Source of the DNA: Mobula hypostoma
Lineage: Eukaryota
Assembly (NCBI RefSeq): GCF_963921235.1
Contig: NC_086097.1
Location: 21,268,001-21,332,000, forward strand
Length of the DNA: 64,000 nt
Direction of reading: 5' to 3'
The translations under genes were made by a program, and so were the position numbers. Positions 1 through 64,000 of the stretch are shown piece after piece. Numbering within the stretch: position 1 is the stretch's first letter; each line of letters starts with the position of its first letter. The notes under the pieces were generated by a model. That model did no database searches. It was not told where the DNA came from and saw nothing but the letters and a program-made list of their open reading frames with translations.

Positions 1-215
1 CTTTAGCCAGAGTGTGGTGAATCTGGAATGCATTGCCACGAGTGGCTGTGGAGGACAAGTCATTGGGTATATTTAAGGCAGAGGCTGATAGATTCTTGAT
101 TAATCAGGGCATGAAGGGATACAGGGAGAAGGTGGGAGATTGGAGCAGAGAGAAATAAATCAGCCATGATGAAATGGCAGCGCAGACTAGATGGACCAAA
201 TGACCTAGTTCTGCT
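1..215 (+). mobile_element. CR1-type LINE 3' end fragment
   Basis: Has the RVVNLWN..LP coding tail and the 3' UTR shared with many CR1 copies in the window. Confidence 0.75.
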
Positions 216-1302
216 TGTGTGTCACCAAAAGAACAGCCTCCCCTTCGTGGATTAGGTCTACACCTTTTACCTCCTCCTTAAAGCTGCCGGCATAATCAAC
301 GTGCCCACCCTCCCTGGATATTATCTCTTCTTCCCCCTCCCATATGAAGATTTAAAAAAAAGGCTTAGAAGCATGTACCACCAGGCAGGTTCTATCCCAC
401 TGTTATAAAGCTATTGAAAGGACCCCTAGTACGATAAAATGTACTCTTGAACTAACAATTTACCCATTTATGGCCTTGCACCTTATTGTCTACCTGCACT
501 GCACTCTCTATCACTAGTACTTTATTTGACATTGTCATTGTACCCTGTACTACTTCATTGCAACGTTGTAAATTAACCTACATGGATGGTACACAAGTAT
601 TACACTGCACATCTGTAAGTGTAATAATAATAAACCAATTTGATTCAAGCAACTCAGAACGAGGGATTAGGTTCATCATTCCTCAACCAACTCCTTGAAA
701 TTAGGCCTCCTCAGTATTGCTCAGAGTACTACGATTTTACCCATTACTTTATTTTTAAAAATAACGTTTCCTATTTCAGGTGCTGGATGAAACCATGGCA
801 ACAATTACGTGGCGACACAGATACTACACACCTTCAGCATTACATTACCAATAAATTTTATGTGCAACTAAGTATTAAAATGGTCCGATATAGATCAGAG
901 TTACAGAACCAACGAAAACAAAACCCAAGTAACTTGGACAATATTAAAAATAAGCAAGAAGAAACACAGATTAATACCTAAACCTTCAGTCCCGACTATA
1001 TTTCAATATAAAGTAGGAACTTTTCCCAATAATGGAACACGCAAGGGGACTCTAAAACCCATCTGCCCACGGTATTGCTCCCGTTCCTCAGCACACAGTT
1101 CGGTTGGTTGGAGCACGATCAGCAAAGGCGCTTCGACAGGCCTCCCAGGAAAGGAGGTGCCAACAAAACCAAACAATTCCAGGGGTGCCACACAGTTCGC
1201 ACCAACTCGCGTTTACTTACACCAGCGGGAACTCGGAGCTGGCAGGTAACAGGAACTATAACCAGGCAGCCGATTACTGCAGGAATATAAAGCATAACTA
1301 AC

Positions 1303-1316
1303 CTCGTCAGCGCCAT
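1303..1316 (-). CDS. SNW1: First coding exon of SNW1/SKIP (M-A-L-T-S..., 14 coding nt); the rest of the gene lies left of the window
   Basis: The minus strand reads aaaATGGCGCTGACGAG|GTTAGT: a strong Kozak, codons MALT plus AG, then a donor site. This matches the recalled SNW1 N-terminus MALTSFLPAP. SNW1 is the known head-to-head neighbour of ADCK1, which is identified independently below. Confidence 0.75.
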
Positions 1317-1830
1317 TTTCTCCTGGTTGTTGCTGCCCCTGACGATATACGTCTGACGTTATGCCGCAGGGGCTGAGATGTCAACCAAACCAGGCGTCAC
1401 CGCGGTGCGGCAGCTTTGATCATGTCTGCGTCATGATGTAGGCATGCAATTTGCATTTGGCGCCCTTCGCAGCGGCCCTGCGTTGGACAGTGATCGGATC
1501 GCTCAGTTGACGTAAACATGACTGACAGCAGGTTTGACCCGCCCACTGGTTGTCCCTTGGATGCTGATCTACGTCTATAGGTTAAAGCCTCATGGGAGTT
1601 GTAGTTCTCCTACTTACTTTTCTTTTAATATACGAAGTAACCGGGATTTCTTTCCCATAGAAAGACTTCGTTATGCTATCTTATGCATTGAGTAACGCTC
1701 ATTCAGTTTATTAAGTCAAATGAGAAAACAGGGGTGTTTTTAAAATGTTGTAGTTTTCTTCCAACTCTGTCCTGCTTAAAACGACTTGCCAGTTGGAGTT
1801 TGTGACTACAATTCCCATATGACTTTGCGC
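1317..1830. promoter_or_regulatory. CpG-rich bidirectional promoter (SNW1 / plus-strand transcript)
   Basis: Local CpG enrichment. Two oppositely oriented ZNF143/Staf-type ACTACAnnTCCCA motifs (1587-1606 minus, 1805-1817 plus). A YY1-like CGCCATTTT overlaps the SNW1 ATG, and there are several TGACG CRE half-sites. Confidence 0.8.
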
Positions 1831-1899
1831 GATAGGAGGAGGTCATGGGTCAGGGCTTCCCGGTTGTCGGAGGCTGAAGCCGTCTGTTGCCAATAGCCG
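1830..1899 (+). other. ADCK1: Probable non-coding first exon of ADCK1 (5' end approximate)
   Basis: GC-rich segment just downstream of the plus-strand ZNF143 motif, ending in the donor CCG|GTAAGA (GT at 1900). The ADCK1 ATG exon starts with an acceptor, so it needs an upstream exon. The link between the two is inferred. Confidence 0.55.
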
Positions 1900-3061
1900 G
1901 TAAGAGTTGCGATGTAAGATACCATTGGTGCAGGGTTCAGCACCCGTACACAACGGTATCATACTGGTCGTTTTTGGTTGAGATACTGCTCGTTTTTATC
2001 TGTTGATTAAGAGATCTCCCTAACCAAAAGTGCACACTGTTGGAAGGTATCTGAATGACAAGTTTCGATAATGTGAAGGAGGGAAAGTCAATGTCAAGCG
2101 AACGTAACAATTCAAAGAAGCTAGGTTAGAAAATGTTACTTTATATTTTTTAATATAGGTTTTACTATACGGATGGGAAAATGTACTTTAAGATGAGCTG
2201 AGTAACACATGAGAATGGGTTTACTGCAAGTTGCATAACAAAACATGCGGTGTTGGTTGCATAAGTACTACCCCAGAGTTACATGGTAGTTTTACAAATA
2301 ATTTAATTTTCAAACACCTGCATAATATTAACAGGTGGAATCTTTGCTACTACCTTGAACTGCTCGTGTAAGGAGAATTGAATGCTTTTCTTTTGATCAC
2401 TGTCACAAGCTCAATTCCCTCACATCCTTTCAGGCAAACTTTTGCGTTCTGCAGAAATATTTGCCAAGTTTAACCTTTTGGAGAGGATATTCCCGAGGGA
2501 TTTTCCAGTGAGCCTATAATGGGAACTAAGAAATAAGAAGCAGGTGTTTCACTTTGATGGATGTGCTATAGACTCCAAATTGTCAGTGGGAATTCACGGA
2601 GCAAGTATGCAGGGACGCTGCAGATACCTGTAAGAAAATGACACAGGAGCCTAATTAGGCCATTTGTCCCATTGAGTGTGATTTGCTGTTTTCATCAACC
2701 CTGATTTTCTGCCTTTTCCTTGTACACCCTGGCATAACTTCCCTGTAACCTATCAACATCTGCTTTAAATATACCCAATGACTTGGCCTCCACAGCTGTC
2801 TGCGGCAATAAATAAACCCAAATTCACCACCATATGGCTAAAGAAATTCCTTCTCTCTCTGTTTTAAAGGACATCCTTGTATTCTGTGGTTATGTCCTCT
2901 GGACTCACCCACTTTTGGAAACATCCTCTTCACATTCACTCTATCTAGGCCTTTCAATTTTCAAAGTCAAAGTAAAATTTATTATCAGAGTACATACCTG
3001 TCACCATGTACAACCTAGAGGTTCTTTTTCCTGCGGGCATACATAGCAAGTCTATAGACCA

Positions 3062-5228
3062 TTAATTGGAGTAAGGGGAACTATGAGGCTATCAGGCAGG
3101 AACATGGAAGCATAAATTGGAAACAGATGTACTCAGGGAAACATACCGAAGAAATGTGGCAAATGTTCAGGGGATATTTGCGTGGGGTTCTGAGTAGGTA
3201 CGTTCCAATGAGACATGGAAAGGATGGTACTGTACAAGATCCGTGGTACACAAAGGCTGTTGTAAGTCTAGTCAAGGAGAAAAGAAGAGCTTACGAAGGG
3301 TTCAAAAAACTAGGTAATGATATGAATCTAGACGATTATAAGGCTTGCAGGAAGGAGCTTAAGAATGAAATTAGGAGAGCCAGAAAGGGCCATGAGAAGG
3401 CCTTGGCAGACAGGATTAAGGAAAACCCCAAGGCGTTCTACAAGTATGTGAAGAGCAAGAGGATAAGATCTGAGAGTATAGGACCAATCAAGTGTGACAG
3501 TGGAAAAGTGTGTATGGAACTGGAGGAAATAGCAGAGGTACTTAATGAATACTTGCTTCAGTATTCACTACGGAAAAGGATCTTGGCGATTGTAGGGATG
3601 ACTTAGAGTGGACTGAAAATCTTGAGAATGTAGATATTAAGGAAGAATATGTACTGGAGCTTTTGGAAAGCATCAAGTTGGATAAGTCACCGGGACTGGA
3701 CGGGATATACCCCAGGCTACTGTGGGAAGTGAGGAAGGAGATCACTGAGCCTCTGGCAATGATCTTTGCATCATCAATGGGGATGGGAGAGGTTCCGAAG
3801 GATTGGAGGGTTGCGGATGTTGTTCCATTATTCAAGAAAGGGACTAGAGATATCCCAGGAAATTATAGGCCAGTGAGTCTTACTTCAGTGGTTGGTAAGT
3901 TGATGGAGAAGATCCTGAGAGGCAGGGTTTCTGAACATTTGGAGAGGCATAATATGATTAGGAATAGTCAGCATGGCTTTGTCAAAGGCAGGTTGTGCCT
4001 TACGAGCCTGATTGAATTCTTTGAGGATGTGACTAAACACATTGATGGAGGTAGAGCTGTATGTGGTGTATATGGATTTTAGCAAGGCATTTGAGAAGGT
4101 ACCACATGCAAGGCTTATTGAGAAAGTCAGGAGGCATGGGATCCAAGGGGACATTGCTTTGTGGATCCAGAACTGGCTTTCCCACAGAAGGCAAGGAGTG
4201 GTTGTAGACGGGTCACATTCTGCATGGAGGCTGGTGACCAGTGGTGTGCCTCAGGGATCTGTTCTGGAACCCCTACTCTTTGTGATTTTTATAAATGACT
4301 TGGGTGAGGAAGTGGAGTTAGTAAATTTGCTGATGACACAAAGGTTGGGTGTATTGTGGATAGTGTGGAGGGATGTCAGATGTTACAATGGGACATTGAT
4401 AGAATGCAAAACTGGGCTGAGAAGTGGCAGAGGGAGCTCAACCCAGATAAGTGTGAGGTGGTTCATTTTGGTAGGTCAAATATGATGGCAGAATATAGTA
4501 TTAATGGTAACACTCTTGGCAGTGTGGAAGATCAGAGGGATCTTGGGGTCTGAGTCCATAGGACACTCAAAGCTGCTACACTGGTTGACTCTGTGGTTAA
4601 GGCATATGGTGCATTGGCCTTCATCAATCGTGGGATTGAGTTTAAGAGCTGAGAGGTAATGTTGCAGCTATATAGGACCCTGGTCAGACCCCATAGAGTA
4701 CTGTGCTCAATTCTGGTTGCCTCAGTATAGGAAGGATGTGGAAACCATAGAAAGGGTGTAGAGAAGATTTACAAGGGTGTTGCCTGGATTGGGGAGCATG
4801 CCTTATGAGAATAGGTTGAGTGAACTCGGCCTTTTCTCCTTGGAGCAATGGAGGATGAGAGGTGACTTAATAGAGATGTACAAGATAATGAGAGGCATTG
4901 ATCGTGTGGATAGTTGGAGGCTTTTCTCCAGGGCTGAATTGGCTAGCATGAGAGGGCGTAGTTTTAAGGTGCTTGGAAGTAGGTACAGAGGAGATGTCAG
5001 GGGTGTTTTTTTATGCAGAGAGTGGTGAGTGCGTAGAATGGGCTGTCGGTGGTGGTGGTGGTGGAGGCAGAAACGATAGGGTCTTTTAAGAGACTCCTGG
5101 ATGACTACATGGAGCTTAGAAAAATAGAGGGCTATGGGTAAAGCCTAGGTAGTTCTAAGGTAGGGACATGTTCAGCACAGCTTTGTGGGCTGAAGAGCCT
5201 GTATTGTGCTGTATGTTTTCTATGTTTC
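3062..5228 (+). mobile_element. 5'-truncated CR1 LINE (frameshifted RT), inserted in a Rex-type 3' UTR
   Basis: ORF pieces KSPGLDGI, GNYRPVSLTSVVGK, QHGF, DFSKAF and SGVPQGSVL; (TTTCTATG)n tail; possible ACCA TSD. Confidence 0.93.
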
Positions 5229-5326
5229 TACCAGTAACTGTAAACAGGATCAATGAACAACAAATTGTGTATGTGCAAATCTAAATAAATAGCAATAAAT
5301 AACAAGTATGAAATAACAAGATAAAG

Positions 5327-5990
5327 TAGGAGGAGGAGGAGAAGATGGTGGCGCGACACTCCAGTGAATGAAATCTGTAATCTGTTAGGTAGGGTGCCGT
5401 GCACAATCCTGATTTGATGGAGACAGACGTGAGAGAACGGAGGAACTTCTGGAGAAACTTCTGAAATGCCTTTTTTGCTGCTGCTGTAACTGTGTGATCC
5501 GGAATCTCCGGAGGGGAAGGCCCCGAATCCCTGGCTTTGCTTGTTGCTCGGTGGCTGGGACGGTGATCGAAGTGCTGGGCAGAGATGGTGCTTGGTGTCG
5601 AAGGGCTGGTTGGAGGCTTGAAGTTTTCGGACAGACTCAGAATCAGCTGTGGTCGGGTGCTTCCAATTCATCGACAGTTGTCGGCGCCTGGAGGTTTATG
5701 GCAGAGAGAGTTTCTCCCTTCTGCTGCTTGCTACCCGGGGCTATCGGGAGTCATTCAGAACTTTGAGACTGTTTTTTACCGTTCCCATGGTCTGCTCTTT
5801 ATCAAATTATGGTATTGTTTTTCACTGCTGTAACTATATGTTATAATTATGTGGTCTTGTCAGTGTTAGTCTTTAGTTTTTCTTGTTTTTTTTTGTGATA
5901 TCATTCTGGAGGAACATTGTATCATTTCTTAATGCATGCATTTCTAAATGACAATAAACGAGGACTGAGTGTCCTCATAATCTAAAAATC
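5327..5990 (+). mobile_element. Non-autonomous non-LTR element (no tRNA head) with a 3' stem-loop
   Basis: TAAAG TSD (5322-5326 / 5991-5995). Starts ..AAGATGGTGGCGCG and ends AATAAA..GAGGACtgagtGTCCTC..(AATCT)n. A 5'-truncated copy lies at 52966-53138. Confidence 0.7.
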
Positions 5991-8199
5991 TAAAGAGTCC
6001 TTGAAGTGAGACCATCAGTTGTGGGAGCATCTGAAATAGAATGAGTGTCATTATCCCTTTTGTTCAAGAGCCTAATGTTTTCAATAAGATTCCCCCCACC
6101 CCCATCTTCTAAATGGATGATTTGTAACTCCCCTAGTATAATTGTTTACCAAATTCCACATTTTACTTTTGCTTATTTATTTGTGGGAATATTACCCTCT
6201 GTGTTGTGTGTAGTCATGTGTACTGTTTTGTGCACTTTGGTCTGGAGGAACATTGTTTCGTTTGGCTGTATTCATACCATATGTATGGATGAATAAAAAT
6301 AAACTTGAGTTGACTGGGCCTGCCGTAGTGCTTAGGGCTTGGATGCAGTGAAATTTGATAAATTTGTCCAGGATACTTTTCTTACACAATATGTAGAAAT
6401 GCTAGGATTAGGCCTCAAGCTGCGGGCTTGGCTGCTGCTGCAGATTGGATAAGCAGGCACCAGAGGCGGTGTAGCATGGCTGTGCTCAGTTCGGTGCTGC
6501 CCTCTAGTGGAATGTCAGGCTGGATTGCCGGGGGCTGTACCATCCATTTGCATGTCACTTAGGGACTTGGACTGTACATGTGCTTTCTAGAGTAACGATG
6601 TGTGTTTTTTTTCTCTCTCGCTATTTTGAATGTATGTTATGCACCTTGGCCCCAGAATGCAGGGCGCATTCAGCACTAAGGACATTAAATATCAAATGGC
6701 ATAGTTCCCCAAACTTGAGTCCACATCCATTATCTCCTAGGCGATTGAACCTTGCAGCGTGGGACGCTAGACTTTTGCACCATCTGCTGGCAGCCATTAG
6801 AGGGAGACAAGTAGATGCATGGAACATCCATTCGTTTTCTGCCCTTGTCCTTGTTGATTTTACTCTTGTTCGCTGCTTTAATTGGCATGGCGTAATGGAG
6901 CTGACCATAGGTTTGTGTTCTGCCATTACGGATCGACGTCTATCCCTGCACACTCCACTCTCGATATTGCTGAATCCCCTCGGAGGTCACAAAAGCACCA
7001 GATCATTTAGTCGACACAGAAATACATCCTTAAAGTGGAAATTCAGGCTGCGATCGATCGCAGTTCAGCAGAAGATGTACCTTTAAAAGAATGAGTGTAT
7101 CTAGTAGTCTTGTAAGATGTCAGCAGCATTTTGCTGTTGGCCACTGGTGCACCTTGCCTTGCATTTATTGTTTCCCTTAGCCCCGTTCTCTTGCCTTCTC
7201 CCCATAACCTTTGACACCCTTACTAATCAAGAACCTATCAACCTCTGCTTTAAATATATCCAATGACTTGGCCTTCACAACCATCTGAGACAATGTATTT
7301 CTCAGATTCACCACCCTCTGGCTGAAGAAATTCCTCCCCATCATTTTTCTAAAGAGACGTCCTTTTATTAGGAGGCTTCAACTTCTAACATTGCCACAGA
7401 CGGTTGTGGAGTGCAAGTCATTGGGTATATTTAAAGTGGAGGTTATTAGGTTCTTGATTAGTAATGGTGTCAAAGGTTACAGGAGAAGTCAGGAGAATGG
7501 GGTTGAATGGAATAATAAGTCAGCCATGATCGAATGGCGGAGCAGACTCCACTAGCCAAGTGGCTTAATTCTGCTCCTATGCCTTGTGGTCTTATTATTT
7601 AATCTTTGTTCAATATGTGTGTTTGGTTAGCAAGAGACTGCAATGCAAAGGGCCTTGGAAGATGTAGCATATGGCTAATTAATATTGAAACCCTCTACAT
7701 GCTGGAAGTCTGAAATGAAACTGAAAATAGTACAAATACTCACTAGGTCAGGTAGCACCTGTGAAAAGAGAAATAATGATAACATTTCAGGTGAATTATC
7801 TTTCTAAATACTTTATACTTTATTGTCGCCAAACAATTGATACTAGAACGTATAATCATCACAGCGAATGGTCATCAAATTGAAATGTTATCTCTATTTT
7901 TCTCTCTCCACAGATTCTGCCTGATCTGCTGAGTAATAGCAGTATTTTCTGCTCTTGTACCTTTTTTTGTAATTTATTTTTTATTCAATTTCATCATCAA
8001 AGAAACATTTCCGTAAGATGTATTTCAGATACTGTACATATATATCATATAATCATATTTGTCACAAATCTCCACATAATATTTATCTGAGGTATACACT
8101 TATAGAAAGGAGGGGAAAGAAAGAATAATGGAAAGAAGAAAACTATGTACAAAGTAGGGAGTGATTTTTTTTTACAACATATTCATTGACTTGTGAGAA

Positions 8200-11100
8200 T
8201 AAAATCAGGCCTATGAGGTGTTATGTAGTTAAACCATTTTTTCCAGTATGAATAAAATTGTTCCAACTTATGATTAACAGATGCTATTATCGTCTCCATT
8301 TTGCAAATGTCCATTGTAATTTCCATCCATACATTTAAAGTTGGGGTCTCCTGAGAAAACCATTTCCAGCCACCAGCAGTATATTCATTAAATATTTATC
8401 TCATTTCAACCATTCTTGAGGTTTATACCCAAAATATATGGTCTTACTCTCGAAGGGTATTTCACATTTAAAGATGTCTTGTAGGGCATTATGTATCCTA
8501 CTCCAATAGTCTTTGATAACGGGGCATTCCCAGAAAATATGATAATGGTTTGCGCTTTGATTTCCACAATTTCTCCAGCAAGCAGGGGGTTACTATCATA
8601 ATGGAATTTCTGAGACGGTGTAATAAAATATCTTTTCAAGTTTTTCCACCCGAACTCCCTCCATTTCTGTGAGCTGGTACACTTCCATTGATACCTCCAT
8701 ATTATTGTCCAGTCTTCCTCAGATATTATTATCCCTCCTTCCTTCTCCCATTTTGTTTCAATGTTATGAAGTTGAATGTGTTTTAAGATTTGACAAACCC
8801 TTATAAATGCTTGAAATTATTCTACTACCGTTGTCTGAATATATGCTTTTCTAAATAGCTCTATCAGACATTTACTTGCCTTGGTTACATTTTTAACTAT
8901 CCTATTAACGTACTGTCACATCTGTAAATACCGGTAAAAGACTTGTTTTTCTAATAAGTGTTTTTCTTTGAACATTTCAAAGCTGAACAGTGCTCCTTCT
9001 TTCATTATATTGCAAATAGCTGTTATTCCTTTAGTTGTTCAGTCCTTAAATCTAGCATCCAGTTTATTTGGCGTAAAATCCGAGTCATATGCACACCATT
9101 TAAGAATTTCAATGTCTCTCTTTAGTTTATATTCTTTTATAATAGTTTTCCATATTTTAGGAGTCCATTTCACCCACGAGTTGTCAATATTATTTATGTA
9201 ACTTTGTAGGTTGTTATCAGCCAAAATTGCCTGTATGGGGATGGAAAGTATCCTCTCCTCAATGTTTTTCTATTGAGCGTCATATGATGGGTTGCACCAG
9301 CATATCACGGCTCTCAACTGTGCTGCAAAATAATAATCTCTAAGAGAAGGTAGGCCCCATCCACCTTTTCCTTGGCTAATTGCAAAGTTTTGAGACGAAC
9401 CCTAGGCCTTTTACCTTGCCATATATATCTTGATAGCATCTTGTTCCATTCATTGAATTGATTTTGGTTAATCTCTATTGGTAGGGTCTGAAAGAGATAT
9501 AGAAGTCTGGGCAGTATATTCATTTTAATAGATTCAATCCTTGAACTGAGACCAAGAAAAGGAATTGGGTTCCATCTTGTTACATCTTCCTTAATTTTTT
9601 ATATATATTGGCTGATAATTGCATTCTGATAATTTTGCCAAATCTTTTGACATAATGATGCCCAAATATTTGATGGACCCTGTTTTTGCCATGCCCAAGG
9701 ATATCTACTTTCAATTTCTCTTGGTGGGCTATAGTTATATGAAAGTAAATACGAGGAATTCTGCAGATGCTGGAAATTCAAGCAACACACATAAAAGTTG
9801 CTGGTGAACGCAGCAGGCCAGGCAGCATCTCTAGGAAGAGGTACAGTCGACGTTTCGGGCTGGGACCCTTTGTCAGGACTAACTGAAAGAAGAGCTAGTA
9901 AGAAATTTGAAAGTGGGAGGGGGAGGGGGAGATCCGAAATGATAGCAGAAGACAGGAGGGGGAGGGATGGAGCCAAGAACTGGACAGTTGATTCGCGAAA
10001 GGGATATGAGAGGATCATGGGACAGAAGGCCAAGGGAGAAAGAAAAGGGCGAGGGGGGGGAAGCCCAGAGGATGGGCAAGGGGTATAGTGAGGAGGACAG
10101 AGGGAGAAAAAGGAGAGAGAGTAAAAGAATGTGTGTATATAAATAAATAATGGATGGGGTTCGAGGAGGAGGTGGGGCATTAGTGGAAGTTTGAGAGATC
10201 AATGTTCATGCCATCAGGTTGGAGGCTACCCAGACGGAATATAAGGTGTTGTTCCTCCAACCTGAGTGTGACTTCATCTTTACAGTAGAGGAGGCCGTGG
10301 ATAGACATATCAGAATTGGATTGGGATGTGGAATTAAAATGTGTGGCCACTGGGAGATCCTGCTTTCTCTGGCGGACAGAGCGTAGGTGTTCAGCGCAAC
10401 GATCTCCCAGTCTGTGTGGGGTCTCGCCAATGTATAGAAGGCCACATCGGGAGCACCGGACGCAGTATATCACCCCAGCCGACTCACAGGTGAAGTGTCG
10501 CCTCAGCTGGAAGGACTGTCTGGGGCCCTGAATGGTGGTGAGGGAGGAAGTGTAAGGGCATGTGTAGCACTTGTTCCTCTTACAAGGATAAGTGCCAGGA
10601 GGGAGATCGGTGGAGAGGGATGGGGGGGACGAAGGGACAAGGGAGTCGCGTAGGGTGCGATCCCTGCGGAAAGCAGGGGGGAGGGAGGGAAAGATGTGCC
10701 AGGTGGTGGGATCCCGTTGGAGGTGGCGGAAGTTACGGAGAATTATATGTTGGACCGGAAGGCAGGTGGGGTGGTGGGTGAGGACAAGGGGAGCTATTCC
10801 TAGTGGGGTGGCGGGAGGATGGAGTGAGAGCAGATGTGCGTGAAATGGGGGAGATGCGTTTGAGAGCAGAGTTGATGGTGGAGGAAGGGAAGCCCCTTTC
10901 TTTAAAAAAGGAGGACATCTCCCTCGTCCTGGAATGAAAAGCCTCATCCTGAGAGCAGATGCGGCAGAGACGGAGGAATTGCGAGAAGGGGATGGCATTT
11001 TTGCAAGAGACAGGGTGAGAAGAGGAATAGTCCAGATAGCTGTGAGAGTCAGTAGGCTTATAGTAGACATCAGTGGATAAGCTGTCTCCAGAGATAGAGA

Positions 11101-13675
11101 CAGAAAGATCTAAAAAGGGGAGGGAGGTGTCCGAAATGGACCAGGTAAACTTGAGGGCAGGGTGGAGGCAAAGTTAATGATGTCAACGAGCTCTGCATGC
11201 GTGCAGGAAGCGGCACCAATGCAGTCATCCATGTTGCGAAGGAAAAGTGGGGACAGATACCAGCAGAGGTTTGGAACATAGATTGTTCCACAAAGCCAAC
11301 AAAAGGGCAGGCATAGCTAGGACCCATACGGGTGCCCATAGCTACACCTTTAGTTTGGAGGAAGTGGGAGGAGCCAAAGGAGAAATTGTTAAGAGTAAGG
11401 ACTAGATGGAGCAGATGGAGCAGAGTGGTGGTAGAGGGGAACTAATGCCCCACCTCCTCCTCGTACCCCATCCATTATTTATTTATATACACACATTCTT
11501 TTTCTCTCTCTCCTTTTTCTCCCTCTGTCCATCTCACTATACCCCTTGCCCATCCTCTGGGTTTCCCCTCCTCCCCCTTTTCTTTCTCCCTCGGCCTCCT
11601 GTCCCTTGATCGTCGCATATCCCTTTTGCTAATCAACTGTACAGCTCTTGGCTCCATCCCTCCCCCTCCTGTCTTCTCCTATCATTTTGGATGTCTCCCT
11701 CCCCCTCCCACTTTCAAATCTCTTACTAGCTCTTCTTTCAGTTAGTCCTGACGAAGGGTCTTGGCCTGAAGTGTCGAATGTACCTCTTTCTAGAGATGCT
11801 GCCTGGCCTGCTGCGTTCACCAGCAACTTTTATGTGTGTTGCTTGAATTTCCAGCATCTGCAGATCTCCTCATGTCCACGCTTATCACTATTGCTTCAAT
11901 TTCACTTTTTTTTAATATGATCCATAATGTGAAGTGTCCTTTGTATATTGTCTTGTGTTTGGCGTTGTTGTATAAAACCTGTCTGATCATTATGTATCAG
12001 TGTGGGTAGAAACTCTTCTAATTGTTTGGCCATGATGGAAGTAAATATTCTATAATCGACATTAATAACAGATATTGGTCTAAATGACCCACATTTCATT
12101 TTATCCTTGCCTTTTTTCAGTATGGCTGAGATTATCGCCTCCTTCCAGCTGGGTAGCATTTGTGCCTTTCTTCTGGTCCAGTTCAGTGTGGGGAGTAAAA
12201 TAGGAATTAACTCACTTCTAAACTCTTTATACCACTCTGCTGTATATCTATCTGATCCTGGTGACTTGCTTAATTTTATGCCTACTAAATGCTGTTTTTA
12301 GTTCAGTTATGTCAGCAGTCATCGTTCTATTTTGTTCTTTGCTTAAAGTGGGTAACTCTGAAGAGTTCAGCAAGGTGTCAATTTGGGTTATGCTTCCCCC
12401 TGGAACTTTTGAATATAGAGTTTTGTAAAACATTTCAAAAGCTTCTTGAATTTCACTTAGCTTATCTTTTTTTTATCACTTTTGTTCTTGGATCCCCTAT
12501 TCTATGAATCGTATTTTCTGCTATTTTTTTTTCAGTTTCCATGCCAGTATTTTCATAGATTTAGATCTACTTTCATAGTGTCTCTGTTTCAGAAACATTA
12601 AATTTTTTCTAATTTCTTGTATAGCCAAACTATTAATTTCATTCCTATTTTTTAAAATTTCCTCTAGTGTATTCTGTGCCAAACTCAATTTGTGTTTTTT
12701 TTTCTAGTTCCTTCAGCAAATTTTGTAATTCCTCTAATGATCTATTCCTTATTTTTTTCTTATATGAAGACATCGCTATAATTTTCCCTCTTAAGACAGC
12801 CTTCAGAGTATCCCATAGAATGGGACGTGAAACCTCTCCATTATCATTGAATTCGAAGTAAAGACCAATTTCTTTTTTAATTTGTTCCTTAAAATAGGGA
12901 TCATTGAGTAGACTTGAATTTAGTTTCCAAATAGTATTCTTTGGTTGTAGGTCAAAATCAACAGATAAATATATAGGTCTATGGTCACTTACGTCTATTG
13001 TCCCAATTCCACAGGTGATTATTTTGTGTCTATCTTTTCCAAATGTTATGAAATAGTCTATTCTTGTATATATGTAATGGGGGGCAGAATAATGAGTGTA
13101 ATCCCTTCTGTCGGGGAAAGGGTCCCTCCATATATCAATTAGACCAACATCCTCAAAAAGAGTGTTACTTTCTTATGTAAGGACTTTGTTTCATAAGTTT
13201 CTCTATTGGAAGAGTCTAACTTTGGTTGTAATTGTAAACTTAAGTCTCCCCCACATATCAAGAGACCTTCTGTTTCCGTTACCATAATATTAGTAATTTT
13301 CTGGAAGAAACTAATATCACTTCCTGGGGTTGCGTGTATATTCAATAAAGTAACTGGAATTCCATCTATATTCCCCCTTACCAGGATATATCTGCCCTCC
13401 CTATCTCCCATTTCAAATACTTTTTCAAAATTTAGCTTACTTGAGATGAGAATAGCAACTCCTCTTCTATGTCCTGATTTATATGAGGAGAAAAACAAAT
13501 TAGTGAAGCCCGTTCTCTTTAATTTTCCATGCTCATTATCACTTAAGTGAGTTTCCTGTAAATATACTACATGGGCTTGTTCTTTTTTCATTTTTGATAG
13601 AATTTTGCTGCGCTTGACTGGATTCAACACCCCATTAACATTAAAAGAAATGAATTTTACTTTGTCCTTAGCCAT
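8200..13675 (-). pseudogene. L1 ORF2p remnant (APE endonuclease + RT), RT core missing; 3' limit approximate
   Basis: SFNVNG..LQETH..GGD endonuclease motifs (13139-13675), RPISVINVDYRI..DQTGF RT N-terminal part (11902-12159) and MNILPRLLYLFQ (9314-9523). Confidence 0.85.
9745..11875 (-). mobile_element. Penelope-like element, 5'-truncated, with inverted ~440-bp terminal repeats
   Basis: RT fragment MGTRMGPSYAC and GIY-YIG endonuclease VIYCVRCSRCGLLYIGET..R..EH (10180-11070). 9745-10184 is repeated in inverted orientation at 11441-11875. Confidence 0.92.
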
Positions 13676-14106
13676 GTGTATTTATCTGTTAGTATATCAT
13701 TGAAACTTGCAGAATAATCGATCTACTCCCTGAACAAATAAGAGCCAGGAAATGCGAATAATAAAAAAAATGGTAACGAAGATGTGATTCTGAGGCTGGG
13801 GTCTCTAGATGACCCTGGGTTGGGCTAGAAGAAAAGTCTAGCCGTGGGGGATAGCTGCTCCTACCTGTGGGTTGAGGGCCCCTGTTGCAGTTTCTATAAA
13901 AGTAAGTAAAAAAACTATGTCCATTACACAGAAATGATTTCCCTGTGTATTTCTCCCATGTATATATTCTCATTTAGGTGGGGAAAAAGGAATGAGTAAA
14001 TGAATTTTTAAAAAATTGAGTAATATAAAATCCACATTATTGCACGTGTTTCTCGAGATAGGTATATCAACGTCTATTTTTTGCTTCCATTTAGTTTATC
14101 AGCACT

Positions 14107-15115
14107 TTAAAAGTTCGCCAAACTCAATGGCTCTTCTGGAGGAGGTGAAGGCTGCCCTTGGAGAACTGACAGTCTCTTCCTAATATCCTTCTCTCGTCCT
14201 GCTCCCGTCCCCTGCTTTCTCGGTTCTCTTACTATTTCCCAAGCAGTTCGGGACAACTGCTCAGCCAGACTTTTCCTTGGTTTGACCACACTAATGGACA
14301 GTCCTCTGTTGTTCATGTCTGTAGTCGCCTCTTCTACCGTCTGGTATAGTCGTATCTCTTCTTGGTAAAATACCCTCAGTTTAGCAGGGTACGGGGTTTG
14401 GAATTTAATCTTTTCTTGCTTTAATATTCGTTTCGCTTCGGAATATTCCTTCCGCTTCTGTAGGACCACCGGGGGTAATCATGATCGAAGTATATTAACT
14501 TCCCGTTCCAAAAAAACCCTCTTCGTACCCCAGGCCCTTCATAGAATCTCCGCCTTGCTCTTGAATTGAAGGAATTTAAGTACTATTGAGCGCGGTTTAC
14601 TTTGTCTGTCTCCGAGAGGCCGCTGATTGAGCGAACGATGTGCCCTCTCAATTTCAATCTCCAGCGCTTCCTGCAGCAGCTTGTCTACAAGGCCCATCAT
14701 CGACAATCCCTCTGCTCCTTCGGGAACATTATAAATCCTGATACTTTTCCGTCGCGATCTGCCCTCCTGGTCAAGCAATTTACTTTCCTGTTGATTTAAT
14801 ATTTTTATCGTCTTACTTAGTATCTGTTCCACGTTTTGCCAGCGATCTTCCACCTTCTCAATTTGAGTCTCTGCCACCACTATTTTCTGATTGACGTTGG
14901 CTAGCTCTGACTTTATATCATTGAGTTGCTGCTTTATATCTTTTTGAACTTCCCTTATCTCTTCTAGAATCTTTATCATATTTGCCGCTTTGCCTGCATG
15001 AGGCCCCGCGTCAGCCTCGCCACCACGCGCACGTGTAGGAGAGCCACGCGCTGCACCTCTCTCTTCCCTAGGCTCTGCAGTGATGCTTTTTTTTATCTCC
15101 ATTCTTTTTCCCCAT
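14107..15115 (-). pseudogene. L1 ORF1p remnant (coiled coil + RRM/CTD)
   Basis: RSRRKSIRIYNVPEGAEG, EIERAHR, PRSIVLKF and YPAKLRV motifs; frameshifts. Confidence 0.85.
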
Positions 15116-15475
15116 TCTTGCCCCCCTTATCAATTCAGATATTTTCGCAAGATCTTGTATTTGATGGATTAACGGGGCAAAATATGCTTTTTTCTGGAGG
15201 AGGTGTTGATTTAAGCTGCCATTCTGAATGATGATGTCACTGGAACCTGCTCTTGTATCTTTAACTGAAATCATTATATAGCTAAAAAAAAAAATTTCTT
15301 ATTAAAACTTGTAAACTCTTCCTTGGAACTTGTAAGTCAGCATTTTTCTTCTGGATCCCAACTCCTGTACTCTGATTTATGAAGGTGTGTTGTGGTGTAC
15401 TAAATTTTGTAAAATATTGGATGAAAGTCTGAACAGCTCCAAATGACACATTAACTCTTTGTGAGCTCGCGGCAT

Positions 15476-16044
15476 GTAAAGGTGTCAAGGTATCTGTACA
15501 AGTTAAACACTGTAGGTTTGTTAGATGTTTGCTGATTGAGGCTGGAGTCTTCCTTGGCCTCAGGCACCAGTGGCATGAGAACTAAAGACCAACGAGTTTA
15601 TCTGTCTCAGTGCATCTCTCATTGCTTGTGGAACTCCTAAAGAAACCATGCTGAGATGGTGGGATGAGAACAAAAGATCAAAGAGTTTGTCTGTCACCTT
15701 ATGTGTCTCTATGCTTGGGACTTCACCTAGACTGAGAGATTATGATTAGTGCCTAGGACGGTCTTGGGGTGATTTTATGAGTTGGAATTCGGAGTTCCCC
15801 CAACAACAGTGATAATCAAGTCCCCCGATGACAGCAACAATCAAGTGGAGACTACAAATAGTGTACCTTGAAAACTTTGTGGAATCTTTGTAACTTACTA
15901 AGTATTATATTGTGTGGTTGATTTTTGCTCTTTATTTTATGGTAATAAATTAGAGTTAAATTACTCTGTTGTGCTTGTATGGTTATTACCACCTCTCAGA
16001 TTGGTTTTGGTTTTTTTGGGTCTGATTTAACCCAGGCCATTACA
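15476..16044 (+). mobile_element. Possible old solo LTR
   Basis: TGTAA...TTACA ends, two pairs of internal direct repeats and AATAAA near the 3' end; no convincing TSD. Confidence 0.35.
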
Positions 16045-17040
16045 CATTGAAGACCAATGTGCTAAAAGCTCTTGTTATGGCCCTATCTACCCATTATGCC
16101 ACTTTGAAGGAATTATGAATCCGTATCCCCAGATCTCTTTGTTCTACCGCACTCTTCAGTGCTCGACTGTTCACTGTGTAAGTCTACCCTTGTTTGTCCT
16201 CCCAAAGTGCAAGACCTCTCACTTCTCTGCATGTTGCTCATTGTCCACAGATGAAGCTGCTTGGATCAATAACTTGTGTATAAGGTCACAGGAGCAGAAT
16301 TTGGCCAATTGGGCCCATCAAGTTGGCTCTGCCCTTCTTTCTAAGCAGATTTTATTATCCTTCTCAACCCCATTCTCTTGCCTCTCTCAATAACCTTTTG
16401 CGCCCTTACTAATCGAGAATCTATCAACCTCTGCTTTAAATATACCCCATGACCTCCTTGAAAGTGGCATCACAAATAGAAAGGGCTTTAAAGAGGGCTA
16501 CGGGCATATTGGCTTTCATGAATCAGAATACTGAGTATAGGAGTTGGGATGTTATGTTGAAGTTGTCCTTCAACTTAACAACTTGATCTTGATCATACTT
16601 GCTCCATAGCAGCATTGTTGCTTTGTGTAGTTGTAGATGTTACTGGCAATGCTGACATTTTGTGTTCAAATTCCACTCTGAAATGAGACTGTTAAGAGTC
16701 AACCATATTTGTATGGCAAATTGGAAAGTTGAAGCCCTTGGTGTGCATAAATGTACAGCGACGTTACTGTGGGTGGAATGAATAGACAAATGAAATAGAG
16801 TAGATCTTAGATTAGTTTGTGTGTATGGTTTAATGGCATGTCATCTGTGTGGTTTGGAGAGATAAGCGTTACAAAGGGCATTGCGAGTACATATGTTAAT
16901 CCCTCCGAAGAGTATAATAGGCTGAAGAGATTATTCAGGTGCAACCTAATCAACAGAATGATTTGACATTGTTGGATATTGAAACGTAGGATTACAATTT
17001 AAGATCTGTAGACTTCTCTGGGTTAAATGAGATATAACTA

Positions 17041-17475
17041 TAGTACTGTGCAAAAGTCTTAAGCACAGAGGATCTTGGAAATGGTGAGGATGGAGCACTG
17101 CGGGAGGGATATGGGACAGGTGGCAGAGAAGAAGTGCCGGGAGGGGGTGCCGGGGGTGCAGACACACCAAGCCCTGAGATACCAGGCAAGGTCATTTGAT
17201 TCCAAACAACTGGTTTATTGATCATTACAGAACGTCTCTTTGGTGCTTCCCGCTCCCTTGCCCTTTTCCCAACCATGATTCCCCTCTCCCTGCCTCCTTC
17301 CCAATCTCTGTCTGCAATAGAGACCCATATCAGAATCAGGTCTATCATCACTCACACATGTAATTAGTTTTTTTTTGCAGCAGTACAGTGCAATACATAA
17401 AATGACTACGGTACCGTGGAAAGTTCTTCGGCAGCCCAGCTATATCTATGTGCTTAAGACTTTTGCAGAGCACTG
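17041..17475. mobile_element. Tc1/mariner-type non-autonomous composite element, copy 1
   Basis: TIRs (C/T)AGTACTGTGCAAAAGTCTTAAGCAC ... GTGCTTAAGACTTTTGCAGAGCACTG with TA flanks; core shared with 24104-24622. Confidence 0.75.
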
Positions 17476-18629
17476 TATTAGTTAAGTACACAATTTTTCC
17501 CAAAGAGTCACCAGACTATTCTGACTGTGTTCGCACTGATGAAAACAAGTGTAAAATTGTAGTTCTCTCCATTCTTACGGGCAGACACAAGGATCTAGTC
17601 TCAAAGTCACAGAGAGAGGCAGTTACTTCTGCCCATTGAATCTGTGCTGACCATTCTTACAATAAGCCAAACATGTCCCATTTTATTCCCTGAACATTAC
17701 CATTGCAAAGGGTGGTATATCTGTAGAATTCATTGCCACTGATGGTTGTGGATGCCAAGTCATTGGCTATATTTACAGCAGTGTTGATAGGTTCTAATTA
17801 ATAAGGGTGTCAAAGGTTATGGGAAGAAGGCAGAGGAATAGTGATGAGAGGGAAAATAAATCAGCCAACAATCTCCTTTCCCAATTAAGCGGCACAGTGT
17901 CCCAAATAAATAAAAGGAAGCCTGCTATTTTCTGAATTAGTTTTTGTTCTTTAAGCGTTGTCCTAAGTAAGTGGCTGCCCCGATTAACCAGAATCTACTG
18001 TACATAATAATACAAGCAAGCATAGAGAAGTTAAGCTACAAGAAAAATAACAATTCTACTCCATAATCTAACAGCCATCATCTCAATGTATGGTAGAGCA
18101 GGTGTACTCCTGCTCCTGGTACTTCTGTTTTCCCCTGCACCTCTAGTATTATGTGAGTAAGTAGATTACCTTTATAGTCAAGGTGTTTGTCCGTTGTCGA
18201 TGTCAATGAGGACCTCGACACCATTATGATGGTGTTGAGACTAGCACGTGATTTGGATTTAAGTGAGGGAGAGTTGCGCAGCGTCAGCCTCACTCTCTCT
18301 TCCCAATTCCCATCTGGATCCAGTGGCAAGACAGAGTTGAGATGGCTAGAGATGGGACTAGGCGCAGTGGATGACCAAGACATCTTCTGTGTCTTGTCCT
18401 GCTCTACATGTTCCACGACGCCAGTTAGTCTGTTCAAAATGGTCCTGAAGCATAGAGATCGCCTCATTAGGCCTTACAGTGATGGTCCTCTTGACTGACT
18501 TCTCTCGTTCCAGCAGTGGTTGGAATTCTGGGTTAACATTATGGAAATATGGTCAGACAGGCCAAGGTGAGGATGTGGGATGGCTGTTTAAGTTCTGTGC
18601 CTGTTTGTGTTAACATGGACGTAGCTATG

Positions 18630-19360
18630 GAGAACAAACTAGAAGGTGATAGGTGAAGCCAGGTGGGCGAGGGAGGGGAATGAATTAAGAAACTCCTTCC
18701 CTTTCCCCACCACCTTATTCTGGCATCTTACCCCTTTCTTTGCATTCCGATGAAGGGTCTCAACCTGAAATGTCGACTGTTTATTCATTTCCATCGATGC
18801 TGCCTGACCTTCTGAGTTCCTCCACCATTTTGTGCGGAAGCCCTCTCTCACTGCCCCCCCCGTGATATCTGCTGCTCTTCGACCACGTGCTCACTCACAC
18901 TCGCCACCACAGCTACAGATCATTCTTGGAAACATGTCCATTTTCCGGTAATTTTCCCCCCCTCACCTTTTTCCCTTCTTTAATTCCTCACACTCTTGTC
19001 TCCTCTTACCTCTTTTCCTAATCTGCTTATCACCTCCCCTGGTTCCCCTCCTCGTTCCCTTTCTCCCATGATCCACTCTTCTCTCCTATCAGATTCCTTC
19101 CTATCCAGCTGTTTACTTTTTCCACCTTTCACCTCCCAGCTTCTTACTTCATACCCCCACCATTCCTCACCCATCTGGCTTCACCTATCACCTTCCAGCT
19201 TGTACTCCTTCCCCTCCCCCCACATTCTTATTCTGGCATCTTCCCCCTTCCTTTGCGATCCGGATGATGGGTCCTGGCCCAAAACTTTGACCGTTTATTC
19301 ATTTTCTTATATGCTGCCTGACCGGCTGAGTTCCTCCACCATTTTGTGTGTGTTGCCCTA
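18630..19360 (+). mobile_element. Penelope-like terminal repeat fragments (two)
   Basis: Pyrimidine-rich segment plus GATGAAGGGTCT..GAAATGTCGACTG..GCTGCCTGACC motifs, shared with the 9745-11875 element. Confidence 0.7.
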
Positions 19361-20330
19361 AATTCAATTCAATTCAAGTTGAATTGTCATTCAACCATAC
19401 GTGAATACTCATGGTGCAACCAAATGAGACAGTGTCACTCTGGGGTCAAAGTACAAAACACAGTACCAACAGTCACACACAGCACAAAGCACACATAGCA
19501 CATATACAGCCACTCAATTAAAGAGTCCAAGCTCAAGCCATCCAACACTGCAGAAGTCTGTAGATGACCACGACAGATCTTGTCTTCTGCCAAGCGAACA
19601 CTGGTGTGTGGGAGAGGGCAGCACCAGCTCCAGTATGGATGCTGCACCATGCTCCCCCTCCTTACCCCCACCCCCACCCCGGTGGAGTGCAGGCTTCGAC
19701 GCCTCTCTTCCGGCAGCTGTAAACAGGCGATACTGCGGCTTAAGGCCAAGTCAAGCTAAATGCTGCTGAGATCTGAAGTCAACCACAACCACAATACTGC
19801 TTGAGCAAAATCTTGTTTGGGGGGAGTGCAGCAAGTGTATAGATGCCATTGGTACCCTCAAGGGCGGTCATCTCACAGCCTAACCAGGAGTCCTGGCTGA
19901 ACACTGATGTGCACTCCTTACTAAAACCCTTCAAGTCTGGTGACAGAACAGCTCTCAGAGCAACTAGCAGAAACCTTATTTTAGGCAATAAAGGGGCAAA
20001 GGATTAGAATCAGAATCAGGTTTAATATCACCAGCAAACATTGTGAAATTTGTTAACTTTACGGCAGCAGTAAAAAGCAACACTTGTTTGGGGGGAGTGC
20101 AGCACCAATTCCAGCCCAGACGTCATGCCACACCACCTCCGGTGGAGCTCACCAAATCCAACATCTCCTGGCGGCTGTAAACGGGCGACACAATGACTTG
20201 ATGCTTAGTCCTCGCTTCGACCAAGGCCGCGCCGCTCTCTCGCATCTGCCCTTGCTCTCTGACAATCGAACTTGAGGCATACCACGTTAATAATGTCCAA
20301 AAGGTTCTTGCGATCGCAAGAAAAACGACC

Positions 20331-20612
20331 TATGGCTAGCGTGAGAGGGCATAGTTTTAAGGTGCTTGGAAGTAGGTACAGAGGAGACGTCAGGGGTAGG
20401 TTTTTTTACACAGAGGGGGGTGAGTGTGTGGAATGGGCTGCCGGCAGTGGTTGTGGAGGCGGATACGATAGGGTCTTTTAAGAGACTCCTGGATAGCTTC
20501 ATGGAGCTTAGAGAAATAGAGGGCTATGGGTAACCCCAGGTAGTTCTAAGGTTCGGCACAGCTTTGTGGGCCGAAGGGCCTGTATTGTGCTGTAGGTTTT
20601 CTATGTTTCTAT
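20331..20612 (+). mobile_element. Short CR1 3' end, same subfamily as 3062-5228
   Basis: Near-identical to 4940-5228, including the TTTCTATG tail. Confidence 0.85.
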
Positions 20613-21869
20613 GACCAAGACAGTTATTTGCTATTACAACGTACGCCTCCTTGGACTCGGACATCAGCACGTTGCACAACTCCTTCATTTTCCCTGCCAG
20701 TGAGCCACGCATTGATAGGGTAGACTTGTAGTCCTTTTAGTTCTTAATATTCAGCAGGAACTTGTGATCATTCGAATAATGTTTAAATACGACAGCAGCA
20801 CCTTTTGTTGACCCTGTAGAAGCCGCAGTAATTGACTGCGCCGCCAGCTTACTGGAGGGAAAAGCATTGTGTGTGTCTTCAGGGTCCTGTACCTCCTCTC
20901 TGACAGAAATAAGAAGAGAGCATGTTCTAGTTGATTGGGGTCATTAATGGTGGAAGGCACCTTTTCGAAGCCTTGCCCTTTGAAGATGTCCTCGGTGCTG
21001 GAAAGGCTATTGCCCATGATGGAGTTGGCTGAGTTTGCAAACCTGTCCAGGTTTTTCTGACCCAGGGCAGTGGCCCCTCCATGCCAGATGATGAAGCAAC
21101 CAGTTAGAATGCTCTCCACAATGCATCTGTATAAATTTGTTAGTCTTTGGTGACATATCAAGCCTCCTAAGCATCATTGGACCTGCAGCACTTCGAGCTT
21201 TCCATCGATTAGTTATTCAACGTAAGGAAGTGGGTGTTGCTAACTGCTGTTTGAATTGTGTGACCTGCTGGCTGTGAGAGGAGTTTTAGAGCCAACGATT
21301 TAGGCCAGTGGGGAAGGAAGGCTGATTTCCTATTCTAAAGAATATTAGTGCAACAGATGGAAACTTTACAACCTAGTAGTTTTGTGGTCACTTTACAAAT
21401 ACTGTACTTTCATTCCAAATTTCGGAAGTACTTTTGACTAGAAATTCATTCCCAGTGCAATGCTAAATAGTCACATAGTGCATCGTACTTTGCTTCTGTG
21501 GTTAGTTCCATGGAAGTCATAAAATGAATCTAAATGGCAGAATCATGCTATTAGTGCTGTGTGACAAATGATGTTTGAGCAACAGATGACGAGTTTCTTG
21601 GTTTTGTTTTGTCTTCATTGTATGTCAGAAGTAGCGGAGTGGTCAGATGAGGATAATCTAATGTTCGCAAATCATAGAACTTAGAATACTGCAGGCCCTT
21701 TATGAACCAAATAAATCAGTAATCAAGTGTCCAACTAATCCCTTCGGTCCACACACCTTTCCAATTCCTGTCCATTTATGTACCTGTCTGAAAGCTTCCT
21801 GAATGCCCCGGCGTATTTTCCTCCATCGCCGCACTAGGCATCACATTCCAGGCAACCAGCACTCCCTGT

Positions 21870-22123
21870 GGGTGCCACGACAACCTGGTGGTTAGCATGA
21901 CACTATTACAGTTCAGAGGTCAATTCTGCCACTGCCCCTGTGAATGCATGGGTTTCCTCCGGGTGCTCTGGTGCTCTGGCGTTCCAAAGACGTAACCGGT
22001 TGGTAGGTTAACTGGTCATTGTTGTAAGCTGTCCTGTGGTCAGGCTAGGGTGAAATAGGTGGGTGGCTGGGCTGTGTGGCTTGTTGAGCCCGAAGGGCCT
22101 GTTCCAGGCTGTATTTCTAAATA
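21870..22123 (+). mobile_element. V-SINE/HE1-like SINE (degenerate); other copies at ~22945-23220(-), ~30985-31300, ~51105-51420(-) and ~60583-60880
   Basis: tRNA-like head and central TGGGTTTCCTCCGGGTGCTC..CCAAAGACGT domain. Confidence 0.7.
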
Positions 22124-24103
22124 ATGATCAGTGCAGATTTTTAGCCGAGTTTACTGATGGCGGGGGGGGGGGTGGGGGGGAACAATTGTGCATGGGATAA
22201 CTTAAAGCCATTCAGTTACAACACTGGTGTGTTGTGGTCTTGCTTTACTATGAATGCAGTGTATAAACTGCCTCCACAGTGCTTTTCTGTGTGGGGAGGG
22301 GTGATCTGGAATATGCAGATGCCTTGAAACAGCGATATCATTAGGTTTTTCTTTAGCTGTAAACAGCTGGTCCTTGTGGGAGGTGCTGAGGTGCTGAAGG
22401 AAAGTGCAAAATGCCGTTACTGCACACATTAAGGCATATTCCAGGACCATAGCCGTCAAGAACAGCAGCTCGTGACCTGCAGGTCACACAGAGGGTGTTC
22501 TGCATCATGTTCAACACCCGCTGCATATAAGCCATTTATCTCAGCACCATCTACTGTATCTGTGTGTGTGCATGTGAGACTGCGCTGAATTAATATTACT
22601 CAATGAAGCATGACACTGGCGTTGAATGCAATTATTTCCTGAATTATTTCCAAGTGACAGTAAAGAGAATTCTGGCCTTAGAGCTATTCCTCCAGCCCTT
22701 ATGATTTATCATTAAGAATGGGGCCTCAATGATTGATAAGTACTGGGCGGTGAATAGTTCCCATAACAGGTGATGTTCAAATAAAGTCTCATTTACTGAT
22801 CCAATTCTGTGTTCAATGTCATTCATGACAAATCCAACCATCGGGCTGTCCTTTCCACCATGCTGAAATTTTACAGAGAAGTGATTCTTCTATATTGCAA
22901 TTCAACTTGGGGGCTGTTGTAGGTTTCAAAATATTTGAAAATCTAAAAATTAGCTTTATTTGTCAGTTGTGCATCAGAAGATTGAAGCATACAGTGAAAT
23001 GCGTCACTTGCGTAAACGACCAACACGGTCCATGGACGTGCTGGGGCAGCCCGCGAGTGTCGCCATGCTTCCAGTGCTAACATGGAATGCCCACGACTTA
23101 CTAACCCTAAATCACATGTTTTTTTTTTAGAACGTGGGAGGAAACCGGTGAATCTGGACGATATTCATGCAGTCATGAGAATGTATAAACTTCTTACAGA
23201 CATCGGTGGGAGTTGGGGAATTAGGGTGATAGATTAGGAATGTATGTACAAAGTTTAGCCATTCACCCTCCTGAATTAGTTCCATTACTGGTCTACGACT
23301 AGAGGGGGCAGACTCAGAATAGAAAGATGCCCCTTTAGAACAAAGATGAGGAGGAATTTCTTTAGCCAGAGGGTGGCGAATCTGTGGAATTCATTGCCAC
23401 AGATGGCTGTGAAGGTGATTGGGTATATTTTAAGCGGAAGTTGGTGAGTTCTTGATCAGTAAGGGTGTCAAAAGTTAATGGGGGAGAAGGCAGGAGAATG
23501 TGGTTGAGAGGGATAATAAATTAGCCACAATGGAATGGCAGAGCATCTTTGATTGGCTGAATTGCCTAATTCTGCTCCTATATGGTCATTTGGTTAAATA
23601 AAAGCAGATGCATATCTGCGCACTTTGGTTCCATAACTCTCAAACCTATCAATCTATATTTCAGACTCCAGAAGTTTTTTTTGTTTGGGGGTAGGATGGA
23701 GAGAAGGGAGTTCCGGATTATTTTGTGCATACAAGTGCTTCCTGATGCCATTTTAAAAAAATAGCCCAGCCTAGTTTTAAAATTGTTCTGGTCTGATCCT
23801 TCCTGTCAGAGCAAACAGTTTCTTTCAGTCTCCTTTAGTAACCTTAACCCATCCCTGACTTGATAAGATTTCCTTGCTGCTACCATCTATTCCTTATGCT
23901 TCTTCTTGAGGCTTGCTGTGTCAGTTTGAAATCTATCTTGTTCCCTGCACTTCAAAACTATATAATTCCTTTATTCCTCCCATGGAATCAGAATCAGGGT
24001 TATTATCACCGGCATGTGTCGTGAAATTTGTTAACTGGACATTTGTTCAAGTTCAAGCTTATGGTCATTCAATGTTCCTCCAGACCAAGGTGCACAACAC
24101 ATG

Positions 24104-24622
24104 TGGTACTGTGCAAATGTCTCAGCCACATGTATATAGCTAGGGTGCCTAAGACTTCTGCACAGTACTGTATTTGTCAGTGTGGAGCGGAGAGCAAGTT
24201 TCTAAATTTGACGGGAGCAAAGGGTGTTGGTAACAGTGAAGGTGGAGCGCTGTGAGATGGTGTGGGACAGGTAGCAGAGAAGGAATGCCAAGGGTGGGGT
24301 GGTGCGGGTGCAGACACACACAGTCCTGAGACACCAGGAAAGGTCATTTGATTCCAAACCTTTGTTTTATTGATCATTACAGAATGTCTTTTTAGTGCTT
24401 CCTTCTCCCTTCTCCTTTTCCCAACCATGATTCCCCTCTCCCAACACTCAGTCCCCAAAAGAGACCCATATCAGAATCAGCTTTATCATCACCTACGTAC
24501 GTCATGAAATTTGTTTTTCTTTGTGGCAGCAGTACAGTGCATTATTTAAAATTACTACAGTACTGTGCAAATATCTGAGACACTATAGCTATATATGTGC
24601 CTAAGACTTTTGTGCAGTACAG
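24104..24622. mobile_element. Tc1/mariner-type composite element, copy 2 (a mini-MITE at each end)
   Basis: Two ~65-bp palindromic units (24104-24170 and 24558-24622) flank a core shared with 17041-17475. Confidence 0.75.
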
Positions 24623-25008
24623 TAAGTAATATTACCACAAATTAATTAATAAGTAATGAGTTACATTTGCATCATAAGTTTAAAAAGTAAACAGTATAAC
24701 ACCATTGGCTCTTCATACGTGATGAGACCTGGGTGGTGGCAGGCAGTTGAGTAGTCTCATGGCCTGTTGAGGGAAGCTGTTTCCCATCCTAACAATGCTT
24801 GTCCTAATGCTACGTACCTCCTGCCCGATGGGAGGGGATCAAAGAGACTGTTGGCTGGAAGGAAGGGATCATTGACAATGTACACAGTGCTCTTTATAAA
24901 TATCTGATGGGTGGAAGAGAGACCCCGATGATCGCCAGCAGTGCTCACAATCCTTTTTTGGGACTTGTGGTCAGAGACGTTGCAATTTCCATTCCAGACA
25001 GTGATGCA

Positions 25009-26461
25009 ACACATACAAAATGCTGGAGGAACTCAGCAGGCCAGGCAGCATGTAGGAAAAGAGTACAGTCAACAATTCGGGCCGAAACCCTTCGGCAGGA
25101 CTGGAGAGAAAAAGCTGAGGAGTAGATTTAAAAGGTGGGGAGAGGAGAGAGAAACGCAAGGTGATAGGTGAAATCTGAATCTGGAGGGGATGAAGTGAAG
25201 AGCTGTGAAGTTGATTGGTAAAGGAGACAGAAGGCCATGGAAGAAAGAAAAGGGGGGAGGAGCACCAGAGGGAGGTGATGGATGGGCAAGAAGATAAAGT
25301 GAGAGGGGGAAAAGGGGATGGGAAATGATGAAGTGGGGGAGGAGGAATTACCGGAAGCTTGAGAAATCGATGTTCTTGCCATCAGGTTGGAGGCTACCCA
25401 AATGGAAAATGAAGTGTTGCTCCTCCAACCTAAGTGTGGCCTCATCATGACAGTGGAGGAGGCTATAGACAGACATATCAGAATGAGAACTGGAATTAAA
25501 ATGGGTGGCCACTGGGAGAGCCCGCTTTTTCAGGCGGGCAGAGCGTAGATGCTCAGCGAAGCGGTCTCCTAATCTACGTCGGGTCTCACCGATATACAGG
25601 ATGCTACACCGGGAGCACCAGATTCAGTATATAACCCCAACAAATTCACAGGTGAAGTGTCGCCTCACCTGGAAGGACTGTTTAGGGCCTTGAATGGTAG
25701 TGAGGGAGGAGGTGTAGGGGCAAGAGTAAGTGCCAAGAGGGAGATAAGTGGGGAGGGACGAATGGACAAGGGAGTTGCATAGGGAGCGATCCCTGCGGAA
25801 AGCAGTAAGTTGGGGAGGGGGAAGGGAAGGATGTGTTTGGTGGTAGGATCCCGTTGGAGATGGCGGAAATTCCAGAGAATTATGTGCTGGACGCGGACCC
25901 TGGTAGGGTTGTAGGTGAGGACAAGAAGAACCCTATCCCTGGTAGAGTGGTGGGAGGATGGGTTAAGAGCTGACATGCCTGAAATGAAAGAGATGCGTTT
26001 GAGGGCAGTGTTGATGGTGGAGGAAGGGAAGCCTCTTTCTTTGAAAAAGGAGGACATCTCCTTCATTCTAGAATGAAAGCAGATCTGAGAGCAGATGGGG
26101 TGGAGGCAGAGGAATTGAGAGAAGAGGATGGCGTTTTTATAATTAACAAGGTGGGAAGAAGTATAGTTCAGGTAGCTGCGGGAGTCTGTGGATCAGTGGA
26201 TAAGCTGTCTCTGGAGATAGAGACAGTGAGATTGAGAAAGAGGAGGGAAGTGTTGGAAATGGACCAGGTAAATTTGATGGCATGGTGGAAGTTGGAGGCA
26301 AAGTGGATGAAGTTGATGAGTTCAGCATGGGTGCAGGAAGCAGCACCAATGCAGTTGTCGATGTAGCATAGGAAAAGTGCGGGATGGTCACCAGTGTAGG
26401 CTTGGAACATAGACTATTCCACATAACAAACAAACAGGCAGACCTAGCTGGGAGCCATGCC
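25009..26461 (-). mobile_element. Penelope-like element fragment (RT C-terminus + GIY-YIG + terminal repeat)
   Basis: FFKERGFPSS, LRYIDNC-like and GIY-YIG remnants homologous to 9745-11875; possible GATGCA TSD. Confidence 0.85.
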
Positions 26462-26843
26462 AGATGCACCTGGTCAGGACACTCTCAATGGTGCTCCTGT
26501 AAAAGTTGATGGGGATGTTTCAGGAGTTGGAGATGCTGCTGTGCTTTCTTGGTCAAAGAGGTGGTGTTGAGGTACTAGGTGAGATCATCCATCATGTGTA
26601 CACCCAGAAACTTGATGCTCCTAACACACTCCATTGAGTAGCTGTTTACATGCTGTGAGGAGTGGTCAGCCCTGCACCTTCCTAAAGTCCACAATTATCT
26701 CTTTCATCTCGTCCACACTGAGACTCAAGTTGTTATGCTCACACCATTCTACCAGCTGCCCTACCTCCTCTCTGTACACCATCTCATCGTCGTCATTGAT
26801 GAGGCCAACCACTGTTTTGTCATCAGTGAATCTGATGATCCAG

Positions 26844-27451
26844 TGTACGGGGTCTTTCTTTTGTTACATTTAAAATGGAAAGTTTGTTATGTTAATCTGG
26901 GGAATGCGGCTTTGTTGTGCTTTAACGCTGAAGAGAGTTTGCGCTAACAGTTTGTTTTACTTTAAAATGAGATAACAGGGTTCTATTAGCCAATGGGTGG
27001 TTATGTATCGTTTTGTTTTCGGATACCATGCTGTATGATATGACTGTGGACTGAGTTTTGGCGGGGAGTCGGAGGAGAGACGAGGAAGACCGCGGACGTG
27101 TGGAGAGGCTCCGGTCGATCACTCAGGGTGGTCCCGAGCCGTGAGTCGACGGAATTCGGGTGGTCATCTGAAGTCGAATTGAGCTCCAACGTAGCGCGCA
27201 AAGAACTTGGACTTTGATAAGTGTTGGCGCCTTTTTTTTTCATTACTTTCCTCTCTGTATCAAATGTATATTAATGTCATAGAATTAGTAATATCTATAA
27301 AGTGTATTTGTTAAAATTTACTGGGTGTGCTGGCTGATGATTGATGTTTGTGATTGATTCGGGTGGCAACCGACCCTGTGGGGAGTGTTGAGGCGGGTGC
27401 TGGGCTGGATTTCCCCGAGACATACACGAGCCAATATAACTGAACGTTACA
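26844..27451 (+). mobile_element. Single LTR (Gypsy- or ERV-type, tRNA-Pro primed)
   Basis: TGT(A)ACG...CGTTACA terminal inverted ends, a CCAAT box at ~26990 and a CpG-rich interior. After a 2-nt spacer (AG) comes the canonical tRNA-Pro PBS TGGGGGCTCGTCCGGGAT. Confidence 0.85.
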
Positions 27452-27453
27452 AG

Positions 27454-27504
27454 TGGGGGCTCGTCCGGGATTTGAACCGGGGACCTCTCGCACCCAAAGC
27501 GAGA
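27454..27504 (-). pseudogene. 3' two-thirds of mature tRNA-Pro(UGG) including CCA (extended PBS; not a functional tRNA gene)
   Basis: The minus strand reads TCTCGCTTTGGGTGCGAGAGGTCCCCGGTTCAAATCCCGGACGAGCCCCCA: anticodon arm, T arm, acceptor strand and CCA, with one mismatch to the recalled vertebrate tRNA-Pro. Confidence 0.9.
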
Positions 27505-29466
27505 CCTGAATCTAGCTGTGCAGTTTTGTGTCAGCAGTGCGAACAGCAGGGGGCTGAGCACACAGCCTTGGGGAGCACCAGTGCTTAGCGCAATGGAGCT
27601 AGAGATGTTGCCGCCAACACGGACTGACTGTGGTCTTTCTGTCAAGAAGTCCAAGATCCAGTTTGAAGATAGAGCTGTTGAAACCCAACGAGGACAATTT
27701 ACCCACCAACTTTGGAGGGATGATTGTATTAAACATTGAGCTGAAGTCGATAAACAGCATCCTAGTGTGTGAGGCAGTATTTTTCAGGTTGGATAGGATG
27801 GATTGAAGTTTCCGAGGCTGTGGCATCATAATATTTGCATACATCTTACAGCCTTTCAAAGAGTGTGTCCTTCATGTCGTGAACGCTTCCTGCTGATAAG
27901 TCTTATTTGCACTTCATTAATTCCGACTTGACTACCCTTCACCTGTTCTGGGTTCATGAAGATGTTAGACAATGTTCAGAGAACATAAAACAATGCAGGC
28001 CCTTCAGCCCGCAATGTTATGTTGATCTTTTAATCCTCCCTAAGATCAATCTGACATTTTCCTGCCAAACAGCCCTCCTTGTTTCTTTCATCTCTCTGTC
28101 TATCTTAAATGTCCCTTATGTACCTGCCTCTATCACCACTCATGACAGCATGTTCCATGCATCTACCATTCTCTGTGTGGTTAAAAAAAAACAACTTGCC
28201 TCTGACATCCTCCCTGTACTTTTTCTCCACTTCCCTTAAATGATGCCCTCTTGTATGAGCCATTTCTGCCCTGGGGGGAAAAAATCTCTGGCTGTCCACT
28301 TGATCGGTGCCTCTTATCATCTTGTACACCTCTGTCAAGACACTCTTCACCCTCCTTTGCTCCAAATCAGAATCTGATTTCTTATCACTGGCTTGTCATA
28401 AAATTTGCTGCTTTGTACAATACACAAAATATACATTAAAATGTACTATAAATTACGAAGAGAGAAGCCCTAATTTGCTCAACCTATGCTCATAAGACAT
28501 GCTTTCTAATTCAGACAGCATCCAGGCAAGTCTGCTCTGCACCCTCTCTGAAGCTTCCACGTCCTTCCCAAAAGTAAGGATGCTGCAGTATTTTAGTGTT
28601 CCTACACACCATGCCATTCAAGCAGTTGGATGTAGTTTGCTGTCTGAAAGGGAAATGATTCCTTCTGAACCTCCAACTGCAGGTTGGTTGGTTAAAGCCA
28701 CATGAGAAACTCTTGGCTGAGATTCTGGAAGAGATGAAGAAGGATAAGTAAAATAAACAGTCTGCCTTCAGTACACAGCTTCTGTTACTTTCTGATCCGG
28801 TTGCTCACATTTTTGTCATCAGAGTCAGTTGGGAGAATGTTTCTATAGCAATGGACAGAAATAGCGCTGTTTCTGTAATTACTGGTTTTATCAATTTTCC
28901 CTACTTCAGATGTGATCATCCATCACATTTCCCCGGTTGGAGGCGTTAGTGGTGTTACAATTAGCCCAGCCAGCGCCCTGCTCTTGAATTGTGCTGGGGT
29001 GTCAGAGGTGCTGCCTTTGAATGAGATGTTAAATTGCTGTCTCAGCCAGACAGAAAAGATCTCCTTGGCTTTAATCAAAGGAGAGCAGGAGAATTCTTCT
29101 CCTTGTCCAACGTCAGCGGAAGTTGGTCACTTGTTGCTTTTCCTGGGGCTTTGCTTGTGAAAACAGGAACTGTTTCCAGACCCCTTCACTGGGTCCTCCT
29201 GATGACGGGCAAAGTGCAATTGAATATTTTTTCCATATGTAAACCATTGAATAGCCCCCAGAAATGCTTCCGAGTCCAAATGGGGAAGTTGCAGCAAGGT
29301 AAGGGTTACGATAATGCTCAGGCAAGGATAGTTTAGATATCGTGTGCAGTCTGTCCAGGCAAGTGAAGCCTTTGAAGAGCATAGCTTCCCTTTGCATAGC
29401 AGGGGACTGGAGCCATTTGGCACACCAAGACAAGATAAGGATTCAAAAGAAGCATTCTAGAGTGAC

Positions 29467-29570
29467 GTAAACACGAGGAATTCTGCAGATGCTGGAAATT
29501 CAAGCAACACACATCAAAGTTGCTGGTGAACGCAGAGGCCTGCTGCGTTCACCAGCAACTTTGATGTGTG
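29467..29570. mobile_element. 104-bp fold-back Penelope terminal insertion
   Basis: Same terminus as 9745; perfect 28-bp stem (29508-29535 / 29543-29570); 13-bp TSD ATTCT(A/G)GAGTGAC. Confidence 0.9.
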
Positions 29571-29786
29571 ATTCTGGAGTGACACTAATTGGTCAGTTGC
29601 TTTATTAACTCTTAAGTATTATTGGCCTTTAATGTGGAGATTCTTTTGGCTATAGATACCTGTATTATTGTAGTGTGATTGGTGATTGATTATACAAATA
29701 AGGAATCTGAACATACACGAGGTTATCAATTTGTTAATATCTGTGTCAACTAGTCATTTTCTGTATAAAAATGACATTTCTTTGTT

Positions 29787-30684
29787 GCCGGCTGGTGACG
29801 CAGTGGCATCAGCGCTGGACTTCGGAGCGAAGGCTCCCGAGTTCGAATCCAAGTCAGGCCCCCTCCCCCCACCCCCGAGCACACTTTCATTCCGTGCCAG
29901 AGGATTCGAGTACAGGAGCAGGGAGGTACTACTGCAGTTGTACGAGGCCTTGGTGAGACCACACCTGGAGTATTGTGTGCAGTTTTGGTCCCCTAATCTG
30001 AGGAAAGACATCTTTGCCATAGAGGGAGTACAAAGAAGGTTCACCAGATTGATTCCTGGGATGGCAGGACTTTCATGTGATGAAAGACTGGATGAACTAG
30101 GCTTATACTCGTTGGAATTTAGAAGATTGAGGGGGGATCTGATTGAAACGTATAAAATCCTAAAGGGATTGGACAGGCTAGATGCAGGAAGATTGTTCCT
30201 GATGTTGGGGAAGTCCAGAATGAGGAGTCACAGTTTGAGGATAAAGGGGAAGCCTTTTAGGACCGAGATTAGAAAAAACTTCTTCACACAGAGAGTGGTG
30301 AATCTGTGGAATTCTCTGCCACAGGAAACAGTTGAGGCCAGTTCATTGGCTATATTTAAGAGGGAGTTAGATATGGCCCTTGTGGCTAAAGGGATCAGGG
30401 GGTATGAAGGGAAGGCTGGGGTGGGGTTCTGAGTTGGATGATCAGCCATGATCATAATAAATGGCGGTGCAGGCTTGAAGGGCCGAATGGCCTACTCCTG
30501 CACCTATTTTCTATGTTTCTATGTGCCGGGTTGAGCATTGAGCTAGCCGCTCGGCCTTGTAAAAAAACAAGGGTCGAGTCAGGAACGTTTATATCGTGAC
30601 CCGGTTAATCCGAAAGGAGGCCAATCCTGACACTACGCACCAGACAAGAATGGCTGACTGTCTGGTGCGACATTCTTGGAAGGA
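29787..30684 (+). mobile_element. tRNA-derived SINE interrupted by a CR1
   Basis: A box TGACGCAGTGG and B box GTTCGAATCC; 11-bp TSD ATTTCTTTGTT. The head and body match 45987-46210. Confidence 0.85.
29900..30522 (+). mobile_element. Young CR1 3' fragment
   Basis: Open RT C-terminus (LVRPHLEYCVQFWSP..RVVNLWNSLP); GTGCC TSD; near-identical to 52073-52652. Confidence 0.92.
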
Positions 30685-31723
30685 ATTTCTTTGTTCAGAC
30701 TTCAGAACAATGTGGTGATAGGGGCCATACTGTTGTGCACAAGTAAATAAGGTGAGTTTTCAGAATCCAGTTAATTGGCAATGTCACACAGTTTGAATCC
30801 AGTCAGCAATGAAGTGTTGATGGGGAAGGCTGATGACATCCAAAGCTAACTAGATATCAACATCCTGATCTTCTCCACTTGAACATAAAGACCTGATGCT
30901 TGGGATTGGCACTTTAGGCTGGACGCTCCCCTGGCGGTTTCTTCACGTGTTATTCCTCTGTCTCCAGCACTAAATTTCAAAGCATGAGTGGCTGCGTAAC
31001 AAAGCTTTACAGTGGCAGCTGTAAGCCTGGGGTCCAATTCCCTCCACAGTCTGTAAGGAGTTTGCTCTTTCTGCTCGTGAGTGTGTGAGGTTACTTCGAG
31101 TACTTTGGTTTTCTCACATTCCAAAATCGTACGAGTTCGGGTTAGTAAGTTTCAGGCATGCTATTTTTGCAGCAGAAACTTGGCGATATGTGGGGGCTGC
31201 CTCTCAACACATCTTGCAATGTGTTGGTTGTTGACCTAATCAAAGCATTTCACTGTATATTTCTGTGTACACATGATAAATAACGCTAATCGATCTTAAA
31301 CCAAGAGAAAAAAAAAACACCCAATTTTACCTGCAATACTATGTCCTTTCTCTCTGAGTTGCTGTCATTAGAGTCTTTGAAGGTCATCACTTTCAAGAAG
31401 GTGAAAGAAATATGGAAGGTTATGGGGGAGGGAAGGGTTGGAGCAGGTTAAAAGGTTGGTACAACATTGTGGGCCAAAAGGCCTGTACTGTGCTGTAATG
31501 TTTTATGCTCGAGCTGCAAGAATCATAACATGGGGATGGGGTTACTAATGGAAGGGTTGCTACAATAGCTGTGTCTGTTTCGGTGGATGCACGTTGGAAG
31601 GGTGGCCGATGGTCGAGGCAGGAGGAGGTGCAGGTTCATCCATTGGCATCCTGATTGTGCCCTGAACTCTGATAACTTTCTGTCCGATAGCATTGAAAGG
31701 CTCTCCGATCCCATGGTTCTGGA

Positions 31724-31852
31724 ATGGCCAGGTGGTTCCTGAGGTTTGGAGCAGCGGCCACGGCAGGGTTAACGGTATCGGGTTTATACGCTGCCACCCG
31801 GGTGGATCCGAATGACATCGGAATCATTAGAATTGGACGAGCTGTTGTCACG
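31724..31852 (+). CDS. ADCK1: ADCK1 (aarF-domain kinase 1) first coding exon, MARWFLRFGAAATAGLTVSGLYAATRVDPNDIGIIRIGRAVVT
   Basis: Acceptor ctttctgtccgatAG at 31689-31690, ATG at 31724, phase-0 donor ACG|GTAAGT. The peptide matches recalled ADCK1 ..LDPNDFGAVRVGRAVAT. Confidence 0.92.
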
Positions 31853-32079
31853 GTAAGTTATGCTAGTAAATCAGAAAAATCACATTTGCACTAGGATTTT
31901 ATTTGGGGTTTTTACCGCCCCCCCCCCCAGTAAACAATAGAGACACAGTTACATCGTAGTGAAGCAGATCCTTTGGGTATTGCCCATCTTAGTGCCCAAA
32001 TAGTGGAACCTTTCTACATTAATCCTGCTGTTTCTCTGTAGGAACTCTCCACCTCTTCACTCTGAATGAAGATTCATTT

Positions 32080-33230
32080 CATTTTTAAATCTTTTTATTA
32101 ATATATAATCTATTACAGCTATAAAATACAGAAATACAACAAATTAGTATATATATAATTAATAAAGCTGAAGGAATCATATATATGCTAATGAAAAAAA
32201 ATTTTTATAAAAGAAAAAGAAGGAAAAAAGAGAACCCCAGCTAACTAAAAAAAAACTCACTAACTATAAGACAAAAAAAAGGAAAAAAAAACCCATTAGG
32301 AATCAACTCCTGGAATGATACATCCTACAATCTTTTATATAAAAAAAGAAAAAGAAACCAACAACTGCCAAATCACATTTATATAACTTAAAATTGGGAG
32401 GAAACCATGTAAATTGATTCAAATTAAATGATAATATTTAGCAAAAGAGCCCCACCTTCTCTCAAAATCAAATCGGAATTAAAAGTTCTACTTCTAATTT
32501 TTTCCAAACTAAGACATAACATTACTTGGGAAAACCATTGAATTAGTGTAGGAGCAGAGGTATCTTTCCACTTCAATAAAATAGCTCTTCTTGCCAACAA
32601 TGTAACAAATGCAATTACATGTTGGTTTGAAAATGAAATACCCAGAATGTGATGCGGAACTATTCCGAATAGAACAGTCAATGTATTAGGTTGTAAGTTA
32701 ATTTTCAAAGCTTTAGAAATTGTAGAAAATAAAGATTTCCAAAAAGATTTTGACAAGGGACATGACCAGAACATATCTGACAAAGTAGCTACTTCATTTT
32801 TGCACCTATCACAGTAATTATCTATATTAGGGAATATTTTGGATAGCCTCTCCTTTGTTAAATAATAGCGGTGAACAATTTTAAACTGAATTAAACAATG
32901 ATTGGCACATATCAAAGAAGAATTAACCATTTTCAAAACTCGCAACCAGTCTTCATTAACAAAAGTAATATTAAGTTCTCTCTCCCAATCTTGTTTCATC
33001 TTATAGTGAGTGGTTATCTTCTTGTAGTAAAAATAAATTATAAATTCTACCAGTGGAACCTCTCACTAAGGGATTCGTATTCAAAATACCGGCCAACAAA
33101 TCAGATTCTTGCATATATGGAAACGTAGAAACATATTTTTGTAAAAAAATGTCTAACCTGTAAATATTGCAAGAAATGTGTGTGAGAGAGAGAATATTTA
33201 CTAATTAACTCTTCAAAAGACACACTCTGA
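32080..33230 (-). mobile_element. L1 3' fragment (ORF2 C-terminal Cys motif + A-rich tail)
   Basis: QFKIVHRYYLT..CDRCK...MFWSCP in ORF 32424-32999. Confidence 0.85.
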
Positions 33231-34342
33231 ACGAAGATGGTGAACTTGTGGAATTTACTACCACAGAAGGCTCAGGAGATGAGGTCACTGAATATATTTA
33301 AGACAGAGGTAGATAAACTCGGAAAACATCAAAGGTTTTGGGAATAGAGTAAGACTTTTAGTAGTGAGATGAGGAATCAGCCATGATTATATTGAATGGT
33401 AAAGGTAACTCAAGGGACTGAACCGTCTCCTGCTTTTACTTTCTGTGGAAGCCTCTTGTGCTTGTAAGGTTTTCTTTGAAATATATCACCTTGACTTTTT
33501 GCTGCTACTCCTCTATTGACTTGGTTCCTACTTTTGTCTATTTTGCATATCCTTTGTCTGCTCTGCTTCAAATATTTAATAATATTTACAAGATACTTTG
33601 ATAAATACATGGTAGGAAAAGTTTGAGGGGTCTGGGTCAAACACGGGCAAATGGAGCTAGTTTGGTGGGAGCTGCGGTCGGCATAAACAAGATGGAGTGA
33701 AGAACCTGGTTCCATGCTGTGTATTACTCTGATTCTCAAAAACAGTTACTTTCTGCAAGCAGTAAGGCTGATCATCTCCTCCACCCATTAACCCATCCCT
33801 CCATACCTTCAACCGCCACTACTTTATCATTTCATGTCAGAATCATCTTATGTACAGATACTCCTGTGCCTAGTGTCACTTTATGGATATACAATCAATC
33901 TACATATACAAGTTAACTTGTGTATTTATATTGAATGTGTTCTTTATTATTGTATTATTTATCTTATTGTGTTTATTTTGGTGCTGTATCAGATCCGGAG
34001 TAACAATTATTTTGTTCTCCTTTAAACTTGTGTTCTGGAAATGACATTAAACAATCTTGAACATCTAACTCAACTCAATCTATTGATGCCCCCTTTTAGT
34101 TTGATGCTCCATTTGCATGACCAAACAGGCTGCTGTTCTTTGTGAGGTGGCCAAATTTAGTTTTGTGTTCCCCATTGCATTAGCTGGCTCCAGCAGTGGT
34201 ACTTGTTGGACACCACTAATCTTTCTTACAATTTGCAGAGAAACCACTTATCCCTATTTCATTCTCTGTCAGATAATCCAACAGGGATCATTCCATTTTG
34301 AAAGCATTTAGCTGTTGTGTCCAGGCCATTTTCTGCCTTCAG

Positions 34343-36977
34343 ATAGACAATAGGTGCAGGAGTAGGCCATTCGGCCCTTCGAGCCAGCACCGCCATTCAC
34401 TGTGATCATGGCTGATCATCCACTATCAGTATCCAGTTCCTGCCTTATCCCCATAACCTTTGATTCCGCTATCTTTAAGAACTCTATCCATCTCTTTCTT
34501 GAAAGCATCCAGAGACTTGGCCTCCACAGCCTTCTGGGGCAGAGCATTCCATATATCCACCACTCTCTGGGTGAAAAAGTTTTTCCTCAACTCCGTTCTA
34601 AATGGCCTACCCCTAATTCTTAAACTGTGGCCTCTGGTTCTGGACTCACCCATCAGTGGGAACATGCTTCCTGCCTGCAGCGTATGCAATCCCTTAATAA
34701 TTCAATAAGATCCCCTCTCAGCCTTCTAAATTCCAGAGTATACAAACCCAGTCGCTCCAATCTTTCGACATATGACAGTCCCGCCATCCCGGGAATTAAC
34801 CTTGTGAACCTACGCTGCACTCCCTCAATAGCAAGAGTGTCCTTCCTCAAATTTGGAGACCAATAACTCACACAATACTCCAGGTGTGGTCTCACCAGGG
34901 CCCTGTACAGCTGCAGAAGGACCTCTTTGCTCTTATACGCAATTCCCCTTGTTATGAAGGCCAGCATGCCATTAACTTTTTTCACTGCCTGCTGTACTTG
35001 CATGCTTGCTTTCAGTGACTGATGTACAAGAACACCTAGATCTCGTTGTGCTTCCTCTTTTCCTAACTTGACTCCATTTAGATAATTATCTGCCTTCCCG
35101 TTCTTACCACCAAAGTGGATAACCTCACATTTATCCACATTAAACTGTATCTGCCATGCATCTGCCCACACACCCAACCTGTCCAAGTCACCCTGCATTC
35201 TCATAACATCCTCCTCACATTTCACACTGCCACCCAGCTTTGTGTCATCTGAAAATTTGCTAATGTTACTTTTAATCCCTTCATCTAAATCATTAATATA
35301 TATTGTAAACAGCTGCGGTCCCAGCACTGAACCCTGCGGTACCCCACTGGTCACCGCCTGCCATTCCGAAAGGGACCTGTTAGTCGCTACTCTTTGTTTT
35401 CTGTCAGCCAGCCAATTTTCAATCCATGTCAGTACTCTGCCCCCAATACCATGTGCCCTAATTTTGCCTACTCATCTCCTATGTGGGACTTTATCAAAGG
35501 CTTTCTGAAAGTCCAGGTACACAACATCCACTGGCTTTCCCTTGTCCATTTTCATAGTTACATCCTCAAAAAATTCCAGAAGATTAGTCAAGCACGATTT
35601 CCCCTTCGTAAATCCATGCTGACTCGGACCAATCCTGTTGCTACTATCCAGAAGTGTCGTAATTTCATCTTTTATAATTGACTCCAGCATCTTTCCCACC
35701 ACCGACGTCAGGCTAACCGGTCTATAATTCCCTGTTTTCTCTCTTCCTCCCTTCTTGAAGAAAGGGACAACGTTAGCCACCCTCCAACCCATAGGAACTG
35801 ATCCTGAATCTATAGAGTATTGGAAAATGATTACCAATGCGTCCACGATTTCTAAAGCCCCCTCCTTAAGTACCCTGGGATGCAGACCATCAGGTCCCGG
35901 GGACTTATCAGCCTTCAGACCCAACAGCCATTTCCTGCCTAATATAAATTTCCTTCAATTCATCCATTACCCTAGGTCTTTTGGCCACTATTACATCTGG
36001 GAGATTGTTTGTATCTTCCCTAGTGAAGACAGATCCAAAGTACCTGTTCAACTCATCTGCCATTTCCTTGTTCCCCATAATAAATTCACCCACTTCTGTC
36101 TTCAAGGGCCCAATTTTGGTCTTAACTATTTTTTTCCTTTTCACATACCTAAAGAAGCTTTTACTATCCTCCTTTATATTCTTGGCTAGTTTACCTTCAT
36201 ACCTCATTTTTTCTCCGCATATTGCCTTTTTAGTTACCTTCTGTTGCTCTTTAAAAGATTCCCAATCCTCCGGCTTCCCACTCGTCTTTGCTATGTTATA
36301 CTTCTTCTCTTTTATTTTTATGCTGTCCATTACTTCCCTTGTCAGCCACGGCCTCCCCTTACTCCCCTTAGGATCTTCCTTCCTCTTTGGAATGAACTGA
36401 TCCTGCACCTTCCGCATTATTCCCAGAAACACTTGCCATTGCTGTTCCACTGTCATCCCTGCTAGGGTATTGTTCCATTGAACTTTGGCCAGCTCCTCCC
36501 TCAAAGCACCATAGTTCCCTTTGTTCAACTGTAATACTGACACTTCCGAGTTTCCCTTCTCCTTCTCAAATTGTAGATTAAAACTTATCATATTATGGTC
36601 ACTATCTCCTAATGGCTCCTTTACCTCGAGGTCCCTGATCAAATCCGGTTCATTGCACAACACTAAATCTAGAATTGCGTTCTCTCTGTAGGCTCCAGTA
36701 CAAGCTGTTCTAAGAATCCATCTCGGAGGGACTCCACAAACTCCCTTTCTTGGGGTCCAGCACCAACCTGATTCCTCCAGTCTACCTGCATGTTGAAGAC
36801 CCCATAACAACTGTAGCATTACCTTTGCGACATGCCAATTTTAACTCTTGATTCAACTTGCACCCTACATCCAGACTACTGTTTGGGGGCCTGTAGATAA
36901 CTCCCATTAGGGTCTTTCTACCCTTAGAATTTCTCAGTTCTATCCATACTGACTCTATGTCTCCTGATTCTATGTCC
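34343..36977 (-). mobile_element. CR1 LINE, 5'-truncated (endonuclease C-terminus + RT)
   Basis: [40 protein letters not shown] and KFSDD motifs. Confidence 0.95.
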
Positions 36978-37399
36978 CGGGTTGAAGCACAACATCAATA
37001 AAGAGGCAAATTCATTGGTGGCTTTCTTCCAACTTGATACCTGACCTCTCCCCATGTGAGGTGGCAAATGTTTGCAAACACAGGATGAGGTCACCCTTCC
37101 ATTCCTTGAGCATGAGGGAGTGAGGGAGGGAAATAGATAAAGGAGCTGGTTCAATCACTGAAATGGAGATAGGAAGCATCCAGTGGCTAGGAAGTTGCCT
37201 TCTAGCAGACAAAGTGAAAAGGAACATGTATTGTTCTGTGAGCAGGAGTATGGCAACTCAATGACGTTACCTACTAGTACTGATCAGTGGAGTAGTACAT
37301 GTAATGGGGACAAGTAGGTGGCCAGTTGAAGGGTGTTGACTGGAAAAGTTGACCATCCATTTCCATTCATAGATCATACCTGACACACTGAGTTCATAA

Positions 37400-37835
37400 A
37401 ATCATAAGATATAGAAGCAGATTTAGGTCCTTTGGCCTATCGAGTCTGTTCCACCATTTCATGATGGCTGATCTATTATTGCTCTCAGCCCCAATCTCCT
37501 GCCTTCTACCCGTACTCCCTTATGCCTTAACCAGTCAAGAATCCCTACCTTATATATCCGTAAAGACTTGGCCTCCACAGCTACCTGTGGCAAAGAATTC
37601 CACACATTAACCCCTCTTTAGCTAAAGAAATTCCTCCTCATATCCATTCTAAAAGGATGCCCTCTATTTTGAGGCTGTGTCCTCTGGTCTTAGACTCTCC
37701 CACCATAGGAAACATCATCTCCACATCCACTCCATCAAGAGCTTTCAGCATTCGATAAGTTTCATTGAGACTACTCCTCATTCTTCTGAATTCCAGTGAA
37801 TACAAGCCTAGAGCCATCAAATGCTCTTCATATGA
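37400..37835 (-). mobile_element. CR1 3' fragment; similar fragments at ~43290-43595(+), ~45445-45895(+), ~51445-52065(-), ~58630-59240(+) and ~61335-61620(+)
   Basis: LGLYSLEFRR..TRGHSL motif and the CR1 3' UTR. Confidence 0.8.
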
Positions 37836-37908
37836 GCATTTTTTTTTGCTCCAGATCTCAGCATCCACAGTTTTTTGTGACTTCACCCTTTCTATTCTGC
37901 CATTTCAG

Positions 37909-37992
37909 ACTGCAGTTATCAGTTATGACTACCTTGCCTCGCTCAAGGGTCTGGAATATGGTACAGAGGAATATGAATCCGTCAAGTCGCAG
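37909..37992 (+). CDS. ADCK1: ADCK1 next coding exon (84 nt), TAVISYDYLASLKGLEYGTEEYESVKSQ
   Basis: Pyrimidine tract plus tttcAG acceptor and CAG|GTAAGG donor, phase 0/0 and in frame with the previous exon. Matches recalled ADCK1 TAVISYDYLTSLKSVPYGSEEY. Confidence 0.95.
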
Positions 37993-39437
37993 GTAAGGCT
38001 AAATCCTTGTGTGGGTGAGCTTCTACTGCTCTGTAAATTCCTGTAATTTTTGGTTTGAAAATGGTTAGGGAGAGGCAGATTGATGGATAGACTATCTGTG
38101 TTAAATCAAGATCTAACCTGATCTCCACAGTAGATACACCAATAGAGATTCCAGATACTTCTAGTTGTTCCTGTGCATGGTTTGTGAGCTTTGAGCCTCA
38201 AATTACATATTTTCCAAATGATGTGCCCTCCATTTTCATCCCTTGTAAACTTTAAGCCCCACAATCCAGGTTTTGCTTTCTTTGCAGCTTCTACTTTGCT
38301 TTCATTGGATTATTTTTACTCGGCGAGTCGCCATGTCACAACGTACTTCACTTGCTGCAGAGTAGTTTGGATTGCTTTGAGTAGATACAAAAGATGCTTA
38401 GGAATGACAATGTCTAATCAACTGGAGGAACCTTCACTCCAACCCCAATCACATCTTGCAGTTCAGGAGAAACAGCTTCATGACATTTTCTTCTTTAATC
38501 ATTTTTTTGTTTACAACTTAAATAAATGGAAATGGGTAAGAGGGGTTGAAGATTTTGGGAAAGAAATGATTGTCAGTGACATTTCAAGTAATGAAACTTA
38601 GAAGAATGTGTCCAACCACCTGATACCAGTCAAAGGTCAGTGGGAGAGGGCAGTCCAGGTTTTTCATATTAAAATTTTCTTTTTGAATGCCACCCCCGCT
38701 TATTTCTGATATGGATGTACTTTGAGGCTAAAATCTAGTGCAGTGAACAATGTTAAGTTGTATAATCAATTTGATTTGTATCTGTAATGAAAACAGCCCT
38801 GGCCAGCATTTATTATTCATTATTAATTACCTTTGAAGCCTGTGACCTGTTGTTGGAGAGCTACAATATGTGTGGTGAAGATTCTCCTACATTGGAGTTC
38901 CAGGGAAGTGATCCAGTCATCAATATAAATATGGTATTAACTGTATGTGAATATTGGGAACGTGCCAGTGACGGTTTTGGTAATTCACTATTTGGGTTCC
39001 AATCACAAAACCAGATTCTACTCTCAAAATCTGAAAGCAAAAGTATGCGATTGTGTTGGAAAAAGCTGAAATAAAACACCATGCTGTCAATGCTGACCAG
39101 CTGAGGCAGCTCTGTAGAGAGGGGGATGGTGTTAACGTTTGTGGTCAATGCCCTTTCATCAGTGCTGAGAGGGTATGAAATGCACCCCAAGTTCTAAGTT
39201 ACAGAAAAAGTGGGGGAATGGGGAGGGGTGGTGGAGATGCGTAAAAGGGGAGGTTTTGTGTGTGGAGACTGGGTGAATGACACAGTGACAGGGTAAAGCG
39301 GGTTGAACGCTGGTGCTAATGCATGCTGAGGTATACAGAGGAGGTGTTTGAGTGAAATTTGCAAAAAGCAGGAGGCTCACTGTGAGGAAAGATGCAAACC
39401 ACTTGCCCACTGGCACTGCTGTGAAGTTTGAAGGATA

Positions 39438-40863
39438 CAGTAGCATGCAAAAGTCTGGGCACCCCTGGTCAAAGTTTCTATTACTGTGAATGGCTAAGTG
39501 AGTAAAAGATGACCTGATTTCCAAAAGGCATAAAGTTAAAGATGACACATTTCTTTAATATTTTAAGCAAAATTACCTTTTTACTTCCATCTTTTACAGT
39601 TTCAAAATAACAAAAAAGGAAAAGGGCCCGAAGCAAAAGTTTGGGCACCCTGCATGGTCAGTGCTTAGTAACACCCCCTTTGGCAAGTATCACAGCTTGT
39701 AAATGCTTTCTGTAGCCAGCTAAGAGTCTTTCAATTCTTGTTTGGGGGATTTTCGCCCATTCTTCCTCGCAAAAGGCTTCTAGTTCTGTAAGATTCTTGG
39801 GCCATCTTGCATGCACTGCTCTTTTGAGGTCTATCCACAGATTCTCGATGACGTTTAGGTTGAGGGACTGAGGGCCATGGCAAAACCTTAAGAGTGTGCC
39901 TCTTGAGGTAGTTCGTTGTGGATTTTGAGGTGTGTTTAGGATCATTATCCTGTTGTAGAAGCCATCCTCTTTTCATTTTTTTTTTATACAGACGGTGTGA
40001 CGTTTGCTCCAGAATTTGCTGGCATTTAATTGAATTCATTTTTCCTTCTACCGATGAAATGTTCCCCGTGCCACTGGCTGCAACACAAGCCCAAAGCATG
40101 ATGGATCCACCCCTGTGCTTAACGGTTGGAGAGGTGTTCTTTTCATGAAATTCTGCACCCTTTTTTCTCCAAACATACCTTTGCTCATTGCGGCCAAAAA
40201 GTTCTATCTTAACTTCATCAGTCCACAGGACTTGTTTCCAAAATGCATCAGGCTTGATTAGATGTTCCTTTGCAAACGTCTGATGCTGAATTTTGTGGTG
40301 AGGACGTAGGAAAGGTTTTCTTCTGATGACTCTGCATGAAGGTCATATTTGTGCAGGTGTTGCTGCACAGTAGAACAGTGCACCACCACTCCAGAGTCTG
40401 CTAAATCTTCCTGAAGGTCTTTTGCAGTCAAACGGGGGTTTTGATTTGCCTTTCTAGCAATCCTACGAGCAGTTCTTTCGGAAAATTTTCGGTCTTCCAG
40501 ACCTCAACTTGACCTCCATCGTTCCTGTTAACTGCCATTTCTTAATTACATTACCAACAGAGGAAACGGCTACCAGAAAATACTTTGTTATCTTATAGCC
40601 TTCTCCTGCTGTGTGGGCATCATTTATTTTAATTTTCAGAGTGCTAGGCAGCTTCTTAGAGGAGGCCACGGCTGCTGATTGTTGGGACAAGGTTTGAGGA
40701 GTCAGGGTATTTATAAAACTTTGAAATTTGCATCACCTGACCTTTCCTAACGATGATTGTGAACAAGTCATAGCCCTAACAAGCTAATTAAGGTCTGAGA
40801 CCTTGGCAAAAGTTATCTGAGAGCTCAAATCTCTTGGGGTGCCCAAACTTTTGCATGCCATTG
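39438..40863 (-). mobile_element. Tc1 transposon with a frameshifted transposase
   Basis: TIR CAGTAGCATGCAAAAGT(C/T)TGGGCACCCC, TA at both flanks; QQDNDPKH and IENLW DDE-domain motifs. Confidence 0.93.
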
Positions 40864-41535
40864 TATATGGCCATGGTAGAGGGACTCACAGCCTGGCTGA
40901 AAGCCTGTGACAATGAATCACATGTTTTGCTTCTTTGATTTGTATCAGAGGGTTTGCTAATTGGCTAGAGTTGTACTGAATGAGCTAATCTGTGCACAGC
41001 AATGTGACGATGACCAGATAATCAGTTTCATTATGTTGACTGACCAAAAAGAAATCAAGCGATATAGGGTTAGTGCAGTAAAGTAACACCAAAGTACTTA
41101 CTGAAAGTTGGAGTTGGCTCAAGGTAATGCCCTACTCCAGCTTCTGTTTCTTATGGAAAAGTGCAACTGAATTCTGTTACTCTTCAGGCATCACTATGGA
41201 ATCTTTACAATCACCTGAGAGGACAGAAAGTATTAGTGTTGGTCCTTTTAATTGTCATATTTACAAAAATACAGTGAAAAGCCTGTCTTGATTCCTGTTC
41301 GTACAGATCAAATCATTACAGAGTACATTGAGTTGGAATAGGATAAAACAATAAGAATATAGAATAAACTGTAAAAAACTATCAGCAAAGTGCAGGTAAG
41401 TGATAAGTAAAAGATCATAATGAGGTAGATTGTGAACCAAGAGTCTATCTTATCATACAAGCATTTGAGTCATGTTGAAGACATGCGAAATTTCTTTCAC
41501 TTTCTGAGCACTGAGATTCATAGAACTTGGAATTG

Positions 41536-42296
41536 GGTGGCATAGTAGTGTAGTGGTCAGCATTACAATGCAGTGACCCGGGTTCAGTTCCCAACACTGC
41601 TGTCTGTAAAGGCTGATTTATACTTCTTCGTCATATCGACGCCATAGGTACGGCGTTGCTGCGAACCCTATGCGGATCACTACGCCGTGGCCTGACGCAC
41701 ACCTCTCCCAAAATGAAACTACGTGTCACGGCAACGCAGACCGCAACGACTGTGATTGGTCCGCTTGGTAGCATCGCATTTCCTCCTAGGCTGCAATAGC
41801 TTCCCATTGGGCGACTGAAGGGCAGGGAAGGAACTCTGGCTGCAATGCTTTCCATAAAGCTTTACAGGCCTCCAAAATTATGGAGGACACATTTCGCTTT
41901 TACGAAAAAAGATGCTCGCTTTAAACTTATTTACCCTGAGAAAGACTACCATGGCCATGAAGCCTTGCGCAGGCAGGTGTGTGCGCGTGCACGACGTGCC
42001 CGAATTGCAGAGCGACGCAGACACACCAACGCACAAGTATAAATACTCACAAGGCGCGTAGGCTACTTGCGTAGGTTACGGCGTCGAGTTGACGCCAAGT
42101 ATAAATCAGCCGTAAGGAGTTTGTATGTTCTCCCTGTGACCGCATGGGTTCCTTTCAGGTGCTCCGGTTTCCTCCGACATCCCAAAGACGTACAGTTAGT
42201 AGGTTAATTGGTTACATGGGTGTATTTGGGCAGCGTGGGCTCATTGGCCCAGAAGGGTCTGTTACTGTGCTGTATCTCGAAATACATAAATAAATA
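41536..42296 (+). mobile_element. V-SINE split by a MITE
   Basis: Removing 41610-42112 and one TAA restores GTCTGTAAGGAGTTTG, the junction seen in other copies (e.g. ~31050). Confidence 0.85.
41610..42112. mobile_element. PIF/Harbinger-type MITE (503 bp)
   Basis: TIR GGCTGATTTATACTT / AAGTATAAATCAGCC extending imperfectly ~35 bp; TAA TSD (41607-41609, 42113-42115); CpG-rich. Confidence 0.88.
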
Positions 42297-43102
42297 GGCC
42301 CTCATGTCCAACTTTGCAGGTTTTTATCTGCAAGGTAAATATTGAACTGCAATGAAATGCATGGGGCACTGATACTGATTATATGGGCCACCAAGGGTTT
42401 GACACAACATCAGTAGAGAAGCAAAGTCAATAAGGAATATTGCAAGATTTTGCTCTGAGCTTGTGTATCATGGAGGGGCTGAAGTATCCACTGAACTGTC
42501 TCTGATGTTATCAGGTGGTTATTGAACCTTCAAGTATAATATTCATTAATCAGGATTTTCTCCTGTTGCTTTGATATCTTGAAACATGTTCATGTTCCTT
42601 ATGGAAGCAACTTGTCAAGCAAACTTTGAAAAGAAAGATTACCTTGATACCTAGTCACATAAGGAAATACAGATGATCAGATAAGATTATCTTAACGAAA
42701 AGGGAGGTGGAAGGGATCCCTAGAGATGATGGTTATGAAATGTTAAGAAATATTTCCAAGTGACCACACTTGTGAGTTCCAGAGGAAAGAAAGGGAATTA
42801 AAGTTTGGGAGGGAAGTGGCAACTTGACAAGTTTGCAGAGTTGCTGTCTTCTAAACGGGACAAAATCCTTCCCACTGTTGAGGACATCTTGAAGAGATGG
42901 TGCTTCAAGAAGGCAGCATCCATTATTAAGGACTCTCGCTATCCAGGACATGCCCTCTTCTCATTACTACCTTCAGAGACGAGGTACGGGAGCCTGAAGA
43001 CCCACGCTCAATGATTCAGAAACAGCTACTTCCCCTCTGCCATCAAATTTCTGAGCCGTCTTTGAACCCATAAACATTACTTCACTATTTCCACTTGTGG
43101 TG

Positions 43103-43103
<1 letters not shown>

Positions 43104-43135
<32 letters not shown>
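43104..43135. repeat. (TA)n microsatellite
   Basis: Direct reading. Confidence 0.95.
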
Positions 43136-43140
<5 letters not shown>

Positions 43141-44509
43141 TTTGTAATTTGTAGTAATTTTTGTCTTCCCATTGAACTGCTGCTGCAAAACAAGTTTTAC
43201 ATCATACAAGTCAGTGATATTAAATGTGATTCTGATTCCTTGGGGCCAAAATGTGTTACATGTTCCATGAACCAGATATGATATTAGGGAAAAACAAAGA
43301 GTGGGGAAGATTCGAACAAGAGGGCATGGGTTGAGAATTAGAGGACAAAAGTTTAAGGGTAACATGAGGGGGAACTTCTTTACTCAGAGAGTGGTAGCTG
43401 TGTGGAAGTGGTTGAGGTAGGCTCTATGTTGTTGTTTAAAGTTAAAATGGATAGATATATGGACAGGAAAGGAATGGAGGATTATGGGCTGAGTGCAGGT
43501 CGGCGGGAATAGGATAGGGTAAGAGTTCGGCACGGACTAGAAGGGCCGAGATGGCCTGTTTCTGTGCTGTAATTGTTATATGGTTATATGGTTATAAAGA
43601 GAGCTGTTCTAACATTGCAGGATTCTTTATAGAATTAATCAATAGTCCAAATAACAGTTTTGCTTTGAACTTATTTACTAGTTGCAAGGATATTGAATGT
43701 GTAGGGTTGGTGGGTGGTGGTGGTTGGAAATGATATAATGGCTGTCTGATCAGAGGTGTAATACAGTGCCGTTACTTTATTGAAAAGATCCCCGGTGAAG
43801 AGTCAGACATACCCTTTCCTAGCAACCAGCCCAAGGCAAATGCCTCTCTTTCAATAAGTAATATAAAATTTATAATAATAGCGAAAGTCCTTTCCTGTGA
43901 GAGCTTAGTAGAAGTGGCCCTTGTCTATAAAGTAGCAGTATTGTGATGAAGAACAGTGACTGAAACTTTAAGTTGAATGAAAAGGCAGATTCTTCATCAG
44001 ATGAAGTGTCCTTGTGACTCTTTTGTTGTCAGACTGAAGAAGAATGAACAGTTCGTGAAAATCTTCTGTAGGTCATCATTTGGACTAAACCTTCCCTTGT
44101 AGCAAGGTTTCAATCTAAATATTTACCAACGTTAATTGAGATTAATTATTAATAAAGTGACTCAATGGCTTATTTTGGCATTTTTGAAGCTTATTAATTA
44201 CACACTTGAGAGGAGAGACAATTAAATCGCAAACATCCTATTATGGAGTTCAATAACACCGCTAGATAGTTGTGGCAGTAAAAATAATCTGAAAAAGAAT
44301 TCTGCTTTTCTGTCACCGTGAACTTGAGCTGCCATTTCCAGTCCTCATTGACAGTCATCGTTCGTGCTATGTCACCATGTACTGCATGGCAAGTAGAATC
44401 CTTGTCATGTTGTCATGTCTTGCTGACCTGTCAGTGCTGGAACTGTGATAGACTTTTAAAGTCTAGGCCTAAGCTTTTGGCCTACACTCTAGCCCACTTG
44501 TGGTGAATG

Positions 44510-45069
44510 CAGACATCCCACCTCTCCCGGAAGTTCTGGGAGTCTCCCGCATATTAATAGTGGCTCCCTGATGCCCGCAAATTATATACAATATCACGGA
44601 AATTGATTTTTTTGAGAGCGAGCGAGAGAGAATGAGAGAGAGAGTGCAAGAGCATGCCAGAGAGAGCGGGGTCGAGAGAGGGAGATAGAGTGAGAGAGCG
44701 AGCGAGAGAGAGAGAGAGAGAGAGAGTGCACGCGCACCATGGCAGAGTGTTCCAAAAAAAGAAAATATAAAACGTACATCACCCCAGACTACCCTAAAGT
44801 GTACCCCTGCCTAATAGGGGTCAAAAGTAATGACAGTGTTGCTTGGTGCACTGTTTGCAACAGTGACTTTTCTATTGCCCATGGTGGGTTAAGACTGTAA
44901 AAGACATGTTGAGGTGAGTTTAACAGGTGTCATTCGTTCATTAGCATAGCTAACGTTATTTAAACTAGCTGGCTAGCTGTTAAGGAGCTACTCTATTGCA
45001 GACATCCCCCCTCCCGCAAATTGATGGTGCTACCTCCCTGAAATGAATTTTTGCAGGGTGGGATGTCTG
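44510..45069 (+). mobile_element. Non-autonomous hAT element with a transposase N-terminal remnant and a (GA)n tract
   Basis: TIR CAGACATCCCACC / GGTGGGATGTCTG; TSD TGAATG (or GTGAATGC); ORF 44739-44900 encodes C-x2-C..FSIAHGG, then DCKRH after a frameshift. Confidence 0.85.
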
Positions 45070-45986
45070 TGAATGCATACCTTTTGGGAATGTCTGGACG
45101 AATCACGGCTTGGAAAGGTAACTGCCCTGTTCAAAATCGCAAACACCTGATGAGAATTGTGGACGGCACTTGGCATGTTATGGAAAACAGCCTCCCCTCC
45201 ATGTTCTACACTGTCTACACTTCTTACTGCTTGGTAAAGCAGCCAGCATGATCAAAAACCCCACTCACCTCAGACATACTCACTTCTACCCCCCTTCTCC
45301 CCTTCCCATCAGCCAGAAGATTCAAAAGCCTAAAAGCATGCACATCCAAGCTCAAGGACAGCTTCTATCCTGCTGTTATAAAACTATTAGATAGTTTCCT
45401 AGTATGTTAAGATGGATTCTTGACCTCACAATCTACCTGAATGGCTTGTGGTATGATGAGTGTTTGATGGCTCTGGGCCTGTATTCACTAGAATTCTGAA
45501 GAATAAAGGGTGACCTCATTGGAGCCTATTGAATGGTGAAAGGCCTTGATAGAGTGCATGCGGAGAGGATATTTCCTATGGAGGGAGAGTCTAAGACCAG
45601 AGGACACAGCCTCAGAATAGAGGGGTATTCTTTTAGATCTGGGATGAGGCGGAATTTCTTTAGGCAGAGAGGGTTGAATCTGTGGAATTCTTTGCTATAG
45701 GCAGCTGTGGAGGCCAAGTCTTTAGGTATATTTAAGCAGAGGTCGATAGATTCTTGATTGGTCGGGGCATGAAGGGATACAAGGAGAAAGTCGGAGAGTG
45801 GGGCTGAGAGGAAAACTGGATCAACCACGGTGAAATAGCGGAACAGACTTGATGGGCTAAATGGCCTAATTCTGCTGCTATATTTTATGGTCTTATGATC
45901 TCATTATGGCTTTGTTCCTTGTTGGCTGAAACTGTAACATCTTATACTGCATTCTCTTATTGTTTTCTCATGTACTATCTCAATGT

Positions 45987-46210
45987 TGCCAGCTGGTGGT
46001 GTAGTGGCATCAGCGCCGGACTTCAGAGCGAAGGCTCCCGAGTTCGAATCCAGCCGGCTCCCTTGCACGCTTTCCATCCGTGCTGGGTTAAGCGTCGAGC
46101 TAGCAACTCGGCCTCATAAAAAAAATAAGAAAGCCTGCTAAAAATTTGCTGTCATGACGGCGTCCCGATGGCTCCACTCGGATTTAAGGGCTTTCTTCGT
46201 CTTCTTCTTC
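45987..46210 (+). mobile_element. tRNA-derived SINE with a (TTC)n tail
   Basis: A/B boxes and CTCAATGT TSD. Confidence 0.85.
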
Positions 46211-47028
46211 GCCTCAATGTACTGATGTGATGAAATAATCTGTATGGGTGGTATGGAAAGTGAAGTTTTTCACTTCCTGGGTATTTGTGACATAATAAAC
46301 CAATACCAATAGGAATAATCACAAAGGGAAGGGATTGAAGCTATCTGTGTAACAAGTGGTGAAAGCCCTACTTGACCACTTAGTTCTTATGACAAAATGT
46401 TTTTGTTGTACTGCTTACACCTAATAAGAACTATTGAAGATATTAAATTGCATCTTAGCTGCTAAGCCTGAATGACTATCTCTGCACTGTATTGGTAGTA
46501 GTCTACATTGTCACGTGTACCAAGATACAGTGAAAAGCTTGTCTTGCATGCTGTTCATACAGATCAGATCATTACTGAGCTAGAATAAGGTAAAACAATA
46601 ATAGTGCTGGGTAAAGTGTAAAAGCTACTTGAAAAATGCAGTGCAGGTAAACAATTAAGTACAAGATCATAATGAGGAAGATTGTGAAGCCAAGTGATCC
46701 ATCTTATCATCTGATATTCAAGGTTCTTGTGACAGTGGGATAGAAGCTGACTTTGATCCTGGTGGTATGATGGAGGGGAGAAGAAAGAATGTTAGGGGTG
46801 GGTGGGCTCTTTGATTATGCTGGCTGCTTTACTAAGGCAATGAGAAGTACAGACAGAGTCCATAGAGGGAAAACTGGTTCCTATGATGTGCTGAGCTGTG
46901 TCCAAAACTCTCTAGTTACTTGTGGTCACGTGCCTAGCACTTGCCATTACCAAGCTGTTATGCATCCAGACATAATGCTTTCCCTGGTGCGTCGTCAAAA
47001 ACTGTAAAAGTCAACAGGGAAAACCGAA

Positions 47029-47431
47029 CACGAGGAAATCTGCAGATGCTGGAATTTCAAGCAACACACATAAAATAATGCTGGTGAACGCAGCAGGCCA
47101 GGTAGCATCTATAGGAAGAGGTACAGTCGATGTTTCAGGACAAGACCCTTCGTCCATTTCCAGTCCTCATTGACAGTCATCGTTGGTGCTATGGCGCCAT
47201 GTACTGCACAGCAAGTAGAATCCTTGTCATGTTGCCATGTCTTGCTGGCTTGTCAGTGCTGGAACTGTGATAGACTTTTAAAGCCTAGGTCTAGGCTTTG
47301 GGCCTACACTCTAGCCCACTTGTGGTGAATGCATACCACTTGGGAATGTCTGGATGAATTATAGTCAGGACGAAGGGTCTCGGCTGGAAACATCGACTGT
47401 ACCTCTTCCTATAGATGCTGCCTGGCCTGCT
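47029..47431. mobile_element. Fold-back Penelope termini enclosing a captured local sequence
   Basis: Inverted PLE arms at 47029-47153 and ~47366-47431; 13-bp TSD AGGGAAAAC(C/T)GAA (47016-47028 / 47432-47444); the filler is a copy of 44333-44510 + 45077-45110. Confidence 0.88.
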
Positions 47432-48322
47432 AGGGAAAACTGAATTTCTTTAGCCTCCTGAGGAAGTAGAAGCTTTGGTGATATCAACATGGTTGGACTA
47501 GAACAGGCGATTGGTGATGTTCAAACCTATAAACTTGAAGCTCTCAGCATTCTCAACCTGTTGATGTAGACAGAAGCATGTGCACCCTTCTCCCACACCT
47601 CCACCCCTTCTGGTCAGTGACCAGCTTTTTCATTTTGTTGGCATTGAAGGAAAAGTTGTGGTCGTGACACTATCTCACTAAGCTCTCTATCTCCCTCCTG
47701 TACGCTAGCTTGTTGTTATTTGAGATGTAGCCCACTGATCTGCAACTTTGTAAACTGAGTACGAACCGAATCTGGCCACACAGTTATGAGTGTACGGGGA
47801 CTAGAGTAGGGGGTTTTACAAAGGCAGATTGGAGTTCTGAGGGATATGCATTGCAACCATAAACTTGTATATAATTACAGCCTGATACACTACTGGCATT
47901 TAGGGCAGCATTAAAGGTCCTCCATCTCTGACAGCGTTCAGGGCATCCTTCATCATGTCAGTAGCTTCTTTTCGATTTTTCACTACCGTCAATCATACAA
48001 GTCCCAGGTGGAGTCTTAGGAATACCGTCACACTCAGATGTAGAAGGATTCCTCATTGCTCTTTCTGTAACAATTTTGTTGTACCAGTCAGAGTTGTTAG
48101 CCCTGAGGAGGATGCAATGTGTAACATGGATGAAGGGAGATTAAAATAAATTAAAAAGTTGTTATTGTTGGTCCATTGTACAACTTCAAGGATTGCACTT
48201 CCTGCAGAAGGTGTTTGCAGTTTCAAAGGACAAGGCATCCAAAACCATTAAAACAGGTTGCAGGTTTTCCCCTGAGAGTGAAAGGAGTTGGTTTCCTAAA
48301 AAAAGCCTCTGTTGTATAAATA

Positions 48323-49854
48323 CAGTGCCAATAAAAAGTGTTCACCCCCTTGGAAGTTTTCATGTTTTATTGTTTTACGATGTTGAATCATGGTAGATTT
48401 AATTTGTTTTTTTTGACACTGATCAACAGGAAAAGACTCGTATCAAAGTGAAAACAGATTTCTACAAAGTGATCTAACTAATTACAAATATAAAACACAA
48501 AATAATTGATTGCACAAGTATTCACCCCCTTCAAGTCAGTATTTAGTAGAAACACCTTTGGCAGCAATTACAGCCTCGAGTCTGTGTGAATAGGTCTCTA
48601 TCGGCTTTGCACATCTGGCCACTGCAATTTTTTCCTGTTCTTCTTTACAAAACTGCTCAAGCTCTGTCAGATTGCATGGGGATTGTCAGTGAACAGCCCC
48701 TTTCATGTCCAGTCACAAATTCTCAGTTGAATTGAGGTCTGGACTCTGACTTGGCCACTCCAGGATATTAACTTTGTTGTTTTTAAGCCATTCCTGTGTA
48801 GTTTTGGCTTTATGCTTGGTGTCATTGTCTTGCTGGAAAACAAATGTTCTCCCAAGTCACAGTACTGTTGCAGACTGCATCAGATTTTCCTCCAGGATTT
48901 TCTTGTATTTTGTTGCATTCATTTTGCCCTCTACCTTCAGAAGCCTTCCAGGGCCTGCTGCAGTGAAGCCTCCCTACAGCATGATGCAGCCACCACCATG
49001 CTTTAGAGTAGCGACCTTCTTCCAGCTGATATCAGAGTCTCCCACATACCTTCTGCCAAACTCTAGATGAGATTTTTTGCAAGTTTTTATCAACAGTGGC
49101 TTTCTCTTTGCCGTTCTCCCATAAAGCTGCAGTTGCTATATGCACAGTCAACAGTTGCTGAATGAGCAGTCTCTCCCACCTCAGCCTCTGAAGCCTGTAT
49201 CTCCTCCAGAGTTGTCATAGGTCTCTTGGTGGCCTCCCTCCCTCCCTCCCTTCTTGCATGGTCACTCAGTTTTTGAGGATGGCCTGCTGTAGGTGGGTTT
49301 ACAGCTGTTGCCGTCTTCATTTCTTGATGATTGACTTAACTGTACTCCAAGGAATATTCAGTTACTTGGAAATTTTCTTGTATCCATATCCTGGTTTCTG
49401 CTTTTCAATAATCTTTTTGCAGAGTTGGTTGGAGTGTTTTTTTGTCTTCATGGTGTAGTTTTTGCCAGGACACTGACTCACCAGCCGTTGGATCTTCTAG
49501 ATACAGGTGTATTTTTGCTACAATCAATTGAAACACATTGACTGCACACAGATTTCCAAAAAACAGATCTCCACCTAACTAATACTGTGACTTCTAGAAC
49601 CAGTTGGCTGTACTATTGATGATTTGTTGAGTCATATTAAACGGGGGTGAATGCTTATGCAATCAATTATTTTGTGTTTTATATTTGGAATTAATTTAGA
49701 TCACTTTGTAGAGGTCTGTTTTCACTTTGACATGAAGAGTCTTTTTCTGTTGATCTGTGTCAAAAAAGCCAAATTAAATCCACTGTGATTCAATGTTGTA
49801 AAACAATAAAACATGAAAGCTTCCAAGGGGGATGAATACTTTTTATAGGCACTG
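48323..49854 (-). mobile_element. Tc1 transposon with long (~210 bp) IR/DR-type TIRs and an internally deleted transposase
   Basis: CAGTGCC(A/T)ATAAAAAGT..CCCCCTTGGAAG termini, TA flanks; REATKRPMTTLEE and QQDND-type remnants. Confidence 0.9.
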
Positions 49855-49964
49855 TATAATGGGAGCTACAGGGAGCCCTTGCCTTTTGCAAGGTGTACCA
49901 GTTACCGTGAATGGTAAGGAAGCAAGAGGGAAACAGAAATATTCTAGTCAGTGAGTGAATCCTC

Positions 49965-50530
49965 TGTAGGTAAGGGTCGACCATGGTCTGAGCTGTCGAG
50001 GTTCACAAGCCTGGGCAGTATGATATGGAGAGCAAGCTGTTGTCCATGTAACAAGCTACCCCTCTCCATGCATCTTATGAACTCAAAGGAATGGCAGAGA
50101 CTGATAACATTTTGGTACCAGCAGCGTCGCAGGAGTTACCAGTTAGTGTTGAATTCAATGTAGGATTGCCTTAGAGACTCCAGCTCTAAATTTTTCGCTC
50201 TGGGTTTACTCCCAAAGTCTTCCCCTTGAATGGTTATAGCCACAAGGCAGTGGAGGGTTTAGATCAGAGTTTTCCTTCTCCTAGATGAGCTACCAACTAT
50301 GGCTGATGAGCCCCATCTACCCGAAGTGACTGGTTTTAAGGTGTCAGTAACCTGCCTTTGGCCCTTCTCCTGTCAGTCGAAATGGGTCCGCTGGGCTTAG
50401 TAGCTAAGCCACACTTGAAGGCCAGGAGCTGGACTTGGTTGTCAGAGACTACTTGAGGCGCACGGCATTGGAAGCATTTAACAGGTAGTGGGAGCTTGAT
50501 CCCACCACCACATCCGGCTGTAACAACCTT
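49965..50530. mobile_element. Probable RTE-related repeat fragment (similar-looking pieces at ~18080-18430 and ~47880-48110)
   Basis: Resembles recalled RTE untranslated sequence; no coding motif recognised. Confidence 0.4.
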
Positions 50531-52072
50531 AAGGAACTTTCTGTTAAGCATGCAATAAATCAGATGCTTCTTTTGACATGCTGAAACTTACAAGTCAATC
50601 ATCTAATAGTCACTGTAGATGGGTGCTCAAGAGTTATATGTAGCATGTTTATTTCACAGAGTCCTTCCCATTAACCCAATTAAAGGAAGTTAAATGTTAC
50701 AAGAGTTGGAGCAGTAAAACTAGTCCAGATGAAGGAGCTCAACTCATATCGCTGACTGTTCATTTCCCTCCACAGATGCTACCTGACCTGTTGAGTTCCT
50801 CCAGTGTTTTGTGTGTTGTTTCAGATCCCGGTGTCTACAGTCCCTTGTGTCTCCAGTTGAAAGTTACAGTTCTTCGCAGACTTGTTTTCTCCAAATGTTT
50901 TTGCTACCCATTGTTTCTGTGAATTAACCTCTTGTTAACTGACAACTAAAATTAAATAAAAGCTTTTTTTTGTTGGAGTGAAAATTCCTTCAGTGAATGC
51001 TTGCTTATTATGAGAGACCTTCTATCTCATCGTGATCTGAGACTGTATTTTCTCCAATAGCCTGATGATGGTGCTGCAGGTTGGTTAGAAATTGAAAATG
51101 TTTAAAGATTAGCTGATTTGTCACTTGTACATCGAAACATTGAAAAAAACAGTGAAATGCATTATTTTGCGTCAATGACCAACACAGCCTGAAGACGTGC
51201 TGAGGGCAGCCTGCAAGTGTTGCCATGCTTCCAGTGTCAACATAGCATGCCCATAACTTTTTAACCCTAACCTGTACGACGTTTGGAACGTAAGAGGAAA
51301 CCGGAGCACCCGGATGAGACCCTGGTCATGGGGAGAATGTGCAAACTCCTTACAGACAGTGGTGGAATTGAACTGCGACCTTCCAATCGCTGGCACTATA
51401 AGGTGTTACATGAACTGCTTGACATCATATGGACTTGACAGATACATAGAACAGTACAGCACAGTACAGGCCCTTCAGCCCACAATGTTGTGCCAACCCT
51501 CAAACCCTGCCTCCCATATAAGCCCTCACCTTAAATTCCTCCATATACCTGTCTAGTAGTCTCTTAAACTTCACTAGTGTATCTGCCTCCACCACTGACT
51601 CAGGCAGTGCATTCCACACACCAACCACTCTCTGAGTAAAAAACCTTCCTCTAATATCCCCCTTGAACTTCCCACCCTTTACCTTAAAGCCATGTATTGA
51701 GCAGTGGTGCCCTGGGGAAGAGGCGCTGTCTATCCACTCTATCTATTCCTCTTATTATCTTGTACACCTCTATCATGTCTCCTCTCATCCTCCTTCTCTC
51801 CAAAGGCTAAAGCCCTAAATCCCTTAATCTCTGATCATAATGCATACTCTCTAAACCAGGCAGCATCCTGGTAAATCTCCTCTGTACCCTTTCCAATGCT
51901 TCCACATCCTTCATATAGTGAGGCGACCAGAACTGGACACAGTACTCCAAGTGTGGCCTAACCAGAGTTTTATAGAGCTGCATCATTACATCGCGACTCT
52001 TAAACTCTATCCCTCGACTTATGAAAGCTAACACTCCATAAGCTTTCTTAACTACCCTATCCATAATCAATC

Positions 52073-52652
52073 AGGAGCAGGGAGGTACTACTGCAGTTGT
52101 ACAAGGCCTTGGTGAGACCACATCTGGAGTATTGTGTGCAGTTTTGGTCCCCTAATCTGAGGAAAGACATCCTTACCGTAGAGGGAGTACAAAGAAGGTT
52201 CACCAGATTGATTCCTGGGATGGCAGGACTTTCATATGATGAAAGACTGGATGAACTAGGCTTATACTCGTTGGAATTTAGAAGATTGAGGGGGGATCTT
52301 ATTGAAACATATAAAATCCTAAAGGGATTGGACAGGCTAGATGCAGGAAGATTGTTCCCGATGTTGGGGAAGTCCAGAACGAGGGGTCACAGTTTGAGGA
52401 TAAAGGGGAAACCTTTTAGGACCGAGATGAGGAAAAACTTCTTCACACAGAGAGTGGTGAATCTGTGGAATTCTCTGCCACAGGAAACAGTTGAGGCCAG
52501 TTCATTGGCTATAGTTAAGAGGGAGTTAGATATGGCCCTTGTGGCTAAAGGGATCAGGGGGTATGGAGGGAAGGTTCTGAGTTGGATGATCAGCCATGAT
52601 CATACTGAGTGGCGGTGCAGGCTCGAAGGGCCGAATGGCCTACTCCTGCACC
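52073..52652 (+). mobile_element. Young CR1 3' fragment (same subfamily as 29900-30522)
   Basis: ORF 52097-52687 encodes the RT C-terminus; TTTTCTATG tail. Confidence 0.92.
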
Positions 52653-53419
52653 TATTTTCTATGTTTTCTATGTTAATCCACTTCTGACTCATTTTGGATT
52701 GTTTTCTTTGTTCTCCACTTTCATTACAGAAATAATTATTTTAAATGTCTATAAACATAATATACATTTGAAAAGTGCATGGGAAAGGAACAATCAGGAG
52801 CTTCCAAAATTACTGCAGTTCATTGAACATACAGCATGGCCCAGGCTGTTGGACCCACCATATTGTGCCAACCTTTTAACCTTCTCTTGGATCAATCCAA
52901 CCTTCCCCTCCAGAATAGCTCTCTCTTTCTATTATCCATATTTCTACATAAGAATTTATTAAATGCTATTGCTTTGCACTGTTGTAACTATATGTTATAA
53001 TTATGTGGTTTTTGTCAGTTTTAGTCTTGGTCTGTCTTGTGTTTCTGTGATATCATAATGGAGGAACATTGTATCATTTCTTAATGCATGCATTACTAAA
53101 TGACAAACGAGGACTGAGTGTCCTCATAATCTAAAAAAAAATGTCCCTAGTGTATCTGACTATACCACCACCCCCTCTGTCAAGTGTCTTTCACTCTGAA
53201 AAGAAAGGCCCTAGTTCACTCAACCCATCCTTATAAGACATGCTATCTAATCCAGGCATGATCCTGTGGGGTAAATCTCCTCTGTACCTTCTCTAAGGCT
53301 TCCACAATCTTCCTATAATGAGTTGGCCAGAAATGAATTATCATTGTTAAATATCACCATCACGTCTGCTGAGCAACAATTTTGAAGTGCAAACAGGGAT
53401 CAAACCCTTGAAAATGATC

Positions 53420-56230
53420 AAAATTCAAAGTTCAAATTAAATTTATTTTCAAAGTACATGTATGCGACCATATACAACCATAAGGTTCATTTTCCTCCAG
53501 GCATTCACAGTAAATACAAGAAACACATAGAATCAATGAATGACCATACCCAACAGGATGAACAGTGACCAATGTGCAAAAGACAAGCTATGCAAATACA
53601 AAAAGAGAAAAACACCCAAAATAATAATAATAAATAAATAAGCAATAAATAAATAAACAAGAAATATCGAGAAAATGAGTTGTAGAATCCTTGAAAGTGA
53701 GTCCATAGGTTGTGGGAACAGTTCAGTGATGGGGCGAGTGTAGTTGTGTGAAGTTACCCTTTCTGGTTCAAGAGCCTGATGATTTAGGGGTAGTAACTGT
53801 TCCTGAACCTGTTGCTGTGAGTTCTGAGGCTCCTGTACCTTCTTCCTGATGGCAGTAGCAAAAAAAAAAGAGCATGGCCTGGATGGTGGGGATCCTTGAT
53901 GATGGATGCTGCTTTCCTGTGACAGCGCTCTGTGTAGATGTGCGCCATGGTGGAGAAGGCTTTATCTGTGATGGACTGGGCTGTATCCACTACTTTTTGG
54001 AGGCTTTTCCATGCTGGGGTATTGGTGTTTCCATACCAGATTGTGATGCAACCAGTAAGTATACGCTGCACCACACATCGATAGAAGTTTGTCAAAGTTT
54101 TAGATGACACGCCAAATCCTTGCTAACTTCTTAGGAAGTATAGACACTGCTGTGCTTTCTTCATATTGACACCTGTGTGTTGGACCCAGCACAGAATCTC
54201 TAAAATGATAACACTGAGGAATTTAAAGTTGCTGACCCTCTCTACCTCTGATTCCCTGATAAGGACTGGCTCATTGACATCTGATTTCCTCCTCCTCAAG
54301 CCAATAATCAGCTCCTTGGTCTTGCTGACATTGAGTGAAAGGGTGTTGTGGCACCACACTGCCAGATTTTCAGACTCGCTCCGATGGTATATGCAGATCC
54401 AAAGTTCAAAATGAATTTAATTTTTATTCTATACATATATGTTACCATATACAACCCTGAGATTCATCTTCTTGTGGGTATACTTAACAACTTTATAGAA
54501 TAGTAACTACAACAGGGTCAATGAAAGGTCAACCAGAGTGCAGCAGACAGCAAACTGTGCAGATGCAAATATAAATCAATAGAAATAAATAACGAGACAG
54601 AGATAATGGGGTAAGGAGTCCTTAAAGTGAGACTTTTGGCCGTGGGAACACTTCATGATGGGGCGAATGAAGCTGAGTGCAGCCATCTCCCCCTGTTCAA
54701 GAGCCTGATGTTTGGGGGATAGCAACTGTTCCTGAACCTGGTGGTGTGAGTCCCGAGGCTCCAGTGCCCTTCACTGATGGCAGCAGCGAGAAGAGAGCGT
54801 GACCCAGGCGGAGGGGATCCCTAGACAAAGGACGCTGCTGTCCTACAACCGCGCTCCATGTAGACACACTCAACATTTGGGGGGGCTTCACCCGTGATGT
54901 ACTGAGCTGATCCTCCATTCAAAGGCATTGGTGCTTCCACACCAGGCCGTGATGCAGAAAGTCAATGCACTCTGTGTAGAAATTTGGTGAAGTTCTAGAT
55001 GTTACTCTGAACCTCCGCAAGCTCCCGAGAAAGCAGAGGTGCCACCGTGCTCTCGCTGTGATCACACCTACGTGCTAGGACCAGGACAGGTCCTTTGAAA
55101 TATCAACACCCGGCATTCGTCACCACCTTTAATGTGGCCAACAACAGTAGTGGTGTTGTCAGCAAATTTAAGTATGACAATGGAGCTGTGCTTATCCTCA
55201 CAATGATAAGAACAAAGCAAGTAGAGTAGAGGGCTAAGCACTCAGCCTTGTGGTGTTTCTGTGCTGATGGAGATTGTGGAGGAGATGTTGTTGCCAATCT
55301 GAACTGACTGGGGTATGCAGGTGAGGAAATCGAGGATCCCTTTGCACAAGCAGGTATTGAGGCCTAGGTCTTGAAGCTTATTTTTAGTTTTGAGGGGATG
55401 ATAATTTTGAATGCCGAGCTATAGTCAGTGAAGAGCATTCTGATGTATGCACCTTTGCTGTTCAGATATTCCACGACTGAGCGAAGAGCCAGTGAAGTGG
55501 TGCCTGCTATGAACCTGTTGTGACTCTAGGTAAGTTGGAGTGGATCCAATTCACTTCTCAGGTAGGAGATGATATGATTCATCACCAACCTCTTAAAGCC
55601 GTGATAATTTTTTCAGATCCTTTGATGAGACCTTGAGTGCCACCCAGTCCACCAACTCAAAGCAATCCCATAGCTTCTCTTCTCTCTTCCTCGACCACCT
55701 CTTTGTCGTCCTCTGGAGCCTTGCTCTCTAGCCTCTGCCTTATACATAGGTTGAAGGAGGACAACCAAGTGATCAGATTGCCTGAAGTGTGGTCTAGGCA
55801 TGGAATGGTAGGCATTCCTAATTGTAGTATAGCAGTGATCGAGTGTGTTGGGACCCCTGGTGCAGCAGGTTATATGTTGATGATAATTAGATAGGGATTT
55901 TTTCAAACAAGCCTAATTGAACTCCATGTCAATGACTTGAAAGGTGTCGGTGTCAGTTATTTCTTCTTTGCTCAGTACCTCGAGTACCTGATTAACATCA
56001 GCCTTTGGTGGTATGTAAACTGTAATCGGGATCAGGGAGGAGAGCTCTCTTGGTAAGTAGACTGGACGACACTTAATGTCCCAGGTTGGAGGAAGACTGC
56101 TACATCTGAACACCACAAAGAGTTTATCGTGGAATATAGACTCCACCTTTTGCCTTCTCTGAATCAGCAGTCCATCCTGTGTATCGAGAAGCCCTCAGGT
56201 CTTAACAACATATCTGCCGTGTCCGAAGAG
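53420..56230 (-). mobile_element. Cluster of degenerate Rex1/Babar LINE fragments
   Basis: LSLNVSKTKELI, GCITIWYGN, LPSGRRYRS and TLDHCY..SDH motifs; (TTTGAAC)n-type tails. Confidence 0.8.
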
Positions 56231-56433
56231 AGCCATGATTAGGGCAGCTTGACCGTTGTTTTTGTTGTAGGGCAGTTGGTGGATTCAGTGGTAAGCCAGT
56301 GGTTCAGCTGAATGGAAAAAGGCTGCAAATCAGAATCAGGTTTATTATTGCTGACATGTTGTCAAATTTGTTGTTTTATGGTAGCAGAGCAGTGCAATGC
56401 ATACAAATTACTGTAGATTACAATAGTAATATA

Positions 56434-56606
56434 ACATTGCCATGGACGATCCCAAGCCTGGCTGTGAAAGGAGGAGAGTTGAGCAAGGGACTGGCAACTC
56501 CATCCCGTAAAAACCCAGTGCTTCAGAAACGGCAACAGCAGCTCCGTAGTCCTTAAGGTAAATGCTCTCGGTGGCCTATGCCCTAGTGTGGGTTTAAGTA
56601 AGTAAG
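56434..56606 (+). mobile_element. Short RTE-type SINE-like insertion with a (TAAG)n tail
   Basis: 15-bp TSD TACAATAG(T/G)AATATA at 56419-56433 / 56607-56621; tandem TAAG tail. Confidence 0.7.
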
Positions 56607-56679
56607 TACAATAGGAATATATTTGAAAATTGAAAATGAAAGCAAAATAATAAAGTAGTGTTCTTCCTCTTTCCTGCCC

Positions 56680-57085
56680 CTTGAATAGGACCCCTCCCGC
56701 CCTTCACCATTTCCTATCCCCTTTTCCTTCTCTCATTTTATCTCCTTGCCTAACCATCGCCTCTGTCTGGTGCTCTTCCCCCCAACCATTTTTCTTTCTT
56801 CCATGGCCTTCTGTCTCTTTCACCAATCAATTTCCCGGCTCTTTGCTACATCCCTCCTCCTCCTCCTCCAAGTTTCACCTATCGCCTGGTGTTTCTCTCT
56901 CCCCTCCCTCCACCTTTCAATTTTATTCCTCAGCTTTTATTCCTCTAGCCCTGCCAAAGGTTTTCAGCCCGAGACGTCGACTGTTTTTTTCTCCCCCATA
57001 CGTGCTGTCTGGCCTGTTGAGTTCCCCTAGCATTTTGTGTGTGATGTTTGGATTTCTCGCATCTGCAGATTTTCTCTTGTTTGTG
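56680..57085 (+). mobile_element. Penelope terminal repeat fragment
   Basis: Homologous to 11441-11875. Confidence 0.75.
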
Positions 57086-60000
57086 AAGTAATGTTCATAG
57101 ATTGTTCAGAAATCTATGGCAGAGGTGAAAAAGCTGTTCCTTAAATGTTGAGTGGGCTTCTTCTGGCCCTGGTACTTGCTCTCTGCCCTGATGGTAGTAA
57201 TGAGACGAGGGCGTGTCCTGACGCATGGATGAATTCTCTAGGTTGTGGGTGCAAAAGGTGGTATTATGGCACCCATCTAGTTTCATTACCCTTATTCGAC
57301 ACTTCTCTTACCTCTGGGGAGGGCAAATTGCGTGGGGATGGGGGGAAGGAAGCAAGTCCTGAAGAACAGAAGTAGGCAAGATGAGTGCCACTTTGTTCCA
57401 CCCATCACCCCTCCCCCATTTCCCCAGGCTGGTTTGTTTCTCCCTCCTGTTGAAAGATTTCAGACTATTTAACTATTTCTCTGTATATAGCTGTTGTCTG
57501 ACCCATTGACCTTTGGCAGCATTTTCTCTTGTTTTTGATGAAATGGAATGGCTTCATTGAAGCATTTATACTCTTCTTAGAAGCAGGTAAAAATGTGGAA
57601 TTGAAAATATTGAATGGAGTTTGATATAAACCTGAAGAAGATGATAGAGACGAGATATTTAAGAACATTCAAAAAGTTCAAAGTAAATTTATTATCACTG
57701 TAGGTATACTGAGATTCATTTTCTTGCGGGCATACTCAAGAAATCTAATAGCCATAATCGAATCAATGAAAGACCGCACCAACAGGGCAGACAATTGGTG
57801 TGCAAAATACACCAAACTGTGCAAATACAAAAAGAAAGAAGAAATAATAATAAATAAAAAATATCAAGATCTGGAGATGGAGTCCTTGAAAGTGAGTCTA
57901 TGGGTAGTGGGAACATTTCAGTGATGTGGCATTTGAAATAAAGTAAAATTATCCCCTTTGGTTCAAGAGCCTGATGGTTGAGGGGTAGTAACTGTTCCTG
58001 AATCTGGTGGTGTTGGTGCTGAGGCTCCTGTGCTGTCTTCCTGATGGCAGCAGCGATAAGAGAGCAATACCTAGGTGTTAGGTGTCCCTGATGATAGATG
58101 CTGCTTTCCTGCAACGGCACTTTGAGAATGCAGTAACCGGCATGGGTATTGCATTGACTGTCATAGACTGGGATGTCTGTTGGGAGTACCTGTACCACAT
58201 CTTGTATCCTAAAAATTTGGTTTGGGCTTAAAGAGGAGGTAACCTAGTGAGTTGAGACAAAGCCCAGTTGCCAATTATAATTATTGTATAGGATTGTGTT
58301 GCTGTGATCTGAGTCATGAACTGGACTGAGTCACTCAGACTGAGGAACTGTGTGCCTGAGGGGATATGTGTCTCTTTCAGTGAGGGGGAGAGCAGTCATC
58401 ATTGCAGATGGAATTTTATGATAGTCCATCTGAACTGGAATGTGTAGGCTGGGCTAAAAGTCGAGCTAATTCGGCAAATGCAAAGCCTTCTTGGAAGCCT
58501 CAAATTGGGTCAATGTGTGCAAAGGTTGATGGAAGGAGGCGAAGAGATACAGCAATTGTAGAAGCAAAGGTCAATGTGAAAACTCACTGGAGAAGGGGAC
58601 ACGGCGTGGGTCTACGTGTTAACAAAGAATATTGGTAGGGTCGTTAAGAAGGTGTGTTGGCCTTCATTAGTTGGCGGATTGATTTCAAGAGTTGTGAGGT
58701 GATGTCGTAGCTCTGTAAAATTTTTAGACCACACTTGGCATATTGTGTTCAGTTCTGGTCAGCTCATTATAGGAAGGATGTGGAAGCTTTAGAGAAGGCA
58801 CAGAGGAGATTTACCAGGACGCTGCCTGGATTAGAGAGCATGTTTTATGAGGAAAGCATGAGTGAACCTCGGGCTTTTCTCTTTGGAGCGATGAAGGATG
58901 AGGGATGATATGATTGAGGTGTATAATCTGATAAGAGGCATAGAAAACATGGATCGCCACCATCTATTTCCTAGGGTGGAAATGGCTAACACAAGAGGGC
59001 ATAATTTTATTGGAGGAAAGTATGGGGGCGTGTTGATAGAGGTAGGGTTTTCACAGTAGTGGTTGTGTGGAATGTGGTGGTAGGGGCAGATACATTAGAG
59101 AAGTTTCAGAGATTCTTAGACAGATACGTGGATGATAGAAAAATGGAAGTCTACATGGGAGGGAAGGGTGAGATTGATCTACGAGATGGCACAACATCAT
59201 GGGCTAAAAGGCCTGTACTGTGCTATAGTGTTCAATGTTCTCAGTGTGAGGTGTTAACATTGACAGGACAGTACTGTTCTCTGCTGATGTGTGCTCTAAT
59301 GTCTATATAATGTACCTTCCCTGCTGCAGAGAATTCTTTGAAAGTCAATAGTTTGTTGTATTGGCCCTGTAGGTGTTTGTCAGCAAGGGCTGGATACATG
59401 CCTACTTAACTGCGGGGGCGGGGGGAGGGGGGGTGGTGGTTGGAAAAAAAGAAATCATCATGCATAGGACAGAATGTATCTATTACTGAAATGTCGATGG
59501 AGATCACGACAAGGGTTTGAAAATAATCAAAGAAAAGACCAGAGTGAGATTATAAGCATTTGGTGTCAGTAGCTTCTTTTGGATTGCAGTTTAACATTTT
59601 AAGAGCTTTAAAAATATCAACCGTATGTAGTTGAGGATGAGTCTGTAATCTGCTGGGACAGAATGGGAGTTCACACGAATTTCAGGATGGTAGCTGGGCT
59701 GTTACAAGAATCTGCAAGTGAAGCAGCTGGAAACAATTTCAACATGAAGCAATGTACTGAGGCATTTTCAGATCACCTGGGCAGGTGTTGCTGCAGGAAA
59801 CTAGACGTTTCAAGTTTTAGGGAAGTGCTCCGGGGGAACAGGAGCCGAGACGTGGAGTGAGAAGTGAATGACTTGCAGCAAGGTGTGAATTTCGGGGCTC
59901 AGATTCAGAATCAGGTTTAATATCACCAGCAAATGTTGAAAAAATTCTTGTTTTGAGACAGCAGTACATGCAATACATAATAATTAATATTATATAATAC

Positions 60001-61620
60001 AATAATTACACAGTATATCAAAATGAATTAAATAAATAGAGGAAAAAAGAGGGAAAAAATACCGAGTAAGTGTAACATGGGGTCATTGTCCATTCAGAAA
60101 TCTGATGGCAAAGGGAAAGAAGCTTCATCCCATTGAACTTGGGAAGAGATGGTAAAGTGAAGGAACCATGGTTGACAAGAAGAGGTGATTGGACACAAAA
60201 GGTGGCACCTGCCTTCATCCTCCCTTCCCCTACCAGTGCCCTCTGCTCTTTTCCCTCTTTCCTTGTCTTGTCAATACCTGTCACCTTACAGTTAGCTTTT
60301 TGCTGTAGATTACACCATCAACCATTCCTTGTGTCCCCTAATGCACCTGCTTGCCACATAAGAGATTGCTTTGTCAGTTTCCAAGCCAAATCTCTTAAAT
60401 GGCTCTCACCATGAACTTGTAGCTATTACTGTTGACAGAAGATATCTTATTTCTTTGTTATGGTGAATTGTGATATTCACAGTTTTTTAACAGTATAAGT
60501 GCTGTGACACATGAATCAGCTGGTATTAATCATTATTGGCCTGTGTTATTTCTAATGTTGGGTTGATGTTTAGAAAATAAGCGGGTGTAATGGTAGCGCA
60601 GCGGTTAGTGCATCATCTTATAGCATCAGCTGCAAAGTGGGGCTTCAATTCCTTCCGCTGACTATAAGGAGTTTGTACATTCTCCCAGTTACTGCTTGGG
60701 TTTCCTCTGGGTGATCTGGTTTCCTCCCATATTCCCAAGCGTACGGTGAGTTGTGGACAGTCTACAATGGTGCCAGGAGTATAGCGACACAATTCTCACT
60801 GATTTGATTTGGCACAAACGATGCATTTCACTGTATGATTTGCTGGTACATGTGAAAAATAAGGCCCATCTTTATCTTTAAAGTAACAACATTTATTTTT
60901 GGTCATAGGGACACAATTTAGGTTATGGTAACAGTGGAAGTATAGGCTGTAAGATCAGATGTATAGGTGGCACATCTGAACTTGAGCTGTTCAAATGCTG
61001 AACATTTTGGAAAGCATTCCTTTCGATGCTTTCAGTTAGTTAACTGGAGTAGTGAAGTTGTTGAAATAATGGGATAACCAAACAAAGGGTACTTTGTTTA
61101 CAGTGATAAGCCAGTCTAGTTCCCACTCTCCAAATCAGCTGGAATAATTTACCACCTTGGATTCCATGCATTTTAGACCATAAGACATAGGAGCAGAATT
61201 AGTCCTTTCGGCCCATTGAGTCTGCTCCACTATTCCATCAAGGCTGATTTATCATACCTCTCAAGTGTTCTCCTGCCTTCTCCCTGTAACTTTTGACACC
61301 CTGACTGATCAAGAACTTACCAACCTCCGTTTATATCGAATATTGAAAGGTGCAGAAAGGGAGGATATGGAGAGGATGTTTCCTATAGGGCCAAAGGGAA
61401 CAGCCTCAAAATAGAAGGATGTCTCTTTAGAACAGAGATGAGGAAGAATTTCTTTAGCCAGAGGGTGGTGAATCTGTGGAATTCACTGCCATTGACAGTC
61501 TTGGAGGTCAAGTCATTGGGTATATTTAAAACGGAGGCTGTTAGGTTCGTGATGAGTAGGAGCATCAATGTTTATGGGGAGAAGGCAACAGAGTGGAATT
61601 GAGGGAGGATAATAAATCAA

Positions 61621-63885
61621 ATGAATCAGAATCAGGTTTATTATCACCGGCATGTCATCTGAAATTTATTAACTTAACAGCAGCAGCAGTTCAATGCAAT
61701 ACATAATCAAGCAGAGAGAAAAAAATACATAAAATAAAATAAAAAATAATAATAATTAAGTGAATCAATTAACGTATACGTATATTGAATAGATTTAAAA
61801 ACATGCAAAAACAGAAATACTGTGTGTTCAAAAAAGAGTGAGGTTGTGTCCAAAGATTTAATGTCCATTTAGGAATCGGATGGCAGAGGGGAAGAAGCTG
61901 TTCCTGAATCACTGAGTGTGTGGCTTTAGGCTTCTGTACCTCCTACCTGACGTGAGAAAAGGGCATGCCCTGGGTGCTGGAGGTCCTTAATAATGAAAGC
62001 TGCCTTTCTGAGATACTGTTCCCTGAAGATGTCCTGGGTACTTTGTAAGCTAGTACCCAAGATGGAGCTGATTAGATTTACAACCTTCTGCAGCTTCTTT
62101 TGGACCTGTGCAGTAGCCCCTCCACACCAGACAGTGATGCAGCCTGTCAGAATGATCTCCACGGTACAAATATAGAGGTTTTTGAGTGTATTTGTTGACA
62201 TACCAAATCTCTTCAAACTCCTAATAAAGTATAGCTGCTGTCTTGCCTTCTTTTTAACTACATCAATATGTTGGGACCAGGTTAGATCCTCAGAGATCTT
62301 GACATCCAGGAACTTGAAGCTGCTCACTCTCTCCACTTCTGATCCATCTATGGGGATTGGTATGTGTTCCTTCATCTTACTGTTCCTGAAGTCCACAATC
62401 AGCTCTTTCATCTTATTGACGTTGAGTGCCAGGTTGTTGCTGTGGCACCATTCCACTAGTTGGCATATCTCACTCCCGTACGCCCTCTGGTCACCACCTG
62501 AATTTCTACCAACAATGGTTGTTTCGTCAGCAAATTTATAGATGGTATTTGAGCTATGCCTAGCCACACAGTCATGTGTATTTATAGAGTAAGGCAGTGG
62601 GCTAAGCACACACCCCTGAGGTGCACCAGTGTTGATCGTCAGTGAGGAGGATATGTTATCACCAATCTGCATAGATTGTGGTCTTCCGGTTAGGAAGTTG
62701 AAGATCCAGTTGCAGAGGGAGGTACAGAGGCCCAGGTTCTGCAGCTTCTCAATCAGGGTTGTGGGAATGATGTTATGAAATGCTGAGCTATAGTCGATGA
62801 ACAGCATCCTGACGTAGGTGTTTGTGTTGTCCAGGTGGTCTAAAGCTGTGTGGAGAGCCATTGAGATTGCGTTTGCCATTGACCTATTGTGGCGATAGGC
62901 AAATTGCAATGGGTCCAGCTCCTTGCTGAGGCAGGAGTTCAGTCTAGTCATGACCAATCTCTCAAAGCATTTCATCACTGTCGATGTGAGTGCTACCGGG
63001 CAATAATCATTAAGGCAGCTCGCATTATTCTTCTTAGGCACTGGTATAATTGTTACCTTTTTGAAGCAAGTGGGAACTTCTGCCCATAGCAGTGAGAGGT
63101 TGAAAATGACCTTGAATACTCCTGCTAGTTGGTGGCACAGGTTTTCAGAGCCTTACCAGGTACTCCATCGGGACCTTCCGCCTTGTGAGAGTTCACTCTC
63201 TTTAAAGACAGTATAACATTAGCCTCTGAGACAGAGATCACAGGGTCATCAGGTGCAGCAAGGATCTTCACAGCTGTAATTGTGTTCTCCCTTTCAAAGC
63301 ATACATAGAGGCATTGAGTTCATCTGGTAGTGAAGTATTGCTACCATTCATACTATTGGGTTTCACTTTGTAGGAAGTAATGTCTTGCAGACCCTGCCAG
63401 AGTTGCCGTGCATCCAATATCGCCTCCAATCTCATTTGAAATTGTCTCTTCGCCTTTGAAATAGCCCTCCGCAAATCATACCTGGTTTTCTGGTATAGGC
63501 CTGGATCATCAGACTTGAATTCCACAGATCTAGCCTTCAGCAGACAACGTACCTCTTGGTTCACTCACGGCTTTTGGTTTGGGAACGTACAGTAAGTCTT
63601 TGTGGGCATGCACTCATCCACACAGGTTTTAATGAAGTTGGTAACAACTGCAGCATACTCATCCAGGTTCGAAGATGAATCCCTGAATACAGTCCAGTCC
63701 AGCAATTCAAAGCAGTCCTGTAGTCACTCCTGTGCTTCCCTTGTCCATACCTTCTTGGTCTTCACTACTGGTGCTGCAGTCTTCAGTCTCTGCCTATACT
63801 CAGGGAGTAGAAGTACAGCTAAGTGATCAGACTACCCGAACTGAGGGCGTGGAATAGCACAGTAGGCATTCTTGATGGTGGTTTA
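61621..63885 (-). mobile_element. Rex1/Babar LINE, 5'-truncated, with a long RT ORF (61926-63041), inserted in a CR1 3' UTR
   Basis: [32 protein letters not shown] and YKFADE (catalytic DD mutated) motifs; (TTCTGA)n tail. Confidence 0.93.
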
Positions 63886-64000
63886 TAAATAGAATGTAGT
63901 TTATAAATAGAACGGTGACGCTGATTCAATGGACCGAATGGCCTAATTCTGCTCCTATGTCTTACGGTTGCATGTTCATTGATTTCAACACCAACTTGCT

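Follow-up and report, generated by a model that had tools for sequence, protein, structure and literature searches.

A single LTR joined to a 51-nt reverse copy of its primer tRNA-Pro inside an old LINE: a probable germline fossil of over-extended plus-strand strong-stop DNA

If the primer tRNA offers no stop at m1A58, the plus strand of a retroelement is extended into the tRNA and becomes a product that can neither complete the transfer nor integrate, according to the available parts of three reports (PMC8599865, PMC11251516, PMC13191261). For HIV-1 and tRNA-Lys3 the accessible text of two of them places the ends of the over-extended products at position 55, at 54 or at 37, or else at the tRNA's 5' end (PMC13191261, PMC8599865). 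Lentiviruses and spumaviruses have a so-called primer over-extension sequence (Muthuswami et al. 2002, as quoted in the accessible part of PMC13191261). The modified purine at position 37 is reported, in the available excerpts of this literature, to stop reverse transcriptase (RT) on tRNA-Lys3.

Capture of Ty1 cDNA at double-strand breaks is known from yeast, and the junctions of retroviral 2-LTR circles can hold inserted sequence of the primer-binding site (PBS) or the tRNA. Retroelement cDNA was captured at breaks with 1-7 nt of microhomology and without duplication in the zygotes of mice, and also in two insertions that arose naturally in mice, as described in the accessible sections of one study (PMC4516963). 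A retro-transcribed tRNA-Gly was found inserted beside deleted HIV proviruses, and self-priming was proposed in the part of that report that is available (PMC12220202). In the open literature we found no description of a germline insertion that is recognisable as a whole over-extended intermediate.

Here we describe a single retrotransposon LTR that is joined to a 51-nt reverse copy of its primer tRNA and lies inside an old LINE. It is located in what we call the window, i.e. the whole 64-kb stretch of DNA that was analysed, and the locus consists of the following parts.

26463..26843, minus strand: host LINE RT fragment, left flank, reading ...WIIRFTDDKTVVGLINDDDE... on the minus strand
26842..26843, plus strand: AG of ambiguous origin (host, or the 2 bases before the LTR beside the polypurine tract)
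26844..27451, plus strand: complete LTR (U3-R-U5) of a probably Ty3/gypsy-like family, 608 nt, TG...CA
27452..27453, plus strand: AG spacer that separates the LTR from the primer-binding sequence and is also present in normal 5' copies
27454..27471, plus strand: 18 nt that complement mature tRNA-Pro at its 3' end, CCA included
27472..27504, plus strand: 33-nt over-extension that copies tRNA-Pro(UGG) from position 58 to position 26
27479, plus strand: the sole mismatch to the tRNA, G for C, opposite tRNA position 51 (C in 10/10 tRNA-Pro genes)
27506..27829, minus strand: host LINE fragment, right flank, RVT_1 at 23.2 bits

The LTR is colinear over its full length with 29 other copies of 604-610 nt, to which it is 96.2-98.3% identical (a divergence of 1.7-3.8%) and with which it shares its first and last bases. 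The 5' end of the insert is the first base of U3, the same TG as in those 29 copies. Directly before it, the AG at 26842-26843 is present at this position in 16 of the 24 LINE paralogues, and the 3' LTRs of the family read ...GGGGGGA(G/C)AG immediately 5' of the TG in 5/5 cases. At the other end, the terminal CA is followed by AG, as it is in the 19 leader-bearing 5'-type copies and in L011 and L027. The right end of the insert is tRNA-derived (...GCGAGA) and lacks a terminal CA. The next base, C at 27505, differs both from the next tRNA base (A) and from the LINE paralogues, which at the equivalent position have A (19 of 24) or G (5 of 24) and never C. A BLAST search of the 64-kb window with the LTR and 3 kb of family-internal sequence found this one LTR, and neither a second LTR nor internal element sequence.

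The similarity to the tRNA was calculated against the reverse complement of the 72-nt tRNA-Pro(UGG) gene of the same genome (found by ARAGORN) to which CCA was added. Positions 27454-27504 are identical to it at 50 of 51 sites, which cannot be due to chance. The match takes in the CCA, the 3' strand of the acceptor, the T arm with the variable loop, and the anticodon arm in full, and ends at tRNA position 26, a U in the gene; the 33-nt over-extension by itself spans the T loop and T stem, the variable loop and the complete anticodon arm. The anticodon of the window copy is UGG, not AGG or CGG. One change per 51 nt is in line with the divergence of the LTR, and to our knowledge position 51 is not among the modified sites. 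CCA is absent from the tRNA genes, therefore the source of the first bases of the tail is either a mature tRNA or the PBS of the element itself. No tRNA was called by ARAGORN in the window or by Rfam in 26000-28500 (E up to 10), because the window copy is 5'-truncated and antisense. An earlier, sequence-only reading of this DNA had claimed a complete LTR with its 2-nt spacer, 51 nt of tRNA-Pro(UGG) complement from the CCA through the T arm and the anticodon arm, and the absence of internal sequence and of a second LTR, and all of this is borne out by the present data.

With U3-R-U5 followed by a primer-tRNA copy that begins at the CCA, the locus resembles over-extended strong-stop DNA as it appears in the accessible literature, and past position 58 its tail is unpairable with the element genome. 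Whereas the examples in those sources come from experiments in vitro or in cell culture, the window copy is fixed in a germline chromosome. It also differs from the HIV-1 products, as far as the sources cover these, in being apparently Ty3/gypsy-like and tRNA-Pro-primed and in ending at position 26/25, which is not a stop described there. The likeness to break capture lies in the lack of a duplication, the small loss of host DNA, the 1-3 nt of possible microhomology and the probable absence of a need for integrase; however, the mouse captures are, in the available part of the report, internal fragments truncated at both ends and devoid of LTRs, whereas the window appears to hold a whole intermediate with an intact 5' end (PMC4516963). 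In the LTR families of this genome the leaders continue to match the tRNA past 18 nt and as far as position 53, and in this they are like the primer over-extension sequence of the accessible literature. Such a sequence is inherited and tolerates short over-extension, whereas the window copy reaches another 27 nt into sequence that is absent from the family genome. As in 2-LTR circle junctions, tRNA read-through is attached to the U5 end, but the window contains no second LTR. The HIV tRNA-Gly case is similar in that a reverse-transcribed tRNA stands beside LTR sequence in a chromosome, but that tRNA, according to the available text, is not the primer and lies at the 3' end of the provirus, whereas here it is the primer (PMC12220202). 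Finally, the locus is like a recombinational solo LTR in having one LTR and no internal genes, and unlike the solo LTRs of its own family it has the AG, the PBS and 33 nt of further tRNA, a 5-nt loss of host sequence and no duplication.

We consider it probable that the window copy is a dead-end intermediate of reverse transcription, i.e. strong-stop DNA that ran past positions 58 and 37, did not complete strand transfer and was joined to a chromosomal break without integrase. Synthesis of the plus strand would have begun at the polypurine tract, with U3-R-U5 of the minus strand as its template; a plus strand primed in this way is expected to have its left end at the U3 boundary. On reaching the still-attached primer tRNA-Pro(UGG), synthesis would not have stopped after 18 nt at position 58 and would have gone on across the T arm, beyond position 37 and along the anticodon stem to position 26 or 25. 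This copy would have been made by the element's own RT. Error-free passage of positions 58 and 37 is unusual for a fully modified tRNA, and the primer may have been under-modified or its modifications bypassed. We know of no stop on tRNA-Pro at position 26/25, thus the end point may reflect trimming at the time of joining. Since the tRNA tail has no partner in the element genome, the second strand transfer could not be completed. The orphan molecule (LTR, AG and 51 nt), presumably single-stranded, would then have met a break in an old LINE copy, and host end joining, probably by a microhomology-guided repair pathway, would have sealed it with 1-3 nt of microhomology on each side and the loss of 2-5 host bases. 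The lack of a 4-bp duplication would be due to the lack of a staggered cut by integrase.

On either side of the insert lies part of a single minus-strand LINE reverse-transcriptase fragment, and the two parts adjoin one another. This LINE, named Rex in the sequence-only reading, is identified here to the level of an RVT_1-type reverse transcriptase; in the paralogue L063, RVT_1 scores 28.9 bits, just below the curated cut-off. The left-flank LINE has about 80% identity to its genomic candidates (more than 3000 in all, 40 of them scored), and no ORF of at least 250 aa was found in 29 LINE paralogue loci. The empty site was reconstructed from these ~80%-identical paralogues, not from an orthologue or allele, and on this basis the distance between the two junction points is exactly 5 nt in 24 out of 24 paralogues. 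In other words, about 5 host bases were lost and there is no target-site duplication; the sequence-only reading had noted the missing duplication and the apparent loss of a few host bases. Restoring the 5 nt recovers the LINE frame together with the ...SN.II(K/R)F(T/A)DD motif of L063. Possible short microhomologies are present at both junctions: on the left, T or AGT (...CAG T in the host, [AG]TG... in the insert) and, on the right, GA that is common to the tRNA copy and the host, where some of the paralogue BLAST alignments begin at 27503. We note that 1-3 nt per junction is weak evidence when taken alone and could be due to chance. The absence of a duplication, the small target deletion and the short microhomology are the traits expected of capture during break repair.

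An alternative is that integrase joined an aberrant linear cDNA, made up of the LTR and the tRNA tail, at its U3 end, either by a half-site reaction followed by host repair or by a concerted reaction that left CCAG/CCTG as an imperfect duplication. The left junction is exactly at the TG used by integrated copies, as integrase-processed ends are, so that integrase may have acted there; moreover, the flanking tetramers CCAG (left) and CCTG (right) agree at 3 of 4 positions, and the LINE frame is also open when one tetramer is removed. However, these tetramers are 5 nt apart in all 24 paralogues, the 9-nt deletion that is required occurs in none of them, and the right end ...GCGAGA is not an LTR terminus. 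The normal mode of insertion of this family is marked by perfect 4-bp duplications in 7/7 checkable copies (4 LTR pairs and 3 solo LTRs), and there is no such duplication at the window copy. Taking the two forms together, we regard the participation of integrase as unlikely. The frame-restoring 4-bp duplication was rejected as the main reading because the 5 extra bases of the paralogues, when put back, restore the frame as well; an imperfect 4-bp duplication in a LINE copy that had previously lost 9 nt in frame is conceivable but unlikely.

Another alternative, to which we also assign a low probability, concerns the polymerase. An LTR duplex with the tRNA still covalently bound to its minus strand may have been captured, and a host repair polymerase could have copied the 33 extra bases in the course of fill-in. 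Positions 58 and 37 were passed without error, hence it is conceivable that some enzyme or setting different from the RT of the particle was at work, and the sequence does not distinguish between the polymerases. This view is at odds with the 15 other loci described below, which cluster at 38-41 nt and include template-switch and snap-back forms typical of RT. The minus strand, moreover, normally reaches beyond U3, and the clean left end at U3 is harder to explain if a duplex was captured.

In the LTR family, a PNMA-type gag (102 bits) and a zf-CCHC zinc knuckle lie in the 1.5 kb that follow the 5' LTR of L029, and rve (54 bits) lies in the 1.5 kb that lead up to the 3' LTR of L015; as judged from these two 1.5-kb end stretches, it is most likely a Ty3/gypsy-like LTR retrotransposon and not a retrovirus. 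In 19/19 of the leader-bearing 5' copies the tRNA match stops after 21-24 nt and is followed by a shared leader, the leaders departing from the tRNA from base 22 on. The leader-tRNA match is 23/24 in family A and 24 in the '...GACAAAAT' family, with a mismatch opposite position 58 in the latter. Of the 39 further copies that were scored, none has an alignment reaching beyond query position 634. LTR-AG-PBS junctions were found 51 times genome-wide, and only one of them, the window copy, has the extended tRNA copy; the 46-nt junction pattern likewise occurs once in 3.48 Gb. The window copy is thus unique within its family. The sequence-only reading had asked whether other members carry the same 51-nt match and whether the empty site has a proper target-site duplication; members switch to the leader instead, and the paralogue-based site gives a 5-nt loss and not the 4-bp duplication of the family. 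Neither check speaks against RT read-through and integrase-free patching, which is therefore supported as the best and probably correct reading.

The same data bear on the suggestion that a full-length element was later deleted down to its 5' LTR and PBS, or that we are dealing with an ordinary solo LTR. Single LTRs are in fact common in the family (L025, L028, L030), and an internally deleted copy is also present (L011). However, the 33 nt past the PBS are tRNA and not element sequence, and a deletion would have needed to stop no more than a few bases from the element's far end and to take the duplication with it. The solo LTRs L025, L028 and L030, for their part, keep the 4-bp duplication and have no PBS, which is what the sequence-only reading had stated for solo LTRs in general. 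We consider this suggestion very improbable. It is hardly credible that the PBS recombined with, or was converted by, a resident tRNA-Pro gene, tRNA retro-copy or tRNA-derived SINE: the 21-24 nt that PBS and tRNA have in common could support a crossover, but tRNA-like sequence is found at the site in 0/24 LINE paralogues, a gene-derived copy would continue to the tRNA 5' end and its flank, and the 49-nt tRNA stretch (up to 3 mismatches) occurs at 11 genomic places, i.e. the window and 10 tRNA genes, therefore there is no such SINE family.

A germline copy of the whole over-extended intermediate, as we believe the window copy to be, would show both over-extension and cDNA capture in nature, as a single event. 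The combination of an LTR end, more than 18 nt of primer-tRNA complement and no duplication can serve as a recipe for genome mining; it gave 15 further candidates here, whose end-point distribution can be compared with the known RT stops at tRNA modifications. When insertions are dated or recombination rates estimated, annotation should keep such copies apart from solo LTRs and truncated proviruses.

The 15 other loci have an LTR-like end followed by 27-69 nt of CCA-bearing antisense tRNA-Pro. With the window included, 8 of 16 loci have end points at 38-41 nt, i.e. around position 37, and L076, L081 and L087 are template-switch or snap-back (inverted) forms. A tentative and rather doubtful generalisation is that these tRNA-Pro loci, at least 16 in number and from several LTR families, are fossil dead-end plus strands whose 3' ends record the stops of RT on the primer tRNA; passage of positions 58 and 37 without error would then mean that the primer tRNA of the window copy was without both methylations. 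If so, such fossils would be a natural, datable read-out of primer-tRNA modification and of integrase-independent capture in the vertebrate germline.

Among the related sequences, L096 (a related LTR, AG and exactly 18 nt of PBS, followed by unrelated sequence) was considered as a capture of normal-length strong-stop DNA and rejected. Its right flank is a repeat that also occurs, in inverted orientation, at a distance of 1.5-5 kb from further PBS sites of this family, and because this repeat recurs near family PBS sites we take L096 to be a rearranged element and not a capture into host DNA. When L097 was used as a reference for five '...GACAAAAT'-type loci, it showed 71-76% identity to two of them, aligned with a third over the last 61 nt of the LTR and did not align with the remaining two. 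The short PBS pattern had 677 matches, and among the matches listed most belong to an unrelated abundant family. L082 is a tandem form, possibly of the kind seen at 2-LTR circle junctions. L085 has 63 nt of tRNA, and its right flank is single copy from about 52 nt past the tRNA copy onward.

The window copy is made up of one LTR, a dinucleotide and a reverse-copied piece of tRNA-Pro, in the following order:

26844-27451, plus strand: LTR, 608 nt, TG first and CA last
27452-27453, plus strand: AG spacer, directly after the LTR
27454-27504, plus strand: complement of tRNA-Pro, 51 nt, after the AG

The tRNA-Pro genes of the genome carry the anticodons UGG, AGG and CGG. Aligned to the UGG gene (reverse-complemented and with CCA added), the 51 nt were identical at 50 positions, which confirms the composition proposed by the sequence-only reading. 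The sole mismatch is at 27479, i.e. G in the window copy and C in all 10 tRNA-Pro genes. The copied part comprises the CCA, the 3' acceptor strand, the T arm, the variable loop and the complete anticodon arm, and ends opposite tRNA position 26 (positions are numbered from the 3' end; the gene has 72 nt, one D-loop position below the standard numbering). The LTR is colinear end to end with 29 other fetched copies (604-610 nt) at 96.2-98.3% identity; within each of four full elements, the 5' and 3' LTRs share 96.5-98.4% identity. A single change over 51 nt agrees with the divergence of the LTR itself. Internal sequence and a second LTR had been said to be missing and this holds: a comparison against the whole 64-kb window found the LTR once and nothing that matches 3 kb of family-internal sequence.

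The normal structure of the family is different. Nineteen of the 29 other copies are 5' LTRs that lead through AG and the 18-nt primer-binding sequence (PBS) into a common leader (...GGGATTTGGACTTTTCGGGAAAG...) that diverges from the tRNA at base 22; five are 3' LTRs with a polypurine tract directly before them, and three are solo LTRs. Of 2087 candidates, 39 others were scored, and their alignments all stop at or before query position 634. In the 3.48-Gb eukaryotic assembly, the pattern of LTR end, AG and 18-nt PBS occurs at 51 places and a 25-nt CCA-bearing tRNA-Pro complement at 24; the window is the only place common to both sets, so that a single LTR-AG-PBS junction out of 51 is extended. 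A 46-nt junction pattern, searched with at most 3 mismatches, occurs once. Taken together, these counts show that the 51-nt match is not shared by the family. In 13 of the 19 leader-bearing copies (L005-L010, L013, L014, L020-L024) the PBS is altered in a common way, by an additional AC after GGGGGCT and, in most, one changed base in the downstream CCGGG; a subfamily imperfectly complementary to tRNA-Pro has therefore multiplied. The remaining two copies also have irregular 5' ends: in L011 a deletion begins inside the PBS and reaches to the downstream TGGTGTGAAG, and in L027 the full LTR is followed by AGT and unrelated sequence, with 4-bp flanks that do not match.

Judged from 1.5-kb ends only, the family is classified as a Ty3/gypsy-like LTR retrotransposon, which corrects the type assigned earlier. 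Downstream of a 5' LTR, 1.5 kb of sequence encodes a gag in which profile searches matched PNMA (102 bits) and a zinc knuckle. In the last 1.5 kb upstream of a 3' LTR they matched the integrase core domain rve (54 bits), which extends nearly to the polypurine tract and leaves no room for env. In the leaders of L002-L029 (LTR copies), right after the 18-nt PBS, the tRNA match carries on to about position 53, as it does at 113 junctions of the '...GACAAAAT' type; 677 junctions of a further pattern are, among the matches listed, mostly of the 'TAAG' type. Such leaders include TTGGAC, TTTTGAAC and (A/C/T/G)TGAAC, whose variable base faces position 58, and are similar to what has been termed a 'primer over-extension sequence' in lentiviruses and spumaviruses.

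The target site was reconstructed from paralogues of the host, a degraded minus-strand piece of a LINE reverse transcriptase (matches to RVT_1 score 16.5-28.9 bits, each under the curated cut-off and colinear along the profile). The evidence identifies it as a LINE with an RVT_1-type enzyme, and the name Rex given to it earlier is therefore putative. Normal insertions of the family have perfect 4-bp duplications in 7 out of 7 checkable cases, i.e. TTCT, ATAG, TTAT and TAAA in the four full elements and TGTA, CCAA and TACA in the three solo LTRs. We fetched 29 LINE paralogues by the left flank, and 24 of these also hold the right flank. The gap between the bases matching 26843 and 27505 is exactly 5 nt in all 24 (TTTGA in 16, one-base variants in 8), meaning that about 5 host bases are gone and no duplication arose, in agreement with the few lost bases suspected earlier. 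Restoring the 5 bases gives ...ARFRSNWIIRFTDD..., which is in frame and agrees with ...SSSNQIIKFTDD... of paralogue L063. Microhomology of 1-3 nt is possible at each junction. On the left, the LTR opens with a T, as does the lost host stretch. The preceding AG is typical of the host (16 of 24 paralogues) and is also present beside the polypurine tract, just before the LTR, in all five 3' LTRs. On the right, the final two tRNA-derived bases, GA, equal the host's next bases, and several paralogue alignments begin at 27503; base 27505 is C, the next tRNA base would be A, and the paralogues have A (19) or G (5). Homologies this short are only suggestive, and with the ambiguous bases set aside the host loss may be only 2 nt.

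The same LINE copy is interrupted again at 25009-26462, where paralogue alignments skip from 25008 to 26463. This insert contains an ORF, presumably as in Penelope-like elements:

25348-25623, minus strand: GIY-YIG domain ORF, 23.8 bits (cut-off 22.6)

A molecule that starts with the first U3 base, includes one full LTR and the spacer, and then copies the primer tRNA from its CCA onward is by definition plus-strand strong-stop DNA. Its synthesis normally stops after 18 nt, where m1A58 blocks reverse transcriptase. Capture of Ty1 cDNA is known in yeast, and tRNA sequence at circle junctions was described in older papers. The window copy is best read as an over-extended strong-stop product, 33 nt too long. 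It was probably made by the element's reverse transcriptase, perhaps on a primer tRNA lacking both m1A58 and the position-37 methylation (m1G37 in tRNA-Pro); position 26/25 may be either the end point of the enzyme or the result of trimming. Less probably, a host repair polymerase copied the still-attached tRNA. In human cells, tRNA-Pro carries m1A58 (PMC11251516), and if the stop is absent, synthesis proceeds into the tRNA and the product gains sequences missing from the genome, so that plus-strand transfer fails (PMC8599865, PMC11251516). For HIV-1, minor products are described that end at positions 55, 54 and 37 or, on unmodified tRNA, at its 5' end; of these, the short products alone stay usable (PMC13191261). 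A stranded product, perhaps single-stranded, could then have been captured by end joining, which fits the lack of duplication and the small host loss. PMC4516963 reports such capture of retroelement cDNA in mouse zygotes and two natural mouse insertions, which the window copy resembles in both respects. The over-extended strong-stop interpretation is thus supported, and the window copy is a variant of known processes; searches of the open-access literature gave no description of a germline insertion of an LTR with over-extended tRNA.

That integrase took part in any form is quite improbable. The weakest point of the capture reading is the pair of tetramers at the two flanks, CCAG and CCTG, which share 3 of 4 bases and could be read as an imperfect duplication; the LINE frame also stays open after removal of one tetramer. 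However, this requires a prior 9-nt deletion at the exact spot, seen in none of the 24 paralogues, and an integrase acting on a ...GCGAGA end without the terminal CA. Recombination with a tRNA gene or SINE present at the site is contradicted by the LINE paralogues, and no such repeat exists, as a 49-nt stretch is matched at 11 places only (the window and 10 genes). The tRNA sequence and the lack of a duplication contradict both a later deletion of a normal provirus and an ordinary solo LTR.

The earlier interpretation has to be amended in one more respect, as the copy is not unique in kind. We fetched 215 nt around each of the 24 places with the 25-nt pattern and sorted them into three groups. 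Three (L091, L092, L095) are tRNA-Pro-like genes without CCA or LTR, with an intron-like insert of about 15 nt after position 38, the canonical place. Five carry 24-25 nt of tRNA complement and are probably normal leaders of their families. The other 16, i.e. the window and 15 further loci (L073, L075-L078, L080-L082, L085-L088, L090, L093, L094; 27-69 nt), have an LTR-like end (...ACAAAAT, ...CTACATT(G) or ...ACAATTG) followed by antisense tRNA-Pro that includes the CCA and measures at least 27 nt; they are what one tRNA-Pro pattern picks up, which misses shorter, older and non-Pro cases. The lengths are 27, 33, 38, 39 (five loci), 40, 41, 42 (two loci with flanks identical to each other), 50, 51, 63 and 69 nt; 8 of these loci have their end point at 38-41 nt, around tRNA position 37. 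Loci with a common LTR end differ in their downstream sequences; for four of them, a small element taken as reference for that type contains no match to this sequence. At L085 the flank, examined from about 52 nt past the end of the tRNA copy, occurs only once in the genome, and this locus may therefore represent another capture into host DNA. In L076 (40 nt), L081 (39 nt) and L087 (33 nt) the tRNA copy is followed by the reverse complement of the adjoining upstream U5 end, which suggests that they arose by snap-back or a strand switch. L082 (50 nt) has a tandem form: about 100 nt on, the 180 nt before its PBS recur as a 96%-identical direct repeat. Finally, L096 (G000:C45:96086330-96087330) carries a related LTR, AG and exactly 18 nt of PBS; its downstream sequence recurs inverted, 1.5-5 kb downstream of other family PBS sites, and the locus probably arose when plus-strand transfer went wrong or when the element was inverted internally.

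Follow-up and report, generated by a model that had tools for sequence, protein, structure and literature searches.

The fold-back insertion of a Penelope element (PLE) described here encloses a piece of host sequence, and so raises the question of where this piece was copied from, when, and on what kind of template. The insertion lies in an intron of the ray ADCK1 gene and is made of two head-to-head Penelope pLTR arms with a central filler between them, all inside one 13-bp TSD. A preliminary description of the window (the whole 64-kb stretch of DNA that was analysed) had reported two inverted PLE termini within a 13-bp TSD, and this was borne out by the alignment of the arms and by the match between the two TSD copies (Table 1), which was equalled by only 8 of 20,000 random boundary pairs within ±5 nt. 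Inverted arms within one short TSD are the arrangement of a Penelope inverted pLTR insertion.

Table 1 Positions in the window of the insertion, its donor and the neighbouring elements and exons.
Feature	Position	Strand	Basis or remarks
ADCK1 exon	about 31724-31853	+	Identity to annotated ray ADCK1 proteins
ADCK1 coding exon	37909-37992	+	Identity to annotated ray ADCK1 proteins
Donor part 1, low-copy DNA, its last 8 bp being the left-hand duplication of the transposon	44332-44510	+	Sequence match
Non-autonomous hAT-like DNA transposon, splits the donor	44511-45068	+	13-bp identical inverted ends; 8-bp duplication 44503-44510 / 45069-45076
Donor part 2, reaching 14 nt into the old LINE fragment	45077-45103	+	3 differences in 27 nt against 47333-47359
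Old 5′-truncated LINE fragment beside the donor	45090-45449	+	Forms an inverted pair with the LINE that took up the insertion
Old LINE copy that received the Penelope arms, continues past 47444	46661-47015	-	Right flank shows 65% likeness to the LINE at 61926-63152, which encodes RT
TSD, left copy	47016-47028	.	12/13 identical to 47432-47444, mismatch at a CpG
Left arm, Penelope pLTR starting at the element 3′ terminus and reaching halfway into the hammerhead-like core	47029-47154	-	As cDNA, + strand
Filler, copied from the donor without its transposon, in direct orientation and sense to ADCK1	47154-47359	+	15 differences in 206 nt, no gaps
Right junction	47360-47368	+	2 nt decayed donor or untemplated, then pLTR-like TAGTC, then AG instead of CT
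Right arm, inverted relative to 47092-47154	47369-47431	+	Lacks the outer 63 nt of the element; as cDNA, - strand
TSD, right copy	47432-47444	.	Pairs with 47016-47028

The true 3′ terminus of the element is present in the left arm only, which overlaps the TSD by 2 nt, has 1 nt (47154) in common with the filler, and shows 89% identity to each end of the PLE at 9745-11877 and 90% to 29470-29540; compared with both ends of 9745-11877, the two arms together give identities of 84-89%. Both arms had been thought to break inside the CTGACGA part of the hammerhead motif, which is correct for the left arm and not for the right, since the latter extends 5 nt further (TAGTC) and, with these pLTR-like junction letters included, occupies 47362-47431. 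The AG at 47367-47368 of the right arm aligns with CT in both copies of the subfamily that cover this place in the window; it sits in the loop of a GTC-NN-GAC mini-hairpin and could be a 2-nt inversion, a snap-back apex or a subfamily variant.

The reading frame of the PLE at 9745-11877 gives a weak GIY-YIG match (E = 0.0065), which at 17.2 bits is below the Pfam cut-off of 22.6, the RT part being missing from this truncated copy. A minimal hammerhead core (CTGAC-A, stem II, GAAAC and a palindromic GTCGAC) was recognised at 9836-9884 by eye only, and a minimal hammerhead motif with a palindromic helix III has been described in Penelope pLTRs (PMC4209133, in its accessible text). Rfam returned no hammerhead and nothing at gathering level in the window, two short stretches searched against it gave one chance-level lncRNA match each (E above 8) and nothing else, and the single-strand folding z of the hammerhead-like core was -1.07. 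In metagenome contigs an 18-nt motif of the arms was met at eight loci, seven of which matched over 18-20 nt only and one over 37 nt at 84%, with the filler in none of them.

Other insertions of this kind were seen in the window. A second short fold-back of the same pLTR (29454-29583) has a 13-bp TSD (12/13) and turns at a GGCC palindrome with no filler, its right arm ending about 40 nt inward of the terminus in AC-rich sequence, which resembles the second start site reported for a lizard PLE. The PLE at 9745-11877, which contains the GIY-YIG frame, is itself head-to-head, with 432-bp inverted ends (92%) and a filler-free junction near 11440; a search for its TSD found none.

The filler matches its donor without gaps in both parts, with 12 differences in 179 nt (167/179 alike) between 47154-47332 and 44332-44510, and 24 of 27 nt alike between 47333-47359 and 45077-45103. 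The match breaks past 47359, where three differences fall within the next 5 nt, and the end of the filler is placed at about 47359-47361, that is, at about 45103-45105 of the donor. The preliminary description had the copy right and its ends slightly wrong, pairing 47154-47362 with 44333-44510 and 45077-45110. Its statement that the filler reads without interruption through the place where the transposon now divides the donor is confirmed by GGTGAATGCATACC, which stands unbroken at 47324-47337, and the donor does span a joint between low-copy DNA and an old LINE, as it had proposed, entering the LINE by the length given in Table 1. Apart from the two donor pieces and one 20-nt self-match, the filler has no match in the 64-kb window, so that the captured piece has a single nearby donor, whose start lies 2.1 kb from the TSD when the transposon is left out. 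Within the first 15 nt of the donor, AGTCCT (44339-44344; 47161-47166 in the filler) repeats the 6 nt that precede the break point of the pLTR, a coincidence expected in that span at about 0.4% from window frequencies (calculated post hoc) and for which no mechanism was found.

The element that splits the donor is 558-560 bp long, and its 13-bp inverted ends take in positions 44510 and 45069. As these ends overlap the duplication by one base each, readings with an 8-bp or a 6-bp duplication both fit, and the empty site is identical under either. Its assignment to the hAT superfamily is plausible. A 53-aa frame with CxxC and H (44739-44897), which we liken to hAT zinc fingers, had no match above the Pfam cut-off and was assigned to no transposase family.

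In order to count copies of the filler segment, contigs from four of 23 public runs (three samples) were aligned to 44745-47900 at 85% likeness. Organism A is that of the window (share 0.80), B had a share of 0.44, and C, represented by two runs of one sample, a share of 0.11; within the aligned stretch, donor part 1 and the left end of the transposon are seen only through contigs that fall on the filler. Depth in the filler-internal bin was 33.5 in A, 23.9 in B and 8.9 and 9.8 in C, against 15.4, 10.3 and 7.1 and 8.0, respectively, in the single-copy bin, and between 10^4 and 10^6 in the PLE and transposon bins. Over 47194-47235 there were two contigs in A, two in B and one in C (runs of 2.5-2.7 billion letters, at least 85% likeness), and at 47194, 47209, 47210 and 47235 both A and B had one contig with the donor letter, the remaining depth carrying the filler letter. 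The segment is thus present in two copies in A, there is evidence of two in B, and one is observed in C.

These counts agree with the earlier view of the filler as a local copy and not a repeat family or a part of the PLE consensus, and neither high copy number nor membership of the PLE was found. A dispersed repeat that matches nearby DNA by chance is in our judgement scarcely credible as a source, and is already refuted at 85% likeness by the contig counts over 47194-47235 and by the lack of the filler in every other PLE copy of the window, even though its last 14 nt derive from an old LINE family and copies less than 85% alike would escape the contig alignment.

The single contig of C over this segment (1186 nt) aligned to 47160-47359 with 21 differences and crosses the transposon site (47332/47333) without a gap. 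It carries the donor letter at five diagnostic places and extends for 825 letters on what is read as the side of donor part 1, and a contig of equal depth lies at 45150-45165, in the right flank of the donor; we therefore read it as the orthologue of the donor without the transposon. Because the lone copy of C spans the site without a gap, the empty state is ancestral. A second copy of the segment was not seen in C, which reflects missing cover and is not proof of absence, and among the joints listed no contig of C crossed 47028, either filled or empty, so that the lack of the PLE there is likewise one of cover only. No orthologue with the transposon and without the PLE, which would have contradicted the preliminary description, was met.

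Both repeat subfamilies, the PLE pLTR and the transposon, are far rarer in C: the depth of the window letter was 4.1 million (A) against 21 thousand (C) at 47403 and 242 thousand against 165 at 44778, and the transposon, of very high depth in A and B, was 17-fold lower in C besides being missing from its orthologous contig. Contigs of A and B over the right end of the transposon and the left end of the PLE enter the repeat by 23-27 letters, under the tool threshold of 31 (in B, 26 letters at the transposon and 23 at the PLE). Over 47284-47329, B had a donor-type contig and no filler-type contig, and its filler may be shorter there through a deletion, or unassembled. A joint from 47112 to 47411, whose depth reached 230 in a single B contig against about 10 in C, fits fold-backs that turn at a CTATAG palindrome and is consistent with a recurrent apex at other loci.

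The sequences of C also allow the copy to be dated. In six orthologous contigs, 28 of 1336 sites (2.1%) distinguish A from B, compared with 15 of 206 (7.3%) between filler and donor (p = 0.0002). With C as outgroup over 47191-47329, five differences are specific to the filler, five to the donor and six separate C from both, one three-way site having been set aside; this count assumes that all differences of C in that stretch are among the 12 listed of 21. The resulting age of the copy has a mean of 0.21-0.24 of the way from the split with C to the present, with a 95% bound at about 0.5, which suggests that the copy was made early after that split. As A and B both appear to carry the two insertions, while C lacks the transposon and shows no copy of the filler, the two insertions are not separated directly; nevertheless, an early copy together with the absence of the transposon from C places the filler before the transposon, and by this comparison the copy very probably predates it. 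The order had been proposed beforehand, with the filler said to preserve the empty site, and is now well supported by the empty orthologue of C and the outgroup dating. The copy thereby allows two transposon bursts to be put in sequence with no need for a relative carrying just one of the insertions.

This order applies to a filler made in the course of integration as well as to one made afterwards, under every mechanism considered here except one, in which the timestamp would be false: the transposon would already have been in the donor, and the copying enzyme would have skipped it between the 8-bp duplications, held together by the inverted ends. Skipping would yield the exact empty-site sequence, and since the two duplications are identical the junction cannot tell the difference; A and B, moreover, carry both insertions. 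We consider it very improbable, as the copy appears to date from early after the split with C, which has no transposon, so that arrival of the element in a short interval and a precise skip would both be needed, and as the transposon copy differs from the majority of its family at 7 or more of 325 nt, against about 3.6% per copy for the filler.

The strand of the host gene bears on the template. The two ADCK1 exons of the window, with 100% and 96% identity to the annotated proteins, lie upstream of the donor, and no ADCK1 exon was found after 37909-37992 within the window; the exon had been missed by motif scans and was located by a splice-signal scan, and its 30-aa peptide had no identification in the protein atlas. 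Donor and insertion are hence in one + strand intron, the filler being sense to the pre-mRNA and inside it, with the donor upstream of the insertion. The left arm, as + strand cDNA, can only have continued on a - strand template, which excludes ADCK1 pre-mRNA, while the right arm, as - strand cDNA, could have used either pre-mRNA or + strand DNA. Of the two templates suggested at the outset, nearby DNA or pre-mRNA, the second is consequently available to the right arm and not to the left.

We propose, with less than even confidence, that the reverse transcriptase at the right end switched onto the nascent pre-mRNA. A single Penelope integration would have made a cut in the old LINE, staggered by 13 nt, and both DNA ends would have been extended by reverse transcription of pLTR RNA to give the usual head-to-head pair. 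The two cDNAs would have halted no more than 8 nt apart at the hammerhead core and, being of the same strand sense, could not anneal. The enzyme making the - strand at the right end would then have moved to the ADCK1 transcript and copied 206 nt towards the RNA 5′ end (donor 45103 to 44332), its product being joined to the left cDNA through microhomology of 1 nt at most; the hAT-like transposon would have entered the donor later, before A and B split. A filler in the sense orientation from a donor upstream in the same intron is what a tethered nascent transcript requires, and the 5 nt of pLTR in the right arm beyond the end of the left are the pattern of two independent cDNAs. A PLE protein from a lizard, predicted to form a dimer, cuts and extends both strands and needs no homology to start, which makes priming at both ends plausible, and in the accessible text of the same paper the steps after first-strand synthesis are left unvalidated in vitro (PMC11167929).

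Other observations count against a switch to pre-mRNA. Resected single-stranded + strand DNA would account for each of its features equally well; the transcript could not have served the left arm, in which the true terminus lies and which was likely the first cDNA; the change of CT to AG needs an extra small inversion, and the right arm starts at no recognised terminus. It is also a single event, two of the three head-to-head insertions examined in the window having no filler. A mark of RNA was sought in the filler: there is no splice junction within the segment, and none of the five filler-specific changes is A>G, the filler being mostly outside the duplex where editing would be expected.

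A DNA template within the same integration event is a rival reading, with the PLE enzyme or a host repair polymerase extending a cDNA end on a donor strand before joining. It gives the same direct orientation, and junction microhomology of 0-1 nt fits end joining. The donor would have to be exposed by resection of the left end over at least 2 kb, or by a replication or transcription bubble. We think a DNA template rather unlikely, because about 2.1 kb of DNA would be laid open while the 13-bp TSD stayed intact, whereas discrete TSDs are taken as a sign of little end processing (PMC11702581, in the text available), and because local templated insertions in yeast are mostly under 14 bp, with a maximum of about 150 bp, in the accessible part of PMC11724301. 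Homology-directed invasion by the left DNA end was also considered and rejected, as it predicts an inverted copy and the filler is direct.

Two old LINE copies in inverted orientation, one beside the donor and the other at the insertion site, offer a possible reason for the choice of segment. The LINE at 45090-45449 is identical to the reverse complement of 46661-46973 at 229 of 307 aligned nt, and an RNA duplex of 45090-45300 with 46760-46973 has a predicted energy of -205 kcal/mol, against -88 ± 7 for 50 shuffles. The LINE at 61926-63152, which the right flank of the receiving copy resembles at 65%, has a Pfam RVT_1 match, and among the joints listed other LINE copies connect 46833-46982 to 47443 in 2-13 contigs per joint and run. 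The stem would end 43 nt ahead of the TSD, bringing the 3′ end of the donor beside the break, and the filler begins within the stem, 14 nt from its base, which would make this the approximate switch point. When the insertion site is mirrored through the LINE pair, its image falls at 47291-47303, within the filler; the chance that a random 207-nt piece would include this image ranges from 4% (within ±2.5 kb) to 1% (within ±10 kb), a post hoc figure. A jump of the second end onto the nascent transcript of the entered gene, steered by an inverted-repeat stem beside the break, seems unlikely to us. The pair could equally fold resected single-stranded DNA, and the geometry thus does not choose between RNA and DNA. 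As a separate observation, an older PLE terminus at 25007 (24925-25009) is in the same LINE family, about 50-60 nt off the equivalent position; with the insertion site, this makes it possible that copies of the family are a preferred PLE target.

Switching during integration and repair of a finished palindrome would yield the same sequence. In the latter case a near-perfect palindrome with the apex GTC-AG-GAC (47364-47371) would have broken and been patched with nearby DNA, GTC being duplicated, and the capture would be a matter of repair, not of retrotransposition. Removal of 47155-47366 leaves a palindrome with 63-bp arms and a 5-nt centre, and removal of 47152-47363 a form with a 2-nt loop in which AG is what a continued cDNA would read; a filler-free fold-back of the same family exists (29467-29570), and perfect palindromes rearrange at the centre in mice and cells (PMC8701086). 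Still, 93% of the 118 palindrome rearrangements that the accessible text of this review covers were deletions, and inclusion of a spacer was uncommon. The TA ahead of GTC matches the pLTR, which later repair would have to explain by chance (1 in 16) or by a doubly decayed CpG. The arms differ from each other at 5 of 63 nt, similar to filler and donor (Fisher p = 0.79), as fits one event, although a later patch would be compatible too; no gap in age between arms and filler is seen, the intervals being wide (2.6-17.6% for the arms, 4.1-11.7% for the filler). We judge later repair to be distinctly improbable.

Several other repeats were seen in the window. Just downstream of the insertion, 48320-49857 is an element with 215-bp inverted ends (88%) and TA flanks, which we take to be Tc1-like. 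A 181-nt direct pair at 88% (5809-5988 and 52963-53137) has no other match in the window, and two 613-nt LINE 3′ pieces, 22 kb apart (29913-30524 and 52072-52673), are 94.8% identical.

A filler with known donor, strand and age bears on how Penelope integration is completed and how its inverted ends form, as it records which templates were within reach. One case proves little, but the terminus is very abundant in ray genomes, and across these the orientation and side of the donor and the geometry of the repeats would separate RNA from DNA templates. Were the switch to pre-mRNA beside a stem true, old inverted repeats would predict which local segment is duplicated, and ray fold-back copies would form a dated genome-wide record of the two-ended mechanism of Penelope. 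As a source of duplication the event is minor, amounting to 206 nt of intron with no sign of function.

No Penelope junction filler traced to a local donor was found in the literature searched (which included few subscription papers and no supplements), and the accessible portions of PMC9977147, PMC13174262 and PMC11722881 contain no case of local capture by a PLE; closer cases may be present in Fig. S10 of PMC11702581 and Extended Data Fig. 9g of PMC10191854. Local capture as such is already on record for L1 and R2, and rotifer Penelopes are known to capture host sequence between their pLTRs. An L1 insertion that co-inserted pre-mRNA from its vicinity (PMC10191854) was one somatic human event as far as its available text describes, whereas the ray insertion is germline, Penelope and common to two organisms, with a putative RNA template. 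Like L1 twin priming, the ray insertion joins two opposite cDNAs through a third piece of local templated sequence, with TSDs in L1 of 12-18 bp; however, twin priming copies two different parts of one RNA, usually with microhomology (PMC11702581, accessible text), while both arms of the ray insertion copy the same stretch of pLTR and the right TSD junction has zero microhomology. At R2 junctions the cDNA 3′ end primes extra synthesis ahead of joining, with the cDNA itself, nearby DNA or a further RNA as template, but that system is engineered and confined to a fixed rDNA site, and snap-back on nearby DNA gives the opposite strand (PMC11204384, in part), unlike the direct filler seen here. The filler shares with break-templated insertions a short copy of other DNA and little junction microhomology, and with palindrome revision a spacer that stabilises the palindrome, yet local events in yeast are short inverted copies adjoining the break (PMC11724301, in the available text), and palindrome revisions are mostly deletions (PMC8701086, likewise). 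A further likeness is to the endonuclease-bearing Penelopes of Adineta vaga, which have inverted pLTRs in one short TSD, junction palindromes and unrelated non-coding sequence between solo pLTRs, and which carry unspliced host sequence between pLTRs (PMC3846280). In the accessible text of that paper the captured sequence either is a gene flanked by two direct pLTRs or has no stated source, whereas in the ray it lies at the point of inversion, has a single donor 2 kb away in the same intron, and has an ancestral state given by an outgroup. What the event adds for the Penelope class is limited to the local donor, the outgroup and a suggestive fold geometry.
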